From: Gemmatimonadaceae bacterium | GTDB taxonomy: Bacteria > Gemmatimonadota > Gemmatimonadetes > Gemmatimonadales > Gemmatimonadaceae | NCBI GenBank assembly: GCA_031366985.1 | Contig: JANLPE010000073.1 | Location: 57,701-121,700, forward strand | DNA length: 64,000 bases | Direction of reading: 5' to 3' | Part shown: positions 1 to 64,000 of the stretch, piece after piece | Layout of the letters: every line of letters starts with the position of its first letter | Numbering within the stretch: position 1 is the first letter of the stretch | Program-made: the position numbers and the translations under genes | The notes under the pieces: generated by a model | Told to the model about the DNA's origin: nothing | Database searches by the model: none | Seen by the model: the letters and a program-made list of their open reading frames with translations, nothing else

Positions 1-623
1 AGCGACCACGCCACGCTATAGCCGCTGGCCGCCGTCGCACCAAGTCGAAAGACGCCGGTCACCTCGGCGGCGAGTATGCGTGTCGCCGCGACGATCGCGA
101 GTCCCGCCGAGGCCGCCGTGCCGAGGACGACGGCGGTGAGTCCTTCACGCGCTTCGGTGGCGTCCGCGGCACCTTCGCCGCGTGCACTCGAACCGACCTT
201 CAGCACTGCTGCGGCCGCAACACCTTCTGGATATGGCAGATCGGAGTTCGTGACGAGCGCGCGTCGCAACGGAATCGTGAAGAGCACACCGAGTACGCCA
301 CCGCTTACGCAGATCAGGAACGACTGCCAGAATGGGAATCCGGTCCACCAGCCGACGATCACGAGACCCGGCAATACGAAGATGATCGCCGACAGCGTGC
401 CGGCTGCCGACGCGACCGTCTGCACGATGTTGTTCTCGAGAATCGACGAATCTTTCACCGCGCTCAGGATCGCCATCGAGATCACGGCCGCCGGAATCGA
501 GGAGGCGAACGTCAGTCCGACCTTCAGGCCGAGATACACGTTCGCCGCCGTGAAGACGGTGGTGAGCAGGGCGCCGAGGACGAGGCCGCGGAGCGTGAGT
601 TCTTTGGGCTTCACAAGAGACAT
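1..623 (-). CDS. OPT family oligopeptide transporter (5' part; runs off window start)
   Basis: Minus-strand translation from ATG at 623: MSLVKPKELTLRGLVLGALLTTVFTAANVYLGLKVGLTFASSIPAAVIS...ENNIVQTVASAAG...LPYPEGVAAAEVL, typical OPT N-terminal motifs. Starts 7 nt after the S9 peptidase stop. Not in the ORF track because it is truncated. Confidence 0.92.
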   Translation of the reverse strand, partial: MSLVKPKELTLRGLVLGALLTTVFTAANVYLGLKVGLTFASSIPAAVISMAILSAVKDSSILENNIVQTVASAAGTLSAIIFVLPGLVIVGWWTGFPFWQSFLICVSGGVLGVLFTIPLRRALVTNSDLPYPEGVAAAAVLKVGSSARGEGAADATEAREGLTAVVLGTAASAGLAIVAATRILAAEVTGVFRLGATAASGYSVAWS

Positions 624-630
624 CGCGAAC

Positions 631-2724
631 TCAGGGGACGAGTTTGGTGTTCACGTCGAGATACTTCGTCATCCAGCTGAACACGGACTCATGCCAGCGT
701 TTGCTGTTGAGTGTGCCGAGCACCCAGTGTCCTTCGTCCGGGAAACTCAATGCTTCGGATGGAACACCGGTGCGGCGCAACACCGTGAACATCTGCAGCC
801 CCTGATCGACCGGCACGCGGAAGTCTTGTTCATTGGTGATCACGAGCGTTGGCGTCTTGATGTTCTGCGCGAACAGATGCGGCGAGCACTTCGCAAAGTT
901 GGCGCGCGCCTTGGGCGTCCACGCCGCCCCGCCGAACTCATGATCGGAGAACCACAGCTCTTCGGTCGTGAGCGCCATCGATTCGAGGTTGAACACGCCA
1001 TCGTGCGTGATCGCTGACTTGAAGCGGTTGTCGTGCGCGATGATCCAATCCACCGCGTAGCCGCCGTAGCTGGCGCCGGCGATGCCCATGCGCTTGGCAT
1101 CGACGAAAGGCATCTTCTCGACGGCGCCGAAGACCGCGTTCAGGTCGGTCATGACCTTGCCGCACCAGTCCTGCGAAATGTCATCGACGAACTTCTGGCC
1201 AAAGCTCGTGGAGCCGCGCGGGTTCGGCGCGATGACGACCCAGCCCTGCGAGGCCCACAGTGCCGGATTCCAACGCGTGGACCAGCTGTCGGCCCAATCG
1301 CTCTGCGGTCCGCCGTGAATCAGGAAGACGACGGGATATTTCTTGGTCTGCGTGAAGCCGGGTGGTTTGAGCAGCCAGTATTGAATGGGGGTGCCGAGTG
1401 CTCCGGCGACCTTTGCGCTGCTCACCTGCGGCATTTGCACGTGCGCGAGCCAGGCGGCGTTGTCCGACGTCAGCGGCTTGATGGTGCCGTCGGCACTCAC
1501 ACGATAGAGATCACTCGGGGAGGTCAGCGACGACTTCGCGACGACCGCGAATGATGGGCCGAGCGCGAACTGCGTTATCGTGCCACCCTTCGCCACGAGC
1601 TTCGGCGCTCCTCCGTCTATCGCGACCGAATACAGGTTTGTAAACGCGTGATCGCCCGCCGTGAACCAGATCGTGCGACCGTCGGCGGCGTAGCGAAAGT
1701 CGTTGACGGACAGGTCGAGAGTGGGGAAGAGCGTCCGGCGCGTGCCCGTCGCTATATCGTACAGATCGAGGTACCAGCGATCCGCCTCGTTCCCCGCGCG
1801 ACGCTGCGCGCGCACCGCGATCGTCCGGCCGTCGGGTGAGAAGACCGGCTGTTCGTCGGCCGCGGGATTCTTTGTGAGCTGACGCAACGCGCCACCACTC
1901 ACGGGCACGAGCCACACGTCGCGATTGGTGCTCGACATCTCCTTATCGCGCCCTTCACGATTCGACGAGAATGCCAGCGTCAGGCCATCGGGCGAAAAGG
2001 CGAATCCGTTGTCTTCGTAATTGTGTTGTGGCGCGTCGTAGTCCCCCGGTGTCACATCGCGTGTCGCCCCGCTCTCGAGATCGGTGACGAACACATGATG
2101 ACGAATCGCTTCGCGCCATTCATCCCAGTGGCGATAGGGCAGACTCGTCAATCGGCGCATCTTGACGGGATCTTTCTCGATCGCGTCGCGCATGCGCGCG
2201 TTGCAGGCGTCGTCGGCGCACTGCGGGTAGACATCTGCGACATACGCGATGCGCTGGCCGTCGTTCGAGATGATCAACGGCGCCTGCACCCCGCCTGACA
2301 CGGTTGTCGCGCGCTTGGGTGTCGCACCGTCGGCGCCGGTGAGGTACACCTGTGGTGCGCCATCGCGCGTCGAGATGAAGACAAGGCGTTGGCCGTTCGC
2401 CGAGAAGCGCGGCGTGTTCTCGCTTTTATCGCCGCCGATGAACAGGCTCGCCGGCGCGGATCCGTTCGACGGCACACTCCAGATGTCGGAATTGCGCTTA
2501 CCCGTAGCGACGACGGTGGTGGTCCGTGTGAAGAGGACCCGTGAGCCGTCGGGGGCGAGCTGTGGATCAGTAAGCCGAACAGCGCCCAGCAGGTCGTTCA
2601 GGGCGAAGGGACGCGCGCTCTGTGCCGCGACGATGGTCGGCAGCAGTGTCGAGAACGCGAGTCCGAGCGCACGGACGAGCACGCTCGCGCGCGATCGCGC
2701 ACATCGGGTATGTGGATGAACCAT
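631..2724 (-). CDS. S9 family peptidase (TolB/PD40-like propeller + alpha/beta hydrolase), secreted
   Basis: Signal peptide, repeated SPDG/FSPDG propeller motifs, IHGGP, nucleophile GASYGG, DFRVP, DEGH. Confidence 0.93.
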   Translation of the reverse strand: MVHPHTRCARSRASVLVRALGLAFSTLLPTIVAAQSARPFALNDLLGAVRLTDPQLAPDGSRVLFTRTTTVVATGKRNSDIWSVPSNGSAPASLFIGGDKSENTPRFSANGQRLVFISTRDGAPQVYLTGADGATPKRATTVSGGVQAPLIISNDGQRIAYVADVYPQCADDACNARMRDAIEKDPVKMRRLTSLPYRHWDEWREAIRHHVFVTDLESGATRDVTPGDYDAPQHNYEDNGFAFSPDGLTLAFSSNREGRDKEMSSTNRDVWLVPVSGGALRQLTKNPAADEQPVFSPDGRTIAVRAQRRAGNEADRWYLDLYDIATGTRRTLFPTLDLSVNDFRYAADGRTIWFTAGDHAFTNLYSVAIDGGAPKLVAKGGTITQFALGPSFAVVAKSSLTSPSDLYRVSADGTIKPLTSDNAAWLAHVQMPQVSSAKVAGALGTPIQYWLLKPPGFTQTKKYPVVFLIHGGPQSDWADSWSTRWNPALWASQGWVVIAPNPRGSTSFGQKFVDDISQDWCGKVMTDLNAVFGAVEKMPFVDAKRMGIAGASYGGYAVDWIIAHDNRFKSAITHDGVFNLESMALTTEELWFSDHEFGGAAWTPKARANFAKCSPHLFAQNIKTPTLVITNEQDFRVPVDQGLQMFTVLRRTGVPSEALSFPDEGHWVLGTLNSKRWHESVFSWMTKYLDVNTKLVP

Positions 2725-2810
2725 TGGAGTCTCCTGAGTGAAGCAGATGCCGCGTCAGCCGTCCTATGATGCACTGGGGGACGTGGGGACGTTAGTCGGG
2801 GCGAGCACGC

Positions 2811-2855
2811 GTGAGTCGAACGCATGAGTCGAACGCGTGAGTCGAACGCGTGAGC
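2811..2855. repeat. 13-bp tandem repeat (GTGAGTCGAACGC x ~3.4)
   Basis: gtgagtcgaacgc / atgagtcgaacgc / gtgagtcgaacgc / gtgagc read directly in the divergent intergenic region. Confidence 0.9.
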
Positions 2856-2920
2856 TGCACCCTGTCCCGGGTCGGTACCGTCGGATACGTTTGACTGCTG
2901 ACCCTCTTCAGGAGTCGTCG

Positions 2921-3358
2921 ATGCCGATCCGATTCGAACACGCGGAAACCGTCCGCTCGTCGCCAGCGCGCGCCTTTGCGACGATCGATAACCTGCCGCT
3001 CACGGCCAAGTGGCTGCCGCCCTGCGTGAGTCTGGAAAAGGTCGGCACGGGTCCCAACGCGGTCGGGGACACGCTGCGCTACGTCTACAAACAGGGCGGC
3101 AAGACGCACGAAATGTCGGGACGCATCGTCGCGCGCACGCCGGGTTCGCAGTTGCAGTGTGTCTATGACGACCGCGCGTTCGCGGTCTCGGTCGATATGC
3201 AGGTCGCGGCCGCTCCCGAGGGCGCGGTGACGACGCACATCATCGAGATCACGCCGAAGTCGTTCATGGGGCGCCTGATGTCACCGCTGATTCGCATGGG
3301 CCTGCGAAGGCAGACGCGCGATGCGGCGACGAATCTCAAAGCGCTGCTCGAATCCTGA
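2921..3358 (+). CDS. SRPBCC (START-like/polyketide cyclase) family protein
   Basis: AGGAG RBS then ATG at 2921; MPIRFEHAETVRSSPARAFATIDN...W pattern and C-terminal helix typical of SRPBCC. Confidence 0.8.
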   Translation: MPIRFEHAETVRSSPARAFATIDNLPLTAKWLPPCVSLEKVGTGPNAVGDTLRYVYKQGGKTHEMSGRIVARTPGSQLQCVYDDRAFAVSVDMQVAAAPEGAVTTHIIEITPKSFMGRLMSPLIRMGLRRQTRDAATNLKALLES

Positions 3359-3381
3359 CGACGCGCGACCGGCTGAGCGGT

Positions 3382-3432
3382 CCTGACCGGGCCTGACCGG
3401 GCCTGGCCGCGCGCCGACCGCGCGCCGGCCCG
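3382..3432. repeat. Degenerate ~10-bp GC-rich tandem repeat (CCTGACCGGG-like)
   Basis: cctgaccggg cctgaccggg cctggccgcg cgccgaccgcg cgccggcccg downstream of the SRPBCC stop. Confidence 0.7.
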
Positions 3433-3433
3433 T

Positions 3434-3470
3434 CGGGGAAACACTGATCCCCCCGGGGAAAATCCGATCG
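3434..3470. promoter_or_regulatory. Candidate transcription-factor site: GGGGA-N8-TCCCC palindrome inside a 20-bp-period direct repeat
   Basis: cggggaaacactgatccccc cggggaaaatccgatc, about 70 nt upstream of the flavoprotein start. Confidence 0.35.
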
Positions 3471-3539
3471 CAGCTTTCATTCAGGGCGGTCGGGTAGTAT
3501 CGGCGCGTAGACCGTCCCCCACCGCGACCCCCCAGCCGT

Positions 3540-4886
3540 ATGCGCGCACTCGTTCTGAACGGAGCGCTCGGGCCCGACCCACTGGTCGATGAGCTGACGG
3601 CGCGAATCGCGCGGGACCTCGAGGCGTACGACGACGCCTCGGTGGATATCGAAGTGCTGCGCGACGCGCACGTCGCGCACTGCCAGGGCTGCTTCGACTG
3701 TTGGACGAAGACACCCGGCATCTGCAAGATCAACGACGCCGGGCGGGATCTGGCGCGTGACTTTGTCGCGAGCGATGTGGTCGTACTCGTGACGCCCGTG
3801 CAATTCGGCGGCTACTCGTCCGAGTGCAAAAAGATGCTCGATCGCACGCTCGGCATGCTGCTGCCGTTCTTCCGGCGTATCGACGGTGAAGTGCATCACG
3901 CGCCGCGATATGCGCATCCGCCGGCGTTTGGCGTCGTCGGTGTGGTCGACCGACGCAATGCGGCATTGGAGCAGACGCTGCGCGCTCTGGTGACACGCAA
4001 CGCCATCAACTTCGCGGCGCCGGCGCACGCGGTCGGGATCGTCGAGCGCGCGAACGCCGCACACCCGGCGTTCGGCGAGTGTGATACGGTCATCGCGACG
4101 CTCTGCGGTGCACGATCGAACGAGCACGTACCGATCGTCGATGTAGACTCACTGCTACCCGCGATGCCGCTATCCGGCGCGGGCGCCGCACCAACCGACG
4201 TGCTCTTACTCATCGGGAGCGCCAAACCGCGCGGCACGAGCACGTCCGAGGCGCTCGGCATGCATCTGCTCGAGCGACTGGCGCTGCGCGGTGTGATCGG
4301 CGAGTTGCGCCATCTACAAAAGGAGGCGCATTCGCCCGAGGCGTTGCGCGATCTCGTGGCCGCCGTGCGTGCGCACAGCCTGGTGATCATCTCCTCGCCG
4401 GTGTACATCGACGCACTGCCCGCGCTGGTCACGCGCGCGCTCGAGGCGATCGCCGCCGACCGCGCCCAGGATCTGGTGCGGACACCACTCACGATCGCGA
4501 TGCTGCTCAACTGCGGCTTCCCGGAGTCGCGTCATGCCGCCGTCGCCCGCACGATCGGCGCGCTCTTCGCGCGTGCCACCGGTGCACGGTGGGCGGGCGC
4601 GCTGCAACTGGGCGGTGGTGGTGTGATCGATGGACGGCCCTTCGATGTCACGGGAAAGGTCGTCGCGCATCTGCCGGCGTTGCTTGATGAAGCCGCGGCC
4701 GCGCTAGCCGTCGGCCGCGCGATTCCGCCGTCGGTGCAGGAACGCTTTGCGCAACCGCTCATGGGTACGTCGCTGTACATGGCGGCCGGCGACGCGGGCT
4801 GGCTCTGGACCGCGGCGCACGAAGGCGCACTGACCAAGATGTGGCAACGTCCCGTCAATGCTGAGGGGACGTTGGCGGCCGGTTAG
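3540..4886 (+). CDS. Tandem flavodoxin-fold protein: iron-sulfur flavoprotein (Isf)-like domain + NAD(P)H-dependent FMN reductase-like domain
   Basis: N-domain CQGCFDCWTKTPGIC (Cx2Cx2Cx7C) and TPVQFGGYSSECKKMLDR; second domain LIGSAKPRGTSTS, SPVYIDALP, LNCGFPE. Confidence 0.8.
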   Translation: MRALVLNGALGPDPLVDELTARIARDLEAYDDASVDIEVLRDAHVAHCQGCFDCWTKTPGICKINDAGRDLARDFVASDVVVLVTPVQFGGYSSECKKMLDRTLGMLLPFFRRIDGEVHHAPRYAHPPAFGVVGVVDRRNAALEQTLRALVTRNAINFAAPAHAVGIVERANAAHPAFGECDTVIATLCGARSNEHVPIVDVDSLLPAMPLSGAGAAPTDVLLLIGSAKPRGTSTSEALGMHLLERLALRGVIGELRHLQKEAHSPEALRDLVAAVRAHSLVIISSPVYIDALPALVTRALEAIAADRAQDLVRTPLTIAMLLNCGFPESRHAAVARTIGALFARATGARWAGALQLGGGGVIDGRPFDVTGKVVAHLPALLDEAAAALAVGRAIPPSVQERFAQPLMGTSLYMAAGDAGWLWTAAHEGALTKMWQRPVNAEGTLAAG

Positions 4887-4919
4887 CGCTCGAGCAGCGG
4901 TGTCCCGAGCGTCGGTGTG

Positions 4920-7121
4920 TTAGATGAACGCCGCCGCACGCGTCAGCAGTTCGTCCAGCCCTGGCTCCTTCAGATTGCGCGGCTTGCCAGGGTGAATGAT
5001 CGAGACTTGGCAACTCTCGGCCGCGTCGACGAGCTGCGCGTAGGTGCCGGCGTTGAGGTCGGCGATGTACGCCTGCTTATTCGCGTTATACGCGAACATC
5101 CTGTTGTTAAGCTGCGTGCACTCATTACAGGTCGAGCAACGCGCGGTCTCGATGTACGCCTCGTCGGATGTGCGCTCGGGCGCGACATCCGGGACGTCTC
5201 TCGTGGCAGCGGACGCGGCCGGCGGCATCCCCGCCGTAGTCGACGACGATGTGTCGGCGCGCGCCGAGTCGAGGGTCGTCTCCGCCTGCGTGCGCGCCTC
5301 CCACGCCTTGCGCTCGCGCGCCAGCAACTGTTCTGCATGGGAGTTATGCACGCCACCCAGCTCCTGCAGGCTGTGCCACATCTCGCGGCAGCGACGGGCC
5401 TCGCGCAGCAGGCGCTCGTCGACGAGCACGCGCTGAAGCGCGTCCTTGTCATCGACCATCAGCAGGGCGGGTACCCGATCCGGCAGCCCCTTCCTTTTGC
5501 AGGTGAGCGCCAGATCAACCGGGATCATGGTGCCGTTCCATCGCGGGCGCGGCACGCGTGCCAGGTGCTTCGCGTAGCGGTGGTCGCTCGCCACGAAGTC
5601 TACGTACGTGAAGGCGACGTCTTCGACGACGCGCTGCGACTGCAGATCCGCGTACTCGACGTGCTGAATCGGCCAGTCGAGCTCCACTTGCGCGTTCGCA
5701 TCGAGACTGAAGCGCGACGCCCAATTCGCACCCGCCGACGGGTCGTAGCTGAAGGCGGGAAAGGCGCGCGACTCCATCGCGGCGGCCGACACCAGGTACG
5801 GTGGCAATCCCGACGATGCACCAGACGCGCCGGAGAAGACGCTGAACAGCGCCGTGCCCCGATACGATAAACCGCGCACGATCTGATCGCGGAATCGATA
5901 CAGATTCGAGCTGCTGGACTGCAACACGTACACCTCGTTGAGTCCCATCGCCATGCTGGCGATCTGTCGGATTCGCATCCCTACGCTCAGGTTTCCCGCG
6001 CTGCTCGGCGCCTCTTCGAGAATGTCGTCGATCTGCAACATGACCTTGATCGGCAGTCCCGACGTCAGCAGTTCCATCAGCTGCGCGTGCTCGTCGGCGT
6101 GCAACAGCGCAGCGTTGATGCAGACGAGGTAGTCTGGGAATGGAGCGAGCTCATGCGGGTCGAGTCCATTGGCTCCGAACAGCGCGAACATCGCATCATG
6201 CTTGTCCTCGCGGTATTGCCCCTCGATCTCGAGTTCTGCGACGGCGATCGCTCCGGCCAGCGCGATCTGCGCTGCGCTCCGCTCGTGATAGGCGCGCAGC
6301 GCGTCCGCGCACGAGGTGAATACGAATGGATAGGGTGTCGTGCCAGCGTCCTTCGTGTTCGATGCGTAAAATCGTTGTGACTGCAGCGCCGCAATCAGCT
6401 GCGTAAGTCGTTGTCGTCGCGCCTCGGGAAGCCGATCTTGCGGCAGGGCGGTCGTCAGCAGTAACGACAACGCGCCGAAGTCGAACGCGCTGCCGAAGCC
6501 CACGCCGACGGATGCTTGGAGATGAGCGGCACTGCGGCCCTCGAGCGAGCGCTCGTGATCGGCGCGAAGGATATTCGAGAGACCCAACAACAGTGTGTCG
6601 ATCGCGGCGCGAAATGCCGCGCCCTTGTCCTCTTGCACGCGCTGCCACGTATGCAACAGCAGTCGCGACGGGAGCTGGAAGTCGCAATCGACGAGGTCGC
6701 CGTTCAAGGCGATTGCCGTGCGTATCCGGGCGGCGCTCGCCATGAAGGCGTCGTCCGCCGTTGGTAAGAGATGCGTGATGGCGAGGTCCCAGAGCGTCGA
6801 GAACGATCCCGTCGCGCCCCCCACGACCAGCGTACGTATCGTCTGCTCGACACGTAGCATCTGCTTTCGCATCCGTTCGCCGTCCGTGCCGAGCGCCGCG
6901 GCGGTCAGCGCGTCATCGATCACGCTCGAAAGCGAGCGCACAAAGGGTGCCGCGCCGTTCGTCGTGAGCACGAGCGGAAAATCGTACCGCAACGCGGAGA
7001 GATCGCGATACCTGGCAAACAGTGCCGGGCGCAGACCGACTCCTTCGACGCTGTCGAGACGATCGCTGGTGCGACGACCGGTCAGAAAGAAGACAACATG
7101 CTCATGGAGATCCGAGTTCAT
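4920..7121 (-). CDS. Large protein: degenerate PFOR beta(TPP)-domain-like region + C-terminal single-cluster ferredoxin
   Basis: ATG at 7121, 4 nt after the korB stop. LPIKVML / VYVLQSS / GLSYRGTALFSVF / AAAMESRAFPAFSYDP resembles the PFOR C-terminal domain. C-terminus CSTCNEC...ESCQVSIIHPG. Confidence 0.7.
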   Translation of the reverse strand: MNSDLHEHVVFFLTGRRTSDRLDSVEGVGLRPALFARYRDLSALRYDFPLVLTTNGAAPFVRSLSSVIDDALTAAALGTDGERMRKQMLRVEQTIRTLVVGGATGSFSTLWDLAITHLLPTADDAFMASAARIRTAIALNGDLVDCDFQLPSRLLLHTWQRVQEDKGAAFRAAIDTLLLGLSNILRADHERSLEGRSAAHLQASVGVGFGSAFDFGALSLLLTTALPQDRLPEARRQRLTQLIAALQSQRFYASNTKDAGTTPYPFVFTSCADALRAYHERSAAQIALAGAIAVAELEIEGQYREDKHDAMFALFGANGLDPHELAPFPDYLVCINAALLHADEHAQLMELLTSGLPIKVMLQIDDILEEAPSSAGNLSVGMRIRQIASMAMGLNEVYVLQSSSSNLYRFRDQIVRGLSYRGTALFSVFSGASGASSGLPPYLVSAAAMESRAFPAFSYDPSAGANWASRFSLDANAQVELDWPIQHVEYADLQSQRVVEDVAFTYVDFVASDHRYAKHLARVPRPRWNGTMIPVDLALTCKRKGLPDRVPALLMVDDKDALQRVLVDERLLREARRCREMWHSLQELGGVHNSHAEQLLARERKAWEARTQAETTLDSARADTSSSTTAGMPPAASAATRDVPDVAPERTSDEAYIETARCSTCNECTQLNNRMFAYNANKQAYIADLNAGTYAQLVDAAESCQVSIIHPGKPRNLKEPGLDELLTRAAAFI

Positions 7122-7125
7122 GTGT

Positions 7126-8136
7126 CTATCCGCCCACGCTACTGCCGGCCATCGCGACACGGTCGCCGTGTCCCTGCGGCCAGACGGTGAACTTGTCGAG
7201 TTCGGTATTCAATCCGATGCGCGTCTGGTCGATGGTGCGCAACACGGTCGAGCGGCGCAGATCCTCGTAGCACGGCACCTCGGCATTACGATAGAGGATG
7301 CCGACCGGGATCGCGTCATCGCCCGTCGCCAGTTCGCGGGCGCGATGGATGTTCGAGGGGTCGTGCTCGAGCTGGTTCGTGTAGATGCGCGAAAGACCGG
7401 CGCTATACGGTAGTCCGTCCGCGTGGTGCAGAAGCCGCACTTTCGTCGGGTCCTGCATGAACGGGTTCAATGAGTTCGGTAACCATTCCGGGCATCGTTG
7501 CACGATTCGCACGAATGACAATCCCTTGTGATGGTACGCGGCCGACACAACGTCGTAGAGCATCTCCGGTATCCAATCGACCGCTTGTGCGACGAACGAC
7601 ACGTTTTGCACGCCCAGTGTCACCGAGAGGGGATTGAGCGCCTCGAGATAGCTGCCGCGCGGTGTCGTGTTGCTCTTGGTGCCGATCGGTGACGTCGGCG
7701 ATGCCTGCTTCTTCGTCAGGCCGTAGATCTGATTGTCGTGCAGGAAGACGGTGATGTTCATGTTGTAGCGGAGCGCGTGAATCCAGTGCGCCGTACCGAT
7801 GCTGCAGCAGTCACCGTCTCCGGTGTTCACGAACACCGTCAGGTCTGGCCGCGCCATCTTGACGCCTTCGGCCACCGGCAGGGCTCGGCCATGAATGCCA
7901 TGAAATCCGTACGTCTTCATGTAATGCGGGAACCGGCTAGAACAGCCGATGCCTGACACGAACACCGTCTTTTCGGGGCGCAGTCCTTCATCCCGACACA
8001 GCCGCTGCACGGCGGCGAGGATCGCGTTGTCGCCGCATCCGGTGCACCATCGGGGGACACCACTCTGATAGTCCTCCAGCTGATGGTGCTCGTCGAACAT
8101 CTGCAACAGGCAGTGGGTCGCGGTCGCGGTGGTCAT
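7126..8136 (-). CDS. korB: 2-oxoacid:ferredoxin oxidoreductase beta subunit (TPP-binding)
   Basis: WCTGCG, SGIGCS, HGIHGR, GDGDCC, NQIYGLTK, SPT motifs. ATG at 8136 overlaps the alpha subunit TGA. Substrate not determinable from sequence. Confidence 0.92.
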   Translation of the reverse strand: MTTATATHCLLQMFDEHHQLEDYQSGVPRWCTGCGDNAILAAVQRLCRDEGLRPEKTVFVSGIGCSSRFPHYMKTYGFHGIHGRALPVAEGVKMARPDLTVFVNTGDGDCCSIGTAHWIHALRYNMNITVFLHDNQIYGLTKKQASPTSPIGTKSNTTPRGSYLEALNPLSVTLGVQNVSFVAQAVDWIPEMLYDVVSAAYHHKGLSFVRIVQRCPEWLPNSLNPFMQDPTKVRLLHHADGLPYSAGLSRIYTNQLEHDPSNIHRARELATGDDAIPVGILYRNAEVPCYEDLRRSTVLRTIDQTRIGLNTELDKFTVWPQGHGDRVAMAGSSVGG

Positions 8137-10070
8137 CAGCGGCTCTCCTGAGTCGACGCCGAACCCTGAAGCTTGTCCAGCAGCACGCGGCGAATGGTGC
8201 GTGGCTTGATCGGCTGACCGCGGACCTGACTCCAGCAATCCACATCGACGAGGTATCGTGAGCGCAGCAGGATCGCGACGGAGGAATATCGGCGATTCGA
8301 TTCGTCGATGATCGTGTCGTCCGGGCGATCGCTCCAATTGCTCTCGATCGTCATGACGTGCGTGAAGCCGCGCATAATCTCTTTGATGCCCGGCGGCAGC
8401 GGCTGCAGGAACTGCAAGTGCATCGATGAGACCTTGCGGCCGTCCTCACGCAGCAACGCGACGGCTTCCTCGATGGCGCCTTTCGTGCTGCCCCAGCCGA
8501 CCACGAGCAAGTCACCGGTTGGGTCGCCAAAGACGGGCGGCGGCGACAGCGTCTTCTGTAGCGCCGCGAGCTTGAGACTGCGAAAACGCAGCGTCTGCTC
8601 GTTGATGTCCGGATCGTACGCCACGTGGCTATCGCGGTCGTGCGCGAGGCCGGTCAGTGTGTGCATGCCGCCCGGCTGCCCAGGGATGAAGCGTCGCGCC
8701 AGACCCGTGGTCTCATCCCAGTCGTAGGGCTTGGCACCCGGCGGGACGGCGCTCTGGTCGATAGGAGGCGCGACCCATGAATCATTGAAGTTCGGCCGTG
8801 GGAACGGTTGCTGCGACGTGGCGAGGGACGCATCCGACAGCACGATGACCACCATGTTGAACGTCTCGGCGATCTTGCGCGCGGTGATGATCGAGTAAAA
8901 ACATTCTTCAATCGTGCCCGGCGCCATCACGACTTTCGGTGCATCACCATGGCTACCGAAGATGGCGGTCATGAGATCACCCTGTTCCATCTTCGTCGGC
9001 TGGCCCGTGCTCGGACCACCGCGCTGCACGTTCACCACGACGAGCGGGATTTCGGCCATTACCGCGAGGCCGATGGCTTCCTGTTTGAGCGAGAAGCCCG
9101 GGCCCGATGTGATGGTGATCGTGCACTTGCTGGCATACGACGCACCGATGGCGAAGGCGCAGGCGGCGATTTCGTCTTCGGCCTGGTGGACGATCCCGCC
9201 GACGTTCTCGAATACCTCGGAGAGGTAATGCGACGCCGACGTGGCCGGTGTGATCGGATACATCGCGCACACTTCCATGCCGGAGGCGAGCACACCGAGC
9301 GCAAGCGATGTGTTGCCGTTGACGACGATCTGCGGAACTGTCGATCGCGTCGCGGGAATTACGTATGAGAAGTCGAGATTCGACTTGGCCCACGCATGCC
9401 CAGCGTCGAGCAGTTGGATGTTGGCATCGACGATGCGTTGATCCTTCTTGCCGAAGGTCGTGATGATCTGGCCGCGTGCGAGCCCGAGATCCAGGCTGTA
9501 GAGCTGACAGAGCATGCCAAGCGCAAACATGTTCTTACCTTTACGCACATCGGCGACGTGCGTCCGGCACTCCCGTTCCATCGGCACTTCGTACACGCGA
9601 TAGCCCGCATCGACAAGCCGGTCGTGTGTTTCGATGTATGACGCGACGACCGACGTGTCAGGATGTGTGCGCCACATGTCCTCGAGCAAAATGATGCAAT
9701 CCGCTTTGAGCTCCTTCGCGCGAACACGTCCGAGCAGCACCTGTTCGTTGAACGCGATGACCAGATCCGTCTCGTCGCCACCGTTGGAGATCGGCCCCGC
9801 GCCGATGCGGATGCGATTCCCGCTTGCGCCGGCCACGCTGCGCGCCGGCGGGCGGATCTCGGCGGGAATGATTTCTGTCGTCCACACCCCGTTACCCATC
9901 TGCGCCGCGATCGTACCCAATGATTGCCCGCACTTCTGCGCCCCCTCGCCGGAATCGCTGATGATCTCGACGATATGTTCTTCGAGCCGGATTGGCACGT
10001 TTCGCGGGCCCAGCGCCTGCGTGTCGTTCACGAGATCGTCAACCGCTCGCTGTGTAATCACGTCAGTCAT
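8136..10070 (-). CDS. korA: 2-oxoacid:ferredoxin oxidoreductase alpha subunit (fused gamma-alpha)
   Basis: DSGEGAQ gamma domain, YPITPA, QAEDEIAA, TSGPGFSLKQE, QRGGPSTG. ATG at 10070 overlaps the nfnB stop (ATGA). Confidence 0.93.
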   Translation of the reverse strand: MTDVITQRAVDDLVNDTQALGPRNVPIRLEEHIVEIISDSGEGAQKCGQSLGTIAAQMGNGVWTTEIIPAEIRPPARSVAGASGNRIRIGAGPISNGGDETDLVIAFNEQVLLGRVRAKELKADCIILLEDMWRTHPDTSVVASYIETHDRLVDAGYRVYEVPMERECRTHVADVRKGKNMFALGMLCQLYSLDLGLARGQIITTFGKKDQRIVDANIQLLDAGHAWAKSNLDFSYVIPATRSTVPQIVVNGNTSLALGVLASGMEVCAMYPITPATSASHYLSEVFENVGGIVHQAEDEIAACAFAIGASYASKCTITITSGPGFSLKQEAIGLAVMAEIPLVVVNVQRGGPSTGQPTKMEQGDLMTAIFGSHGDAPKVVMAPGTIEECFYSIITARKIAETFNMVVIVLSDASLATSQQPFPRPNFNDSWVAPPIDQSAVPPGAKPYDWDETTGLARRFIPGQPGGMHTLTGLAHDRDSHVAYDPDINEQTLRFRSLKLAALQKTLSPPPVFGDPTGDLLVVGWGSTKGAIEEAVALLREDGRKVSSMHLQFLQPLPPGIKEIMRGFTHVMTIESNWSDRPDDTIIDESNRRYSSVAILLRSRYLVDVDCWSQVRGQPIKPRTIRRVLLDKLQGSASTQESR

Positions 10071-11608
10071 GGTCGTTCCAAGCCGCTGGTGAGATCGCGT
10101 CGGTTGCTCACGTGCACGCGCGCGAAGTTCCGTTCTTTGATGTCGATGCCGAAGAGTGTGTCGCTGTCGGCCGCGCGATCGGGCGCGTACGGTAGCCACG
10201 GATCGCGGATGCCGAGATATGCTTTCATGCCACGCGCGGCCTTGCGCCCTGCACCCATCGCCTCGATCACCGTCGCGGCGCCGGTCACGATGTCACCACC
10301 AGCGAAGACGCCGGCGACCGACGTAGCGCACTGCTCGTAGGTATTGATATATCCGCGCGCGTTGAGCGTCAGCTTGGACGTCTGGCCCATGATCGGGTTC
10401 GCATTCGTGCCGATCGCGTATACGACCACGTCCGCCTCGAACTCGAACTCACTGCCCGCGACCGGTACCGGGCGGCGACGTCCCGACCCATCCGGTTCGC
10501 TGAGTTCCATGCGCACGCAGCGTATGCCGCGCACGCTACCATGGCCGTCATCGAGCACCGCCACGGGCGCCGTGAGGAAGTGAAATGCGACGCCTTCCTG
10601 TTCGGCATGGTGCAATTCTTCCATGCGGGCCGGTGCTTCGGTGCGCGAACGCCGATAGAGGCAATACACCTTCTCGGCACCGATCCTGACGGCAACGCGC
10701 ATCGCGTCCATCGCGGTGTTCCCCGCGCCGACAACAGCAACGTGTTTGCCGATCGGCATTGGCGTGTCGAAGTCCGGATATTCACGCGCGCGCATCAGGT
10801 TGCAGCGCGTCAGCAGTTCGTTGGCGGACAGCACGCCGTTGAGCGAATCGCCGGGAATGTTGAGCATCGTCGGATAGCCCGCGCCCACGCCGACAAAGAC
10901 CGCGTCGAAGCCCATCTCCTCGATCATCTGTTCGATCGTGAAGAGACGGCCGACCAACGTGTTGCATTCGAACTTCACACCGAACGATTTGAGCTTCTCG
11001 ATCTCCGCGTCGATGACCGCGTTGGGCAGACGGAAATCCGGGATGCCATAACGGAGTACGCCGCCCGGCAGATGGAACGCTTCGTACACGGTGACATCGC
11101 ACCCCGCCTTTGCCATGTCCGCCGCGCAGGCCATACCGGCCGGGCCGGAGCCGACGACTCCAACCTTGAATTGATTCGGCTCGATGTACGGGATGTTGAT
11201 CCAATGCTCCGTGATCGCACTGTCACCGACAAAGCGCTCGAGACGCCCAATTGCCACGGCCTGCAGCGTGTCACCGACCGTACACACGCCTTCGCACTGC
11301 GTCTCCTGTGGACAGACGCGTCCGCAGATCGAGGGCAGCACGTTGGTGTCCGTGATGACGTCGTAGGCGCCTCGGACGTTCTTCTCGGAGAGTCTCTGAA
11401 TGAACGCGGGAATGTTGATGCCGACCGGACAGCCGGAGATGCACGGCTGGTCCGGGCACATCAGGCAGCGCTCCGCCTCGCGCATCGCTTCTTCTAGGCT
11501 ATAGCCTCGCGCTACTTCATCGAAGTTGTGTGAACGCACGCCTGGATCCTGCTCGCGCATCGGCGTGCGTTCCTGTGGAATCGCGCGAATTGTCTTCTTC
11601 TTCGCCAT
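10067..11608 (-). CDS. nfnB: NfnB/SudA-like flavoprotein (NADPH-dependent glutamate synthase small-chain homolog; two Fe-S clusters, FAD)
   Basis: CLMCPDQPCISGCP, CGRVCPQETQCEGVC, GSGPAG, LRYGIPDFRL, GAGNTAMD, AGGDIVTGAATV. Lies directly downstream of an NfnA-like gene; no gltB nearby. Confidence 0.88.
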   Translation of the reverse strand: MAKKKTIRAIPQERTPMREQDPGVRSHNFDEVARGYSLEEAMREAERCLMCPDQPCISGCPVGINIPAFIQRLSEKNVRGAYDVITDTNVLPSICGRVCPQETQCEGVCTVGDTLQAVAIGRLERFVGDSAITEHWINIPYIEPNQFKVGVVGSGPAGMACAADMAKAGCDVTVYEAFHLPGGVLRYGIPDFRLPNAVIDAEIEKLKSFGVKFECNTLVGRLFTIEQMIEEMGFDAVFVGVGAGYPTMLNIPGDSLNGVLSANELLTRCNLMRAREYPDFDTPMPIGKHVAVVGAGNTAMDAMRVAVRIGAEKVYCLYRRSRTEAPARMEELHHAEQEGVAFHFLTAPVAVLDDGHGSVRGIRCVRMELSEPDGSGRRRPVPVAGSEFEFEADVVVYAIGTNANPIMGQTSKLTLNARGYINTYEQCATSVAGVFAGGDIVTGAATVIEAMGAGRKAARGMKAYLGIRDPWLPYAPDRAADSDTLFGIDIKERNFARVHVSNRRDLTSGLERP

Positions 11609-11611
11609 CGC

Positions 11612-12559
11612 TTAGCCCCCGAGCGTCATTTCCGAGAAGTCCGGCCAATCGAGCAACTCGATTTGTGGTGCGGCAGCGAGCGCGAGTTCATGCAGCGCGC
11701 TCGGTCCAACGGTCTTCGTCATGCGGCAGCTTTCCGAAAACTTCTCGGCGGCGGTTGTTTCCGTCTGCGTATAGCGCTGGAGGCGCAGCATGAGGTCGTC
11801 GAAGTCGACCAGATGTCCATCGAAATCGGGGCCATCGACGCAGCCGAACTTCACCTGACCGCCCACCTTCACCCGGCAGCCACCGCACATGCCTGTGCCG
11901 TCCACCATGATCGGATTGACGCTGACCATCGTCTTGATGCCGTAGGGTCGCGTGGCATCGGCGCTGGCTTTCATCATGATCGGCGGTCCGATCGCGATGA
12001 CTTCGTCGATGTCGGTGTGCGTCTCGAGCGCGACGCGGATGCCGTCGGTGATCATCCCTTTCATGCCTGCCGAGCCGTCATTGGTGCAGAGGATCAGCTC
12101 GTCGCAGCAGGCGCGGAATTTGTCTTCCCAGAAGACCAGATCTTTGTTGCGGAAGCCGAGCACGGCGATGACGTAGGCGCCCTGTTCCTTGAAGCCGCGC
12201 GCTTGCGGAAAGATCGGCGCGACGCCCAGCCCGCCGCCGACGCACACGACCTTCTTGGCGTGACTGACTGCGCTGGGAATGCCCATCGGGCCCACCATCG
12301 CGTACAGCGACGTGCCGACCTGACACTCGACCTGCATCTGCTTGGTCGTCTTGCCAACCGCTTGGATGACCAGCGAGATCGTGCCGCGCTCGCGATTATA
12401 GTCTGCGATCGTGAGTGGCGTGCGCTCGCCGTGCTCGTGCAGCATGACAATGACGAATTGTCCGGGCTTGGCGGCCATCGCCATCAACGGATGGCGCACC
12501 TCGAGGAGGAACGTGACGTCCGAGAAGTCTTCCCGGGCAACGATCTCGAAGTTTGGCAT
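11612..12559 (-). CDS. nfnA: NfnA/SudB-like FAD/NAD-binding subunit with [2Fe-2S] (PyrK-like)
   Basis: PGQFVIV, ERTPLTIAD, VGPMG, VGGGLG, MVDGTGMCGGCRV...CVDGPDFD (Asp + 3 Cys ligands). GGAAGG RBS before ATG 12559. Confidence 0.9.
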   Translation of the reverse strand: MPNFEIVAREDFSDVTFLLEVRHPLMAMAAKPGQFVIVMLHEHGERTPLTIADYNRERGTISLVIQAVGKTTKQMQVECQVGTSLYAMVGPMGIPSAVSHAKKVVCVGGGLGVAPIFPQARGFKEQGAYVIAVLGFRNKDLVFWEDKFRACCDELILCTNDGSAGMKGMITDGIRVALETHTDIDEVIAIGPPIMMKASADATRPYGIKTMVSVNPIMVDGTGMCGGCRVKVGGQVKFGCVDGPDFDGHLVDFDDLMLRLQRYTQTETTAAEKFSESCRMTKTVGPSALHELALAAAPQIELLDWPDFSEMTLGG

Positions 12560-12795
12560 GACAGTCACCTTCCGGGGGGGGCGGTTGGAGGACTGGGGCG
12601 ATGGTTGGTGCGGCGAGTACTGGAGTCCTAGCTAGTGATATGCGATTGCCACGGGCGTAGGGGATTCCTTGCCCTCATGTCGGATTTACCAAGCTCCGTG
12701 GTCAGATGCCTCGCGCCGGGCCTGCCTTCATCCGATAATTCCCACCCGATACTCGTTTTTCTCGCCTTGCCACGATCATAGGGGAAACTTCAGCG

Positions 12796-13215
12796 ATGAA
12801 CCGCGTATTACTCTCGCTTCACCTGCTCGGCCTGGCGCTCGGCCTTTCGGTGCCCTTCTCGAACATCGTCATGCAATCGCTGATCGCCAAAGCGGCCCCA
12901 GCCGAACAGCCCGTTCTCGGTCGATTCCCGCCGGCGATGATTCGCGTCGGCGACATCGGTCTCGTGCTACTCTGGATCACCGGACCGATCCTGCTGTTCA
13001 CGAAGCACAATGGCTTCGCTGGCCTGTCACCGGCATTCCACGTCAAGCTGACGGCTGTCGTCGTGCTCACGCTCGGCGTGGGGTTCATTCACGGCAACAT
13101 GAAGAAGGCGGCCACCGGTGATGCTGCGGCGATCTCGCGCGTTCAGACGACGGCGAAAGTCACGCTGCTCGCCGCGCTGACCGCGCTGGTCGGCGCCGTG
13201 ATTACGTTCAACTGA
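12796..13215 (+). CDS. Small 4-TM membrane protein with intramembrane His residues (DUF2269/CopD/HemJ-like)
   Basis: Four hydrophobic segments; SLHLL, FHVKL, FIHG. Confidence 0.6.
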   Translation: MNRVLLSLHLLGLALGLSVPFSNIVMQSLIAKAAPAEQPVLGRFPPAMIRVGDIGLVLLWITGPILLFTKHNGFAGLSPAFHVKLTAVVVLTLGVGFIHGNMKKAATGDAAAISRVQTTAKVTLLAALTALVGAVITFN

Positions 13216-13261
13216 TTAGGATCAGGAGTGCGCTGAGTCTTTCGTCTTCCCATTTCTGAAC

Positions 13262-13723
13262 GTGATGTTCCCCTTCGGCTGGACGCACTACCTGCTCGGC
13301 GGCCTCTGCATCGGCCTCGGCGTGTCGTTGCTGTACGTGCTTACCGGCCTCGTCGGCGGCATGAGCTCCGTATATTCCTCGACGTGGTCGTATGCAGTCG
13401 AGGCGCCGTTCTTTCACGCGGCGCGACTTGTGAAGAGTCGCGAGTGGCGCCTGTCGTACTCGACCGGTCTCATCCTCGGCGCGTCGATATGGTGGCTGCT
13501 GTTTGGACACGGCACGCCCATCGCGGTTTCGATCCCGTGGTGGCAACTGCTGGGCGGCGGCGTGCTGGTGGGCTACGGCGCGCGCCTGTCTCGAGGATGC
13601 ACATCTGGCCATGGCATCTGTGGACTCGCCTCGTTGCAGCTGCCGTCGCTGGCGGCTGTGCTCACGTTCATGGCGACGGCGTTCATCACGGCGAACGTCG
13701 TGCTGCGACTCGGAGGCCACTGA
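13262..13723 (+). CDS. YeeE/YedE family sulfur-compound transport protein (half 1)
   Basis: GGLCIG, GLVGGMS, LVGYGARLSRGCTSGHGICG. Confidence 0.9.
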   Translation: MMFPFGWTHYLLGGLCIGLGVSLLYVLTGLVGGMSSVYSSTWSYAVEAPFFHAARLVKSREWRLSYSTGLILGASIWWLLFGHGTPIAVSIPWWQLLGGGVLVGYGARLSRGCTSGHGICGLASLQLPSLAAVLTFMATAFITANVVLRLGGH

Positions 13724-13724
13724 C

Positions 13725-14198
13725 TTGTCCACGTCGACGTCCTCCGAGGTGAAGCGTCCGCGTGCTCAGCGCCTCGCGGCACTCGCGGCCGGCATCCTGT
13801 TCGGCTTCGGGCTCGCGCTCTCAACGATGATTCGCCCCGAGATCGTGCTCGGGTTCCTGCGTGTGCAGGATATGGGACTGATGCTTGTCCTCGGTGGCGC
13901 CGTCGTCGTGACGTTCTTCGCGTATCGCTACGCGCCGCGCCTGATGAAACATCCGTTGCTCGGCGGCGTGTTCGGTTTGCACGAAGCGACGATGGAGCGC
14001 TCGACGATCATCGGTGCCGCGATCTTCGGCATCGGGTGGGGGATCACGGGTGTCTGTCCGGGTCCGGCGATCGCGGGACTCGGCGCGGGCATGTGGCAGC
14101 TTGGTTTCGCCATTGCCGGCATCGCGATCGGCGCGTTGCTGCAGGGCGTGACGACGCGCATGCCGGTCGACACGCACGTGCCGACCGAGAACGACTGA
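13725..14198 (+). CDS. YeeE/YedE family protein (half 2)
   Basis: GGAGG RBS + TTG at 13725; GILFGFGLALSTM, IFGIGWGITGVCPGPA. Confidence 0.88.
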   Translation: MSTSTSSEVKRPRAQRLAALAAGILFGFGLALSTMIRPEIVLGFLRVQDMGLMLVLGGAVVVTFFAYRYAPRLMKHPLLGGVFGLHEATMERSTIIGAAIFGIGWGITGVCPGPAIAGLGAGMWQLGFAIAGIAIGALLQGVTTRMPVDTHVPTEND

Positions 14199-14336
14199 AC
14201 GCTACGTTTCGTCGGTGCTTCTGTGTCGACCACGCGACACAAACAACGCCGTTCCGCTGCGGAAATCGTGACAATCGTGGTGAACTGTTTGGGTCCGCTT
14301 TGAGGGTTCCCGTTCACTTCACCTGAGATTTCTTGT

Positions 14337-14534
14337 ATGAATCGTTCTGTTGCTGCATTGCTGTCCGCCGTCGCGATCTTGACCGCCTGCAGCGATCCGC
14401 CAACGGCTGTGCCCAGTCTGACTGCGCGTGCCGATCGCGAGCAGTCGACGCCGGTCGGCTTCCTCACATCGCAACCGGCGACATCATCCCAGGCACAACA
14501 GCAGCGTGGATGCCGACAGAGGTCGTGTCAATAG
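14337..14534 (+). pseudogene. Truncated lipoprotein N-terminus interrupted by IS sequence
   Basis: MNRSVAALLSAVAILTAC lipobox. The frame ends inside an IS-end-like sequence. Confidence 0.5.
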
Positions 14535-14544
14535 GTGTGTAAAT
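14519..14544. mobile_element. IS256-family-like terminal inverted repeat (isolated)
   Basis: GAGGTCGTGTCAATAGGTGTGTAAAT; its reverse complement ATTTACACACCTATTGACACGACCTC resembles the TTACACA..TTGACAC ends I recall for IS256 elements. No partner end or transposase seen. Confidence 0.35.
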
Positions 14545-15521
14545 AGGTTTCAAGCGGCGACACGTTTTCGGTGGCAGAAGCAGGCGCTCGAGCATCTGAC
14601 GGCCGCGCTGCAAGACGGCCGCACCCAGCGTGTGGAGTCCCAATCCGTCAGCGCCGATCGCGCCCGCATCGCCGTGCTCGAAGCGACGATCGCGAAGAAG
14701 GATCGCGTCATTGCGGAAGTGTCCGAAGAGTACCTCGACATGAAAAAAGTATGGGGGCCCATGACCCCGCACTGGGTCCCGCCCGATCGCCGCAACGAGG
14801 TCGTGGACTGCGTCACGTCGCTCAGCACGCGCACCGCGGTGCAGACACCACACGGCCCGGTGCCCCGCGATCACTGGCGCACGCGCGCGGAACGCGACGG
14901 CATTCTGCGCGTTCACGAAAGGCATCCCATGGACGGCTATCGTCGCCTGACCTACCTGTTGCTGGACGCGGGTGACGTCGCAGTCAGTCCCACCTCCGGG
15001 TATCGCGTGCTCAAGGACGCGGGACGTCTGGATCGCTGGACGCGCACGCCATCGAAAAAGGGCACGGGCTTCGACCAGCCGACGCAGGCGCACCAACACT
15101 GGCACATCGATTTCACGTACCTCAACATCGCGGGGACGTGCTCCTATCGGTGCGCCATTCTCAACGGCTGGTCGCGCTACCTCGTGCACTGGGAACTCCG
15201 CGAGTCGATGACGACGCAGGACGTCACGACGATTTTGCAGCGGGCCCGGGAGAAGTTTCCCGACGCGTGCCCGCGCATGATTTCGGATAACGGCCCGCAG
15301 TTTATCGCCGCCTGCACAGTGCGATCGGCTACATCACGCCCGCTGACCCGCTCGCCGGACGGTCCGACGCCATTTGGGCGACCCGCGAGGCGCGCCTCGA
15401 AGCGGCGAGGGGCGCCCGGCGTCTCGCGCATCATCCGATCGCCGCGGAACATCACGTATTGCCCGTCCCGTTATTCCATTGTCCATCCACCCACGTGTCA
15501 CATTCACGCTGAACCAGGACA
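14545..15521 (+). mobile_element. IS3-family element remnant (orfA 3' part + internally deleted orfB, right end retained)
   Basis: OrfA-like IAKKDRVIAEVSEEYL, A6G slippery site at 14743-14749, OrfB-like GYRRLTYLLLD, WHIDFTYL, SRYLVHWEL, SDNGPQFIA. Then a jump in another frame to RLHSAIGYITPAD. Ends ...TCACGCTGAACCAGGACA (terminal CA at 15521). Confidence 0.9.
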
Positions 15522-15825
15522 GCCCATCTGTCGTTCAATTGCGCCACCGCCTGCAACGGCAACTGCACCCGCGTGGGCGCGCGCATCATCGTGCGCCGCA
15601 CCTGATTGAGTTCCAGTGCGCGATACAAATGGTAGATGCGCTTGTGGTTCCACCGATGCCCGAGCTTGCGCAGGCAATTGCGATACTTCCAGAAACTCAG
15701 CGTCCCTCCTGCGCGATCATGACGTCAAGGCCGCGATGATTGGCGCATCGACGTCGTCCATCACGTTCAGAGGCCGATATTACGCGGTGTGCGTGCGCGG
15801 GACTGAAGCGACCTGCATGTGAGCC
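15522..15825 (-). mobile_element. Second IS3-family (IS407-group-like) orfB fragment
   Basis: Minus strand: YRPLNVMDDVDAPIIAALT, then FWKYRNCLRKLGHRWNHKRIYHLYRALELNQVRR...QLPLQAVAQLNDRWA, cut by the right end of the first element. Confidence 0.8.
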
Positions 15826-15840
15826 CGCCGGCGTTTACGC

Positions 15841-17361
15841 CTACACCAAAATCGGCAACCGTCGGATCTTCTCCTGCCACTCGCGCGGCCCTGTCTCGTG
15901 CACATTGCTGCCCGCCGCATCAACTGCGACCGTGACCGGCATGTCGTGCACATCGAACTCGTAGATCGCTTCCATACCGAGGTCCGCGAACGCGACAACG
16001 CGTGACGAGCGGATCGCCTTCGACACCAAGTATGCGGCGCCGCCGACGGCCATCAGATATGCGGCTTTGTGTTTGCGAATCGCCTCGAGTCCTGTCGGTC
16101 CACGCTCGGCCTTGCCAATCATCGCAATCAGGCCGGTCTTCGCAAGCATCATCTCGGTGAACTTGTCCATGCGCGTCGCCGTCGTCGGACCGGCCGGACC
16201 CACCGCTTCATCGCGCACGGGATCAACCGGACCGACATAATAGATCATTCGGTTCGTGAAGTCGACGCCGGCAGGGAGTCCTTCGCCGCTCGCGAACAAG
16301 TCGGCGATGCGCTTATGCGCCGCGTCGCGACCGGTAAGCAACTTGCCGTTCAACAGCAAACGATCACCGGCCTTCCACGACTGCACGACGTCCGGCGTGA
16401 GCGTGTTGAGGTCGACGTGCTTCGCGTTCACATCGGGGCGCCACGTGACATCGGGCCAGTCGGCCAGATTGGGCGTCGGCAATTCCGCGGCGCCGCTGCC
16501 GTCGAGCGTGAAATGCGCGTGACGTGTGGCCGCGCAGTTCGGGATCATTGCGATTGGCTTGGACGCGGCGTGCGTCGGGAAGTCAAAGATCTTGACGTCG
16601 AGCACGGTCGACAGACCGCCAAGTCCCTGCGCGCCGATGCCGAGTGCATTGACCTTGTCGCACAGTTCGATGCGCAACTCTTCGATCGTGTTCTGTGGGC
16701 CGCGCGCCTTGAGCTGGGCCATGTCGATGTGCTCCATGAGCGATTCCTTCGCCATGAGCATCGCCTTTTCGGCGGTGCCGCCGATGCCGATGCCGAGCAT
16801 GCCCGGTGGGCACCAACCGGCGCCCATCAGCGGCACCGTCTTCATGACCCAGTCGACGATCGAGTCGCTCGGATTGAGCATCGCAAACTTCGACTTGTTC
16901 TCCGACCCGCCGCCCTTCGCCGCGAGCTTCACCTCGACCGTGTTGCCGGGCACGATTTCATAGTGCACGACCGCCGGCGTGTTGTCTTTCGTGTTTTTGC
17001 GCGTGAACGCCGGATCCGACACGATCGAGGCGCGCAACACGTTGTCCGGGAGCAAGTACGCCTGTCGAACGCCTTCGTTCACCATCTCCTGCACGGACAT
17101 GGTCGCATCCCACCGGACGTCCATGCCAACTTTCAAAAAGACCACCACGATGCCCGTATCCTGACAAATCGGGCGATGGCCTTCGGCGCACATGCGCGAA
17201 TTCGTGAGGATCTGCGCGATGGCGTCCTTTGCCGCGGGACCTTGCTCCTTCTCGTACGCATCGGCAAGCGCGTGGATGTAATCCAGCGGATGGAAGTACG
17301 AGATGTGCTGGAGCGCGTCCGCGATGGACTGGATGAAGTCGGCTTGTTTGATGGTGGTCAT
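15841..17361 (-). CDS. fumA: Class I (Fe-S) fumarate hydratase
   Basis: RPICQDTG, KGGGSENKS, GAGWCPPG, MIPNCAATRH, RDAAHKR, GPTTATRMD, GKAERG. Confidence 0.93.
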   Translation of the reverse strand: MTTIKQADFIQSIADALQHISYFHPLDYIHALADAYEKEQGPAAKDAIAQILTNSRMCAEGHRPICQDTGIVVVFLKVGMDVRWDATMSVQEMVNEGVRQAYLLPDNVLRASIVSDPAFTRKNTKDNTPAVVHYEIVPGNTVEVKLAAKGGGSENKSKFAMLNPSDSIVDWVMKTVPLMGAGWCPPGMLGIGIGGTAEKAMLMAKESLMEHIDMAQLKARGPQNTIEELRIELCDKVNALGIGAQGLGGLSTVLDVKIFDFPTHAASKPIAMIPNCAATRHAHFTLDGSGAAELPTPNLADWPDVTWRPDVNAKHVDLNTLTPDVVQSWKAGDRLLLNGKLLTGRDAAHKRIADLFASGEGLPAGVDFTNRMIYYVGPVDPVRDEAVGPAGPTTATRMDKFTEMMLAKTGLIAMIGKAERGPTGLEAIRKHKAAYLMAVGGAAYLVSKAIRSSRVVAFADLGMEAIYEFDVHDMPVTVAVDAAGSNVHETGPREWQEKIRRLPILV

Positions 17362-17526
17362 GGCGGAAAATAGGCGCGGTGAAGCAGGCTCGCCAATTCG
17401 ATGACGGTCATGCGCCGCGCCGATGTGCATGCCGAAGCGGTCCACCCCGCCATAACGTCCGATTTCGAGATCTCGTGCGACACGTGCAGGATCTGCTCGA
17501 GGCCAAAACGGCACCGGTATGTCCCC

Positions 17527-17706
17527 TCACTCGGATGCCGCATTGGAATGTTCCGGACGGTACGACACGACAATCACATATGTAGACTTGTCCCACGGTC
17601 TGCGAAGAAGCGTCGTGGGACTTGCCACCAACTCTGCGTCGTCGCGCTCAGGCGTATCGAAGCAGGCCATCGCCAAGATGATGCAGGCGAGTATAGGACG
17701 CGTCAT
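17527..17706 (-). CDS. Small putative lipoprotein (59 aa), possibly truncated
   Basis: MTRPILACIILAMAC lipobox-like start; the ATG overlaps the TGA of the upstream ORF (ATGA 17703-17706). Below the ORF-track length cut-off. Confidence 0.4.
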   Translation of the reverse strand: MTRPILACIILAMACFDTPERDDAELVASPTTLLRRPWDKSTYVIVVSYRPEHSNAASE

Positions 17707-17960
17707 CGCGGTCGTGAGATCGGCGCAGTGACCCCGAGCAACAGCGAGATGAAGCCGACCAGAAACGCCGAGATCGCGGCGACACGGTAGGCGACATGAA
17801 CATAATGTTGATCGGTATCAGCGCCGCGCATTAGCAATACCTGATCCGTCACCACCCAAGCTGAATAGACGCCCGCAAAGGCCAGCCATCCAATTCCCGG
17901 CAAGAGAGCCGCTCCGACCACGCCGGCAAAAGCGATGGCCTCGGCACCAAGGGCAAGCAT
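17703..17960 (-). CDS. Hypothetical small membrane protein (or 3' fragment of a frameshifted one)
   Basis: 85 aa with 2-3 hydrophobic segments; more AT-rich than flanking genes. Confidence 0.4.
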   Translation of the reverse strand: MLALGAEAIAFAGVVGAALLPGIGWLAFAGVYSAWVVTDQVLLMRGADTDQHYVHVAYRVAAISAFLVGFISLLLGVTAPISRPR

Positions 17961-18229
17961 AAGGTCGTCCTTCTGGTCTTCACATGGGTCTCCGTCCTCT
18001 TCAAGAGCCAGAACACGATCAGCAAACCATCAGTCCAACGGCCGCCCGTGTTCCCAGCCTGCGAGTAGGCGCAATTTACTTTCAAACATGTTCACTGCTC
18101 CCCGTACGGGTCGTCCACAAAGATCCGACGCAATCGCGTCGCAGAGTTTACCAGATGCGTCCGTTAGTCTTCGGCCAGACCAGATAGACTCCCGATCATC
18201 GGTGCGAATTGCTGTCCAAGCAAACAGTT

Positions 18230-18864
18230 ATGTATGCGTCTTCGTTTACTATGGCGGCCTCGAGCTGCGCGCACCGCGCGGATCCCAAAGTCTCGAAAGA
18301 CTCGATGACGTCGTCGAAAGTTCGAGCACCATTTGCGCCGCTTTCGTGCGCGTCGTCTTGCGTGTGGCTGAGTTGAGCGTCGCTGATATAGCCACTAGGT
18401 CGCGAGCATTCGCGCGGAAAGTAACGCAGCACGCGTCTGACAGTCGCACAGCCGCGCGTCGCTCTCAAGAGATAGCTGACCGAATCATGCCGTAACGGCG
18501 CAGAAGCGTGCGCAACAATAGGGGATGTCGGGCATCGTAATCATGCACTTCGTCGGCCGCGAACGCACGGTGGCGCGCGAGCCGCGCAGCGCGGTGATGT
18601 GGGCCAACGATCCGTACTATCGTCGTCCGTGGGGCGCGTGGGGCGCGTGGGGCGCGTGGGTGGGGCACGATGTGGGAGCCGGCGCGATATCGCACAGATA
18701 TTACGGTCGTTGTCGAAACGCGTGTGTATTCACTGAAGCAAGACAAGCTGCTTTGGGCTGGCACCAGCGAAACGCAGAATCCGTCGGATGCGAACGCCGT
18801 GATCGCAGAACTTGCAACCCTTGTGTTGAAGGAGATGAAGAAGGCGGGCGTTCTCGCGAAGTAG
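18230..18864 (+). pseudogene. Degenerate DUF4136-like lipoprotein
   Basis: Pieces in several frames: RAQQ*GMSGIVIMHFVGRER...DPYYRRPWGAWGAW, a frameshift in the repeat, then TMWEPARYRTDITVVVETRVYSLKQDKLLWAGTSETQNP. The 5' boundary is uncertain. Confidence 0.6.
18629..18660 (+). repeat. 9-bp tandem repeat TGGGGCGCG x3 at the frameshift point
   Basis: tggggcgcg tggggcgcg tggggcgcg tggg. Confidence 0.85.
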
Positions 18865-18905
18865 CGGTGGGAATAGCGGGTGGCGAACAAGACGGCGTCG
18901 CCGGC

Positions 18906-19922
18906 CTATTTCGCCACCAACGCCTTCGATGTCAGAAACGTCACACTGTCGATTTCGAAGATCATCCGCTGTCCGGATTCCTCGCGGCCCGTCACAGATC
19001 CCGTACGCAGCTTCTTGAATGCGCCGAGCGCGGTCGCGAGTCGGGACGGGCTGACGTGCGCGGTATTGTGCGCCGGCAGCACGGTGGTCACGGACCGCGC
19101 GAGCGCCACGAGCTTCGTCATCGACGCCTCGTAACCATTGAGACTGGTCTCTGGCAGGTATAGCCAGATCGTGCCGTCGTAGTAGGTGTCTCCCGTCCAC
19201 ATCAGCTTGTTCGCACGATCGATCAGCGCGAGCGCGTCAGGCGTGTGCCCCGGTACATGCAGCACTTCGATGGCGCGGCCGCCAAGATCGATTACGTCAC
19301 CGTTCTTGACTACGCCGCTCGATTTCCAGGCCCGCGTGTGGAACGTCGCGGTGTCCAGTTCTGCGGGCGCCCCGTGACAGAACGCCGCCGCTTCAACTTC
19401 CATCGCCAGCGCCGCGTGCGGAAAGCCCGCCATGTTCGCGCGCGTGTACGAGATGTCCATCGCGAGCACATGATCGAACTCTGCGTTGCCGCCGACGTGA
19501 TCGTAGTGCGTATGCGAGTTGATCACGGTGATCGGCAGTGTCGTCAACTGTTCGACGACTGGTCGGATCGGCACCATGCCCAGTCCGGTGTCGAACAGGA
19601 GCGCCTGCTTCGCGCCGACGATGAGATACGAGATCACTTCCTGCAATTGATTCGGTTCTACGAGCGCGTAGACGCCCTCCGCCGCCTGATACACCTGGAA
19701 CCAATCGGAGCGCACCGATACCGTTGGCAACGCCGCGTTCGCGGCGCGTGGCAACTGTGCGCACCAGCTCTGCACGGACTGCATGGCCGGTGGCGTGCCC
19801 GACGACGTCGCGGTCTTCGCGGCCGACGATCCATCCGTGCCGTCGCGCGTCGTGCATGCGCCCACTATCACCGCGCACACGACCACGAGCGTGGCCGATG
19901 TCGCATCCCGTGAACGCCTCAT
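18906..19922 (-). CDS. MBL-fold metallo-hydrolase lipoprotein
   Basis: Lipobox VIVGAC, LFDTGLG, NSHTHYDH, HVPGHTPD, TGD, LPAH. Confidence 0.88.
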   Translation of the reverse strand: MRRSRDATSATLVVVCAVIVGACTTRDGTDGSSAAKTATSSGTPPAMQSVQSWCAQLPRAANAALPTVSVRSDWFQVYQAAEGVYALVEPNQLQEVISYLIVGAKQALLFDTGLGMVPIRPVVEQLTTLPITVINSHTHYDHVGGNAEFDHVLAMDISYTRANMAGFPHAALAMEVEAAAFCHGAPAELDTATFHTRAWKSSGVVKNGDVIDLGGRAIEVLHVPGHTPDALALIDRANKLMWTGDTYYDGTIWLYLPETSLNGYEASMTKLVALARSVTTVLPAHNTAHVSPSRLATALGAFKKLRTGSVTGREESGQRMIFEIDSVTFLTSKALVAK

Positions 19923-20062
19923 CACTTCGCTCCTTTTGGTCCAGTGTTCCAGTTCCCCATACTCCGCCGTCTCGGCGTGTGGGGGGCATCTACCTAGACT
20001 CGCTCGTGTGGGCCGTTCCCACAAGCGCTGGCCACCGGAGCGCGCGCGCGGCATCTTCCAGA

Positions 20063-20269
20063 ATGCAGCGGATACGAGCGACGCTTCGTGGCCTCGCACT
20101 GTCGGTGGCGTCTGCGTCGCTGCTGCGTCACGCACAACCGGCGGTAGATCATTCACCGCACACGGTGCGCATGATCGCCGTTGGTGCCACGCAGTTGCAG
20201 CTATTGGATTGGGGCGGCACTGGTGATGCCATCCCCGCATCATCACCGCGTTCGTCGCTCCCGCGCTAA
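20063..20269 (+). pseudogene. Alpha/beta hydrolase N-terminal fragment
   Basis: Signal peptide then DHSPHTVRMIAVGATQLQLLDWGGTG, the usual start of secreted alpha/beta hydrolases; the frame then turns unrelated and stops next to an IS110 remnant. Confidence 0.6.
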
Positions 20270-20395
20270 CTTCACGACAAGGCGCATTCGACTCACTCGC
20301 GGTCCGTGATCGAGCCGTCGCAGGTTTTCATCGCCAGCTGACTCTCGCGCTTGTGTCGATCCAGACCTATGCTCTTCGTTGTGACGGTTCTCCCG
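20243..20395 (-). mobile_element. IS110-family transposase N-terminal remnant
   Basis: TTKSIGLDRHKRESQLAMKTCDGSITDRE resembles the IGLDLHKRESQ start of IS110 DEDD transposases; GGAGA RBS upstream. Confidence 0.65.
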
Positions 20396-20565
20396 GTGTG
20401 CGCCCCGTCGGCAGGCGGTGCGTGCGTTGAAGGTCGTTGGGCGATGCAAGCCTCCACGAGTTCGCGGAGGGCCAGCCGCCGTCTCAGTCCAACTATCACG
20501 CGCTGCGAGGGCGTTGAGACAATCTCCGCGCGTGGTGGGGGAACAGCCAACATGCAGAGGCAGCT

Positions 20566-23370
20566 ATGCGACGGTTATTGCTGACGGTGTTCGTGCTCGG
20601 TACCGTCTCTTGCGGAGGTGGCGGCGACAACGGCCCGACCACTCCGCCCAGTGGCAACCCGCCGCCGGTGACGAACGGGACTCCAGCTACGATAATGGTG
20701 CAGTCCGGGGACGGGCAGCAGGCAGAGCCTGGCACAAACGTCTCGGTAAATCCAGTCGTGGCCGTCAAGAACGCGGCTGGCCTCGGGGTTGCTGGTATCA
20801 CTGTCGGGTTTGTCGTGGATTCGGGCGGCGGATCACTGCAGAATAGTTCGGCGGTCACCGCGTCGGACGGGACAGCGAGTCCTGGTGATTGGCGGCTCGG
20901 CGCCAGCGAAGGGCGCAACATCCTGAAGGTCACCGCCGGCACCTTGGCGCCGCTCCAGATCGCGGCGACGGCGATAGTATCCGGGGGGACTTTTCCTTTA
21001 ACCACGCTAGCGAGCAGCGGCGGGGCGGTCCTCGTCCGTCGACCGGGGCCGCTCAACGGCTTCTCGCTCAACGTCCCGGCCGGATCGTTCACCATGTCGA
21101 CCGCGTGGACCATCTCGTATCGATCGGCGTCGACCATCGCGAAAACAGCCGTCTTGAATCCGGTGTCACCGGTCATTCACCTCACCGGCACCGCGAGCAG
21201 CTATTCCGCCAAGCTGCTCACGCTCACCATTCCCGCGACGATTGCCGCCAACACGTTTCCCGTGATCGTTCTCCGCGATCCGAGCACCGGCCTAATCGAA
21301 GCGCTGCCAACGATTGGTTACGACAGCGTGTCGGTCACCGCGGTGACCCGACATCTCAACGCGGCATTCTTGCTCAAGAACTCCGCCACCCGGTCGGGGG
21401 GACTCGTTGGATCTGCCGCGATACGTACCGGCGGATATGACGTCGAGGTGGTCGTCTCGACGCTGACGCGTGCGCAGCTCGATGCAGACATCGACACCGG
21501 ATTCCGCCCAGGTGTAGACGATTGGGGCTTTGAGAATCCTGGCACGTATTTCCAGCCGGAAGGCATCTGTCAAGGAATGACGCTCAGCGCGATGTGGTAC
21601 TTTGCCAATAAGAAGGCCGACGGTAATCTCTTTCATCGATTGGACCGCGCACTCGGCGTGCCACTCAGCAACCGTGGTGGAATTCGTTGGTCGTCGAAGG
21701 TCAACGCTGCGCAACCCCTCGGCGATATGGAAAAAGCGTTTGAGGCGGCGACCGAGTCGGCCAAGAATAGCCCTGGCGTCTCGGCCGGACAGATCCGATA
21801 CGACATGATCAAAGCACAGTTACTTATCACACAGCTTCCGCAGCTGGTGGTCGTCGCAGGCAACGACATAGCACATGCCGTGATGGCCTATCGCACGGCG
21901 GGCCTCAACACCTTTGTCACCGATCCCAACGTACCAGGAGGCCTCAACCAGACAGTACGCTTCGGCATCTCCGAGTTCGTTCCGTATTACATGGCATCGA
22001 CGACCGGCGCCGGTCCGCGTGTGCCGCTGCGCTATGTCGCGGGGATCGGGGCCAGTGCCCTATACGACTGGGGCAAGTTCCCCGATGAATACGCGCAGGC
22101 GGTCGACGGGACCATCGACGAGGCGGTCTTCCCGGTCACCGAAATGCGCAGCCGTTTCGGTGTGCTCTCCGACACGATCTATGTCGCGGACACGATGGCC
22201 ACTTGGATTCAATGTGCGGCGTGCCAGTCGTTCCCGGCGCCGCCAGGGCTCACGGGTACCTCGGGACCATTGGCGCAGCTGGAGCTGTTCCGAAATCTAG
22301 GCGGCAATCTGGCCTGGAGTCCCCGCGGCACGGCGCTCGTCAATCTGCTGAATCCGTCGACCTTCCCAAATCCTGGAGATTTCCGGTACGGCTACGTCAT
22401 CACGGGCAATGGCACCGACGGCGATCTCTGGATAGACTGGAAAACGTTCATCGTGCGCAAGCTGCAGGGGAGCATCACGCCCGCGGCACCCGCCGACATC
22501 GTCGGCAACCCGATCGCGCTCGCGATGAACGTCACGCCGAATAAGCTCCCCGCCAATGTGATCTATAAATGGGCGTTCGCCGACGGCGACGCGACCGTCA
22601 GCGTCAACAATAACAACACCGTGCAGCATGCGTTCCAGCGCGCGGGAGCGTATGCGATCACAGCCCAGATTCTCGACGGGAATACGCAGCAGCCGATAGC
22701 GAAGGCCAGTGCATCAGTCACGGTCGAATCGCCACAGGTCTACTGGAGGTTCACCTCTGCGACGACGACGATTAGCTCGGTGCAAGAACAATTACTCGGC
22801 TACGATGGTCGTTGGAAGGTTGACAGCACCATCCTGGCGCGAATGGCAAACGGTGGGAGTCAGGGCGGAATCAGGTTTGTTAGTGAGGCCTTCACGCCGA
22901 CTGGCGCTCCGCTGCGGACGGCGCCCATTGGGCTCTACCTGCTCGAAGGTGCGTCGATCAACTTGACGACGCTTGGCGATCCGCTCACGCTCAACACTTT
23001 CAGTCTAACCACATTCCCCAATGCTCCCTTGAGTCTGCCTGCAGCGCCTCAGGTGAGCGGCTGGAACTTGGTGCAACAAGCGGCACCCGTAAATGCGTTC
23101 TGCAACGGCGCTGAGGACGCCTACGTACTCGACGGTACAATCACGAATGGACATCTGACCGGACTGCGAGTTCCACTCTGCGTGCAGAGCACGCAGCAGA
23201 ATGTGAATGGGCGGCGTCTGATGTCGATGGATGCTGATGTGACGTTTGGGGCGACGAGCGCGACCGGCACGATCAGCGTGATCTACTACTTCTACGGCAA
23301 TGGCTCGCCTGCGAACTTCTTCCAGCGAACGGCGCGTCTCACGTTTTCGGCAACTCGTGTGACACAGTGA
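20566..23370 (+). CDS. Large surface lipoprotein: Big_1/invasin-like Ig domain, ZU5-like region, possible papain-like domain, PKD domain
   Basis: Lipobox TVSC; SGDGQQAEPG...TASDGTASPGDWRLG (Ig); GICQGM / HAVMAY / TDPN; YKWAFADGD...HAFQRAGAYAIT (PKD). Confidence 0.75.
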   Translation: MRRLLLTVFVLGTVSCGGGGDNGPTTPPSGNPPPVTNGTPATIMVQSGDGQQAEPGTNVSVNPVVAVKNAAGLGVAGITVGFVVDSGGGSLQNSSAVTASDGTASPGDWRLGASEGRNILKVTAGTLAPLQIAATAIVSGGTFPLTTLASSGGAVLVRRPGPLNGFSLNVPAGSFTMSTAWTISYRSASTIAKTAVLNPVSPVIHLTGTASSYSAKLLTLTIPATIAANTFPVIVLRDPSTGLIEALPTIGYDSVSVTAVTRHLNAAFLLKNSATRSGGLVGSAAIRTGGYDVEVVVSTLTRAQLDADIDTGFRPGVDDWGFENPGTYFQPEGICQGMTLSAMWYFANKKADGNLFHRLDRALGVPLSNRGGIRWSSKVNAAQPLGDMEKAFEAATESAKNSPGVSAGQIRYDMIKAQLLITQLPQLVVVAGNDIAHAVMAYRTAGLNTFVTDPNVPGGLNQTVRFGISEFVPYYMASTTGAGPRVPLRYVAGIGASALYDWGKFPDEYAQAVDGTIDEAVFPVTEMRSRFGVLSDTIYVADTMATWIQCAACQSFPAPPGLTGTSGPLAQLELFRNLGGNLAWSPRGTALVNLLNPSTFPNPGDFRYGYVITGNGTDGDLWIDWKTFIVRKLQGSITPAAPADIVGNPIALAMNVTPNKLPANVIYKWAFADGDATVSVNNNNTVQHAFQRAGAYAITAQILDGNTQQPIAKASASVTVESPQVYWRFTSATTTISSVQEQLLGYDGRWKVDSTILARMANGGSQGGIRFVSEAFTPTGAPLRTAPIGLYLLEGASINLTTLGDPLTLNTFSLTTFPNAPLSLPAAPQVSGWNLVQQAAPVNAFCNGAEDAYVLDGTITNGHLTGLRVPLCVQSTQQNVNGRRLMSMDADVTFGATSATGTISVIYYFYGNGSPANFFQRTARLTFSATRVTQ

Positions 23371-23476
23371 CACGTTGCCCTCGACGATAGTTTAAAGAAG
23401 CCCCGCAGTCCCCGGCGGATTTGTTATCAAAGCCCCGAAACCTCCGTTCAACCTTCCACATTCCCTTGGAACTCTG

Positions 23477-24727
23477 ATGCCTGTGCGCCCATCGACGACG
23501 ATCGCGGTTGTGCTCCTCGCCACAGTCGTAGCGCATACTGCGCTCGGCCAGACGTCGCCCGCCGCGAAGGCGTCCAGCGACTACCTCTACCTCTGGACCG
23601 CCTCGGCCGACAGTACGACGCCGGATTTTCTGGCCGTCGTCGACGTGCGCGCGAAGTCACCGCGCTACGGCACGCTGGTGACCACGGTGCCGGTACCCGG
23701 CGTTAACAACGGGCCACATCACAGCGAGCATGCGATGCCGGCCGACGGCCGCCTGTTCGTGAACGGCTTTGGCAGCGGTCAGTCGTTCATCTTCGACATG
23801 ACGAATCCCGCGAAGCCAAAGCTCGACGGGCAGTTCGGCGAGATCGCCGGCATGATGCATCCGCACAGTTTCCTGCGGCTGCCGAACGGCAATGTGCTCG
23901 CGACGTTTCAGATGCAACACGGTGCGACGGGGATGGTGCCGGGAGGTCTTGCCGAACTGACCAATCGCGGCGAACTCGTGCGCGCAGTGTCGGCCAATCG
24001 TCCCGGTGTCGATCCACGCGTCCGTCCGTACTCGGCGGCCATTGTGAAATCGCTGGACCGCATCGTGACGACGACGACTGATATGGATGGCAAGGACGAG
24101 ATCGCGACCGTCCAAGTGTGGCGCCTGTCGGACCTGTCGCTGATCAAGACCTTCGATCTGCCGAAGGGACCCAAGGGCAACGAGGGAACACTGACCGCCG
24201 AGCCGAGGCTGCTTAAAGACGGCAAGACGGTGCTGGTGTCGACGTTCCACTGCGGGCTCTACATAATGACGGGGCTCGAGGGCACCGCGCCGTCCGCGAA
24301 GTTCGTGTCGTCATTTCCGACGAAGCCCAAGACGTCGTGCGCAATTCCGGTGATTGCGAGCCACTACTATCTCGTCACGGTGCCCGCGTACAGCGCCGTG
24401 GTGAGCTTGGACATCTCCGATCCCTCCAAGCCGCGCGAGGTCTCACGTGCGGTGCTCAACGCCGCCGACGTGCCGCACTGGATCTCGCTCGAACCAAATC
24501 ATCAGCGCGTCGTCGTGACGGGCTATCAGGCTATGGACAGCAAGGTCGTGCTGCTCAACTTCGACGAAGCCACCGGCAAGCTTTCTGTCGATCAACGCTT
24601 TCGTGACAACGGCGCCAAGGAGTTCGGGATGCGCATGGACAACAAGACGTGGCCGCATGGCGGAAAGGCCGCGGGCATTCCGCACGGGGCCGTATTCAGC
24701 AACGCCACTGGGACCAAGTCACCGTGA
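23477..24727 (+). CDS. Secreted SBP56/methanethiol-oxidase-related beta-propeller protein
   Basis: Signal peptide; DFLAVVDVRAKSPRYGTLV, GPHHSEH, HPHSF, PHWI, terminal PHG. Confidence 0.7.
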   Translation: MPVRPSTTIAVVLLATVVAHTALGQTSPAAKASSDYLYLWTASADSTTPDFLAVVDVRAKSPRYGTLVTTVPVPGVNNGPHHSEHAMPADGRLFVNGFGSGQSFIFDMTNPAKPKLDGQFGEIAGMMHPHSFLRLPNGNVLATFQMQHGATGMVPGGLAELTNRGELVRAVSANRPGVDPRVRPYSAAIVKSLDRIVTTTTDMDGKDEIATVQVWRLSDLSLIKTFDLPKGPKGNEGTLTAEPRLLKDGKTVLVSTFHCGLYIMTGLEGTAPSAKFVSSFPTKPKTSCAIPVIASHYYLVTVPAYSAVVSLDISDPSKPREVSRAVLNAADVPHWISLEPNHQRVVVTGYQAMDSKVVLLNFDEATGKLSVDQRFRDNGAKEFGMRMDNKTWPHGGKAAGIPHGAVFSNATGTKSP

Positions 24728-24738
24728 GGCGGTATCCG

Positions 24739-25137
24739 ATGCCGCCACACGAGACGATGAATCTGGTCGTGCGCGGGATCGGCGCGTGGATGATCATGAT
24801 CGGGCTCTGGTTCACCTTCGCGCTGGTCATGTATGGATTCGCGATCTGGCGCGACGGCGGCGTGCTCGATCTCGGCACGGTGATCGCGAACTGTTTGGTT
24901 GGCCTGTATTCCGGCATGCTGCTGATGCAGTGCCGAGAGCGCGGGCGGGTGCTGGCGGTCAGACTGCTGTTTTGGGCCATCGGCTATAACGTCTTCATGA
25001 TTCTTCGCCCGAATCCCGTCGGCAACATCTCGACGCTCTCGCTCGTGCTCGTTGCACTCCTGAATGTGGCGTTGGTCGTCGTATTGCGACGGCCCGAAGC
25101 GCGTCGCATCTGTGCGCCGCCGCTGCCGCTCCCATGA
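24739..25137 (+). CDS. Hypothetical 4-TM membrane protein
   Basis: Four hydrophobic segments; stop overlaps the next ATG (ATGA 25134-25137). Confidence 0.6.
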   Translation: MPPHETMNLVVRGIGAWMIMIGLWFTFALVMYGFAIWRDGGVLDLGTVIANCLVGLYSGMLLMQCRERGRVLAVRLLFWAIGYNVFMILRPNPVGNISTLSLVLVALLNVALVVVLRRPEARRICAPPLPLP

Positions 25138-26369
25138 AGATGAACGATCGCCCGTTCGCGACCTCCCGAAGCGGTCGACGTCGCATCCTGCTGATCACCG
25201 CGCTCACAGTCCTCGCAGTGGCGGCGAGCAAGCCTTCGATGGCACGGCTTGTGTCAAAGCGCTCGGCACGCGCAGAGGGGCCGTTCATCGCGCACGCGAT
25301 CGACACCGGACTCACGGGCGGATATCAAGTCGTCGTGACGGACATGAATCACGACGGTAGGCCTGACATCCTCGCGATCGCCAGTGGATTGCACGAAGTC
25401 GACTGGTACGAGAATCCCACTTGGGTGAAGCACGTACTCGTGTCGGGCATCAACGCACCGATCAACGCCGCCGCGTATGACGTCGACGGCGACGGCATCC
25501 CCGAGATTGCACTCGCGCACGAATTCTCGAACGTGTACGCCGATGCGCGCGGTGCGCTCTCGATTCTTACACACGCGGCGGACGTTCGCGACCCGTGGTC
25601 CCGCCGCGATATCGATCACGTGCCCACGTCGCATCGCGTGCGATTCGTGGATCTCGACGGCAAGGGCACGAAGGTCCTCGTCAACTTCCCGCTCATCGGG
25701 GCTAAGGCCGTCGCACCGCAGTATCAGGACCATGTGCCCTTCCTGATGTATCGGCCCGGTGCGTGGTTGCGCGACACGATGAGCATGGCGGATGAAGGAG
25801 TGGTGCACGGCATCTGGGTCGACGCATGGGATGGCGGCGCACGCGAGGCGGTGCTGAGCGCGAGCTTCCTAGGCGTGTTCCTGCATCGCTACGTGACTGG
25901 TCGTTGGTCGCGCTCACCGGTCGTCAGCGGTGATCCGACGCCGTGGCCGAAGAGCGGCGCGAGCGACGTCGTCGTCGGTCATCAGGGTGCTGAACGATTC
26001 ATCGCCACGATCGAGCCGTGGCACGGCAACGAAGTTGTTGTCTATCGCGAAACGCGAGGGCGCTGGTCCCGCCATGTGATCGACTCCACGCTGATCGACG
26101 GACACTCGCTCATCGTCGCCGATGTCGACGGCAATGGGCACGACGAGATCTTCGCCGGCGAACGCGATGGGAATCGCAGCGTGTATCGCTATCGGCTGAC
26201 CGATCCGGGCAACGACGTCTGGACGAAGTCTACGCTCGACAATGGCGGGATGGCCGCGGCAGGATGCGCGAGCGCAGACCTCAACGGCGATCACCGCGTG
26301 GATATCGTGTGCATCGGCACTGCGACCGCGAATCTCAAGTGGTACGAAAATCACCTCACGTCGCGGTAG
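25134..26369 (+). CDS. FG-GAP/VCBS-repeat beta-propeller protein, aldos-2-ulose dehydratase propeller-like
   Basis: DMNHDGRPDI, WYENP, DVDGDGIPEI, SHRVRF, VHGI, IEPWHGNEVVVY, GHSLIVADVDGNG. Confidence 0.75.
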   Translation: MKMNDRPFATSRSGRRRILLITALTVLAVAASKPSMARLVSKRSARAEGPFIAHAIDTGLTGGYQVVVTDMNHDGRPDILAIASGLHEVDWYENPTWVKHVLVSGINAPINAAAYDVDGDGIPEIALAHEFSNVYADARGALSILTHAADVRDPWSRRDIDHVPTSHRVRFVDLDGKGTKVLVNFPLIGAKAVAPQYQDHVPFLMYRPGAWLRDTMSMADEGVVHGIWVDAWDGGAREAVLSASFLGVFLHRYVTGRWSRSPVVSGDPTPWPKSGASDVVVGHQGAERFIATIEPWHGNEVVVYRETRGRWSRHVIDSTLIDGHSLIVADVDGNGHDEIFAGERDGNRSVYRYRLTDPGNDVWTKSTLDNGGMAAAGCASADLNGDHRVDIVCIGTATANLKWYENHLTSR

Positions 26370-26602
26370 CCCGCGTCACCTACGGCCCCGAACCGCCTTT
26401 CCGACGGAAGCATGCAACTCACGTTCGTAAGCCTCACGGTGGTCGGCGAGCAGCACCCTGCGCGTGTCGGCGTACTGACCTCGCCGCTGGCGGTGCTTAT
26501 AGGCAATTGCGCACCATCGCGCGTCGTGAGAGACCAATGGACTGGAACGGTGCTTCCGTAGAGATTGACAGGCCCGTTGCTTTTCTCCAATCCGGACTAT
26601 CT

Positions 26603-27973
26603 ATGCGAAAGATCTCTTCGGGGCTGTGCGCCGCCGTAATGGCCATAACGGCCGCCGCCCCGCTGCGCGCGCAGTCACCCGACGCCATTCCCGCGAAGTA
26701 CCGCGACATCGCCAACCGCATCATCGCGGCGGCGCAGGCCGACAGCGCCGGTGCGTGGAATCGAATCGCTGAGCTGACCGATCGTTTTGGGCATCGCTTG
26801 TCCGGTTCCATCGCGCTTGAACAGGCGATCGATTGGACGGCGGCGGCCATGACGCGCGATGGGCTCGCGAACGTGCGCAAGGAAAAGGTGTTGGTGCCGC
26901 ACTGGGTCCGCGGTGCTGAATCGTTGGAGCTGGTGGCACCGCGCCGACAGCAGCTGCCGATGCTCGGACTCGGCGGCAGCATCGCCACGCCGGTCGGCGG
27001 CATCACCGCCGAGGTGATGGTTGTCGCGAGCTTCGACGAGCTGACGCAGCGGTCGGCCGAAGCGAAAGGCAAGATCGTGCTGTATGACGCCGAGTGGCGC
27101 GACTACGGCTACAATGGCGCTTTTCGCCGCTTGGGCGCGATCGCTGCGGCGAAGGTGGGTGCCGTCGCGAGTCTTGCGCGAAGCGCGGGCCCGTACGGGA
27201 TGCGGACGCCGCATACCGGTAGCATGAGCTATGACTCGACGGTGACGAAGATTCCCCACGCGAGTGTCACTGCCGAAGACGCGATGATGATGCGACGCAT
27301 GATCGTCCGTGGCGAGAGGGTGCGTGTGACGCTCAACATGAATGCGCGCATGCTCCCGGACGCGCAAAGTCACAATGTCATGGGCGAACTGCGCGGTGGT
27401 GACAAGGCGAATGAGATTGTGGTCATGGGTGGCCACATCGACTCGTGGGATGTGGGGCAGGGCGCGATGGACGACGCCGGCGGTGTAGTCGTCGCGTGGG
27501 AAGCGCTCCGGCTTCTCAAGCAGCTCGGACTCACGCCGCGCCGCACGATTCGCGCGGTGGGGTGGACCAACGAAGAAAACGGCATGCGCGGGGGCAATGC
27601 GTATCGCGACGCGCATAAAGATGAGCCGCACCAGCTGGCGATCGAGAGCGATGGCGGCGTGTTCTCGCCGATTGGTTTCGGGTTCACTGGCTCGCCGGCT
27701 GCTCGCAAGCTCGTGGAGAGTATCGCGACGCTACTGGTGCCGATTGGGGCCAGCACGATCGGGCCGTCGGGCGGCGGCGCCGACATCGGCCCGATTATGG
27801 CGACGGGTGTGCCCGGCATGGGGCTCGACGTCGATGGCACGCGCTACTTCTGGTTTCACCATACGGACGCCGACACGCCGGATAAGCTCAATCCAGCCGA
27901 GGTGCAACGATGCGTCGCCGTGATGGCGATTATGGCCTACATCGCGGCCGACCTCGAGCAATCCCTGCGGTAA
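26603..27973 (+). CDS. M28 family metallopeptidase with PA domain (carboxypeptidase Q-like)
   Basis: Signal peptide; GHRLSGS, PHTG, GGHIDSWD, GAMDDAGG, NEENG, ESDGG, FHHTDAD. Confidence 0.92.
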   Translation: MRKISSGLCAAVMAITAAAPLRAQSPDAIPAKYRDIANRIIAAAQADSAGAWNRIAELTDRFGHRLSGSIALEQAIDWTAAAMTRDGLANVRKEKVLVPHWVRGAESLELVAPRRQQLPMLGLGGSIATPVGGITAEVMVVASFDELTQRSAEAKGKIVLYDAEWRDYGYNGAFRRLGAIAAAKVGAVASLARSAGPYGMRTPHTGSMSYDSTVTKIPHASVTAEDAMMMRRMIVRGERVRVTLNMNARMLPDAQSHNVMGELRGGDKANEIVVMGGHIDSWDVGQGAMDDAGGVVVAWEALRLLKQLGLTPRRTIRAVGWTNEENGMRGGNAYRDAHKDEPHQLAIESDGGVFSPIGFGFTGSPAARKLVESIATLLVPIGASTIGPSGGGADIGPIMATGVPGMGLDVDGTRYFWFHHTDADTPDKLNPAEVQRCVAVMAIMAYIAADLEQSLR

Positions 27974-28172
27974 CGTCGCTCTCCAGCGTCCGGAGTTTCG
28001 AATCGCAGGATGACTCTCCGCGAAAAAGAGGCAATTGATGGTGCTCAAGGCGCTCAGGTGCATGAGGTATTGTGCGGCGCTAACCAAGACGTCGAAACTG
28101 AGTGAGATTCAGCGCAGCTTCGATCGGTACTGAGATGTGCACCGACGCAGTTCCTTCTCTCTGGAGCATACG

Positions 28173-29219
28173 ATGTCTGTCCGTCACGTCTCGTTCGCCG
28201 CGCTACTGGCGCTACTGGCCGCGTGCGCCGCGCCGTTGGCGCCAGTCGCTAGCGCGCCGACCGCTCCGTCCTATGCAAAAATTGACCCGGGCTACACCGC
28301 CTACGTCGACGGCAGTGCGATAGACGCCGTGACCTTGCCCGTGGGGGGCGCCTATCTCGGTGGTGGCGGCACAGACATCGACGCCGGCATGGTCTGGCTG
28401 ATGGCGCAAGGCGGCACGCGCGCGCCGGGCAAGTATGGGGACGTGGTGGTGTTGCGCACGACGGGCACCGGCGCCTACAACCGATACCTGATCAATCTCG
28501 GGGCGAACTCCGTCACGACGATCGTCATCACGTCGATCATTGGCGCCAACAGCGTCTATGTGCAGGACGCGATCAGCAAGGCCGAGGCGATCTTCATCGC
28601 CGGCGGCGATCAGTCGACGTACGTGAAACTGTGGACTGGCACGTCGCTTGTTGCTGCGGTGAACAGTCGCGTGGCTGCTGGCTATCCGATCGGTGGCACC
28701 AGTGCGGGACTCGCCGTGCTCGGGTCGTACGTGTATTCCGCCCTCAACGTCTCGTCCGTATCGTCGGCCGTGATGGCTAACCCGTATGATCCGTCCGTGA
28801 CGCTGCAGACAGCGTTGTTCAATGTCCCCGTCCTGAACAACGTACTCACCGATTCGCACTTCAAAACGCGTGACCGCATGGGCCGCCTGCTGACGTTCAT
28901 GGCGCGATTGCAGCAGGACGGACTTGCGTTGTCGCCACTTGCGGTGGGCGTCGATGAACAGTCGGGGGTCGGCGTGTCGCTGAACAAGTCCGCGGTGGTT
29001 TTCGGCCCGGGTGCTGGGGCATACTTTCTCAATGTGACGAATACGACGATGCGCACCTGCGTGACCGCCACACCGCTCACGTACACGAACCTCGCAACGC
29101 AGCGTGTGTCGACGGGGCAGCCCTTCAATCTTGGCACGTGGTCCGGATCCTCGACCAACTACACGCTCTCCGTCAATGTCGGCGTGCTCTCCTCCTCCAC
29201 CACCGCATTCATTTACTGA
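28173..29219 (+). CDS. Cyanophycinase-like S51 peptidase, lipoprotein
   Basis: GGAG RBS + ATG 28173, lipobox LLAAC, GGDQS, GGTSAG, DSHFKTRDRMGRL, GVDEQ. Confidence 0.85.
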   Translation: MSVRHVSFAALLALLAACAAPLAPVASAPTAPSYAKIDPGYTAYVDGSAIDAVTLPVGGAYLGGGGTDIDAGMVWLMAQGGTRAPGKYGDVVVLRTTGTGAYNRYLINLGANSVTTIVITSIIGANSVYVQDAISKAEAIFIAGGDQSTYVKLWTGTSLVAAVNSRVAAGYPIGGTSAGLAVLGSYVYSALNVSSVSSAVMANPYDPSVTLQTALFNVPVLNNVLTDSHFKTRDRMGRLLTFMARLQQDGLALSPLAVGVDEQSGVGVSLNKSAVVFGPGAGAYFLNVTNTTMRTCVTATPLTYTNLATQRVSTGQPFNLGTWSGSSTNYTLSVNVGVLSSSTTAFIY

Positions 29220-29632
29220 TGCTGAGTAACCGTTCGATGCCGACACCGACGATGATCCCGGTGCTCGGCTACCCCGACGTCGGCGCGGCCGTCGCGTGGC
29301 TCGCGCGCGCGTTCGGATTCGTCGAGCGACTCCGCGTCGGCGATCATCGCGCCCAACTCACGCTGGGTGACGATGTCGCCGTTGTCGTCCGGACGCTGGA
29401 CAAGAAGGCGGCGGCGACGACGAGCAACCACGCATTGATGATTCGCGTGGCGGATGTCGATATCCATCACGCGCGCGCCAAGCAACTCGGCGCCATCGTA
29501 CTGCAGGGACCGACCGACTTTCCCTTCGGCGAGCGGCAATACACCGTCATCGATCCGGGCGGCCATCATTGGACGTTTTCCCAATCCATCGCCGACGTCG
29601 AGCCGGCGACGTGGGGAGGCGTGCTGCGTTGA
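29219..29632 (+). CDS. VOC (glyoxalase/bleomycin resistance) family protein
   Basis: TGATG overlap with the upstream stop; IPVLGY.DV..AVAW...AFGF, FPFGERQYTVIDPGGHHWTFSQ. Confidence 0.88.
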   Translation: MLSNRSMPTPTMIPVLGYPDVGAAVAWLARAFGFVERLRVGDHRAQLTLGDDVAVVVRTLDKKAAATTSNHALMIRVADVDIHHARAKQLGAIVLQGPTDFPFGERQYTVIDPGGHHWTFSQSIADVEPATWGGVLR

Positions 29633-29655
29633 TCGTCGATCACCAGAGTGCGTAA

Positions 29656-31485
29656 GTGACCGTGACACTGCTAAACCCGCGCGATCTCGAGTTTCAACTC
29701 TACGAGGTGTTGCGCGCCGAGTCGCTGACATCGCGCGAACGGTTCGCCGACCATTCGCGTGAAACGTTCGACGCAGTGATCAACACCGCGCGGGCCTTGG
29801 CCGAATCGCACTTCGCGCCGCATCATCGCGAAAGCGACGAGCAGGAACCGTTCATGCGTGACGGACGTGTCGTCACGCCGCCGGCGGTGAAGGCGGCGAT
29901 TACCGCGATGGCCGAGGCGGGCTTCATTTCCGCGACACACGACTACGACGTCGGCGGCATGCAATTGCCGCATGTGGTGGCGACGGCGGCGCTGCTTTGG
30001 TTCGACGCGGCGAACGTCGCAACGGCGTCGTACGCGATGCTGACGGCAGGCGTCGCCAACCTCGTCGCCGCATTTGGCACGGACGACCAACGCGCCCGGT
30101 ACCTCGAGCCACTGCTGACCGCGCGCTACTTCGGCACGATGGCATTAACTGAGCCGGACGCTGGATCCTCGCTGGCCGATCTGCGCACGAAAGCCGTCCC
30201 GGCAGGCGACGGCCATCCGTCGAATTCGTATCGCATCAGCGGCACGAAGATGTGGATCTCCGGCGGCGAGCACGAGATGTCGGAGAACATCGTGCACATG
30301 GTGCTGGCGCGCATCGAAGGAGCTCCAGCGGGCGTGCGTGGCATCTCGCTGATGCTCGTCCCCCGCTATCGCGCAGACGCACTTGGAACCAACATCGCGA
30401 ACGGTGTCGTGCTCGGTGGACTCATTCACAAGATGGGGTGGCGCGGCACGACCAGCACCATTCTTAATTTCGGCGAGCACGACGACTGCATCGGAGAACT
30501 GATCGGCGAGCCGCATCGCGGGCTCACGTACATGTTCCAAATGATGAACGAGGCCCGCATCGGCGTCGGTCGCGCCGGCACGGCGCTGACCTATGCGGCC
30601 TACCAACACGCGCGTGACTACGCGCGCACGCGGCGTCAGGGACGGTTGCCGGGCGAGAAAGACCCGGCGCGCGCACCGGTCGCCATCATCGAACATCCCG
30701 ATGTCCGGCGCATGCTGCTTGCGCAGAAAGCGATCGCCGAGGGCGCGCTGGCGCTGGTTCTCGAGTGCTCGCAGCTGGTCGATGACGAACAGACGGCGCC
30801 CGACGAGGCGACTCGTCGCGAGGCGGCCGCGCTGCTCGAGGTGCTGACGCCGATCGCCAAAGCCTGGCCGGGTGAGGCGGGGCAAGAGGCCATCTCGCTC
30901 GCCATGCAGACGCTCGGCGGCTACGGCTTCGCGCGTGAGTATCCAATCGAACAGCACTACCGCGATAATCGTCTCAATCCGATCCACGAAGGCACGAACG
31001 GCGTGCAGGCGCTCGATCTTCTTGGCCGGAAGGTGCGCCAGAACGACGGCGCCGGGTTCACGGCCTTCGTCGCTCGCATGCGCGTCGTCACCACGTCCGT
31101 CGCCACGTTCGTCGCCGCTGACGCGTCTATCGCGTCCATCGCATCGCTCGGCACCGAACTCGCCGACGCGATCGCGCGATTGGAGCGTGTCACCGCGACG
31201 CTCGTGACGATGCGTGCCGAACCCGCGCGGGTGCTCGCAAATGCGACGGCCTACCTCGATCTCGTCAGCCGCACCGTCATCGCGTGGCTGTGGCTGCGAC
31301 AGGCCACCGTCGCCGTACGCGCCCTGTCAGCGGGTGCGACCCGCGCAGACGAGGATTTCTATCGCGGAAAGCTGCAGGCGGCGCGCTATTGGTTCGGCTG
31401 GGAGTTGCCGCGGACCGTGCAACTCGCTGCATTGCTGGAGCGCGCGGACGCGACACCGTTCGAGATGCAGTCCAACTGGTTCTGA
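29656..31485 (+). CDS. Acyl-CoA dehydrogenase (~600-aa type)
   Basis: GTMALTEPDAGSSL, GTKMWISGG, KMGWRG, MFQMMNEARIGVG, QTLGGYG, IHEGTNGVQALDLLGRK. Confidence 0.93.
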   Translation: MTVTLLNPRDLEFQLYEVLRAESLTSRERFADHSRETFDAVINTARALAESHFAPHHRESDEQEPFMRDGRVVTPPAVKAAITAMAEAGFISATHDYDVGGMQLPHVVATAALLWFDAANVATASYAMLTAGVANLVAAFGTDDQRARYLEPLLTARYFGTMALTEPDAGSSLADLRTKAVPAGDGHPSNSYRISGTKMWISGGEHEMSENIVHMVLARIEGAPAGVRGISLMLVPRYRADALGTNIANGVVLGGLIHKMGWRGTTSTILNFGEHDDCIGELIGEPHRGLTYMFQMMNEARIGVGRAGTALTYAAYQHARDYARTRRQGRLPGEKDPARAPVAIIEHPDVRRMLLAQKAIAEGALALVLECSQLVDDEQTAPDEATRREAAALLEVLTPIAKAWPGEAGQEAISLAMQTLGGYGFAREYPIEQHYRDNRLNPIHEGTNGVQALDLLGRKVRQNDGAGFTAFVARMRVVTTSVATFVAADASIASIASLGTELADAIARLERVTATLVTMRAEPARVLANATAYLDLVSRTVIAWLWLRQATVAVRALSAGATRADEDFYRGKLQAARYWFGWELPRTVQLAALLERADATPFEMQSNWF

Positions 31486-31493
31486 GGAAACCG

Positions 31494-32102
31494 ATGACCG
31501 ACGTGATCCATGTCCGCGAAGCGACTGACCACGATGCTGCGGCCATCGCGGCGATCTACGCGTACTACGTGAGCGAGACCATCGTCACTTTCGAAGAAGA
31601 GGTGATCGCAGACGCCGACATGGTGACGCGCATCGCCGACGTGCAGGGCGCGGGTTTACCCTGGATTGTCGCCGAACTCGATGACGCCGTGGTTGGCTAC
31701 GCATACGCGACCAAGTGGCGGGCGCGACACGGTTATCGGTTCTCTGTCGAAACGACGGTCTATGTCGCGAACGGCCTGCGCGGACGCGGTATCGGATCCG
31801 CGCTGTACTGCGCGCTGCTGCCAATGCTCGTCGATCGCGGATACCACGCGGCAATGGGCGGCATCGCCCTGCCGAACGACGCGAGCATCGTGCTGCACGA
31901 GAAGTTTGGCTTCTCGCAGGTCGCGCATTTCCGCGAGACGGGGATGAAGTTCGATCGATGGATCGACACGGGATACTGGGAGAAGATCCTGCGTGCCAAT
32001 GACGATTCCGCGCGTGCCGACAACCATTTCAGCACGGAACGCGTCACTCGAGGCGTAAAGTCTGTCCGACCGCGCGTTCCGGATAAATCGGACCGTTATT
32101 GA
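31494..32102 (+). CDS. GNAT N-acetyltransferase, phosphinothricin/arsinothricin (Pat/ArsN1)-like
   Basis: VTFEEE, LPWIVAE, GYAYATKWRAR..YRFSVETTVY, GRGIGSALY, IALPNDASIVLHEKFGF, KFDRWIDTGYW. Confidence 0.85.
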   Translation: MTDVIHVREATDHDAAAIAAIYAYYVSETIVTFEEEVIADADMVTRIADVQGAGLPWIVAELDDAVVGYAYATKWRARHGYRFSVETTVYVANGLRGRGIGSALYCALLPMLVDRGYHAAMGGIALPNDASIVLHEKFGFSQVAHFRETGMKFDRWIDTGYWEKILRANDDSARADNHFSTERVTRGVKSVRPRVPDKSDRY

Positions 32103-32244
32103 CAGAAGGTTCAATTAGCCCGAAGCTTGGCCTGTGCACCGCGAGGAGTGATCACGATGACCGGTCACCTCGCCCGGCGCGCGATGGATCGCGTACCTAC
32201 CCTCCCGTGGTTCCGCGACGTGACATCATGCTTTCCTGAGGAGG

Positions 32245-35157
32245 TTGCTGATGCGTGTTTGTCGTCGCATTTCGGTCGCCAGAATGTACGCGGGACTGAC
32301 GGCGCTACTGTTGGCGGTCTCGAGTACCATGTTGCCGTCGATGGCGGCCGCCCAAGCTGGCACGGGAACCATCCGTGGTACTGTCACCAACAACGTCAAC
32401 GGCGCTCCGCTCGCCAACGCGCAGATTCAGCTGGTTGGATCCACGAACGGAGCGATCACGAACGCCTCCGGGGCGTTCACGATGCAGGGCGTCGCCGCTG
32501 GTTCGCAGACGGTGCGTGCGCGATTGATCGGGTATCAGCCGCTCGACAAAATCCTGGTGGTGACGGCCGGCGCATCGGTGAACGTGTCCATCGGCCTGAC
32601 GGTCAGCGCGGTGTCCTTGGACGAGGTGATCATCACTGGCACGGGCGGCTCAGCGCGTAAGCGTGAAGTGGGCAACTCCATCGGGCAGATCAAGGTTGCT
32701 GACCTCCCGGAAGTCCCGACGAACCTCTCGCAGATGCTCTCCGGTCGGCTCGCCGGCGTGACCGTCTCCGGCGGTGTCGGCAATGCCGGCGCTGGATCGG
32801 CGATTCGGTTGCGTGGGACGACCAGTGTCTCGCTTACCAATCAGCCGCTGATCTTCATTGATGGCGTCAGAACGCGCAGCGACGAGTATCCGCGCAACGG
32901 CATCTTTACCGGCACAACGCAGCGCGGTGCGAACTCGTACGCGAGTCCGCTCAATGACATCAACCCCGACGACATCGATCGCATCGAAGTGGTGAAGGGT
33001 GCCGCGGCCGCAACGCTATACGGCACCGATGCTGCCGCCGGCGTCATTCAGATCTTCACCAAGCGCGGCAGCAACGGCGCCGCGAAGTGGCAGGTCCGAA
33101 TTAATAGTGGCGTGAGCAGCCTGCAGAAGTTCGGCACGGACTCGGTACCGCTCCTTTATATGGATCCGTTCCTGCGCAATTCAGGCGGCAGTGCCGTTCC
33201 CGGGCTCAACAACTATGCGGCGCGCTACGGGACGGCCGTGCAGGTCTCTGGCGGTACCGGCGACAACCTCAAGTATCTGCTGTCGACGAGCGTCGACAAC
33301 ACCGATGGTGTGCTGCCCAACGATCGGGACCGGAAGTATCAGATGCGCGCCAACCTCGACTTCCAGCCAACCAAAAAGCTGGCGGTGAACTGGAGCAGCG
33401 CGTACACCAACAACCTGATCAACGGCACGCCCGCGGGAAACAACGCGCAGGGCCTGACGTTGAACGCGTACCGACGGGACCGCAATTACTTTGGCACCGC
33501 CAATCCCGACACCATTCGGCAGGTGTTGCAGCAACAGCTGGCGACGACGATCGATCGCTTGATTATGGGTGTCACCGGTACGCTGACGCCGTTCGCGCGT
33601 TTTTCCAGCCGCCTCACGGTGGGACTCGATCGCGCGGCACTCGAGAATCGCAACGTGCGACCCTACGGATTCCCCGCCGCGCCACTCGGCGTGATCCAGA
33701 ATCAGCGCTGGGCCAACACGACGCTGAGCGTCGACTGGGCCAACAACTACGAGTTCGAACCACTGAAAGACTTCCGCGTCACGACCTCGGTCGGCACGCA
33801 GTATATCAACTCGTTGGTCGGTGATGTGGTGGCACTGTCGGAGAATTTTGCCACGCCGTCCGAGCCAACCGTCTCCAGCGGTGCGATCAAGAATGCCGAC
33901 GAAAATCGTCAGCGCGTGATCACCGGTGGCGCGTTTACGACGGCGCTGATGGGTTATCGCAATCGCTACTTCCTCACGGTGGGCGGAAGACTGGATGGCA
34001 ACAGCGCCTTTGGTAAGAATTTCGGACTCCAGTGGTATCCCAAGGTGTCCGGGTCGTGGGTCATCTCGGAAGAATCGTTCTGGAAGGAATCGATGGGCAC
34101 GCTCAAGTTGCGTGGCGCATTCGGTTCGGCGGGGCGCGCGCCGGGTGCATTCGCGGCAGTGCGGACCTACAACCAAGTCGGCTGGGGTGCGGCGACCGCC
34201 GTACGCCCAAACAACGTTGGCAATCCGAACCTCGGCCCTGAGCGCACGACAGAAACCGAGCTCGGTTTTGACCAGAATATCTTCGGCGGCAGGACGTCGA
34301 TCGACTTCACGTACTTCAGGGCGAGAACGACGGACGCACTCTTCAGCGTGCGCTCGGTGCCAAGCCTCGGGTTCCTCAACAACACGCTGAACAACGTCGG
34401 CCAGATGCGTAAATCCGGTATCGAAGTCGCGATCAATCAACAGCTGATCAATCGCGAGTCGTTCGGCGTGAACGCCGGCCTCAATGTCAGCACCAACAAC
34501 AGCGTGGTGGAGAGCCTCGGTGGGGCGCCCTCATTCAGCGTCGGAAACTCCGGCTGGGTCGTGGCAGGCAAGCCTGCGCCGGTCGTGCGCGGGAAGATCA
34601 TTCGCAACGCCAACGAGCGCGGCGTCGCTCCCGATACGGCGTCAAACTATGACTTTGGCCCCAGTCAGCCGACACGCATCATCGGTGGCAATATCAACAT
34701 CCGCGGCTGGAAGAACATCAGTCTCTCCGCTCGGGTCGAGTATCAAGGCGGCGCCTACATTGAAGAGGGCGCGTCGTTCAACGCGTTGTCGCGCTCGGTC
34801 CTCTGGCCGACGTGCTTCGATGCGTACGCGAACATTGCCGCGAGCAAGCCGATCACGGCGCGCGAGACACTGACCTGCATTCCGGCCAATGTGCGGTCGG
34901 ACATGTTCATCTTCAAGGCCGATTTCTTCAAAGTCCGCGATATCAGTCTGACGGTGCCCCTCGGTCGGCTCATCCCGCGCTCGGCAGGCAGCACGTTCGT
35001 GTTCTCTGCACAGAACATTTTCCGACACAATTTCGGCATGCCGCTGTTTGATCCCGAGATGACGAACAACGACTCGTTCAATGCCACGGTGCGCGGCATC
35101 AACGAGCAGATCCCGGCGCCCGCCGTGTTCTTGGCATCCATCCGCATCACCTACTGA
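32245..35157 (+). CDS. SusC/RagA-type TonB-dependent receptor
   Basis: N-terminal carboxypeptidase-regulatory-like domain; plug QPLIFIDGVR...DINPDDIDRIEVVKGAAAATLYGTDAAAGVIQIFTKRG; GNPNLGPERTTETELG. Confidence 0.93.
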   Translation: MLMRVCRRISVARMYAGLTALLLAVSSTMLPSMAAAQAGTGTIRGTVTNNVNGAPLANAQIQLVGSTNGAITNASGAFTMQGVAAGSQTVRARLIGYQPLDKILVVTAGASVNVSIGLTVSAVSLDEVIITGTGGSARKREVGNSIGQIKVADLPEVPTNLSQMLSGRLAGVTVSGGVGNAGAGSAIRLRGTTSVSLTNQPLIFIDGVRTRSDEYPRNGIFTGTTQRGANSYASPLNDINPDDIDRIEVVKGAAAATLYGTDAAAGVIQIFTKRGSNGAAKWQVRINSGVSSLQKFGTDSVPLLYMDPFLRNSGGSAVPGLNNYAARYGTAVQVSGGTGDNLKYLLSTSVDNTDGVLPNDRDRKYQMRANLDFQPTKKLAVNWSSAYTNNLINGTPAGNNAQGLTLNAYRRDRNYFGTANPDTIRQVLQQQLATTIDRLIMGVTGTLTPFARFSSRLTVGLDRAALENRNVRPYGFPAAPLGVIQNQRWANTTLSVDWANNYEFEPLKDFRVTTSVGTQYINSLVGDVVALSENFATPSEPTVSSGAIKNADENRQRVITGGAFTTALMGYRNRYFLTVGGRLDGNSAFGKNFGLQWYPKVSGSWVISEESFWKESMGTLKLRGAFGSAGRAPGAFAAVRTYNQVGWGAATAVRPNNVGNPNLGPERTTETELGFDQNIFGGRTSIDFTYFRARTTDALFSVRSVPSLGFLNNTLNNVGQMRKSGIEVAINQQLINRESFGVNAGLNVSTNNSVVESLGGAPSFSVGNSGWVVAGKPAPVVRGKIIRNANERGVAPDTASNYDFGPSQPTRIIGGNINIRGWKNISLSARVEYQGGAYIEEGASFNALSRSVLWPTCFDAYANIAASKPITARETLTCIPANVRSDMFIFKADFFKVRDISLTVPLGRLIPRSAGSTFVFSAQNIFRHNFGMPLFDPEMTNNDSFNATVRGINEQIPAPAVFLASIRITY

Positions 35158-35168
35158 GGAATACGCCA

Positions 35169-36452
35169 ATGATGACGACGATTTCCTCTCGCGCATTCCG
35201 ACCCGTGGTGCGCGGCATTCGGCTCACTGCAACGGCAACGTGCCTCGCGGCGCTCGCCTCGTGCGCGCTGGACGCCACCAACCCCGGACCAATTCAGGCG
35301 GATGCCCTGAACGCGCCGAGTGCACTCGGTTCTATTGTCTCCGGATCCGGGCGCGATCTGGCCGAAGCGCTGAATTGGACCGCCTATACCGGTGGTGCTG
35401 TGGCCCGAGAGATATTCCCCGGTGGTTCATCGGGGGCGTTCGGTATTTCTGTGCAACAGCAGAACGGCCGGCTAACAGACGACGACGGCGGTACCTGGTG
35501 GGATTTTTCCCAACGTGCCCGTTGGACGGCCGAAGATGCGGTGGCGCGTGCGAAGGTCGCACTTGGCACGGCCGCGGCGACCAGCAGTGTGAACGCGCAA
35601 GCGTTGATCTGGGCCGGATACGCGAACCGACACCTCGGTGAGAACTTCTGCGAAGGGGTAATCAACGGCGGCGCCCCTGGACCGTCGACGATCTATTTCG
35701 AACGCGCCGAGAACAACTTCACTGAAGCAATTAGCGTGGCGACGGCTGCGAACAACACCACGCTGGCGCAAGCCGCGACGGCGGGGCGAGCCGCTGTCCG
35801 GTTGGCACGCAACAACCTGTCGGGGGCGGTCACGGATGCCGCCGCGATACCGAGCACCTTCGTGTATCGGATGCCGTATTACCAGAACGAACTGGATCAG
35901 TACAATCGCATTTTCTGGGCGAGCGCGAATCAGCCGTATCGCGCGCACACGATCTGGAACACGACGTACGAAACCATTCGCAAGGCCACGCGTGATCCGC
36001 GCATTCCGTTCGACAGCAGTGCGACGGTGCTCGTTGGCGACGCGGCCGTCGGTACGCTGGGCCGCGTGCGGTGGTATTTCCAGACCAAATATCCGGTGCT
36101 GACGTCGGCGATCAACCTGTCCTCGGGTTGGGAGATGCGACTGATCGAGGCCGAGGCCAAGCTGGTGGCGAACGATGTTGGTGGAGCTCTGACACTGATC
36201 AACGGCCGTCGGACAGCGCTGGCGCTGCCCGCGGCCACCGCGGCCGATATCAATGACGCATGGACGCTGCTCAAGCGCGAGCGCGGCATTGAGCTCTGGC
36301 TGGAAGGGCGTCGTCTTGGCGATCTGCGTCGGTGGGCTGCCCTCAGCCGCCCAGGCGTGTACGATGCGAAGGAGGAGCTGCCGGGGCGCAGCCTCTGCTT
36401 CGTGACTCCACTGTCGGAGAAGCAGACGAATCCGAACTTCCTGAAGCCCTGA
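35169..36452 (+). CDS. SusD/RagB-like lipoprotein
   Basis: Lipobox ALASC; EMRLIEAEA, ERGIELWLEGRRLGDLRRW; directly follows the SusC-like gene. Confidence 0.88.
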   Translation: MMTTISSRAFRPVVRGIRLTATATCLAALASCALDATNPGPIQADALNAPSALGSIVSGSGRDLAEALNWTAYTGGAVAREIFPGGSSGAFGISVQQQNGRLTDDDGGTWWDFSQRARWTAEDAVARAKVALGTAAATSSVNAQALIWAGYANRHLGENFCEGVINGGAPGPSTIYFERAENNFTEAISVATAANNTTLAQAATAGRAAVRLARNNLSGAVTDAAAIPSTFVYRMPYYQNELDQYNRIFWASANQPYRAHTIWNTTYETIRKATRDPRIPFDSSATVLVGDAAVGTLGRVRWYFQTKYPVLTSAINLSSGWEMRLIEAEAKLVANDVGGALTLINGRRTALALPAATAADINDAWTLLKRERGIELWLEGRRLGDLRRWAALSRPGVYDAKEELPGRSLCFVTPLSEKQTNPNFLKP

Positions 36453-36483
36453 GCTTCAGGTCGGCGCACAGTTGACGGACAAT

Positions 36484-36521
36484 ACAAAGGCCTGCCGATC
36501 AGATGATCGGCAGGCCTTTGT
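36484..36521. terminator. Probable bidirectional intrinsic terminator
   Basis: Perfect 17-bp stem ACAAAGGCCTGCCGATC-AGAT-GATCGGCAGGCCTTTGT between convergent genes. Confidence 0.85.
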
Positions 36522-36558
36522 GCATATCAGTGCGGATGCGCGGCGGGGCGAGTGAATC

Positions 36559-38388
36559 TCAGCAGGACACGCATTTGTGACTATTCTTCGATCCGAGCGA
36601 CTCAAGGAGTTTGACCGTATCGAGGTAGGGCGAAATGCGCTGCACCGGACCGTTGGCCATGTCCGCCGTTGTCTGCCCACTCCGGGCAAGCGCTTTCGCG
36701 TCGGCGCCCTTCGACACGAGATACGTGATCATCGCGTTGTCGCCGCGAGCTGCGGCGTGGTGCAGCGCCGTATATCCCGCGTAGTCGCGCGCGTTCACGT
36801 CGGCGCCGAGTGCTTCGATGAGGAACTTGACCGTTGGCAACCATCCATCGGTAACGTGCCGATGATCGTTGGCGGCGAAGCCCTGCCCGTAGCCGACTCC
36901 AGCGGCCGCGTGCAAGGGCAGCACCCCGAGGCCGCCGTCCACGGCCGGTGGCAGCCCTGACGGATCAGGCGGTGGCGCTGCGCCGGGCGTGGCGCCACGC
37001 CGCGCGCGCGTCGGTGGCTTGATGGTCCCGATGCGCGGGTCGGCGCCGGCGGCCAGTAGTAATTTCATCGCCGGGATGTCGGTGGCGTACGCGGCACGAA
37101 AAAACGGTGTGGCCCCGGCGAAATCGACGCGCAGGTTGTCGCGATTGTAGGTGGTGTACCACAACGACCGCTTGAGCCGCACGTTCGGATCAGCCTTCGC
37201 CGTGAGGAGCGCGCTCACGAGTTCGAGATAGCTGGCGCGCTGTTGCAGGTGATAGGCCGGCTGCGGCGTCCGCGTCGTCGGTGCCCATTCCTTGTTCAAC
37301 ACGCCATACAGCGGCGTGGCCCCGGCGTCGCTGGCTTGATTGGGGTTGGCACCCGCAGCGAGCAGTACCATCGCGACGTCATACTGGCCGTTGATCGCCG
37401 CCATCAGCAGGGGACTGGTGTGATCGCCGGCGCTGACCTGGTTCACATCGACGTGGCTCTCGATCAACGCCTTGACGGCACCTATCTGCCCTTCGCGCAC
37501 GGCCAGTAGGAGCGCCGTGTGGCCGCCTTGCGGTCCGAGCATCTCGGTGTAGCCCGGCGTGTCATCATCGAGCCCTGGACCACCCTGGGCCGCAAGGCGG
37601 GCCTCTTCTGTCGCCGATGCGGCGGCCGCGGCCGCCAGCGCTGCCGGCGTGGCGCGTTCGCGCTCGACATCCAGCGCCGCCTTGACCGCGGTCTGTACCT
37701 GTTGGCTGTTCGGTCGCCAATTCGGATCGCTTGTCTTCTGCTGCGCCTCGCGCGCTTTCGCGAGCATCGCGTTCCGCATCTGCTTGGCCTGTCGGTCCTG
37801 CGCCGCGCTGTGCAGCGGGTCCATCGTCTTGGCGACCTTTGTGGCATCGGCGCCGTGCGCGAGCAGTGCGCGGACGGCGTCGGTGCGCCCGCGCGCCGCG
37901 GCCAACATCAGCGGCGTCTGGTTCCACGCCGGCTCAACCGCATTGACATCCGCGCCCGCAGCGATGAGGGCATCGACGATCGCCCGGTCGCCGCCGAGCG
38001 CGGCATAATGCAGCACCGTGGTGCTGTCTGTCGTCAGTGCACGTGGGTTGGCCTTCGCGCGAAGCAATGCGCGAACGACCGGGGCACTGGCGTTTTGTGC
38101 GGCGAGATGCAGTGGTGTGAGTCCACCGATACGGGTGGTCGCCGACACGTTCGCCCGCGCCTGCAGCAACACGCCCGCAAGGGCAGAGTCGCCGCGGTTT
38201 GCCGCCCAATGCAGCGCGGTCATGCCGTCGCCTTGCGGACTATTGACGTCGTTCCCCTTGATCATGAGGGCGCGGACGGCCGCCAGATCGCCGCGCATCG
38301 CGGCGTCCGCAACCGGCGCGAGTATGACCGCCGCGACGGGCCGGGTCACCGGCGCCGCGAGCAGAAACAGTCCGATGCCGAATCGCAT
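36559..38388 (-). CDS. Exported ankyrin-repeat protein
   Basis: Signal-like start; repeats GMTALHWAA, LTPLHLAA, QTPLMLAA, TSPLLMAA, YTALHHAA; C-terminal CVSC. Confidence 0.9.
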   Translation of the reverse strand: MRFGIGLFLLAAPVTRPVAAVILAPVADAAMRGDLAAVRALMIKGNDVNSPQGDGMTALHWAANRGDSALAGVLLQARANVSATTRIGGLTPLHLAAQNASAPVVRALLRAKANPRALTTDSTTVLHYAALGGDRAIVDALIAAGADVNAVEPAWNQTPLMLAAARGRTDAVRALLAHGADATKVAKTMDPLHSAAQDRQAKQMRNAMLAKAREAQQKTSDPNWRPNSQQVQTAVKAALDVERERATPAALAAAAAASATEEARLAAQGGPGLDDDTPGYTEMLGPQGGHTALLLAVREGQIGAVKALIESHVDVNQVSAGDHTSPLLMAAINGQYDVAMVLLAAGANPNQASDAGATPLYGVLNKEWAPTTRTPQPAYHLQQRASYLELVSALLTAKADPNVRLKRSLWYTTYNRDNLRVDFAGATPFFRAAYATDIPAMKLLLAAGADPRIGTIKPPTRARRGATPGAAPPPDPSGLPPAVDGGLGVLPLHAAAGVGYGQGFAANDHRHVTDGWLPTVKFLIEALGADVNARDYAGYTALHHAAARGDNAMITYLVSKGADAKALARSGQTTADMANGPVQRISPYLDTVKLLESLGSKNSHKCVSC

Positions 38389-38444
38389 CGATGGAGACAC
38401 AGTAAATAGGATCACGACGCCTCGAAGAAGAGCGATCCGACGGA

Positions 38445-39818
38445 TCAGAAGGTGAATTCGCCCGTGCTGTCACCGAACGACTGCAGGTCATCCATGCCAA
38501 GCCGATGCATCAGACTGAGCATCGCATTGGCCATCGGTGTACCGTCGGGCGCCTTGAGGTGCACGTTGCCTCCGAACATCCGGTTGGCACCGCTCAACAC
38601 AATCAACGGACAGCGACGGTGATTGTGCGTGTTACTGTCGGACATCGGTGATCCGTACACGATCGCCGTTTTTTCCAACAACGACGTGTCACCGTCCATC
38701 GTCGTCTTGAGCTTGTTCAGCAGATACGGCAACAAGCTGACGTGATAGCGATTGATCTCGGCGAACTCGCGCACGCGCGCCGGATTGTTGCCGTGATGAG
38801 AGGACGGGTGAAAACCCGTCATCACGCCGCTGTCCGGGAACACACGTGCTGACGCATCGCGACCCATCTTGAACGAGAAGACCCGCGTCATGTCGCTCTG
38901 AAGCGCCAACACCTGCAGGTCAAACATGATCTTCACATGCTCGTCGAACGAATCGGGGACGCCAGTCGGTGCGCCAGCCAGTTCGCGTACCTCGCCACTG
39001 GCGTTGCGTGTTTCGACGTGCTGGATGCGCCGCTCGATCTCCCGGATGTTTTCGAGATACTGATCCATACGCTGCTGGTCGCCGGTCCCGAGCTCGCGTT
39101 TCAATTGGCCGACACGCGCCGTGATCCAGTCGAGCACACTGCCCGTGCTGCGCGTCCGCGCGGCACGCTCCGCGGCGGTGCCGCCGACGCCGAAGAGCTG
39201 TTCGAACGCGACGCGTGGATCGCGGATCATCGGCAGTGGTTCGGTCGGCGAACTCCAGCTGATCGAATCCGTGTACATGCACGAGTACCCGTACGCGCAA
39301 CCGCCAGCGCGATCGAGCGGTTCAATGCACAGCTGCATCGACGGGATCGGTGTCCCTTGGCCGAATCGACGCGCGTAGATCTGATCGATCGACGTGCCGA
39401 CGTAAATGTCGGAGCCTTCGGTCTGCTTGGGGTGTGACTGCGTGAGGAACACGGCGCTCGAGCGGAAATGGTCGCCGCCGATCTCCTCAGACATGTACGC
39501 TTCCGCCATCCGTACATCGGTGTTGCTGATAATGGTCAGATACTTTCGCCACGGCTCGAGCGGCGACAGCGACGTTGCGCTTACGTCGAAGTTGGCGCCG
39601 GTGACCGAAGGCGACCACAAATGCTCGGTGAGGCCAAACGGACTGCAGCCCGCCGCGCCGTGCACCATCTCCATGAAGAGGACGCGCGTCGGATCGGCGG
39701 CCGCGGCGGCCGCGCGCCCGATGGGCCGCATCGCTTCGAGGTAGGGCAGGGCGACCATCGCGCCCATGCCCTGAAGAAACGTCCGCCGATCCAGCGGTAG
39801 TCTGGTGTACATCGCCAT
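38445..39818 (-). CDS. DUF1552 domain protein (Tat-like signal)
   Basis: AGGAG RBS; LDRRTFLQGMGAMVALPYLEAM, GGDHFRS, LPMIRDPRVAFEQLFG, HPSSHHG, DSNTHNH. Confidence 0.88.
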   Translation of the reverse strand: MAMYTRLPLDRRTFLQGMGAMVALPYLEAMRPIGRAAAAAADPTRVLFMEMVHGAAGCSPFGLTEHLWSPSVTGANFDVSATSLSPLEPWRKYLTIISNTDVRMAEAYMSEEIGGDHFRSSAVFLTQSHPKQTEGSDIYVGTSIDQIYARRFGQGTPIPSMQLCIEPLDRAGGCAYGYSCMYTDSISWSSPTEPLPMIRDPRVAFEQLFGVGGTAAERAARTRSTGSVLDWITARVGQLKRELGTGDQQRMDQYLENIREIERRIQHVETRNASGEVRELAGAPTGVPDSFDEHVKIMFDLQVLALQSDMTRVFSFKMGRDASARVFPDSGVMTGFHPSSHHGNNPARVREFAEINRYHVSLLPYLLNKLKTTMDGDTSLLEKTAIVYGSPMSDSNTHNHRRCPLIVLSGANRMFGGNVHLKAPDGTPMANAMLSLMHRLGMDDLQSFGDSTGEFTF

Positions 39819-39828
39819 GCGACGGCTC

Positions 39829-42369
39829 CTAACGGGATGAATGGTCGGGCTGCAGCGCCCGCGTGCTGTTCGTACCACCATCGACGCGCTGCATTTGAAA
39901 GGCGGGGCTGTTGACGACGCCAAGGATGTACGCCGACATGCGGTGATCTTTCCCCGACGCATCACGGACGATCTTGCGTACCGTTGGCATGTCAAACGCT
40001 TCGATACGCCGACCGGTGGCATACGCCATCAGATTGCGTGTGAACGTGCGCAGCAGGCTCTCTTGCCGCCGCAGTAATGCCGCCTGCAACTCGGGCAAGC
40101 TTGAAGCTTTGGTGCCATCCCACAACTCACCGCGCGAATCGATCGGCATGCCATTGTCGCGCACGCGCCAGCGCCCAGTGGCGTCGAAGTTCTCCATCGC
40201 GAGGCCGATCGGGTCCATCATCTTGTGGCACGAGCTGCATGCAGGATTCTTACGATGCTCCTCCATCCGCTCACGCACCGTCAGGTTTCGTCCCCCCTGC
40301 GCACCGGGGGTTGCCTCAAGGTCCGGTACCCCCGGGGGCGGTGGCGGGGGTGGGCTGTTGAGCAGCACCTCCATCACCCACTTGCCGCGCTCGACGGCCG
40401 ACGTGCGCGTCGCGTGCGAGGTCAGTGTCAGCACGCTCGCGTGCGACAAGAGTCCGCGGCGGGTGCTGTCCGGATAGCGCACCTTTCGGAACGCACTGCC
40501 GGCCACGTTGGGCATGCCGTAATGCCTCGCCAGCTGCTCATTCACGAACGTGTAGTCGGCGCGATAGAGATCGAGGACGCTGTGATCCGTGCGCACGATA
40601 TCGTCGAAGAACAGCTCCGTCTCGCGACGCATCGCCAGCCGAAGCTGGTTGTCAAAGTCTGGGTATTGCCGGATATCTGGCTGTACGATGTCGAGATCCG
40701 GTAACCGGAGCCATTGCGCGGCGAATCGCGTGGACAACGATGCCGCGCGTGGATCGGCCAACATGCGCCGTACCTCGCGCTCGAGCACGGCAGGTTTGGA
40801 GAGCTGCCCATGCGTCGCCGCGCTGATCAACGCGCGGTCCGGCGGGGCTGCCCAGAGAAAGAACGACAGCCGCGACGCCAGATCCACGTCGCGCAGCTTG
40901 TACGAGGCTCCTGGTGCGAGCCCGGTCGGCGCACGCTCGAAGCGGAATACGAAGTCCGGGCTCGCGAGCAGCCCCTCCAATGCGGACCGCACACCCGCCT
41001 CAAAGCCCGCACCATTGGCGCTGCCCGCATCATATAGCGACATCAGCCCCTGACGATCTTCGGCCGTCAGCGGTCGCCGATATGCGTCGGCCCCAAGGCG
41101 GTCCACGATCGCCTGCGCACATGATCGTGCCGTCACGGATGCGGCGGGCCGGCAGGAAAAAATCCGTCGACGCGTCAGGGTCTCGGCGACGCCGGTCACG
41201 GTCAGCGGCCCCTTGACCGTGAACTCGCGCAGGTGCGGGAGCTGCGAAAATCCGTACGCCGTCGCGTTGGAGGTGCTACTAAGTGAGTACTTGAGCGGCG
41301 AGATCAAATCTTGCGCCACCCCTTGAAAGCGCGGCGGTATAAACGCCGCCGCAATGCGATGCGGGCCAGCCGTTATCCGCACGGGCTCCGTCGCCATGGC
41401 GACGCCGTTCGGATCGGCCGCGTTCATGAAGCGATCGATCTCCAGCAACGCGGCGCGTTCGCCGTCGATCGAAATCTCGATGCGTTCGCCGCGCGCGAGC
41501 CCACCGGCAAAGGCGCCGGTCGTCTCGTGATAGAAGTTCATATCGAAGCGATAGTCGCCATCGGCCGGGAACGTATGCACCACCGCGATGCCGCCACGCG
41601 TGCCGAACGGCGTGCCGTCGACATGCTCGACTTGCGAGGTCAGCTTCGGGACCGTGAACGTGGCCGCCGCAGCTGATGCGCTCCGATTGCCCAGGGCGAG
41701 CCAGCTGATGTCGCTGGCGGCGCGGAGGTATCCGTCGAGCAGTGTCGGCGAGAGCGCCTGCACGTCGGCGATGTTGTCGAAGTTGTCGCTCTTGGTATCC
41801 GGAGGCAGGTACACCGCCGCGTCCACATCCACGCCCAACAGCGCGCGAACCGACGCCTGGTACTCGGCGCGGTTGAGGCGCTGAAAGGTGCGACCACCAG
41901 GATTGGCGTGCAGCGCCGCTGACGAATCGAGCTGCCGCTCCAGCGATGCGACGAGCGCGTCGACCGTGTCCGGCGCCGGCCGGGCCGAGCCTACCGGCGG
42001 CATCATACCCGTGCGCAACTTCGCGACGACTTTTTCGGCGATCTCGGCCTGCATCGGCGCCATGCCCGCGTCGAACGTCACCAGCGACAGATTGCCGCGA
42101 CGCAGCGTCGGGTTATGACACTTCTGGCAGTACTGCTTCATGACCGCGTTGAGTTCCACGGTCGAGGGCGTCGTGGCGTGACCTTTCAAGTCGCGATGGG
42201 GCGTGCCATGAGGTTCGCGATGAGGCGCGACGCTCGGACTCGAGCGAGCCGTCGGCCGCGGCGGCGGCGGAAAGGCAGGGGCGGGGGCAGTAGTCGCGTA
42301 GGTGGGTGGCAGCACCACGGCACCAAGAACCACGCAAGCAGCAACGAGAGCTCGCACGCACATCCCCAT
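39829..42369 (-). CDS. DUF1592/1587/1588/1595/1585 multi-domain protein with c-type heme motifs
   Basis: CQKCH; QRLNRAEYQASVRALL; LASRLSFFLW; RRGLLSHASVL; ERGKWV; CSSCHKMMDPIG. Confidence 0.9.
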   Translation of the reverse strand: MGMCVRALVAACVVLGAVVLPPTYATTAPAPAFPPPPRPTARSSPSVAPHREPHGTPHRDLKGHATTPSTVELNAVMKQYCQKCHNPTLRRGNLSLVTFDAGMAPMQAEIAEKVVAKLRTGMMPPVGSARPAPDTVDALVASLERQLDSSAALHANPGGRTFQRLNRAEYQASVRALLGVDVDAAVYLPPDTKSDNFDNIADVQALSPTLLDGYLRAASDISWLALGNRSASAAAATFTVPKLTSQVEHVDGTPFGTRGGIAVVHTFPADGDYRFDMNFYHETTGAFAGGLARGERIEISIDGERAALLEIDRFMNAADPNGVAMATEPVRITAGPHRIAAAFIPPRFQGVAQDLISPLKYSLSSTSNATAYGFSQLPHLREFTVKGPLTVTGVAETLTRRRIFSCRPAASVTARSCAQAIVDRLGADAYRRPLTAEDRQGLMSLYDAGSANGAGFEAGVRSALEGLLASPDFVFRFERAPTGLAPGASYKLRDVDLASRLSFFLWAAPPDRALISAATHGQLSKPAVLEREVRRMLADPRAASLSTRFAAQWLRLPDLDIVQPDIRQYPDFDNQLRLAMRRETELFFDDIVRTDHSVLDLYRADYTFVNEQLARHYGMPNVAGSAFRKVRYPDSTRRGLLSHASVLTLTSHATRTSAVERGKWVMEVLLNSPPPPPPPGVPDLEATPGAQGGRNLTVRERMEEHRKNPACSSCHKMMDPIGLAMENFDATGRWRVRDNGMPIDSRGELWDGTKASSLPELQAALLRRQESLLRTFTRNLMAYATGRRIEAFDMPTVRKIVRDASGKDHRMSAYILGVVNSPAFQMQRVDGGTNSTRALQPDHSSR

Positions 42370-42530
42370 TCACGGAGGGAGGCAGCTTCAAAGAGGCGGG
42401 AAAGTGAAATGTGCGCTGGGACTATGCGGTTGGGCAATGAGCGCGTGACAATGGTTGACGCGCACGGTGGTCTGGCGGAGCTTGAGGGACAAGAACGTCC
42501 CGTTGGCGAACCGTTTTCCCAAACTTCGGA

Positions 42531-42953
42531 TTGATGATCAACCGTCTTCGCGCGTTGGTTCCGATGTGGATGGTGTGCGCGGCGATGGTCCTCGCGCCCG
42601 CCGATAAGGGTTTCGCACAGGCCGCCGACACGAGCGGGGTCCCGTCGGCGGCCGCGCTGGAAACGTTCGTGAAAGCGCATCTGGCAGTCGCCGGCTTTCG
42701 CGGACAGCTCCAGGCCGAACTGGCTGAGCCGAAGAACAAGAAGCCGGAGCTCCAGATGCAGCTTCACGAAAAGCTGCAGGCCGGCACCAAGCGATTGCTG
42801 GACCAGCACGAACTGTCCGCCACGGAATTCTCGCGGCTGACCCGACTGGTGAGCACGAACGACGCCGTGCGAAAGGACTTCGACGCGGCGGTCGCTCGGC
42901 TCTCCGGAGGTCGTGGCGGTGGCGATAGCGGCGATGCGCACCAAGCCCAGTGA
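42531..42953 (+). CDS. Small secreted helical protein (DUF4168-like)
   Basis: Signal peptide (..GFAQ); LETFVKAH...LSATEFSRLT pattern. Confidence 0.6.
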   Translation: MMINRLRALVPMWMVCAAMVLAPADKGFAQAADTSGVPSAAALETFVKAHLAVAGFRGQLQAELAEPKNKKPELQMQLHEKLQAGTKRLLDQHELSATEFSRLTRLVSTNDAVRKDFDAAVARLSGGRGGGDSGDAHQAQ

Positions 42954-43286
42954 CGTCGCGGTGGCGACTACTCACCGCCCTGCATCGTCCACACGCCTCT
43001 CCTCAACTACATGATGGACATCACATAAATCGCGTATTCACATGTATCGCAGCCTCGGTTGCGATGCTGATAGTGATTAATAGAACATCTGCGTAACTCG
43101 CTGATACAAAAGCGCTTACGATGTTAGTAGTGAAGTAAATTCTCACGACTACCGAAGCCACCGTGAAGCAAAATACCTAGAACGAGTCGATCGAAACCCA
43201 ACCGACACGCTCATGATGCTGTCGGTCGAAGGGCTCTACACGATTCAAGGCGGTCTCCCGATCATCGTCGGTCAACGCGCGCTCGC

Positions 43287-44861
43287 TTACCAGTCCGTCG
43301 GCGCGTAGTCTTTGAGGAACTTGCCCCAGATGTGCGTGCCAGTATTGATGCCGTCGATGATCGGATCGACGATGCGGGCCGCCCCATCGACGATATCGAG
43401 CGGCGGATGGAAGCGATGCTCCTCCACTTTGCGCGCGGCGATTTCGGCCGGATCCTCGTCCGTCACCCACCCGGTGTCGACGGCATTCATATGGATGCCG
43501 TCGTTGTAATAGTCCGCCGCCGCGGTGCGCGTCATCATGTTGAGCGCGGCCTTGGCCATGTTCGTGTGCGGGTGGCGCGTGGTCTTGAAGCGGCGATAGA
43601 ACTGCCCTTCGACCGCCGACACGTTGACGATATGCTTGTCGCGGCCCGGCGTCCGCATCATCAGCGGCTTGAGGCGGGCGTTGAGCAGGAACGGCGCGAC
43701 CGCGTTCACGAGGTGCACCTCGAGCAATTCAACGCTCGGGACCTCGTCCATCAGCATGCGCCAGGAGTTCCGGCCACGCAGATCGACCTGCTGCATGTCC
43801 TGATCCAGCTGCCCCGACGGAAACAGATGGGCCTGCGGCGACGCTTCGTCGGGCAACAGCGCGACCTGCGACAGTTCGGCCGCGTGAGTGAGGCCCGCCA
43901 CTTCCGACAACCGCTTGGCTGTCTGCGTGCCGACGTCGGTTGCGAGCACCGAGCCGTCGGCCGTTTCACCGGCTTCGGGGAGCATGTTGTAGCTGCGGAC
44001 GCCTTCGTAGGCGCCGAGCAGCTTGCGCAGCTGCTCCGGCATTTTGCCGAGTGATGCGGTTTCAAGCTCCATCATGTGGCGATAGAACTCGGGCGGGCGA
44101 CGGACGGTCTGGCAGGCGTTGTTGACGATGAAATCCAGCCGGTCGTGCGTCGTGTTCAGCTGATGGCAGAAGGCTTCGACGCTTGGCGTGTGGCGCAGAT
44201 CGAGTCCGAAAATCTCGAGCCGGTGACCCCACTGCTCGAAGTCCGGCTCGGCGGCGTAACGCGCGGCCGAGTCGCGCGGGAAACGCGTGGTGACGATAAG
44301 TCGCGCGCCGGCGCGGAGCAGCTTGATGCCGGCCTGATAGCCGATCTTCACGCGGCCGCCGGTGAGTAGCGCCACGCGTCCGGTCAGGTCGGCGAGTTCG
44401 GTGCGCTTGGTGTAGTTGAACGCCGCGCAGGTGGGGCAGAGCTGATCGTAAAAATGATGCAGCTCGCTGAACATCGTCTTGCAGACATAGCAATGCTGCG
44501 GCTCGATGGCTTCGCGGAAGTCGGGATCATCGACGGTATCCTGCGCATCGCTGCCCGGGAGCAGGTAGTTGGGCGTCGTGAAGACCGTCTGGCGACGCAG
44601 TTCGCGGATGCCCGTGCTATTGAGCTGGGCTTCGGCGGTGTCGATGTGATCGCGGCGGGTCTGCTTCTTTTGCCGCTTGGTCGCCTTGACCATCTGCCGT
44701 CGCCGGATGGCGTCAGGGCGCGAGACTTCGCCCGCCGCGCGGAGGAAGCGGTGCCGATCGTCTTCCGGGACATCGAGGAGCTTTTCGCGATTGACGGCGA
44801 AGTCCTCGAGGACGGCGATGGCGGCGCGGATTTGCTCGGTGAGGTCAGGGCTGATGGACAT
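43287..44861 (-). CDS. Atypical SDR-family oxidoreductase with N-terminal CxxC...CxxC extension
   Basis: CYVCK...[11 protein letters not shown]; [11 protein letters not shown]; IVNNACQT; IVNVSAVEG; [11 protein letters not shown]; NAVDTGW. Confidence 0.85.
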
Positions 44862-45026
44862 AGCCCTGCAAGATAGAGGGGGTGGGAACCCGTGGGTCGG
44901 GCGGGGGAGGCTGTCACCCTCGTAAATCCGATTCTGGGACGCGTTACGGGGGATTTAGCGAGGCTTTGACGCGACTCCGCTTTCTCGACGAGTGATCAAT
45001 CTCATTCTCGAAAACGGAGACGTAAC

Positions 45027-45728
45027 ATGAAACGCCCTCTTGAAAAAAACTTGACCGTCAAGATCGCCACCGCGATCGCGCTCGCCGTCGGAATCTCCAG
45101 TATTGCATCCGCACAACCGCTGAACACCGGCGCTTGGATCCGGGTCGGCGCGGCGAACGTCGAGTCACCCCAGAACAAACTGACCGGCGGCATGTTCAAC
45201 GGAAATTGCAATCTGTCGTCGGCCTGCACGTACGGAGCTGATTCCAATGGCGATTTTTGGAATGCGTTCAATCCGACGGGTGACACGAAAATTCTGTTCA
45301 TCACGCGTGACAGACAGGTTTGGGCCGAGGCACTGTGGTCTACCGTAAATGCGCTAACCACGGCGTCGGCTGGGGTCTTTACACCAAATATTCAATGGAT
45401 CAACGCCGGTCGAAACGGTGTCGATCTGGGCTCCGGCATCGTCGGCAACATTCTGATGCGATGCGTGCCATGCAATGGTGGGGACTCGTATGAGGATCCG
45501 TGGGTCACGCTGCAAGGCCCACACGACTACACAGACTCTCGGGAGATTTTGTGGGGCGAGGATAATTACAACAAGTCTGCGATCGGCACGCACCACTACG
45601 ATCTGATGTTCGATCACGGCGGCTTGGATGTCTTCATCACCACCACGCCAGAACCGAGTTCCGCGGCGCTATTGGGCGCCGGTCTGCTCGCGATCATATG
45701 GCTCAGACGACGGGCGCAGATCCGGTAG
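45027..45728 (+). CDS. PEP-CTERM sorting-domain protein
   Basis: Signal peptide; C-terminal TPEPSSAALLGAGLLAIIWLRRR. Confidence 0.88.
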   Translation: MKRPLEKNLTVKIATAIALAVGISSIASAQPLNTGAWIRVGAANVESPQNKLTGGMFNGNCNLSSACTYGADSNGDFWNAFNPTGDTKILFITRDRQVWAEALWSTVNALTTASAGVFTPNIQWINAGRNGVDLGSGIVGNILMRCVPCNGGDSYEDPWVTLQGPHDYTDSREILWGEDNYNKSAIGTHHYDLMFDHGGLDVFITTTPEPSSAALLGAGLLAIIWLRRRAQIR

Positions 45729-45774
45729 TGCCACCATCGTGGCAGACGTCGACGGCGACAGGTGCTCGGAGGAT

Positions 45775-45796
45775 CGGGTTTCGAACCTGAAACCCG
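45775..45796. terminator. Possible terminator hairpin between convergent genes
   Basis: CGGGTTTC-GAACCT-GAAACCCG, 8-bp stem, no U-tract. Confidence 0.3.
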
Positions 45797-45818
45797 GACC
45801 GTCTCAATTCACCCTGAG

Positions 45819-46184
45819 TCACCAGTCCGTCGGCCGTACCTTCGGTGTCCTATAGTAGTACCACTCGCGCTCGGGCGTCCACCCTTCGTCGGTCGCGTTC
45901 TCTTCGCCCCACAGGCAATCGTTTGACACGAGAGTCGATGCACGGAACCGGTCATCGGCGGCGTCGAGCGTCGTGATCAGCGAGACGTCGGCCACGAGCT
46001 TCCGCAGCCACTTGGCGATGCGGTGCCGGAGATCGAGATCATTCAGAAAGTCATCGAACGTCAGCGTGTAGCCGCGCTCGACTTCCATAGCGATCTGCGC
46101 CCACCGCTCGATCAGCGTGCGCAGCGGAATCTGCGCCGACGCGTGATGGCCCGACTTGTCCTGATCGTTCACGTGATCGCTCAT
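45819..46184 (-). CDS. Hypothetical acidic/aromatic protein, putative immunity protein
   Basis: 121 aa, no signal peptide; WAQIAMEVERGY..TFDDFLNDLDLR...WYYYRTP; start overlaps the toxin-like gene stop (ATGA 46181-46184). Confidence 0.65.
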   Translation of the reverse strand: MSDHVNDQDKSGHHASAQIPLRTLIERWAQIAMEVERGYTLTFDDFLNDLDLRHRIAKWLRKLVADVSLITTLDAADDRFRASTLVSNDCLWGEENATDEGWTPEREWYYYRTPKVRPTDW

Positions 46185-54845: not shown

Positions 54846-56237
54846 GTGATGTGCAAAGGTTTCGGGATGGCACCGTTCGTCGTCGCCGCGATATTCGGAT
54901 CCGCCACGCCGTCGGCGGCGAGCGCCCAAGGCGGCCCGGATGTGACGACCATGCCGGCACGTCCGACGGCTCCGTGGATTCGTGATGCGGTGATCTACGA
55001 ATTGAACACGCGCACCTTTTCAAAGGCCGGCACGTTCAACGGAGTCACCGCACGGCTCGACTCACTGAAAGCCCTCGGCGTCGACATTGTTTGGCTCATG
55101 CCGATTCACCCCTCCGCACAGCTCAAGAAAAAGGGGGGCATCGGGAGCCCGTACGCCGTCCGCGATTTCTACGCCGTCAACCCGGCCTACGGTACGAAAG
55201 CGGATTTCACACGACTGGTTGGCGAGGCGCACAAGCGCGGACTCAAGGTCATCATCGACGTAGTCGCCAATCACACCGGGTGGGACAACGTCATGATGAA
55301 GACGCCGTCGTATTATCGGCGCGATGCAAAGGGCAATGTGGTCTCGCCGTACGACTGGACCGACGTCGCTGCCCTCAACTACAAGGATGCGGGCCTTCGT
55401 ACGTACATGACGAACATGCTGGTGTACTGGGCGAAGGAGTTCGAACTCGATGGTTTCCGCTGCGATGTCGCCGGCGAAGTGTCGACGGAATTCTGGGAGA
55501 GTGCGCGCGCGGCAATCGAAAAAGTGCGTCCGGATATCGTGATGCTGGCGGAGGCGAGCAAGCCCGAGCTACTCACGAAAGCGTTCAATCTCGATTACTC
55601 CTGGCCGCTGCATTCGGCGCTCACCGACGTCCTGATGAATGGTGCATCAGCGACGACGCTGCGTGACGCGTGGCAGTCCGAAGTGAAGACGTTTCCGAAG
55701 GGCGCGCTGCATATGCGCATCTCCGACGACCACGACGAAACGCGGGCGATCGCACGTTTCGGTGCGCGCGGTGCGATGGCGGCGTCGGCACTGATGTTTA
55801 CGCTGGACGGCGTGCCGCTGCTCTACAACGGCATGGAAGTCGGCGACGGCACGGAGTCTGGTGATCCGGCGTTGTTCGAAAAGCTGGACGTCTACTGGGA
55901 TTCGTACCGACGCCGCCCAAACGGATTCCGCGAGTATTACCGCAACCTCATCGCATTCCGCAAAAGCCATCCGGCATTGCGCCGTGGAACGCTGGAGTGG
56001 GTCGCGAATTCCGACGTGGATCGCATCGTCACGTTCGTGCGCAAGGACGCGAATGAAGAGCTCGTGATCGCGATCAACGTGTCGAACCGACCGTTCTCGG
56101 GGACCGTCGAGGCGAGCGGCGCGTTCACGGAGGTCACGCCGGGGAAGGGTGCAGACAAAGCGGCCGCGCTGCCGGGTGTGCTGCCGGCGGTGAGTCTTGA
56201 CGCGTGGGGGTTCCGGGTGTTCCGGCGGGCGCGCTGA
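54846..56237 (+). CDS. GH13 alpha-amylase family glycoside hydrolase, secreted
   Basis: IDVVANHT, DGFRCDVA, LAEA, DDHDE, LLYNGMEVG. Confidence 0.9.
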   Translation: MMCKGFGMAPFVVAAIFGSATPSAASAQGGPDVTTMPARPTAPWIRDAVIYELNTRTFSKAGTFNGVTARLDSLKALGVDIVWLMPIHPSAQLKKKGGIGSPYAVRDFYAVNPAYGTKADFTRLVGEAHKRGLKVIIDVVANHTGWDNVMMKTPSYYRRDAKGNVVSPYDWTDVAALNYKDAGLRTYMTNMLVYWAKEFELDGFRCDVAGEVSTEFWESARAAIEKVRPDIVMLAEASKPELLTKAFNLDYSWPLHSALTDVLMNGASATTLRDAWQSEVKTFPKGALHMRISDDHDETRAIARFGARGAMAASALMFTLDGVPLLYNGMEVGDGTESGDPALFEKLDVYWDSYRRRPNGFREYYRNLIAFRKSHPALRRGTLEWVANSDVDRIVTFVRKDANEELVIAINVSNRPFSGTVEASGAFTEVTPGKGADKAAALPGVLPAVSLDAWGFRVFRRAR

Positions 56238-56335
56238 CTCTGGTGCGGATCGGGGAACTTTGCGGCGGTTGAACTGCTAGGTAGTCGGTGATCGGTTTGG
56301 GTTTTCGGTGGTCAACTGGGACAGCAGGGGGGCAT

Positions 56336-56974
56336 GTGCAAAGATTCAGGATGATGGCGGTGATGGGGATGCTGGCGCTTGGCGCGATGGCTGCCGGTGT
56401 CGTGGCGCAGCCGGCGAAGGCGGCGGCGACGCAAAGCGTCGTGTTCGCCGGTGGATGTTTTTGGGGCGTGGAGGCGGTGTTTGAGCATGTCAAAGGCGTG
56501 AAGAGCGTTGTCTCGGGGTATGCGGGCGGCAAAGTCGCGAGCCCGGACTACGGGACGGTGAGCACGGGACGGACCGGTCATGCCGAGGCCGTTCGCGTGG
56601 TGTTTGATCCGTCGGTGGTCACGTACGAGACGTTGCTCAAGGTCTTCTTCACTGTTGCGCATGATCCGACGGAACTCAATCGGCAGGGGCCTGACGTCGG
56701 CACGCAATACCGTTCGGCCGTCTTCACGACCGGTGACGAGCAGCTCAAGGCGACGAACGCCTATGTCGCCCAGCTGACGGCCGCCAAGACGTACGCGAAG
56801 CCGATCGTCACCCAAGTGGCACCGTTGGAGAAGTTCTGGGATGCTGAAGCGTACCACCAGAACTACCTGTATTCGCACACGACGCAGCCCTACATCGTGT
56901 ACAACGATTTGCCGAAGCTGGATGCGCTCAAGAAGCAGTATCCGGCGTTGTGGGAGAATACGAACGGGAAGTAG
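56336..56974 (+). CDS. msrA: Peptide-methionine (S)-S-oxide reductase with signal peptide
   Basis: GGCFWG, SGYAGG, GHAEAV, QGPDVGTQYRS, AEAYHQNY; start approximate. Confidence 0.93.
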   Translation: MQRFRMMAVMGMLALGAMAAGVVAQPAKAAATQSVVFAGGCFWGVEAVFEHVKGVKSVVSGYAGGKVASPDYGTVSTGRTGHAEAVRVVFDPSVVTYETLLKVFFTVAHDPTELNRQGPDVGTQYRSAVFTTGDEQLKATNAYVAQLTAAKTYAKPIVTQVAPLEKFWDAEAYHQNYLYSHTTQPYIVYNDLPKLDALKKQYPALWENTNGK

Positions 56975-57053
56975 ATGCGCAAAGCTAGAGGTCGTAAAGC
57001 GTTCTGAGGCGCGCCCTATTGCCAACGTCGCGAGTTCCTGACATGATCCTGTC

Positions 57054-57446
57054 ATGCGCCTGTTACGGGTCCGTCGCATCGGTGTACTGGTCGCGATCTG
57101 GTCGTTGGTTGCGAGCGGTAGTCCCGTGCCATTGCACGACTGCTCGGCGCGGAGTGTGGCAGGCGCGCATGGTGCGACTGACCACCGGCATTCCGGTGCG
57201 ACCCGCGCCTCGCACGAAACTTCGCGACATCATGAGTCGCCGAGTGCGCCGGACCAACATGATTGTCGATGCCTGGCGTGTGCCGGTGCGTCCACCGCAA
57301 TCGGATTGCCGACCCAAACGTGGGAGTTGCGTTCGACGACGCTTCGCTCGCGGCGCGTCGTCGCCGTTGCGGCGCCGCGGACACGTGTCCCGGTCCGCTC
57401 CGATTGGGAACGGTCCGCCACTCGCCTGAGCGCACGGCGAGTATGA
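57054..57446 (+). CDS. His/Cys-rich small exported protein (DUF2946-like)
   Basis: Hydrophobic N-terminus, LHDC, His-rich linker, HDCRCLAC; sits upstream of a TonB receptor. Confidence 0.5.
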   Translation: MRLLRVRRIGVLVAIWSLVASGSPVPLHDCSARSVAGAHGATDHRHSGATRASHETSRHHESPSAPDQHDCRCLACAGASTAIGLPTQTWELRSTTLRSRRVVAVAAPRTRVPVRSDWERSATRLSARRV

Positions 57447-57665
57447 CTGCAGTGCGCCGCTGAGCGCTCTCGCGCCCCCCGCGAGACCCGCTCGAGTTGC
57501 TTCCACTGCGTCAGGCATCCGCTGAATCGTCGGGCCTCGGCCAATGGCGTGTGAAATACGCGCCGGTCAAACAACGCCTTTCGATTTGCCTTCGGCGCAT
57601 CGCCACGCATTCGCGTCACCTTTCATCGACTCCAGCCGCGTGTGGTTCCCGGCGCGTCGGCTTCC

Positions 57666-59728
57666 ATGAACCAACTGGTAGGACGTCTCTAACGCCTGCT
57701 GCAGCGACGACTCGGCGGAGTGCTCATGTCGCTGACGGCGTCGGCGACGGTTGCCGCGGCACAGCACACAGGCGCAACGCCAACTCGGCGGGCGGATTCC
57801 GCATCCACGGCGGCGGATTCACTTGGTCGTCAACAGCGCCTCAAGACCGTGACGATCGCCGCCTCTCCGCTGCGGCCCGATGCACCCTCTAACGGCATCC
57901 ACTTGCCGGCCGCACGCTTCACCGACATGGCCGCCAACTCGCCGTGGGATGTTCTTCGTCAAGCCGCTGGCGTGGAGGTGCATCAGCAGGGGCAAGGCCC
58001 AGGCTTCGCCTCTGACGCTTCGATGCGCGGTTTCAGTTCGGATCACTCAACGGATCTCGCGTTGTGGATCGACGGCGCGCCGATCGACGAACCCGTCAAT
58101 GGCCATGCCGAAGGCTACGCGGACTGGAATCTGTTATTCCCGCGCGCGATCTCCGGCATCGATATTGCGCGAGGGCCCACACGCGTGCTCTTCGGAGATT
58201 TCGCAATAGCGGGGAGCGCAAACGTCCAAACGAAGGAACGCATGCGCGGATCGATCGTGTCGTTCGACGGAGGCAGCAACGGCCGCGCAGACGCATCACT
58301 GCTCACAGGCTTCGATCACGGCGCGCGTGGCGGCGGCGTGTTCGGCCTACGCGTCGCGCGCGAGGACGGGTTTCGACCGAGTGCCGAAAGCCGTATCAAG
58401 CAAGCGCATGCCCGCGTAACGCACGATCTCAGCTCGATTGCGACCATCGATGGCGGCGTCGAGCTCTATGACGCGACATGGCACTCTCCCGGCTTCCTGA
58501 GTGAAGACGAATATGGACGCGGTGAGTACGGCATCATTTCGAATTGGAGCGACCGAGGGTATCGGCGTCGTGCGCAGGAACGCGTGAGCTTGCGCGTCAT
58601 CCGTCACCGCTTGGTCTGGCGGACGACGGCATACGCCACCCAGAGTCGCTGGCAGCTGTTCCTCACGATTCCGCCTGCCGGTGGCCGCTTCGAAGGATCG
58701 GGAAGCCAGACGGAGGAAGAGGATTCACGGTACGGTCTGGGCCTGACGAGCGCCGCCACATGGTCACTGCCGGTTGGCGAGCTGACGATTGACGGTGAGT
58801 CCCGTTGGACCGTTGCTCGTTACGAGAAACTCGTACGCGCGACAGTACGGCGTCGGCCCTCAACGCGCGTCAGGGCGCGGGTGGGCTCTTCGCTGCCCTC
58901 GAATCTGATCGGTCTCGGCGATTCCACTTGTCGGTCGGCGCACGGGTCGATCAGCTCTCGACCACGTCAGTCCCCGACGACGCCGCGTCGCTGCATGCAT
59001 CACACGGTACCATCTCGCCGAAGCTCGGGCTTTCAGCGTTGTTCGCTGACAACGCTACCGCGTTTGCAAATGTCTCGCGCGGCTTCAAATCGACGGACGG
59101 CACGATCAGTGATCCGACGTTGCCACTCATCCAAACGTGGGCGTACGAGACCGGCGTACGACTGCACCGCGGCGAGGCAAGCGCGACCCTTGCGGTGTAC
59201 CGCATGGACGTGAACAACGAGCAGACATTCGATCCGCTGACCAATGGATCGTCGAGCGGTGGCGCGAGTCGCAGGCGAGGCATCGAAGTCGACTGGAGTG
59301 TGCCGATCGTGCCAACGATCACCACGCATGGTTCGTAGAGTTTCAACGACACGGTCTACACGTCGTCGGTCATTGGGGCTGATGACCCGACCGCGGCACC
59401 GACGGTCCTGTCCGGGCTCCGCGTGTACAACACCGCGAGATACGTTGGGTCCGCGGATGCCGAGTGGTCGAAGTCCGATCGCTTCGCAACGTTGCGTGTG
59501 GTCGGAACGTTCATTGGGTCCGACGCGCCGTTCGACGAACCAGGCGTCGCAGTCGGAGGGTATGGACTCCTGCATCTTTCCGGCAGTCTGCGCCTTGGAC
59601 CACGCGCTTTGCTGCAAATGACGATTCGGACTGCGCTTGATCGGCGCTATCCCGAGTTGATTGCAAGACACATCGTCTCTCCAGGGCAGCCGCGCGCGCT
59701 CGGCGCCGGTTTTGACGTGACCTTTTAG
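57666..59728 (+). pseudogene. TonB-dependent receptor pseudogene (at least 3 lesions)
   Basis: Plug motifs (VEVHQQGQGPG, SMRGFSSDH, IDGAPI, ARGP). In-frame TAA at 57690, frameshift near 58828, in-frame TAG at 59336; C-terminal PGQPRALGAGFDVTF. Confidence 0.85.
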
Positions 59729-59910
59729 CCCACGCGAGTGCCGGTCACGCAGCGTCATGCTGGCCGGCCGTCGAGTCTCGGTGCATCGCGCATGGGCCGC
59801 GTGGACTTGGTTACCCAGTTTCTGGATCTCGTACCACGACGGGAACGGGGGGTCGACTCGCTCTCAGATTGCGGATAACCACGGATTCGAGCGAGTCATA
59901 TATTCCAGCC

Positions 59911-61662
59911 ATGCCCCTTCGCCTATTCCGTCATGCAATGCTGGTCCTCGGCTCGCTGACGATCTGTGCCTCGATTGCGCCCGCGCAGTCATCGCGTAAA
60001 CCGACCTTCGCGGCCTTCGTCGATCAGTACCTGAGCGATTTCGCGCGACGACATCCGTCGATCGCCGCTGGGAACGGTATTCACGATTTCGACGGCACGC
60101 TCGATGATTTTTCGGCCGCCGCGATGCAGCAGGAGATTGCGGCCCTCAAGCGCGACCGCGCGATGCTGCATGCGTTCACGCCGGCGCAGCTGACCGCCGA
60201 CGAACGCGTCGATCAGAAGATCCTTGATGGCGTCATCGATGGCTGGCTGCTGGAGCAGGAAACGCTACAGAACTGGCGCCGCAATCCGATGATCTATGCG
60301 TCGGCGCTTTCAGACGGCGTGCACAACTTGATGACGATGGACAACGCGCCTGCGCCGGTCCGAATGCGGCGCATCATCAGCAAGCTCGCCAGCGTGCCGC
60401 AGTTGATCGCGGCCGCGCGGGCGAATGTCACGAACCCGCCGAAGCTGTTCGCCGAGCGCGGGGTCGTGATGTTCAGGGGCGCATCGGGGCTCTTGGCCAA
60501 CGACGTCGTGTTGGCATTTGCTACGCAGAAGGGCACGCCGCTGATGGACTCGCTGACGCGCGCGACCGCCACGGCACGGCAGCAGCTCGACCTGTACATC
60601 ACCTACCTCGATCACGATATCGCGTCGCAGGCGCGCGGTGATTTTGTTATCGGCGGCGACGCCGTCGCGCGACGCTATCGGGCCGAGGAGTTAATCGATC
60701 TGCCGCTCGATTCGCTCGTCCGCATTGGCGAACGTGAACTGAGAAAAGCGCAGTCCGACTTCAGGCTCGCGGCGGCCCGTCTCAAGCCAGGTACCGACCC
60801 GCAGGACGTATGGCGCGACATCCGGCGCGATCATCCGAAGCGCGGCGAGGTCGTGGCCTCGGCGCAGCGTATCGTCGATTCGCTGACCGCATTCGTCAAG
60901 GCGCGCGGACTCGTAGTGATCCCGACGGCCGAACGCGTGATCGTGAAGCCCGCCGAGCCATTTGATCTTGGACTCGCGTCGATGCACGCGTCGCCTCCGC
61001 TCGAGAAGACACCGGTGCAGAGCGTTTACTACATTACCGACGCGAATGCGAACGACACGCCGGAACAGCAGGAAACGTGGCTGGAACGGTTTAACTATGC
61101 ATCACTGACGAACACGACCGCGCACGAAGCGATGCCGGGGCACTGGCTCCACTCGCAATTTATGCGGAAGACGCCCGGCAAGGTGCGTCGCATTTGGATC
61201 GGCCTCAATCCATTCCCGCAACCGTCGTCGGGCCAAGACGGCTGGGCCCATTACGCCGAACAGCTGGTGGTCGATGAGCACTATGCGAACGGTGATCCGC
61301 GTTTTCAGATGGCGCAACTGAGCGACGCGCTGACACGCATCTGTCGACTACTCTCGGGCATCAAAGTCCATCGGCGGCAGTGGACGCTCGCCGAAGCCCA
61401 GCAATGCTTCGAGAAGGAAGCGTACGTCGCGGCACCGGCAGCAAAACGCGAAGCCGAACGGGCGACCTACGATCCGACGTACGGCGGCTACTTCCTGGGC
61501 AAGCGCGGACTGCTGACGCTCCGCCGAGATGTGCAGGCAAAGATGGGCACGTCGTTCAATCTGCGCGCCTTTCATGAACGGATTCTCACCAACGGCATCG
61601 CGCCGATCTGGGCGCACCGGCAGCTGATGCTGCCGGGCGATACTCGGCCCGTCATTCAGTAA
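59911..61662 (+). CDS. DUF885 family protein (secreted, HExxPGH motif)
   Basis: Signal peptide; HEAMPGH, DGWAHYAE, YFLGKRGLLTLR, FNLRAFHERIL. Confidence 0.88.
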   Translation: MPLRLFRHAMLVLGSLTICASIAPAQSSRKPTFAAFVDQYLSDFARRHPSIAAGNGIHDFDGTLDDFSAAAMQQEIAALKRDRAMLHAFTPAQLTADERVDQKILDGVIDGWLLEQETLQNWRRNPMIYASALSDGVHNLMTMDNAPAPVRMRRIISKLASVPQLIAAARANVTNPPKLFAERGVVMFRGASGLLANDVVLAFATQKGTPLMDSLTRATATARQQLDLYITYLDHDIASQARGDFVIGGDAVARRYRAEELIDLPLDSLVRIGERELRKAQSDFRLAAARLKPGTDPQDVWRDIRRDHPKRGEVVASAQRIVDSLTAFVKARGLVVIPTAERVIVKPAEPFDLGLASMHASPPLEKTPVQSVYYITDANANDTPEQQETWLERFNYASLTNTTAHEAMPGHWLHSQFMRKTPGKVRRIWIGLNPFPQPSSGQDGWAHYAEQLVVDEHYANGDPRFQMAQLSDALTRICRLLSGIKVHRRQWTLAEAQQCFEKEAYVAAPAAKREAERATYDPTYGGYFLGKRGLLTLRRDVQAKMGTSFNLRAFHERILTNGIAPIWAHRQLMLPGDTRPVIQ

Positions 61663-61668
61663 GAGGTT

Positions 61669-62811
61669 ATGCGCATGAGCGGTACGAGCAAGGTCCGTGT
61701 CGGTGTCCTCGGCGCCGGTGCGTGGGCAAAATTCGCGCATCTCCCTGGCTACCAACGTGATCCGCGTTGCGAACTCGTGGCGATCGCCGACCCGATTATC
61801 GAACGCGCGCAGGAATTCGCGGCGGAGTTCGGGATTCCTCATGTGTATGGGTCGCACGAGGAACTGATCGCGCGCACGGATCTGCATCTGGTCGATGTGT
61901 GCACGCCGAGTGCGACGCACTTTGAACTGTCAATGGCGGCGCTCGAATCTGGCAAGCACGTGCTTTGCGAGAAGCCGGTCGCGTATGATTTCGCGGAGAC
62001 GCGCCGGGCGGCGGCGTTGGCGAAGTCGAAAGGTCTCAAGACGAAACTCGGCTTCACCTTTCGCTACAGTCCCGCCATGCAGTTTATGAAACAGCTTATC
62101 GACGACGGCTTTATCGGCACGCCGTTCATCTTCAACGGCTACGAACAGAACTCGCAGTGGCTCGATCCGCAGAATCCACTGCGTCAGGTCGATCATGAGG
62201 CGGATCAGTCGGTGATCCAGGTGTCTTCGCTGGAGGGCTACGGCGCGCCGATCATGGATATCGGCCATCTCTTCATGGGCAGCCGTTTCAAGTCTGTCGT
62301 CGGCACGATGAAGAACTTCATCCCCGAGCGGATGGTGCGTGCGACGGGCACCATGATGCGCATGAATATCGATGACGGCGACATATTTATCGGCGAGTTC
62401 GACAACGGCGCAATCGGTTCGATTCAGACCAGCTTCGTGACGGTGGGGAACTATCCGGGCATCGAAGCGCGCGTCTACGGCAGCAAGGGCGCGCTGATCT
62501 GCCGGCTGGTCGAAGAGAACGGTATTTGCGAAGTGCTCAAGGCGGCGTCGGCGGACCAGGTGGAATTCCGCGAGCTCGAGGTGCCGGAACGGTTCTATCC
62601 ACCGGGGGGCTCCAAGCACGAGTCCTGGCGTTCGCTCTTTTATGCAAACCTCGTGCATTCGTTCATTTCGGAAATCCTGAGCGATGGGCCGGAGAACGAA
62701 GGCAATTTCGAAGACGGCGCGCATGTGCAGGAACTCATTAATGCGGTGGAGCAGTCTTTCCGTGAACGGCGGTGGGTGAACATCCCGTTGACTGCGGACG
62801 GTGTGTCCTGA
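61669..62811 (+). CDS. Gfo/Idh/MocA family oxidoreductase
   Basis: VGVLGAG, VCTPSATH, GKHVLCEKP, NFEDGAHVQELINAV. Confidence 0.92.
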   Translation: MRMSGTSKVRVGVLGAGAWAKFAHLPGYQRDPRCELVAIADPIIERAQEFAAEFGIPHVYGSHEELIARTDLHLVDVCTPSATHFELSMAALESGKHVLCEKPVAYDFAETRRAAALAKSKGLKTKLGFTFRYSPAMQFMKQLIDDGFIGTPFIFNGYEQNSQWLDPQNPLRQVDHEADQSVIQVSSLEGYGAPIMDIGHLFMGSRFKSVVGTMKNFIPERMVRATGTMMRMNIDDGDIFIGEFDNGAIGSIQTSFVTVGNYPGIEARVYGSKGALICRLVEENGICEVLKAASADQVEFRELEVPERFYPPGGSKHESWRSLFYANLVHSFISEILSDGPENEGNFEDGAHVQELINAVEQSFRERRWVNIPLTADGVS

Positions 62812-64000
62812 ACGCCACGACTGAGGGTACCGCGCTCGACGCCTTCTTCGCGGACTACTGGGATCGTCATCCGGTCACGGCGACATTCACGGGGCTGCAC
62901 GCCGACGATCATCGCCTGCCGGACTGGTCTCGTGACGCGCGCGACGCGGAGTTGGCCAAGTTGCAGATGCTATCGGCGCGATTGCTGGCAGAGCACCCGA
63001 TGCCGGCTGATGGCTACGCCGGCTTGGCGCGTGATGATCGCGCAGTGGATGGCGAACTGGCGCGCGCCTATATCGACGTGCGCGTCGGCGAGTTCCGCAG
63101 CGGATTCTTTCGCGATCGAAATCCGGCGCTCTGGACCGGCGAAGCGATCTTTGGCGTCGTGTCACTGATGATCCGCCCGTTCGCGCCGGCCGCGGAACGT
63201 GTGACCAGAATATCGGCGCGGATGCGGGCGATTCCAAGATTCCTCGCGACCATGCAGTCGACGATTCAGGGGCCGGTGCCCTCCCTCTGGCGCGATCGCG
63301 CGCGGCGCGAGTGCACGGCGGCGCAGTCGCTGTTCGACGACGGCTTGACGAAGTGGCTGGCGGCGAGTGGCATTGACGAGACGGAGGTCGTGCTCGCCGA
63401 TGCGGCGTTCGCCTGCACGGCCTTCGCCGCGGCCGACGCGTGGCTCGCCGACCTGCCGGCCGCTGATGCGACGGGGTATTCGTGCGGTGAAGAGCTGCTG
63501 GCACTGCTGCTCGCGCGCGGGCACTTCTGCGAGCAGTCGCCGCGAGATTTGCTTGCGCGCGCGGACGCGGCCATTAAGGTCGAAAACACTCGCCTGTCCG
63601 AGGCATTGCGCCGCGCGAACATGGACTGGAGCGCCGCGCAAGCCGCGATGGCGGCCCAGCACGCCGACGTCGACGACTACTACGCAGCGTTCACGGTGCG
63701 GTGGTGGGAGATCCATGACACGGTGATCGCGGCGGATGTCGTGACGTGGCCGGAGTGGCCAATTCGCTATGTGCCGATCCCCGATTGGGCGCGGGACGCA
63801 CAACCGGCGTTGTACTGGCTCTTTTATCGATCGCCGGCGCCGTTCGATCCGTACACGCGCTACGACTATGTCGTGACGCCCATCGACGACTCGATGCCGG
63901 ACGATGTACAGGCGGCGCGGCTCGCCGTCTGGAACGACAGCACGATCACGCTGAATCACGTCGTGCATCACGGCGGCGTCGGTCATCACGTGCAGAACTG
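62808..64000 (+). CDS. Second DUF885 family protein (runs off window end)
   Basis: Open frame absent from the ORF track: LDAFFADYWDRHPVTATFTGLH..DHRLPDWS...LYWLFYRSPAPFD...ITLNHVVHHGGVGHHVQN. Start codon uncertain (CTG 62808 or GTG 62772). Confidence 0.8.
   Translation, partial: MNATTEGTALDAFFADYWDRHPVTATFTGLHADDHRLPDWSRDARDAELAKLQMLSARLLAEHPMPADGYAGLARDDRAVDGELARAYIDVRVGEFRSGFFRDRNPALWTGEAIFGVVSLMIRPFAPAAERVTRISARMRAIPRFLATMQSTIQGPVPSLWRDRARRECTAAQSLFDDGLTKWLAASGIDETEVVLADAAFACTAFAAADAWLADLPAADATGYSCGEELLALLLARGHFCEQSPRDLLARADAAIKVENTRLSEALRRANMDWSAAQAAMAAQHADVDDYYAAFTVRWWEIHDTVIAADVVTWPEWPIRYVPIPDWARDAQPALYWLFYRSPAPFDPYTRYDYVVTPIDDSMPDDVQAARLAVWNDSTITLNHVVHHGGVGHHVQN

Follow-up and report, generated by a model that had tools for sequence, protein, structure and literature searches.

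KorAB-type 2-oxoacid:ferredoxin oxidoreductases are widespread among aerobic and facultative bacteria, where it is often unclear what accepts their electrons and what they do alongside a normal 2-oxoglutarate dehydrogenase. This question is raised by the 64,000-nucleotide stretch of DNA analyzed here (hereinafter, the window), in which korAB is directly followed by a gene, designated X, encoding a protein of 733 aa. What is this protein, and could it receive the electrons of KorAB?

Gene X and the redox operon

Gene X is located on the minus strand (4920..7121; ATG at 7121, stop codon at 4920-4922), and its start Met is common to its homologues. It is the last gene of a redox operon consisting of five tightly packed or overlapping genes, all on the minus strand. 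The four preceding genes encode, moving away from X, the OFOR beta subunit KorB (7126..8136; TPP_enzyme_C, PFO_beta_C, TIGR02177), in which the TPP and Cys motifs are intact; the OFOR alpha subunit KorA, a gamma–alpha fusion (8136..10070; POR, POR_N, PFOR_II; TIGR03710, 505 bits, above the cut-off); an Fe-S flavoprotein of the NfnB/SudA type (10067..11608; Fer4_20, Pyr_redox_2; TIGR01316, 569 bits, above the cut-off); and an FAD/[2Fe-2S] protein of the NfnA/SudB type (11612..12568; DHODB_Fe-S_bind, FAD_binding_6; NF004862, 373 bits, above the cut-off). The ATG of X lies 4 nt past the korB stop codon, the korB start and the korA stop share 1 nt, and neither promoter-like sites nor a minus-strand terminator-like site were detected between the operon genes. 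The Fer4 domain is absent from KorA and KorB, and the operon contains no ferredoxin other than that of X. The substrate of KorAB is assigned at the family level only. As the E1 component of a normal 2-oxoglutarate dehydrogenase is also encoded in the genome, KorAB might have more than one physiological role and might work in either direction.

The gene order is strictly maintained in related genomes. X was found directly after korAB in 79 of the 79 loci with room for this comparison, and the order NfnA-like, NfnB-like, KorA, KorB, X was found in all genome loci with enough flanking sequence (49/49). More distant members of the X family (35–40% identity; 864–1460 aa) are likewise situated directly after korAB and are followed by an RnfB-like gene. 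Because the partner beyond KorAB thus varies, the link to an Nfn-like module is limited to the clade represented in the window. A divergently transcribed gene encoding a double FMN_red/Isf-like protein (3540-4886) was considered as a further partner and rejected, being absent from 82 of 82 related loci.

Proteins of the X family are currently annotated as "hypothetical protein" or "ferredoxin" only. The sole match of X in the Pfam and NCBIfam scans was a borderline one to Fer4_13, the body of the protein being covered by no model, and a single-sequence phmmer search against the PDB returned ferredoxin I only. Since the relation to PFOR was missed by these searches, profiles and structure were required to reveal it.

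Relationship of protein X to long PFORs

The body of X proved to be homologous to PFOR in several comparisons. BLASTP of X against the 1578-aa PFOR of its own genome gave an E-value of 3e-9, and hhalign gave a probability of 97.9 for the same protein and of 100 (E = 5.5e-72) for a 1692-aa PFOR–ferredoxin fusion. In a profile–profile alignment with 20 long PFORs (19 PFOR-Fd proteins and the 1578-aa PFOR of the same genome), residues 11-733 of X corresponded to residues 746-1692 of the parent over 695 aligned columns (E = 7e-92); the N-terminus taken alone (X 10-120, parent 745-867) was matched with a probability of 77.7 and an E-value of 1.9e-5, collinearly with the full alignment. In the Foldseek search with the AlphaFold (AF2) model of X (pLDDT 87.8), the homodimeric PFORs 6cin (M. 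thermoacetica), 7plm, and 2c3y and 1b0p (both D. africanus) ranked top (E = 2e-5, probability 1.0), and OFOR-beta structures were also among the matches. Residues 353-479 were additionally matched by profile to residues 978-1118 of 6cin_A, that is, to the TPP domain VI. No family besides PFOR/OFOR matched the body in the Pfam, NCBIfam, PDB phmmer, profile and Foldseek searches.

As judged from these alignments, X covers domain V, domain VI, the C-terminal extension, the linker and the ferredoxin of its parent. Residues 1-132 (6726..7121, minus strand, as are all parts of X) represent a relic of PFOR domain V, identified by profile–profile alignment; residues 133-325 (6147..6725) are equivalent to the helical front of domain VI according to hhalign and column counts; and residues 326-470 (5712..6146) form a pseudo pyrophosphate-binding core, delimited by hhalign, the 6cin_A profile match and Foldseek. 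These are followed by a C-terminal extension common to long PFORs (residues 471-612, 5286..5711; hhalign and AF2 model), with the invariant W582, the motif LQELGG and, at its end, a long helix (594-625). A preliminary description of the locus, made from the sequence alone, had likened X to the PFOR TPP domain. This likeness was borne out, up to an E-value of 7e-92 in hhalign and by the PFOR matches in Foldseek; domain VI is indeed matched, but the homologous region is wider, extending from the start of domain V to the C-terminus.

It had also been stated that no characterized protein of such architecture was known. Likewise, among long-form PFORs whose C-terminus bears a tethered Fer4_13 ferredoxin, we know of none that has been characterized; the architecture itself, however, has precedents in motif-intact long PFORs (1,650–1,950 aa) of the same phylum, in which this linker and the Fer4_13 tail are likewise present. 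Such proteins, for example one encoded by another genome within the family (L092:4634-9712, 1692 aa), are collinear with X 11-733 at 26–30% identity and share with it the C-terminal extension, the linker and the ferredoxin tail, the latter being 50–62% identical. The parent gene also has a korAB neighbourhood, but lies between an rnfB-like gene and rnfC, whereas X is located after nfnAB-korAB. These long forms (~1,650–1,950 aa) possess domains I–III, the domain-V clusters, the proximal cluster and the TPP motifs, all of which X, at half their length, lacks. Among the parent PFOR-Fd proteins, GDG, the N-motif and CxxC were present in 19 of 19 (as also in the 1578-aa PFOR of the same genome), while both domain-V cluster motifs were matched in 17 of the 19 and one of them in the remaining 2.

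The cofactor sites of the body of X are altered throughout. At the position of GGDG..DIG in PFOR, X reads YLVCINAALL, GDG falling on N336-A337-A338 (6108-6116), and LDTQVYSNTGGQ of PFOR is aligned by hhalign with QIDDILEEAPSS (residues Q363-S374); these replacements are exactly those given in the preliminary description. The TPP/Mg2+ motif GDG-X(25-30)-N (GGDGxxxDIG ... DTxVYSNTGGQ) is absent from X, the GDG-equivalent columns vary across the family, and Pfam TPP_enzyme_C has no match to X. The four Cys positions of the proximal [4Fe-4S] cluster correspond to L143, C146, a deletion and A432: the CxxC of PFOR (DGACMGCGE) reads NGDLVDCDF, the third ligand (TGC) is deleted, and the fourth (TPC) is replaced by G431-A432. 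The earlier remark that the Cys ligands of the TPP domain are not evident thus agrees with the alignment, one of the four positions, C146, still being Cys in X and in 47 of 55 family sequences. Of the domain-V motifs CxxCxxCxxxCP, the first is deleted at approximately residue 58 and the second was removed by a deletion of ~110 residues, at X residues ~124-132. The pyrimidine-binding domain I and domains II and III are missing, X starting with the equivalent of domain V. In the long relatives of X (P0236), the collinear N-terminal half is kept, with a weak Pfam match (PFOR_II, below the cut-off) and no POR_N or POR match. Accordingly, neither the TPP/Mg site nor the site of the proximal [4Fe-4S] cluster is left in X, and the two clusters of domain V are lost as well. 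The semi-conserved body Cys 146, 271 and 578 were considered as a relic cluster site, which was rejected in view of their independent losses across the family and the alignment of only one of them with a PFOR ligand.

It should be noted that X differs from the homodimeric PFORs (D. africanus 1B0P/2C3Y, M. thermoacetica 6CIN, 7PLM), its best structural matches, in two directions: it is devoid of the TPP motif, the body Fe-S ligands and domains I–III, and it carries a tethered ferredoxin that is absent from these enzymes. On balance, we consider it fairly likely that X descends from the C-terminal half of a long PFOR with its own C-terminal ferredoxin and is no longer catalytic.

The tether and the ferredoxin domain

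The body is connected to the ferredoxin by a disordered tether (residues 613-654, 5160..5285) rich in Ala, Thr, Ser, Asp and Pro, which was delimited by pLDDT (<50 at residues 626-648 of the AF2 model) and by its length variation in the family (18–61 aa, mean identity 21%). The C-terminal part of X (residues 655-733, 4923..5159; Fer4_13, Foldseek) comprises a predicted single-cluster [4Fe-4S] ferredoxin domain and a conserved C-terminal helix. The ligands C662, C665, C668 and C704, forming the CxxCxxC...C set, are kept in 54–55 of 55 sequences. For Fer4_13 (PF13370), the score of X is 24.0 bits, the gathering threshold being 24.5, and members of the family score 30–34 bits; the domain was matched by profile to D. 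africanus ferredoxin I (1dax, E = 1e-5) and by Foldseek to 1fxr (TMt = 0.78, rmsd = 1.7 Å). This 79-residue domain, of fixed length and with a mean identity of 65%, is the most conserved part of X, compared with 33–40% for the body, and the linker is the least conserved. The preliminary reading of a Ser/Ala/Thr-rich linker leading to a CxxCxxC...C ferredoxin was thus correct in composition and in all four ligands, and X retains one predicted [4Fe-4S] site, which sequence and model place in a ferredoxin domain at the end of a disordered tether whose length varies.

Desulfovibrio africanus ferredoxin I (1FXR, 1DAX) resembles this domain in sequence, fold and CxxCxxC...C pattern; it is, however, a free protein of 64 aa, whereas the version in X is a C-terminal domain supplemented with the conserved helix 722-732. 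In its proposed role, a relay from the beta-subunit cluster outward, X is comparable to the OFOR delta subunit (PorD, KorD, OorD) or domain V, with their 2x[4Fe-4S]. The ferredoxin type is nevertheless unrelated: PorD, KorD and OorD have two CxxCxxCxxxCP motifs, both of which are deleted in the domain V equivalent of X, while X bears a single-cluster Fer4_13 domain on a scaffold of ~650 aa.

Possible electron path from KorAB

Taken together, these data suggest that X is probably a built-in carrier of electrons, linking KorAB, the 2-oxoacid oxidoreductase, with the NfnAB-type flavoprotein. The PFOR-like body would dock on KorAB, plausibly by mimicking the domain VI contacts of the PFOR dimer, and would keep the ferredoxin domain near the lone [4Fe-4S] cluster of KorB for single-electron uptake. 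Because KorAB-type enzymes have no delta subunit or domain V, it is from this lone cluster that the ferredoxin domain would take its electrons, and it would then swing over to the NfnB-like subunit and its Fe-S clusters. With a docked body and a swinging ferredoxin domain, the five proteins would thus constitute a ferredoxin-self-sufficient 2-oxoacid:NAD(P)+ oxidoreductase, which could also work in reverse. The physical interaction of X with Kor and Nfn is inferred here from the gene order. The notion of a pseudo-enzyme scaffold tethering an electron carrier, put forward in the preliminary description, is strengthened by the loss of the TPP and Fe-S sites from the body, the retention of the tail ligands and the gene order (79/79 and 49/49), and we favor, with some reserve, the reading of X as a scaffold without catalytic activity, on which the tethered [4Fe-4S] domain would ferry electrons from KorB to the Nfn-like module.

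Three other explanations were weighed against this scaffold. X might be a free, unusually large ferredoxin that takes electrons from KorAB and diffuses to several acceptors (Nfn-like, Rnf and others), with a body that merely stabilizes or solubilizes it. Such a carrier would accord with a downstream partner that varies by clade (Nfn-like here, RnfB-like beside the long forms) and with the absence of natural fusions of X to KorB or NfnB among the 150 best representatives; it is nonetheless unlikely, given that X strictly adjoins korB, almost overlapping it, even in distant clades, and given the cost of a conserved 650-residue body to a diffusible carrier, and a flexible tether that is sensible only if the body is anchored. 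The body residues R45, E92, R235, R238, R452 and W582 are invariant in the family, and H157, W159, H308, K359 and Q401 are near-invariant, which is unexpected conservation for a mere anchor and could reflect a ligand site or another function. The four Arg, the near-invariant His, Lys, Trp and Gln, and the conserved K359 and D365/D366 in the former Mg/TPP loop would suit a remodelled pocket binding another ligand (CoA, a nucleotide or a 2-oxoacid), so that X would act as a sensor, whether allosteric or redox, or would house a new catalytic site, and its ferredoxin domain would feed electrons in or lead them out. This seems decidedly unlikely, as X matches no family outside PFOR/OFOR, and it is the ferredoxin domain that is most conserved, not the pocket, whose GDG-equivalent columns vary.

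The C-terminal extension of D. africanus PFOR serves in O2 protection, and the carriers of X belong mostly to aerobic or facultative lineages (Comamonadaceae, Ramlibacter, Xanthobacteraceae and MAGs labelled as Gemmatimonadaceae). Both facts would be compatible with an assembly, stabilizing or oxygen-protection factor for KorAB in such hosts, the ferredoxin domain sensing the redox state or draining stray electrons aside from the main path. Without X, however, two ferredoxin-dependent enzymes would be left in the operon with no carrier to connect them, and the same tail occurs on motif-intact PFORs beside rnfB and rnfC, where electron transfer is the simplest reading; such a role is therefore highly improbable.

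If the Nfn-like pair acts as the characterized NfnAB does, low-potential electrons from 2-oxoglutarate would drive NADH-to-NADPH transhydrogenation in the scaffold reading. In a more speculative and rather doubtful extension of it, the NfnA-like and NfnB-like proteins, KorA, KorB and X may form one soluble machine in need of no free ferredoxin, in which X is fixed to KorAB, its leashed [4Fe-4S] domain travels back and forth from the cluster of KorB to the ferredoxin site on NfnB, and 2-oxoglutarate oxidation is coupled by flavin-based electron confurcation (2-oxoglutarate + CoA + NADH + 2 NADP+ -> succinyl-CoA + CO2 + NAD+ + 2 NADPH). With such a machine, hundreds of bacteria from soil and freshwater, most of them aerobic or facultative, would share a class of hard-wired enzyme that has not been described before. 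A three-subunit 2-oxoglutarate:NADP+ oxidoreductase, KorABC of Azoarcus evansii, is reportedly likewise a KorAB-type enzyme hard-wired to a flavoprotein, with NADP+ rather than free ferredoxin as the acceptor; its FAD is reportedly bound by one subunit of ~35 kDa, and it is not known to contain a counterpart of X in the range of ~80 kDa.

If the scaffold reading holds, the missing KorAB acceptor would be identified for a large clade (~2,000 clusters at the 50% identity level), and X would clearly exemplify the reuse of a TPP enzyme to hold a swinging Fe-S domain. X would possibly also be part of a new hard-wired link from the TCA cycle to NADPH supply via an Nfn-type bifurcating module. Describing the family would improve the annotation of thousands of genomes, its 650-residue body having no Pfam or NCBIfam model. 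Literature searches found no description of X: in the BCRII preprint KGOR is used as a reagent only, and in a Thiomargarita paper "korAB" is listed with three locus tags that are not discussed. One search retrieved more than 2,600 homologues, the representative clusters numbered 2,067, and the family is present in at least 461 species-level genomes. Within the phylum, full-length X was found in one of the 201 sampled genomes, that of the window itself, and its vertical inheritance there is held to be unlikely.

PFOR-like body and surviving ferredoxin of protein X

In the Pfam scan, the sole match of protein X (733 aa; 4920–7121, minus strand) was a borderline one to Fer4_13 at residues 658–710 (24.0 bits, cut-off 24.5); the NCBIfam scan of X returned nothing useful, and a PDB search with the single sequence retrieved only D. 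africanus ferredoxin I. The resemblance to the TPP domain of PFOR proposed in the preliminary description was recovered by both profile and structure searches. A BLASTP search of the window's own genome aligned X 393–523 with residues 1333–1458 of its 1578-aa long-form PFOR (E-value = 3 × 10−9), and the X family profile (55 sequences) aligned X 135–606 with the same protein (probability 97.9, E-value = 6 × 10−13) and gave a weak match in the correct register to M. thermoacetica PFOR 978–1118. The AlphaFold2 model of X was confident (mean pLDDT 87.8, pTM 0.77), and its 18 top Foldseek matches were all PFOR structures (E-value 2 × 10−5 to 2 × 10−4, probability 1.0), followed by beta subunits of oxalate oxidoreductase and OFORs; the modeled C-terminal domain matched D. 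africanus ferredoxin I (TMt 0.78, rmsd 1.7 Å). The PFOR resemblance is thus real on several independent lines, namely, BLASTP, profile alignments, and predicted structure.

Alignment to the parent proteins, i.e., motif-intact PFORs with a C-terminal Fer4_13 ferredoxin (PFOR-Fd), revealed that the two domain-V cluster motifs are gone from X via deletions of 14 and ~110 residues, respectively. The proximal-cluster ligand positions correspond to L143, C146, a deletion, and A432, in agreement with the earlier remark that the Cys ligands of the TPP domain are not evident. The GDG position is N336-A337-A338, in columns variable in the family, and the Mg/TPP loop position reads QIDDILEEAPSS; both substitutions quoted previously are exactly those given by the alignments. 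On every catalytic criterion, X fell outside the PFORs and OFORs, so that classifying it as a PFOR or as subunit beta of an oxidoreductase would be wrong. Its last 79 residues have the ligands and, in the predicted model, the fold of single-cluster Fer4_13 ferredoxins, and the tail cluster site is the sole putative survivor of the parent's four clusters and one TPP. The linker and CxxCxxC...C pattern described beforehand were present in the model and the family alignment. The ferredoxin domain with the terminal helix (65% mean pairwise identity, 78–79 residues, fixed) was by far the best conserved part; in the body (33–40%), a number of Arg, His, and Trp positions were invariant, and the linker, a disordered tether in the AlphaFold2 model, was the least conserved (21%) and ranged from 18 to 61 residues across the family.

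Descent from long PFOR-Fd proteins

Full-length X was found in none of the 200 other genomes of the phylum surveyed, 30 of which contained ORFs of 1,650–2,010 aa whose last 100 residues were 46–62% identical to the X ferredoxin domain and whose preceding part had 26–30% identity to X 290–626. One long PFOR-Fd (1692 aa), encoded at locus L092, comprised POR_N, PFOR_II, POR, two Fer4 motifs, TPP_enzyme_C, and Fer4_13, and was matched by the X family profile across X 133–733 (probability 100, E-value = 5.5 × 10−72). When the target was a profile built from 20 long PFORs (the genome's own PFOR and 19 PFOR-Fd proteins), X 11–733 aligned with parent residues 746–1692 (E-value = 7 × 10−92), and the N-terminal 120 residues alone gave a significant match (probability 77.7, E-value = 1.9 × 10−5). 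On these alignments, X represents the whole back half of a PFOR-Fd fusion, from domain V on.

GGDGxxxDIG, D[TS]x[VIL]Y[SA]NTGGQ, and GxGxCxGCGE were kept in 19/19 parents, so that all catalytic motifs are retained in the Rnf-adjacent PFOR-Fd proteins of the sampled phylum; both domain-V CxxCxxCxxxCP motifs were found in 17 parents and one in the remaining two. P0236, a 1460-aa member of the X family, was collinear with the parent over nearly its entire length (E-value = 4 × 10−97); such long members had no cluster or TPP motifs in the body, and their N-terminal half gave only weak Pfam matches. A series from catalytic PFOR-Fd through full-length pseudo-PFOR to short X without domains I–III is plausible. 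The long PFOR-Fd fusions are the nearest relatives of X, followed by classical PFORs. The earlier statement that no characterised protein has such an architecture holds in part: a literature search found no description of X, and to our knowledge the long fusions are likewise uncharacterised, but the architecture itself is inherited from intact long PFORs.

Loci L092 (G016:C2:150000–164000) and L093, from relatives in the same phylum, carry motif-intact PFORs of 1,650–1,950 aa with a tethered Fer4_13 in the gene order korA, korB, rnfB-like, PFOR-Fd, rnfC, an arrangement that suggests a direct wiring of OFORs into Rnf. The genome's own PFOR (G000:C35:25879–30615; locus L003:1880–6616) lies outside the window, ~32 kb upstream of its start; GGDG..DIG, the N-motif, and CxxC are intact, and there is no C-terminal ferredoxin tail. 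Its TIGR02176 score of 346 bits, far under the 911-bit cut-off, places it in a divergent clade of PFORs that contain large insertions.

Distribution, gene order, and proposed role

More than 2,600 X homologues were obtained in one search, and in an exhaustive search the representative clusters (50% identity) numbered 2,067, of which 849 reached E ≤ 1 × 10−30. The carriers, at least 461 species-level genomes, were mostly Betaproteobacteria (Rhodoferax, Ramlibacter, Propionivibrio, Sulfuritalea), along with Alpha- and Gammaproteobacteria, Acidobacteria, Chloroflexia, and Gemmatimonadaceae-labelled MAGs, and the homologues were labelled "hypothetical protein" or "ferredoxin". X is a widespread, unnamed, putative pseudo-enzyme subunit. 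The closest labelled homologues (~65% identity) were mostly betaproteobacterial (e.g., Polaromonas, Sulfuritalea), with one from a Gemmatimonadaceae-labelled MAG; because of this, and because full-length X occurs in 1 of 201 phylum genomes, the whole nfnAB-korAB-X operon (4920–12568) appears, from sequence comparison, to have been acquired horizontally.

Genes for NfnA-like, NfnB-like, KorA, and KorB proteins were directly upstream on the same strand in 49/49 loci whose upstream flank extended to 5.6 kb or more, and KorB preceded X in all loci with any room. At related loci, identity to the window's proteins was ~73–78% for Kor and Nfn and ~56% for X. Distant members (35–40% identity, 864–1460 aa) also directly followed korAB, overlapping korB in two of three loci, and two long forms (1,236 and 1,460 aa) had an RnfB-like Fe-S protein gene next instead of nfnAB before; hence, KorAB is the partner that stays the same, and the second one depends on the clade. 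Genomic coupling of X is obligatory to KorAB and, in this clade, extends to the NfnAB/SudAB-type pair.

Two-subunit KorAB-type OFORs contain one [4Fe-4S] cluster and require an external ferredoxin, and NfnAB uses reduced ferredoxin and NADH to reduce two NADP+. Domain scans of KorA and KorB found no Fer4-type ferredoxin domain, and X was the only ferredoxin gene found within the operon. X would probably supply the operon's private ferredoxin, its body anchoring the domain to KorAB and the tethered domain ferrying electrons singly from KorB to NfnB. The earlier reading of a pseudo-enzyme scaffold is supported by the PFOR-fold body lacking cofactor sites, the tethered ferredoxin, and the constant korAB linkage. 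Against the proposed role, the genome also encodes a normal 2-oxoglutarate dehydrogenase, so that the role and direction of the reaction may differ, and the 150 best representatives included no Rosetta-stone fusions of X to KorB or NfnB.

The invariant body residues might bind something, which also counts against this role. Among the alternatives, a body acting as a ligand-binding or sensor module is improbable, slightly more so than X being a diffusible giant ferredoxin, which is itself unlikely, and a stabilising or O2-protection factor is the most doubtful of the alternatives. An electron-shuttle role of X is plausible and readily testable.

Gene starts and neighbours of the operon

X is a genuine ORF and closes a minus-strand run of five genes that overlap or are closely spaced, preceded by those for NfnA/SudB-type (11612–12568) and NfnB/SudA-type (10067–11608) proteins, KorA (8136–10070), and KorB (7126–8136), assigned by family scans. 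Its ATG at 7121, where the homologues begin (MNSDL.../MEADT...), lies 4 nt past the korB stop with GGCGGA just before; the alternative start is GTG at 7160. The longest korB and korA ORFs (TTG at 8337 and GTG at 10199, respectively) run into the upstream genes, and the likely starts are ATG at 8136, which overlaps the korA stop by 1 nt, and ATG at 10070, which shares ATGA with the nfnB stop. Such starts suggest that translation is coupled along the operon. Simple scans gave no promoter-like sites in the operon and a single terminator-like site on the opposite strand.

X adjoins a convergent gene (3540–4886, plus strand) for a 448-aa tandem FMN_red/flavodoxin-like protein with a CxxCxxC...C motif in its first half; this gene was found beside the operon in none of 82 related loci and is therefore probably a local neighbour, not a partner. 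About 2 kb past the nfnA end, an ORF (14428–15609, plus strand) that combines an rve integrase core with HTH_21 is a putative IS3-family transposase remnant.

Follow-up and report, generated by a model that had tools for sequence, protein, structure and literature searches.

Organization of the locus

The minus strand of the window (the whole stretch of DNA that was analysed, 64,000 nucleotides long) carries, from position 12559 down to 4920, five co-directional genes: nfnA, nfnB, korA, korB and a fifth one, referred to here as gene 5. The ORFs read in the window, their parts and the basis of each assignment are as follows.

12560..12795, no strand: divergent intergenic (promoter) region between the nfnA start and a membrane-protein ORF (12796-13215, plus strand)
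11612..12559, minus strand: nfnA, 315 aa, assigned as the Nfn small subunit, FAD/NAD(H)-binding, PyrK-like, [2Fe-2S] (NF004862)
10067..11608, minus strand: nfnB, 513 aa, assigned as the Nfn large subunit, two [4Fe-4S], FAD, NADPH site (TIGR01316)
8136..10070, minus strand: korA, 644 aa, assigned as OFOR alpha, domains III-I-II, gamma-alpha fusion (Pfam, TIGR03710)
7126..8136, minus strand: korB, 336 aa, assigned as OFOR beta, TPP-binding domain VI, single [4Fe-4S] (Pfam, TIGR02177)
4920..7121, minus strand: gene 5, 733 aa, predicted pseudoenzyme of PFOR origin, ferredoxin domain at the C-terminal side (BLASTP, AF2/Foldseek)
5322..6146, minus strand: gene 5 residues ~326-600, predicted degenerate TPP-binding core (PP, domain VI-like; family profile)
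5172..5288, minus strand: gene 5 residues ~612-650, predicted flexible low-complexity linker (AF2 pLDDT, alignment)
4986..5159, minus strand: gene 5 residues 655-712, predicted single-[4Fe-4S] ferredoxin domain, C662/C665/C668/C704 (Fer4_13, profile, Foldseek)

The genes nfnA and nfnB are separated by 3 nt (TAA-gcg-ATG), nfnB and korA overlap by 4 nt (ATGA), korA and korB by 1 nt (TGATG), and korB and gene 5 lie 4 nt apart (TAG-acac-ATG); the order, names and junctions of the five genes are exactly those given in the initial annotation. Judged by the family scores given below, the identities of the genes are well outside what chance would produce. Within the operon, the coding strand shows no terminator-like site. 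The tight overlaps are particular to the source genome and are not kept in related loci, where median spacer lengths are about 22-78 nt (start codons being rough), the gene order remaining unchanged throughout. The other genes of the window (peptidases, TonB/SusD) resemble those of an organotroph, and the lineage is probably Gemmatimonadota.

The intergenic region upstream of nfnA contains a 19-nt direct repeat (12646-12664 and 12767-12785), while neither a sigma-70-like nor an FNR-type site was found in 12560..12795. Among related loci, an FNR-type box (TTGAT-N4-(A/G)TCAA, at most one mismatch) occurs in the 300 nt preceding nfnA in 27 of 41 cases, mostly in Betaproteobacteria, compared to 0.3% in shuffled controls. 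These boxes speak indirectly for a role under anoxia. In Betaproteobacteria, the module is probably induced when oxygen is low. In Propionivibrio dominans, each of the five genes is touched by metatranscriptome contigs (at low depth, and with the RNA status of the libraries partly guessed).

Nfn and OFOR subunits

The products of the first two genes are identified by their sequences as true NfnA and NfnB, with every cofactor motif present. NfnA scores 373 bits against NF004862 (cut-off 220), and among solved structures it is closest to the small subunit of P. furiosus NfnI (5jca_S, 323 bits). Its cluster motif, NPIMVDGTGMCGGCRV...FGCVDGPDFD, has the Asp+3Cys pattern common to PfNfnI and TmNfnA, while the C-terminal tail of about 35 residues is not kept among orthologues. 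In NfnB (569 bits against TIGR01316, cut-off 472), the motifs CLMCPDQPCISGCP, CGRVCPQETQCEGVC, GSGPAG and GAGNTAMD...YRRS all align with those of TmNfnB, and a C-terminal extension of about 30 residues (approximately 472-500) is partly conserved in orthologues from the module. The initial annotation proposed the Nfn identity and named true GltD, partnered by GltB, as the protein from which NfnB had to be distinguished. This comparison clearly favours Nfn, the scores of NfnB being 552 bits with T. maritima NfnB (4ylf_B), 476 with the Pyrococcus protein (5jca_L) and 458 with Pf NfnII/Xfn, versus 287 bits with true GltD from Azospirillum (6s6s_G). Moreover, TIGR01316 is matched above its cut-off, NfnA is adjacent, and there is no GltB-sized gene in the window.

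Genes 3 and 4 are assigned to a two-subunit OFOR, in which the alpha subunit has the III-I-II and the beta subunit the VI domain composition, with one [4Fe-4S] cluster and without a built-in ferredoxin domain. In KorA, the Pfam domains are POR (41-225), POR_N (259-424) and PFOR_II (520-590), the YPITP motif is found, the TIGR03710 score is 505 bits (cut-off 483), and the closest solved relative is the Magnetococcus OGOR alpha subunit (6n2n_A, 255 bits). KorB contains TPP_enzyme_C and PFO_beta_C and scores 240 bits against TIGR02177, just below the cut-off of 262; alignment with the StOFOR b subunit matches its cluster cysteines C31, C34, C65 and C215 as well as its GDGD...N TPP motif.

None of the substrate-specific NCBIfam equivalogs reached its cut-off for KorAB. 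Still, Arg68 of KorB occupies the position of the StOFOR specificity residue Lys49b, and Arg is also found here in H. pylori OorB and in the MmOGOR beta subunit (alignment; PMC5020499). The most likely substrate is 2-oxoglutarate, the sole pointer being this Arg68, common to two 2-oxoglutarate enzymes. StOFOR and MmOGOR lack domain V and require an external ferredoxin (PMC5020499); KorAB lacks this domain as well, and hence an external ferredoxin should be needed here too. The sole ferredoxin encoded in the operon is the domain of gene 5.

A PFOR-derived protein with a tethered ferredoxin domain

According to homology and structural modelling, gene 5 encodes a previously undescribed protein, a catalytically dead relic of PFOR (the C-terminal half of a long PFOR) with a tethered ferredoxin domain. 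The initial annotation described it as a ferredoxin fusion; the ferredoxin domain is indeed there, but about 650 of the 733 residues form a degenerate PFOR body. Residues 1-650 fall outside every Pfam and NCBIfam family. A BLASTP comparison with an intact PFOR of 1652 aa (P0274) yields E = 9e-63 across residues 137-732, with an additional match at residues 11-99, and the AF2 model (pLDDT 91) has PFORs as all of its top 18 Foldseek matches in the PDB (probability 1.0). The family profile matches Moorella PFOR 6cin at residues 979-1119. At the equivalent site, intact long PFORs have GGDGAMYDIG...VVDTQVYSNTGGQ, whereas gene 5 has VCINAALLHAD...LQIDDILEEAPSS. The TPP/Mg motif (GDG...N) and all PFOR cluster ligands are lost, and among 74 diverse homologues none of the cysteines outside the ferredoxin domain is invariant. 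Domains I-III are absent as well, as are the TPP/Mg motif and every ligand of the three PFOR clusters; the protein cannot be a PFOR enzyme.

The linker is rich in Ala, Pro, Ser and Thr, differs in length between homologues and contains residues 626-646, the one stretch where the pLDDT of the model drops below 50. The ferredoxin domain is matched by Fer4_13 at residues 658-710 with 24.0 bits (cut-off 24.5), by the profile comparison with D. africanus ferredoxin I (1dax, E = 9e-6) and by Foldseek (1fxr, TM 0.85, rmsd 1.2 Å). Of its four cysteines, the same 74 homologues retain C662, C668 and C704 without exception and C665 at a conservation of at least 90%.

Conservation of the gene block

Of 82 related loci, 76 have DNA upstream of gene 5, and in every one of these korB is the gene immediately before it. 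The order nfnA-nfnB-korA-korB-gene 5 is identical in 44/44 loci with enough flanking DNA, which were selected for their similarity to gene 5; many of them are closely related, and hence they are not independent observations. The 44 loci span Betaproteobacteria, Gemmatimonadota, Acidobacteriota, Planctomycetota and Alphaproteobacteria, with identities across phyla of 72-89% for NfnA, NfnB, KorA and KorB. The suggestion of a ferredoxin-balancing module, made in the initial annotation, is reasonable and is much strengthened by this strict synteny.

More distant relatives of gene 5 have other neighbours. In Calditrichaeota-type loci, korAB of the same clade (64-66% identity) is followed by a gene for a gene-5-like protein of 1460 aa, an rnfB-like gene, an intact long PFOR gene and, at the end of the available sequence, rnfC and rnfD; in a third clade, the order is korB, the gene for a gene-5-like protein and an rnfB-like gene. 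The presence of Rnf instead of Nfn suggests that the ferredoxin-oxidising partner is swapped, while the core of korAB and the gene-5-like gene stays. No other conserved neighbours or acceptor genes adjoin the module in 40 fully flanked loci, so that no external acceptor is evident.

Some loci have individual features. In about ten Comamonadaceae loci, a set of the three-subunit type (614-aa alpha, 351-aa beta and a 566-aa GltD-like protein with two Fer4 motifs) is located 2-6 kb from the module. The Sulfuritalea locus adjoins PaaA/PaaC-like, enoyl-CoA hydratase, thioesterase and thiolase genes.

Relation to known systems

Like Nfn of Thermotoga and Pyrococcus, the module has two adjacent genes with the same [2Fe-2S] Asp+3Cys, both [4Fe-4S], FAD and NADPH motifs. 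It differs in that nfnAB belongs to an operon of constant composition, together with an OFOR and a ferredoxin protein dedicated to it, in the C-terminal extension of NfnB, and in that the hosts are facultative or aerobic-type lineages. A review of Nfn calls its occurrence in such hosts rare and makes no mention of a tie to oxoacid enzymes (PMC6405883). AadN of R. palustris (PMC9973337) is similar in being an Nfn homologue of a facultative proteobacterium tied to a dedicated ferredoxin pathway; however, it is a single fused protein present instead of korAB, while in the module separate NfnA and NfnB always occur with korAB.

KorAB shares with Magnetococcus marinus OGOR (6N2N), StOFOR of Sulfolobus tokodaii (5B46/5B48) and Thauera aromatica KorAB the III-I-II alpha and VI beta composition, YPITP, the GDG...N TPP motif, four cysteines for one [4Fe-4S] cluster and the lack of domain V. 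These enzymes use free ferredoxins, whereas the KorAB clade of the module is always followed by the PFOR-derived, ferredoxin-bearing protein. The latter resembles PFORs of Moorella (6CIN) and Desulfovibrio africanus (1B0P) in fold, with detectable homology to domains IV-VII, and also has the additional C-terminal single-cluster Fer4_13 domain of the long PFORs (uncharacterised, 1500-1700 aa, e.g. P0274).

Hard-wiring of a 2-oxoacid oxidoreductase to an NADPH-forming flavoprotein that bypasses free ferredoxin is also seen in PNO of Euglena and Cryptosporidium, but PNO is one polypeptide combining PFOR with a cytochrome-P450-reductase-like FMN/FAD domain, pyruvate-specific, non-bifurcating and with an unrelated flavoprotein part. 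A KorABC-type 2-oxoglutarate:NADP+ oxidoreductase is found in denitrifying Betaproteobacteria. The three-subunit KorABC of Azoarcus evansii, an OFOR with a GltD-family NADPH flavoprotein, was reportedly described by Ebenau-Jehle, Boll and Fuchs in 2003; it is said to include a single GltD-like subunit that itself carries ferredoxin-type clusters, and neither NfnA nor a PFOR-like subunit. The module, as far as can be read from the genes, is a five-gene block with the same order in several phyla, in which an OFOR would be joined to Nfn through a pseudo-PFOR ferredoxin.

Proposed function and alternatives

From these data we infer the physical and functional coupling of the components, their substrate, electron bifurcation and the physiological direction. 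The reading that we somewhat favour is a self-contained redox module of five proteins, with the path from 2-oxoglutarate/succinyl-CoA via the tethered ferredoxin to NADH and NADPH, and back. KorAB would oxidise the 2-oxoacid to acyl-CoA and CO2, handing low-potential electrons over to the ferredoxin domain of gene 5 with its single cluster; the dead PFOR-like body of this protein probably docks the domain to the enzymes. The reduced domain would be re-oxidised by NfnAB, which would join the ferredoxin electrons with NADH to reduce two NADP+. The net reaction, reversible in principle, would be 2-oxoglutarate + CoA + NADH + 2 NADP+ ⇌ succinyl-CoA + CO2 + NAD+ + 2 NADPH. The closed path is suggested because the cofactor motifs of Nfn and OFOR are intact and the solved structures closest to them come from bona fide Nfn and OGOR/OFOR enzymes, because KorAB needs an external ferredoxin and gene 5 supplies the only one of the operon, and because the synteny is invariant and the core of korAB and the gene-5-like gene persists beside Rnf.

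In principle, both enzymes can run either way, and the module could operate in the reverse direction, which was the second option of the initial annotation, NfnAB bifurcating electrons of NADPH to the tethered ferredoxin and NAD+, and KorAB carboxylating succinyl-CoA to 2-oxoglutarate (anaplerotic or reductive-TCA CO2 fixation with no other low-potential donor). The nearest solved KorA relative being a reverse-TCA OGOR (Magnetococcus) and the ability of the Nfn homologue AadN to reduce ferredoxin (PMC9973337) are consistent with this, but we consider it unlikely. The initial annotation derived an anaerobic or reductive TCA capacity from a fumarase gene 3 kb away; this argument fails, as an IS-type integrase gene intervenes and, of 85 loci, just one other has a fumarase close to the module. 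The search for citrate lyase and fumarate reductase, which it proposed for the genome, revealed neither in the 64-kb window, nor any TCA gene besides the nearby fumarase, and the remaining genes are organotroph-like. Equally improbable is a plain 2-oxoglutarate:NADP+ (or NAD+) oxidoreductase, in which NfnAB would be a non-bifurcating ferredoxin:NADP+ reductase; the KGOR of Azoarcus evansii is reportedly a precedent for such coupling of an OFOR to a GltD-like NADPH flavoprotein. Some Nfn homologues are non-bifurcating (PMC9973337; PMC6405883), reviews caution that Nfn homologues may be so (PMC6405883), and the Comamonadaceae gene set matches the three-subunit KGOR. On the other hand, NfnA with its FAD/NAD fold and [2Fe-2S] motif is kept in every locus, NfnB is nearer to bifurcating TmNfnB/PfNfnI than to Pf NfnII/Xfn, and the module is kept even in genomes already having the three-subunit type, which argues for differing functions.

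A still smaller chance is given to the module serving as a source of low-potential electrons for an acceptor whose gene lies elsewhere (for example benzoyl-CoA reductase or nitrogenase, or some other reductase), with KorAB and NfnAB as alternative reducers of the gene 5 ferredoxin. Thauera KorAB and R. palustris AadN each provide ferredoxin to benzoyl-CoA reductase (PMC9973337), and the neighbours of the Sulfuritalea locus would fit. However, the 40 fully flanked loci have no conserved adjoining acceptor gene, the ferredoxin is bound to a 650-residue body rather than free, and korAB and aadN replace each other among R. palustris strains (PMC9973337), while korAB and nfnAB here always co-occur. 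It is very unlikely that gene 5 is not an electron carrier at all, being instead a regulatory or protective subunit (for example an oxygen/redox sensor or a KorAB chaperone) or an enzyme whose former TPP pocket has acquired a new activity. Its body is large, with 81-96% identity among orthologues in residues 390-480 and 570-600, and invariant Arg45, Arg235, Arg238 and Arg452 could bind an anionic ligand; yet no cysteines of the family are better conserved than the four of the ferredoxin, the domain fits a true ferredoxin closely, and KorAB needs a carrier, of which the operon encodes no other.

If the closed path from 2-oxoglutarate to the nicotinamide cofactors is true, an oxygen-sensitive step of the TCA cycle would connect with the pyridine-nucleotide pools directly, and no pool of free ferredoxin would stand between them.

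Operon structure and the NfnAB and KorAB proteins

The operon is located on the minus strand and comprises five open reading frames (ORFs):

12559..11612 (-), nfnA
11608..10067 (-), nfnB
10070..8136 (-), korA
8136..7126 (-), korB
7121..4920 (-), gene 5

Direct reading of the reverse strand confirmed the junctions described in the initial annotation, that is, TAA-gcg-ATG (nfnA and nfnB being adjacent, with 3-nt spacing), ATGA, TGATG, and TAG-acac-ATG. No terminator-like site was found on the coding strand inside the five-gene block, and no sigma-70-like promoter was found for the operon. The tight overlaps are not general among related loci. The G+C content of the window is about 63%, and hence long spurious ORFs are common in it.

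By sequence, genes 1 and 2 encode bona fide NfnA and NfnB. NfnA scores 373 bits against NF004862 (cut-off 220), and among solved structures it is closest to the P. furiosus NfnI small subunit (323 bits). The segment NPIMVDGTGMCGGCRVKVGGQVKFGCVDGPDFD of NfnA aligns with PfNfnI-S and TmNfnA at every column, the Asp + 3 Cys [2Fe-2S] site being present; the cluster motif NPIMVDGTGMCGGCRV...FGCVDGPDFD corresponds to this site of PfNfnI and TmNfnA. NfnB scores 569 bits against TIGR01316 (cut-off 472). Both [4Fe-4S] motifs of NfnB (CLMCPDQPCISGCP and CGRVCPQETQCEGVC), as well as the FAD/NADPH Rossmann motifs GSGPAG and GAGNTAMD...YRRS, are conserved relative to TmNfnB and PfNfnI-L. Among solved structures, it matches T. 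maritima NfnB with 552 bits, the large subunit of PfNfnI with 476 bits and Pf NfnII with 458 bits, compared to 287 bits for true GltD and 177 bits for dihydropyrimidine dehydrogenase (DPD). It had been proposed initially that grouping of this protein with true GltD, partnered by GltB, would speak against the Nfn assignment. Given the Nfn bit scores and motifs, and with no GltB-like or GltB-sized ORF present in the window, the assignment to Nfn stands. According to reviews, some Nfn homologues are non-bifurcating (PMC9973337, PMC6405883).

Genes 3 and 4 encode a two-subunit (alpha-beta)2 OFOR. KorA contains domains III-I-II (POR, POR_N, PFOR_II) with the YPITP motif present as MYPITPATS, and KorB contains domain VI (TPP_enzyme_C, PFO_beta_C) with the TPP motif GDG...N present as NTGDGD...DNQIYGLT and four cysteines for a single [4Fe-4S] cluster (C31/C34/C65/C215). 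Domain V, or a Fer4 domain, is absent from both proteins, and therefore KorAB needs an external ferredoxin, as do StOFOR from Sulfolobus tokodaii and MmOGOR from Magnetococcus marinus (PMC5020499).

No substrate-specific NCBIfam equivalog matched KorA or KorB up to its cut-off. The closest solved relative of KorA is the Magnetococcus OGOR (255 bits), while the best match of KorB is the broad-range StOFOR (180 bits), followed by the MmOGOR beta subunit (165 bits). Lys49b of StOFOR is needed for 2-oxoglutarate turnover (PMC5020499); Arg68(beta) of the window KorB occupies this position, and Arg is also found here in MmOGOR beta and H. pylori OorB. This pattern of residues and scores is consistent with 2-oxoglutarate as the possible substrate of KorAB, short of proof.

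Gene 5 is a degenerate PFOR with a tethered ferredoxin domain

The only Pfam/NCBIfam match of gene 5 is a borderline one to Fer4_13 at residues 658-710 (Pfam score 24.0 against the cut-off of 24.5, which relatives exceed). The remaining part of the protein could be identified via the intact long PFOR P0274 (1,652 aa), which contains POR_N, PFOR_II, POR, Fer4 and TPP_enzyme_C and a C-terminal Fer4_13. Residues 137-732 of gene 5 align with P0274 in BLASTP (E = 9e-63), with a second aligned segment at residues 11-99. PFOR domains IV-VII are present in gene 5, both by fold and by homology, and domains I-III are absent.

The TPP-binding and PFOR cluster features of this body have been lost. The TPP/Mg motif GDG-X(25-30)-N is missing, as VCINAALLHAD...LQIDDILEE replaces GGDGAMYDIG...VVDTQVYSNTGGQ of intact long PFORs; the cluster motif CLGCGEK of the latter is changed to LVDCDFQ in the gene 5 family; and no Cys motifs are found in the domain V region. 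In an alignment of 74 diverse family members, cysteine conservation is restricted to the ferredoxin domain: three of its four Cys residues (C662, C668, C704) are invariant, the fourth (C665) reaches at least 90% conservation, and no Cys elsewhere is invariant.

Profile and structure comparisons agree with the alignment. The family profile matches D. africanus ferredoxin I (1dax, E = 9e-6) and, with E = 0.008, residues 979-1119 of Moorella PFOR. The AlphaFold model built from the 74-sequence diverse alignment has pLDDT 91.3, with disorder confined to residues 626-646. In the Foldseek search with this model the top 18 matches are PFORs with probability 1.0, followed by OOR, OFOR and OGOR beta subunits, while the C-terminal domain superimposes on D. 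africanus ferredoxin I (1fxr) with TM 0.85 and rmsd 1.2 Å. An earlier likeness to AAA ATPases was discarded, as it came from an AF2 model based on 16 close homologues (pLDDT 53) and had Foldseek E > 0.05.

As the P0274 alignment, the motif losses, the profile, AlphaFold and Foldseek agree, gene 5 is identified as the C-terminal half of a long PFOR, lacking TPP binding and all three PFOR clusters. Its body is derived from the PFOR part that packs against domains I-III and carries the internal electron wire. It retains a single-cluster [4Fe-4S] ferredoxin domain (Fer4_13, D. africanus ferredoxin I type) on a flexible linker, whose length varies among homologues. Thus, of the ferredoxin fusion named in the initial annotation, the single-cluster ferredoxin domain is retained, while the remainder, by the P0274 alignment and Foldseek, is a degenerate PFOR body. 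The homology to PFOR is visible only through the intact long PFOR intermediary and through structure: hhalign of the gene 5 profile against the narrow profile of module KorB proteins yielded nothing (probability 0.8%). The long variant P0232 had no significant BLASTP match to the window KorA.

The family is large, with more than 2,600 relatives in the 90%-clustered collection, all labeled "hypothetical" or "ferredoxin". There are 2,067 matching 50%-identity clusters at E ≤ 1e-3 (849 at E ≤ 1e-30), and relatives occur in 391 species-level genomes. Some of them are 1,240-1,460 aa long and have N-terminal degenerate PFOR domains (PFOR_II, POR). When alignment A2 was used as a profile against the collection of 5.8 billion proteins, most of the matches came from the same Betaproteobacterial group.

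Conservation of the module

The five window proteins were compared by tblastn with 82 loci around gene 5 relatives. The survey of operon conservation suggested in the initial annotation gave a uniform result: korB is directly upstream of gene 5 in 76/76 loci with upstream DNA, and the order nfnA-nfnB-korA-korB-gene 5 is identical in all 44 loci of sufficient reach, the loci having been picked by gene 5 similarity and many being related, so that these counts are not independent. No further conserved neighbor was found beside the module among related loci. The hosts include:

Betaproteobacteria: Rhodoferax, Sulfuritalea, Ramlibacter (isolate R. lithotrophicus RBP-1, locus L074), Propionivibrio, Comamonadaceae
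Gemmatimonadaceae: Gemmatimonas and others
Acidobacteriota: Vicinamibacteria
Single MAGs: one Planctomycetota, one Alphaproteobacteria

The identity between phyla is 72-89% for NfnA, NfnB, KorA and KorB, and 53-66% for gene 5, a pattern suggesting that the module has spread horizontally under strong constraint. KorA and KorB reach their highest identities (87-89%) with MAGs of Gemmatimonas and Gemmatimonadaceae, and thus the window probably belongs to Gemmatimonadota.

Several other genes were observed near the module in subsets of loci. A second OFOR set, encoding KorB-like (351 aa) and KorA-like (614 aa) proteins and a GltD-like flavoprotein (566 aa) with two Fer4 motifs, is located 2-6 kb downstream of the module in L071:13812-18411 (-), and is similar in about ten Comamonadaceae loci (e.g. 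L034:14194-16038). In Betaproteobacterial subsets, an intracellular PHB depolymerase gene (PHB_depo_C) directly follows gene 5 (L042:8109-9431 and seven other loci), and a 199-aa RnfB-like Fe-S protein is encoded about 1.6 kb downstream (L041:12838-13437 and seven other loci).

Relatives associated with Rnf

In contigs of the Calditrichaeota type the gene order is korA, korB, a 1460-aa gene-5-like gene, rnfB-like, an intact 1577-aa long PFOR, rnfC and rnfD (sequence end), with KorA and KorB 64-66% identical to those of the window. An 832-aa gene 5 relative is preceded by a korB fragment and followed by an rnfB-like gene. P0274 itself has an rnfB-like gene on one side and, on the other, a series of Rnf-type genes for RnfC, RnfD, an FMN-binding protein and two Rnf-Nqr family subunits. 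From the orders of korB, gene-5-like and rnf genes it follows that the PFOR relic travels with this KorAB clade, and the presumed ferredoxin re-oxidizer beside KorAB and the relic would be either soluble Nfn or membrane-bound Rnf.

The long PFORs form a class of their own, with 1500-1700 aa, intact TPP and Fe-S motifs and an extra C-terminal Fer4_13 domain, although two named examples, from Roseospira (P0277) and Thiocystis (P0278), are without the terminal domain. Long PFORs lie within rnf operons (P0274, L083:8993-13726 and L084:13250-17986), which suggests a putative pyruvate-to-Rnf electron module. An rnfB-like gene precedes the PFOR gene, and the genes that follow it are of Rnf type, namely RnfC, RnfD and further subunits in the case of P0274, and rnfC and rnfD, up to the sequence end, in L083 and L084.

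Regulation and occurrence

In 27 of 41 loci, the 300 nt preceding nfnA contain an FNR-type box (TTGAT-N4-(A/G)TCAA, one mismatch at most), compared to 0.3% in shuffled sequence. For many Betaproteobacteria this points to probable induction of the module at low oxygen, as would suit oxygen-sensitive Fe-S/TPP-radical enzymes. Boxes are missing in the window, in the Acidobacteriota, Planctomycetota and Alphaproteobacteria loci, and in several Betaproteobacteria including Propionivibrio (L079, L082) and R. lithotrophicus (L074). Two FNR-type sites with two mismatches at 13198-13225, about 650 nt upstream of the window operon, are separated from it by a divergent gene and were disregarded. The only feature of the 236-nt promoter region in the window is a 19-nt direct repeat, the copies of which are 121 nt apart and match neither the sigma-54 nor the FNR consensus:

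12646-12664, TTGCCACGGGCGTAGGGGA (plus strand)
12767-12785, TTGCCACGATCATAGGGGA (plus strand)

The metagenomes in which the window was found are all from sediment (mostly labeled freshwater), apart from a single soil metagenome with a weaker match. The search for RNA runs containing the window or the Sulfuritalea locus gave none. The copy from Ca. Propionivibrio dominans is represented by wastewater and activated-sludge metatranscriptome contigs, 95-99% identical, which touch all five genes at low depth, one of them spanning korA-korB. These contigs give weak evidence that the P. dominans operon is transcribed, the RNA status of the libraries being partly guessed. The P. dominans spacer between korB and gene 5 is unusually long (254 nt), and the contig depth at L079:8821-9121 reaches 140-240x in two of four runs and 10-33x in the remaining two, most of the operon being below 10x. 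Many of these contigs continue into unrelated sequence, and the peak could reflect a repeat, a mobile element or a highly abundant small RNA from this spacer.

Surroundings of the operon in the window

The proximity of a class I fumarase (3 kb) had been taken as a sign of reductive TCA capacity. This suggestion is not upheld: an integrase and divergent membrane-protein genes separate the fumarase from the operon, a fumarase is found near the module in only one other of 85 loci, and no reductive-TCA markers are present in the rest of the window. The features on this side and elsewhere in the window are:

15841-17514 (-), class I fumarase
14428-15609 (+), rve-family integrase (IS-type transposase)
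12796-14198 (+), three membrane-protein ORFs divergent from the operon: a 139-aa protein without family, a Sulf_transp (YeeE/YedE-like) half, and a DUF6691 protein
3540-4886 (+), 448-aa protein convergent with gene 5, the first ~100 residues FMN_red/flavodoxin-like, the remaining ~340 without family
~4845-4874, 9-bp inverted repeat in the 33-nt gap between gene 5 and the 448-aa gene, overlapping the 3' end of the latter
20566-23370 (+), 934-aa ORF without Pfam match at E ≤ 1e-5
36559-38415 (-), 618-aa ankyrin-repeat protein
47594-49012 (-), D-Ala-D-Ala-ligase-like ATP-grasp gene with a SET domain (lysine methyltransferase-type) as a C-terminal fusion, an unusual combination
49051-50382 (-), adjacent D-Ala-D-Ala-ligase-like ATP-grasp gene

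The pair of Sulf_transp and DUF6691 genes is also located near the long PFOR P0274. The remaining genes of the window encode peptidases, a TonB/SusD pair, DUF1552/DUF1592 proteins and similar; the synteny of the S9 peptidase with a Gemmatimonadaceae MAG is based on 38% identity only and supports the taxonomy weakly. No Rfam families or tRNAs were found in the window.

Possible mechanism and alternatives

The most economical reading of the operon is a closed electron chain from KorAB via gene 5 to NfnAB, for which we infer the contacts, substrate, bifurcation and direction of the electron path. KorAB would convert 2-oxoglutarate to succinyl-CoA and CO2, and pass electrons from its surface [4Fe-4S] cluster to the tethered ferredoxin domain of gene 5, the dead PFOR body of which probably docks the carrier. 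NfnAB would re-oxidize this domain and, together with NADH, reduce two NADP+, so that the net reaction would be 2-oxoglutarate + CoA + NADH + 2 NADP+ ⇌ succinyl-CoA + CO2 + NAD+ + 2 NADPH.

The same chain might run in the reverse, carboxylating direction. Alternatively, electrons could be supplied to an unlinked acceptor, as by Thauera KorAB or R. palustris AadN (PMC9973337), or gene 5 could have a role other than that of a carrier. The strongest comparative argument here is the alternation of Nfn and Rnf as partners, which argues for gene 5 as the likely redox partner of KorAB and for the operon as a single electron path.

Yet another candidate is a non-bifurcating 2-oxoglutarate:NADP+ oxidoreductase of the A. 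evansii type. KorABC of A. evansii reportedly consists of exactly three subunits: the OFOR alpha and beta chains and a single GltD-like flavoprotein of ~63 kDa, which carries Fe-S clusters of its own. The operon in the window, by contrast, comprises five genes, NfnA being separate and the ferredoxin protein being PFOR-like. A counterpart of this type is the gene set found next to the module in about ten Comamonadaceae loci, the sizes of its products (614/351/566 aa) fitting the A. evansii enzyme. A. evansii KorABC and eukaryotic PNO are precedents for hard-wired transfer from an OFOR to NADP+.

Beyond the closed chain from KorAB to NfnAB, we tentatively propose, while considering it rather doubtful, that the five proteins form a stable supercomplex, a 2-oxoglutarate:NAD(P)+ oxidoreductase that would represent a new class of flavin-based bifurcating/confurcating enzymes. 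Here the pseudo-PFOR would scaffold KorAB and NfnAB, with its tethered [4Fe-4S] domain moving back and forth between the cluster of KorB and the distal one of NfnB, so that decarboxylation of 2-oxoglutarate would drive NADH-to-NADPH transhydrogenation or, in reverse, NADPH would power CO2 fixation, in both cases without free ferredoxin. Such a complex would have spread horizontally among facultative anaerobes of at least five phyla.

Implications

The 2019 Nfn review does not mention oxoacid enzymes (PMC6405883). Each enzyme type of the module is already known, but no description of a fixed Nfn-OFOR operon was found in the literature, where an earlier one is possible, subscription journals having been mostly beyond reach. 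Similarly, no literature description was found of a PFOR-derived pseudoenzyme with a tethered ferredoxin, or of its alternative association with Rnf.

OFORs and Nfn are usually seen as separate enzymes of strict anaerobes, communicating through a free ferredoxin pool. A wired OFOR-Nfn operon would show how facultative and mostly aerobic lineages, here Gemmatimonadota, Acidobacteriota, Rhodoferax, Sulfuritalea, Ramlibacter and Propionivibrio, handle electrons at about -500 mV without a general ferredoxin economy. The module would offer a soluble, membrane-independent route by which a TCA-cycle step yields NADPH at low oxygen, or NADPH-driven carboxylation, and it has a cultured host in Ramlibacter lithotrophicus RBP-1 (L074). 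Gene 5 defines a large uncharacterized family and clearly exemplifies how an enzyme can lose catalysis and become a carrier or scaffold.
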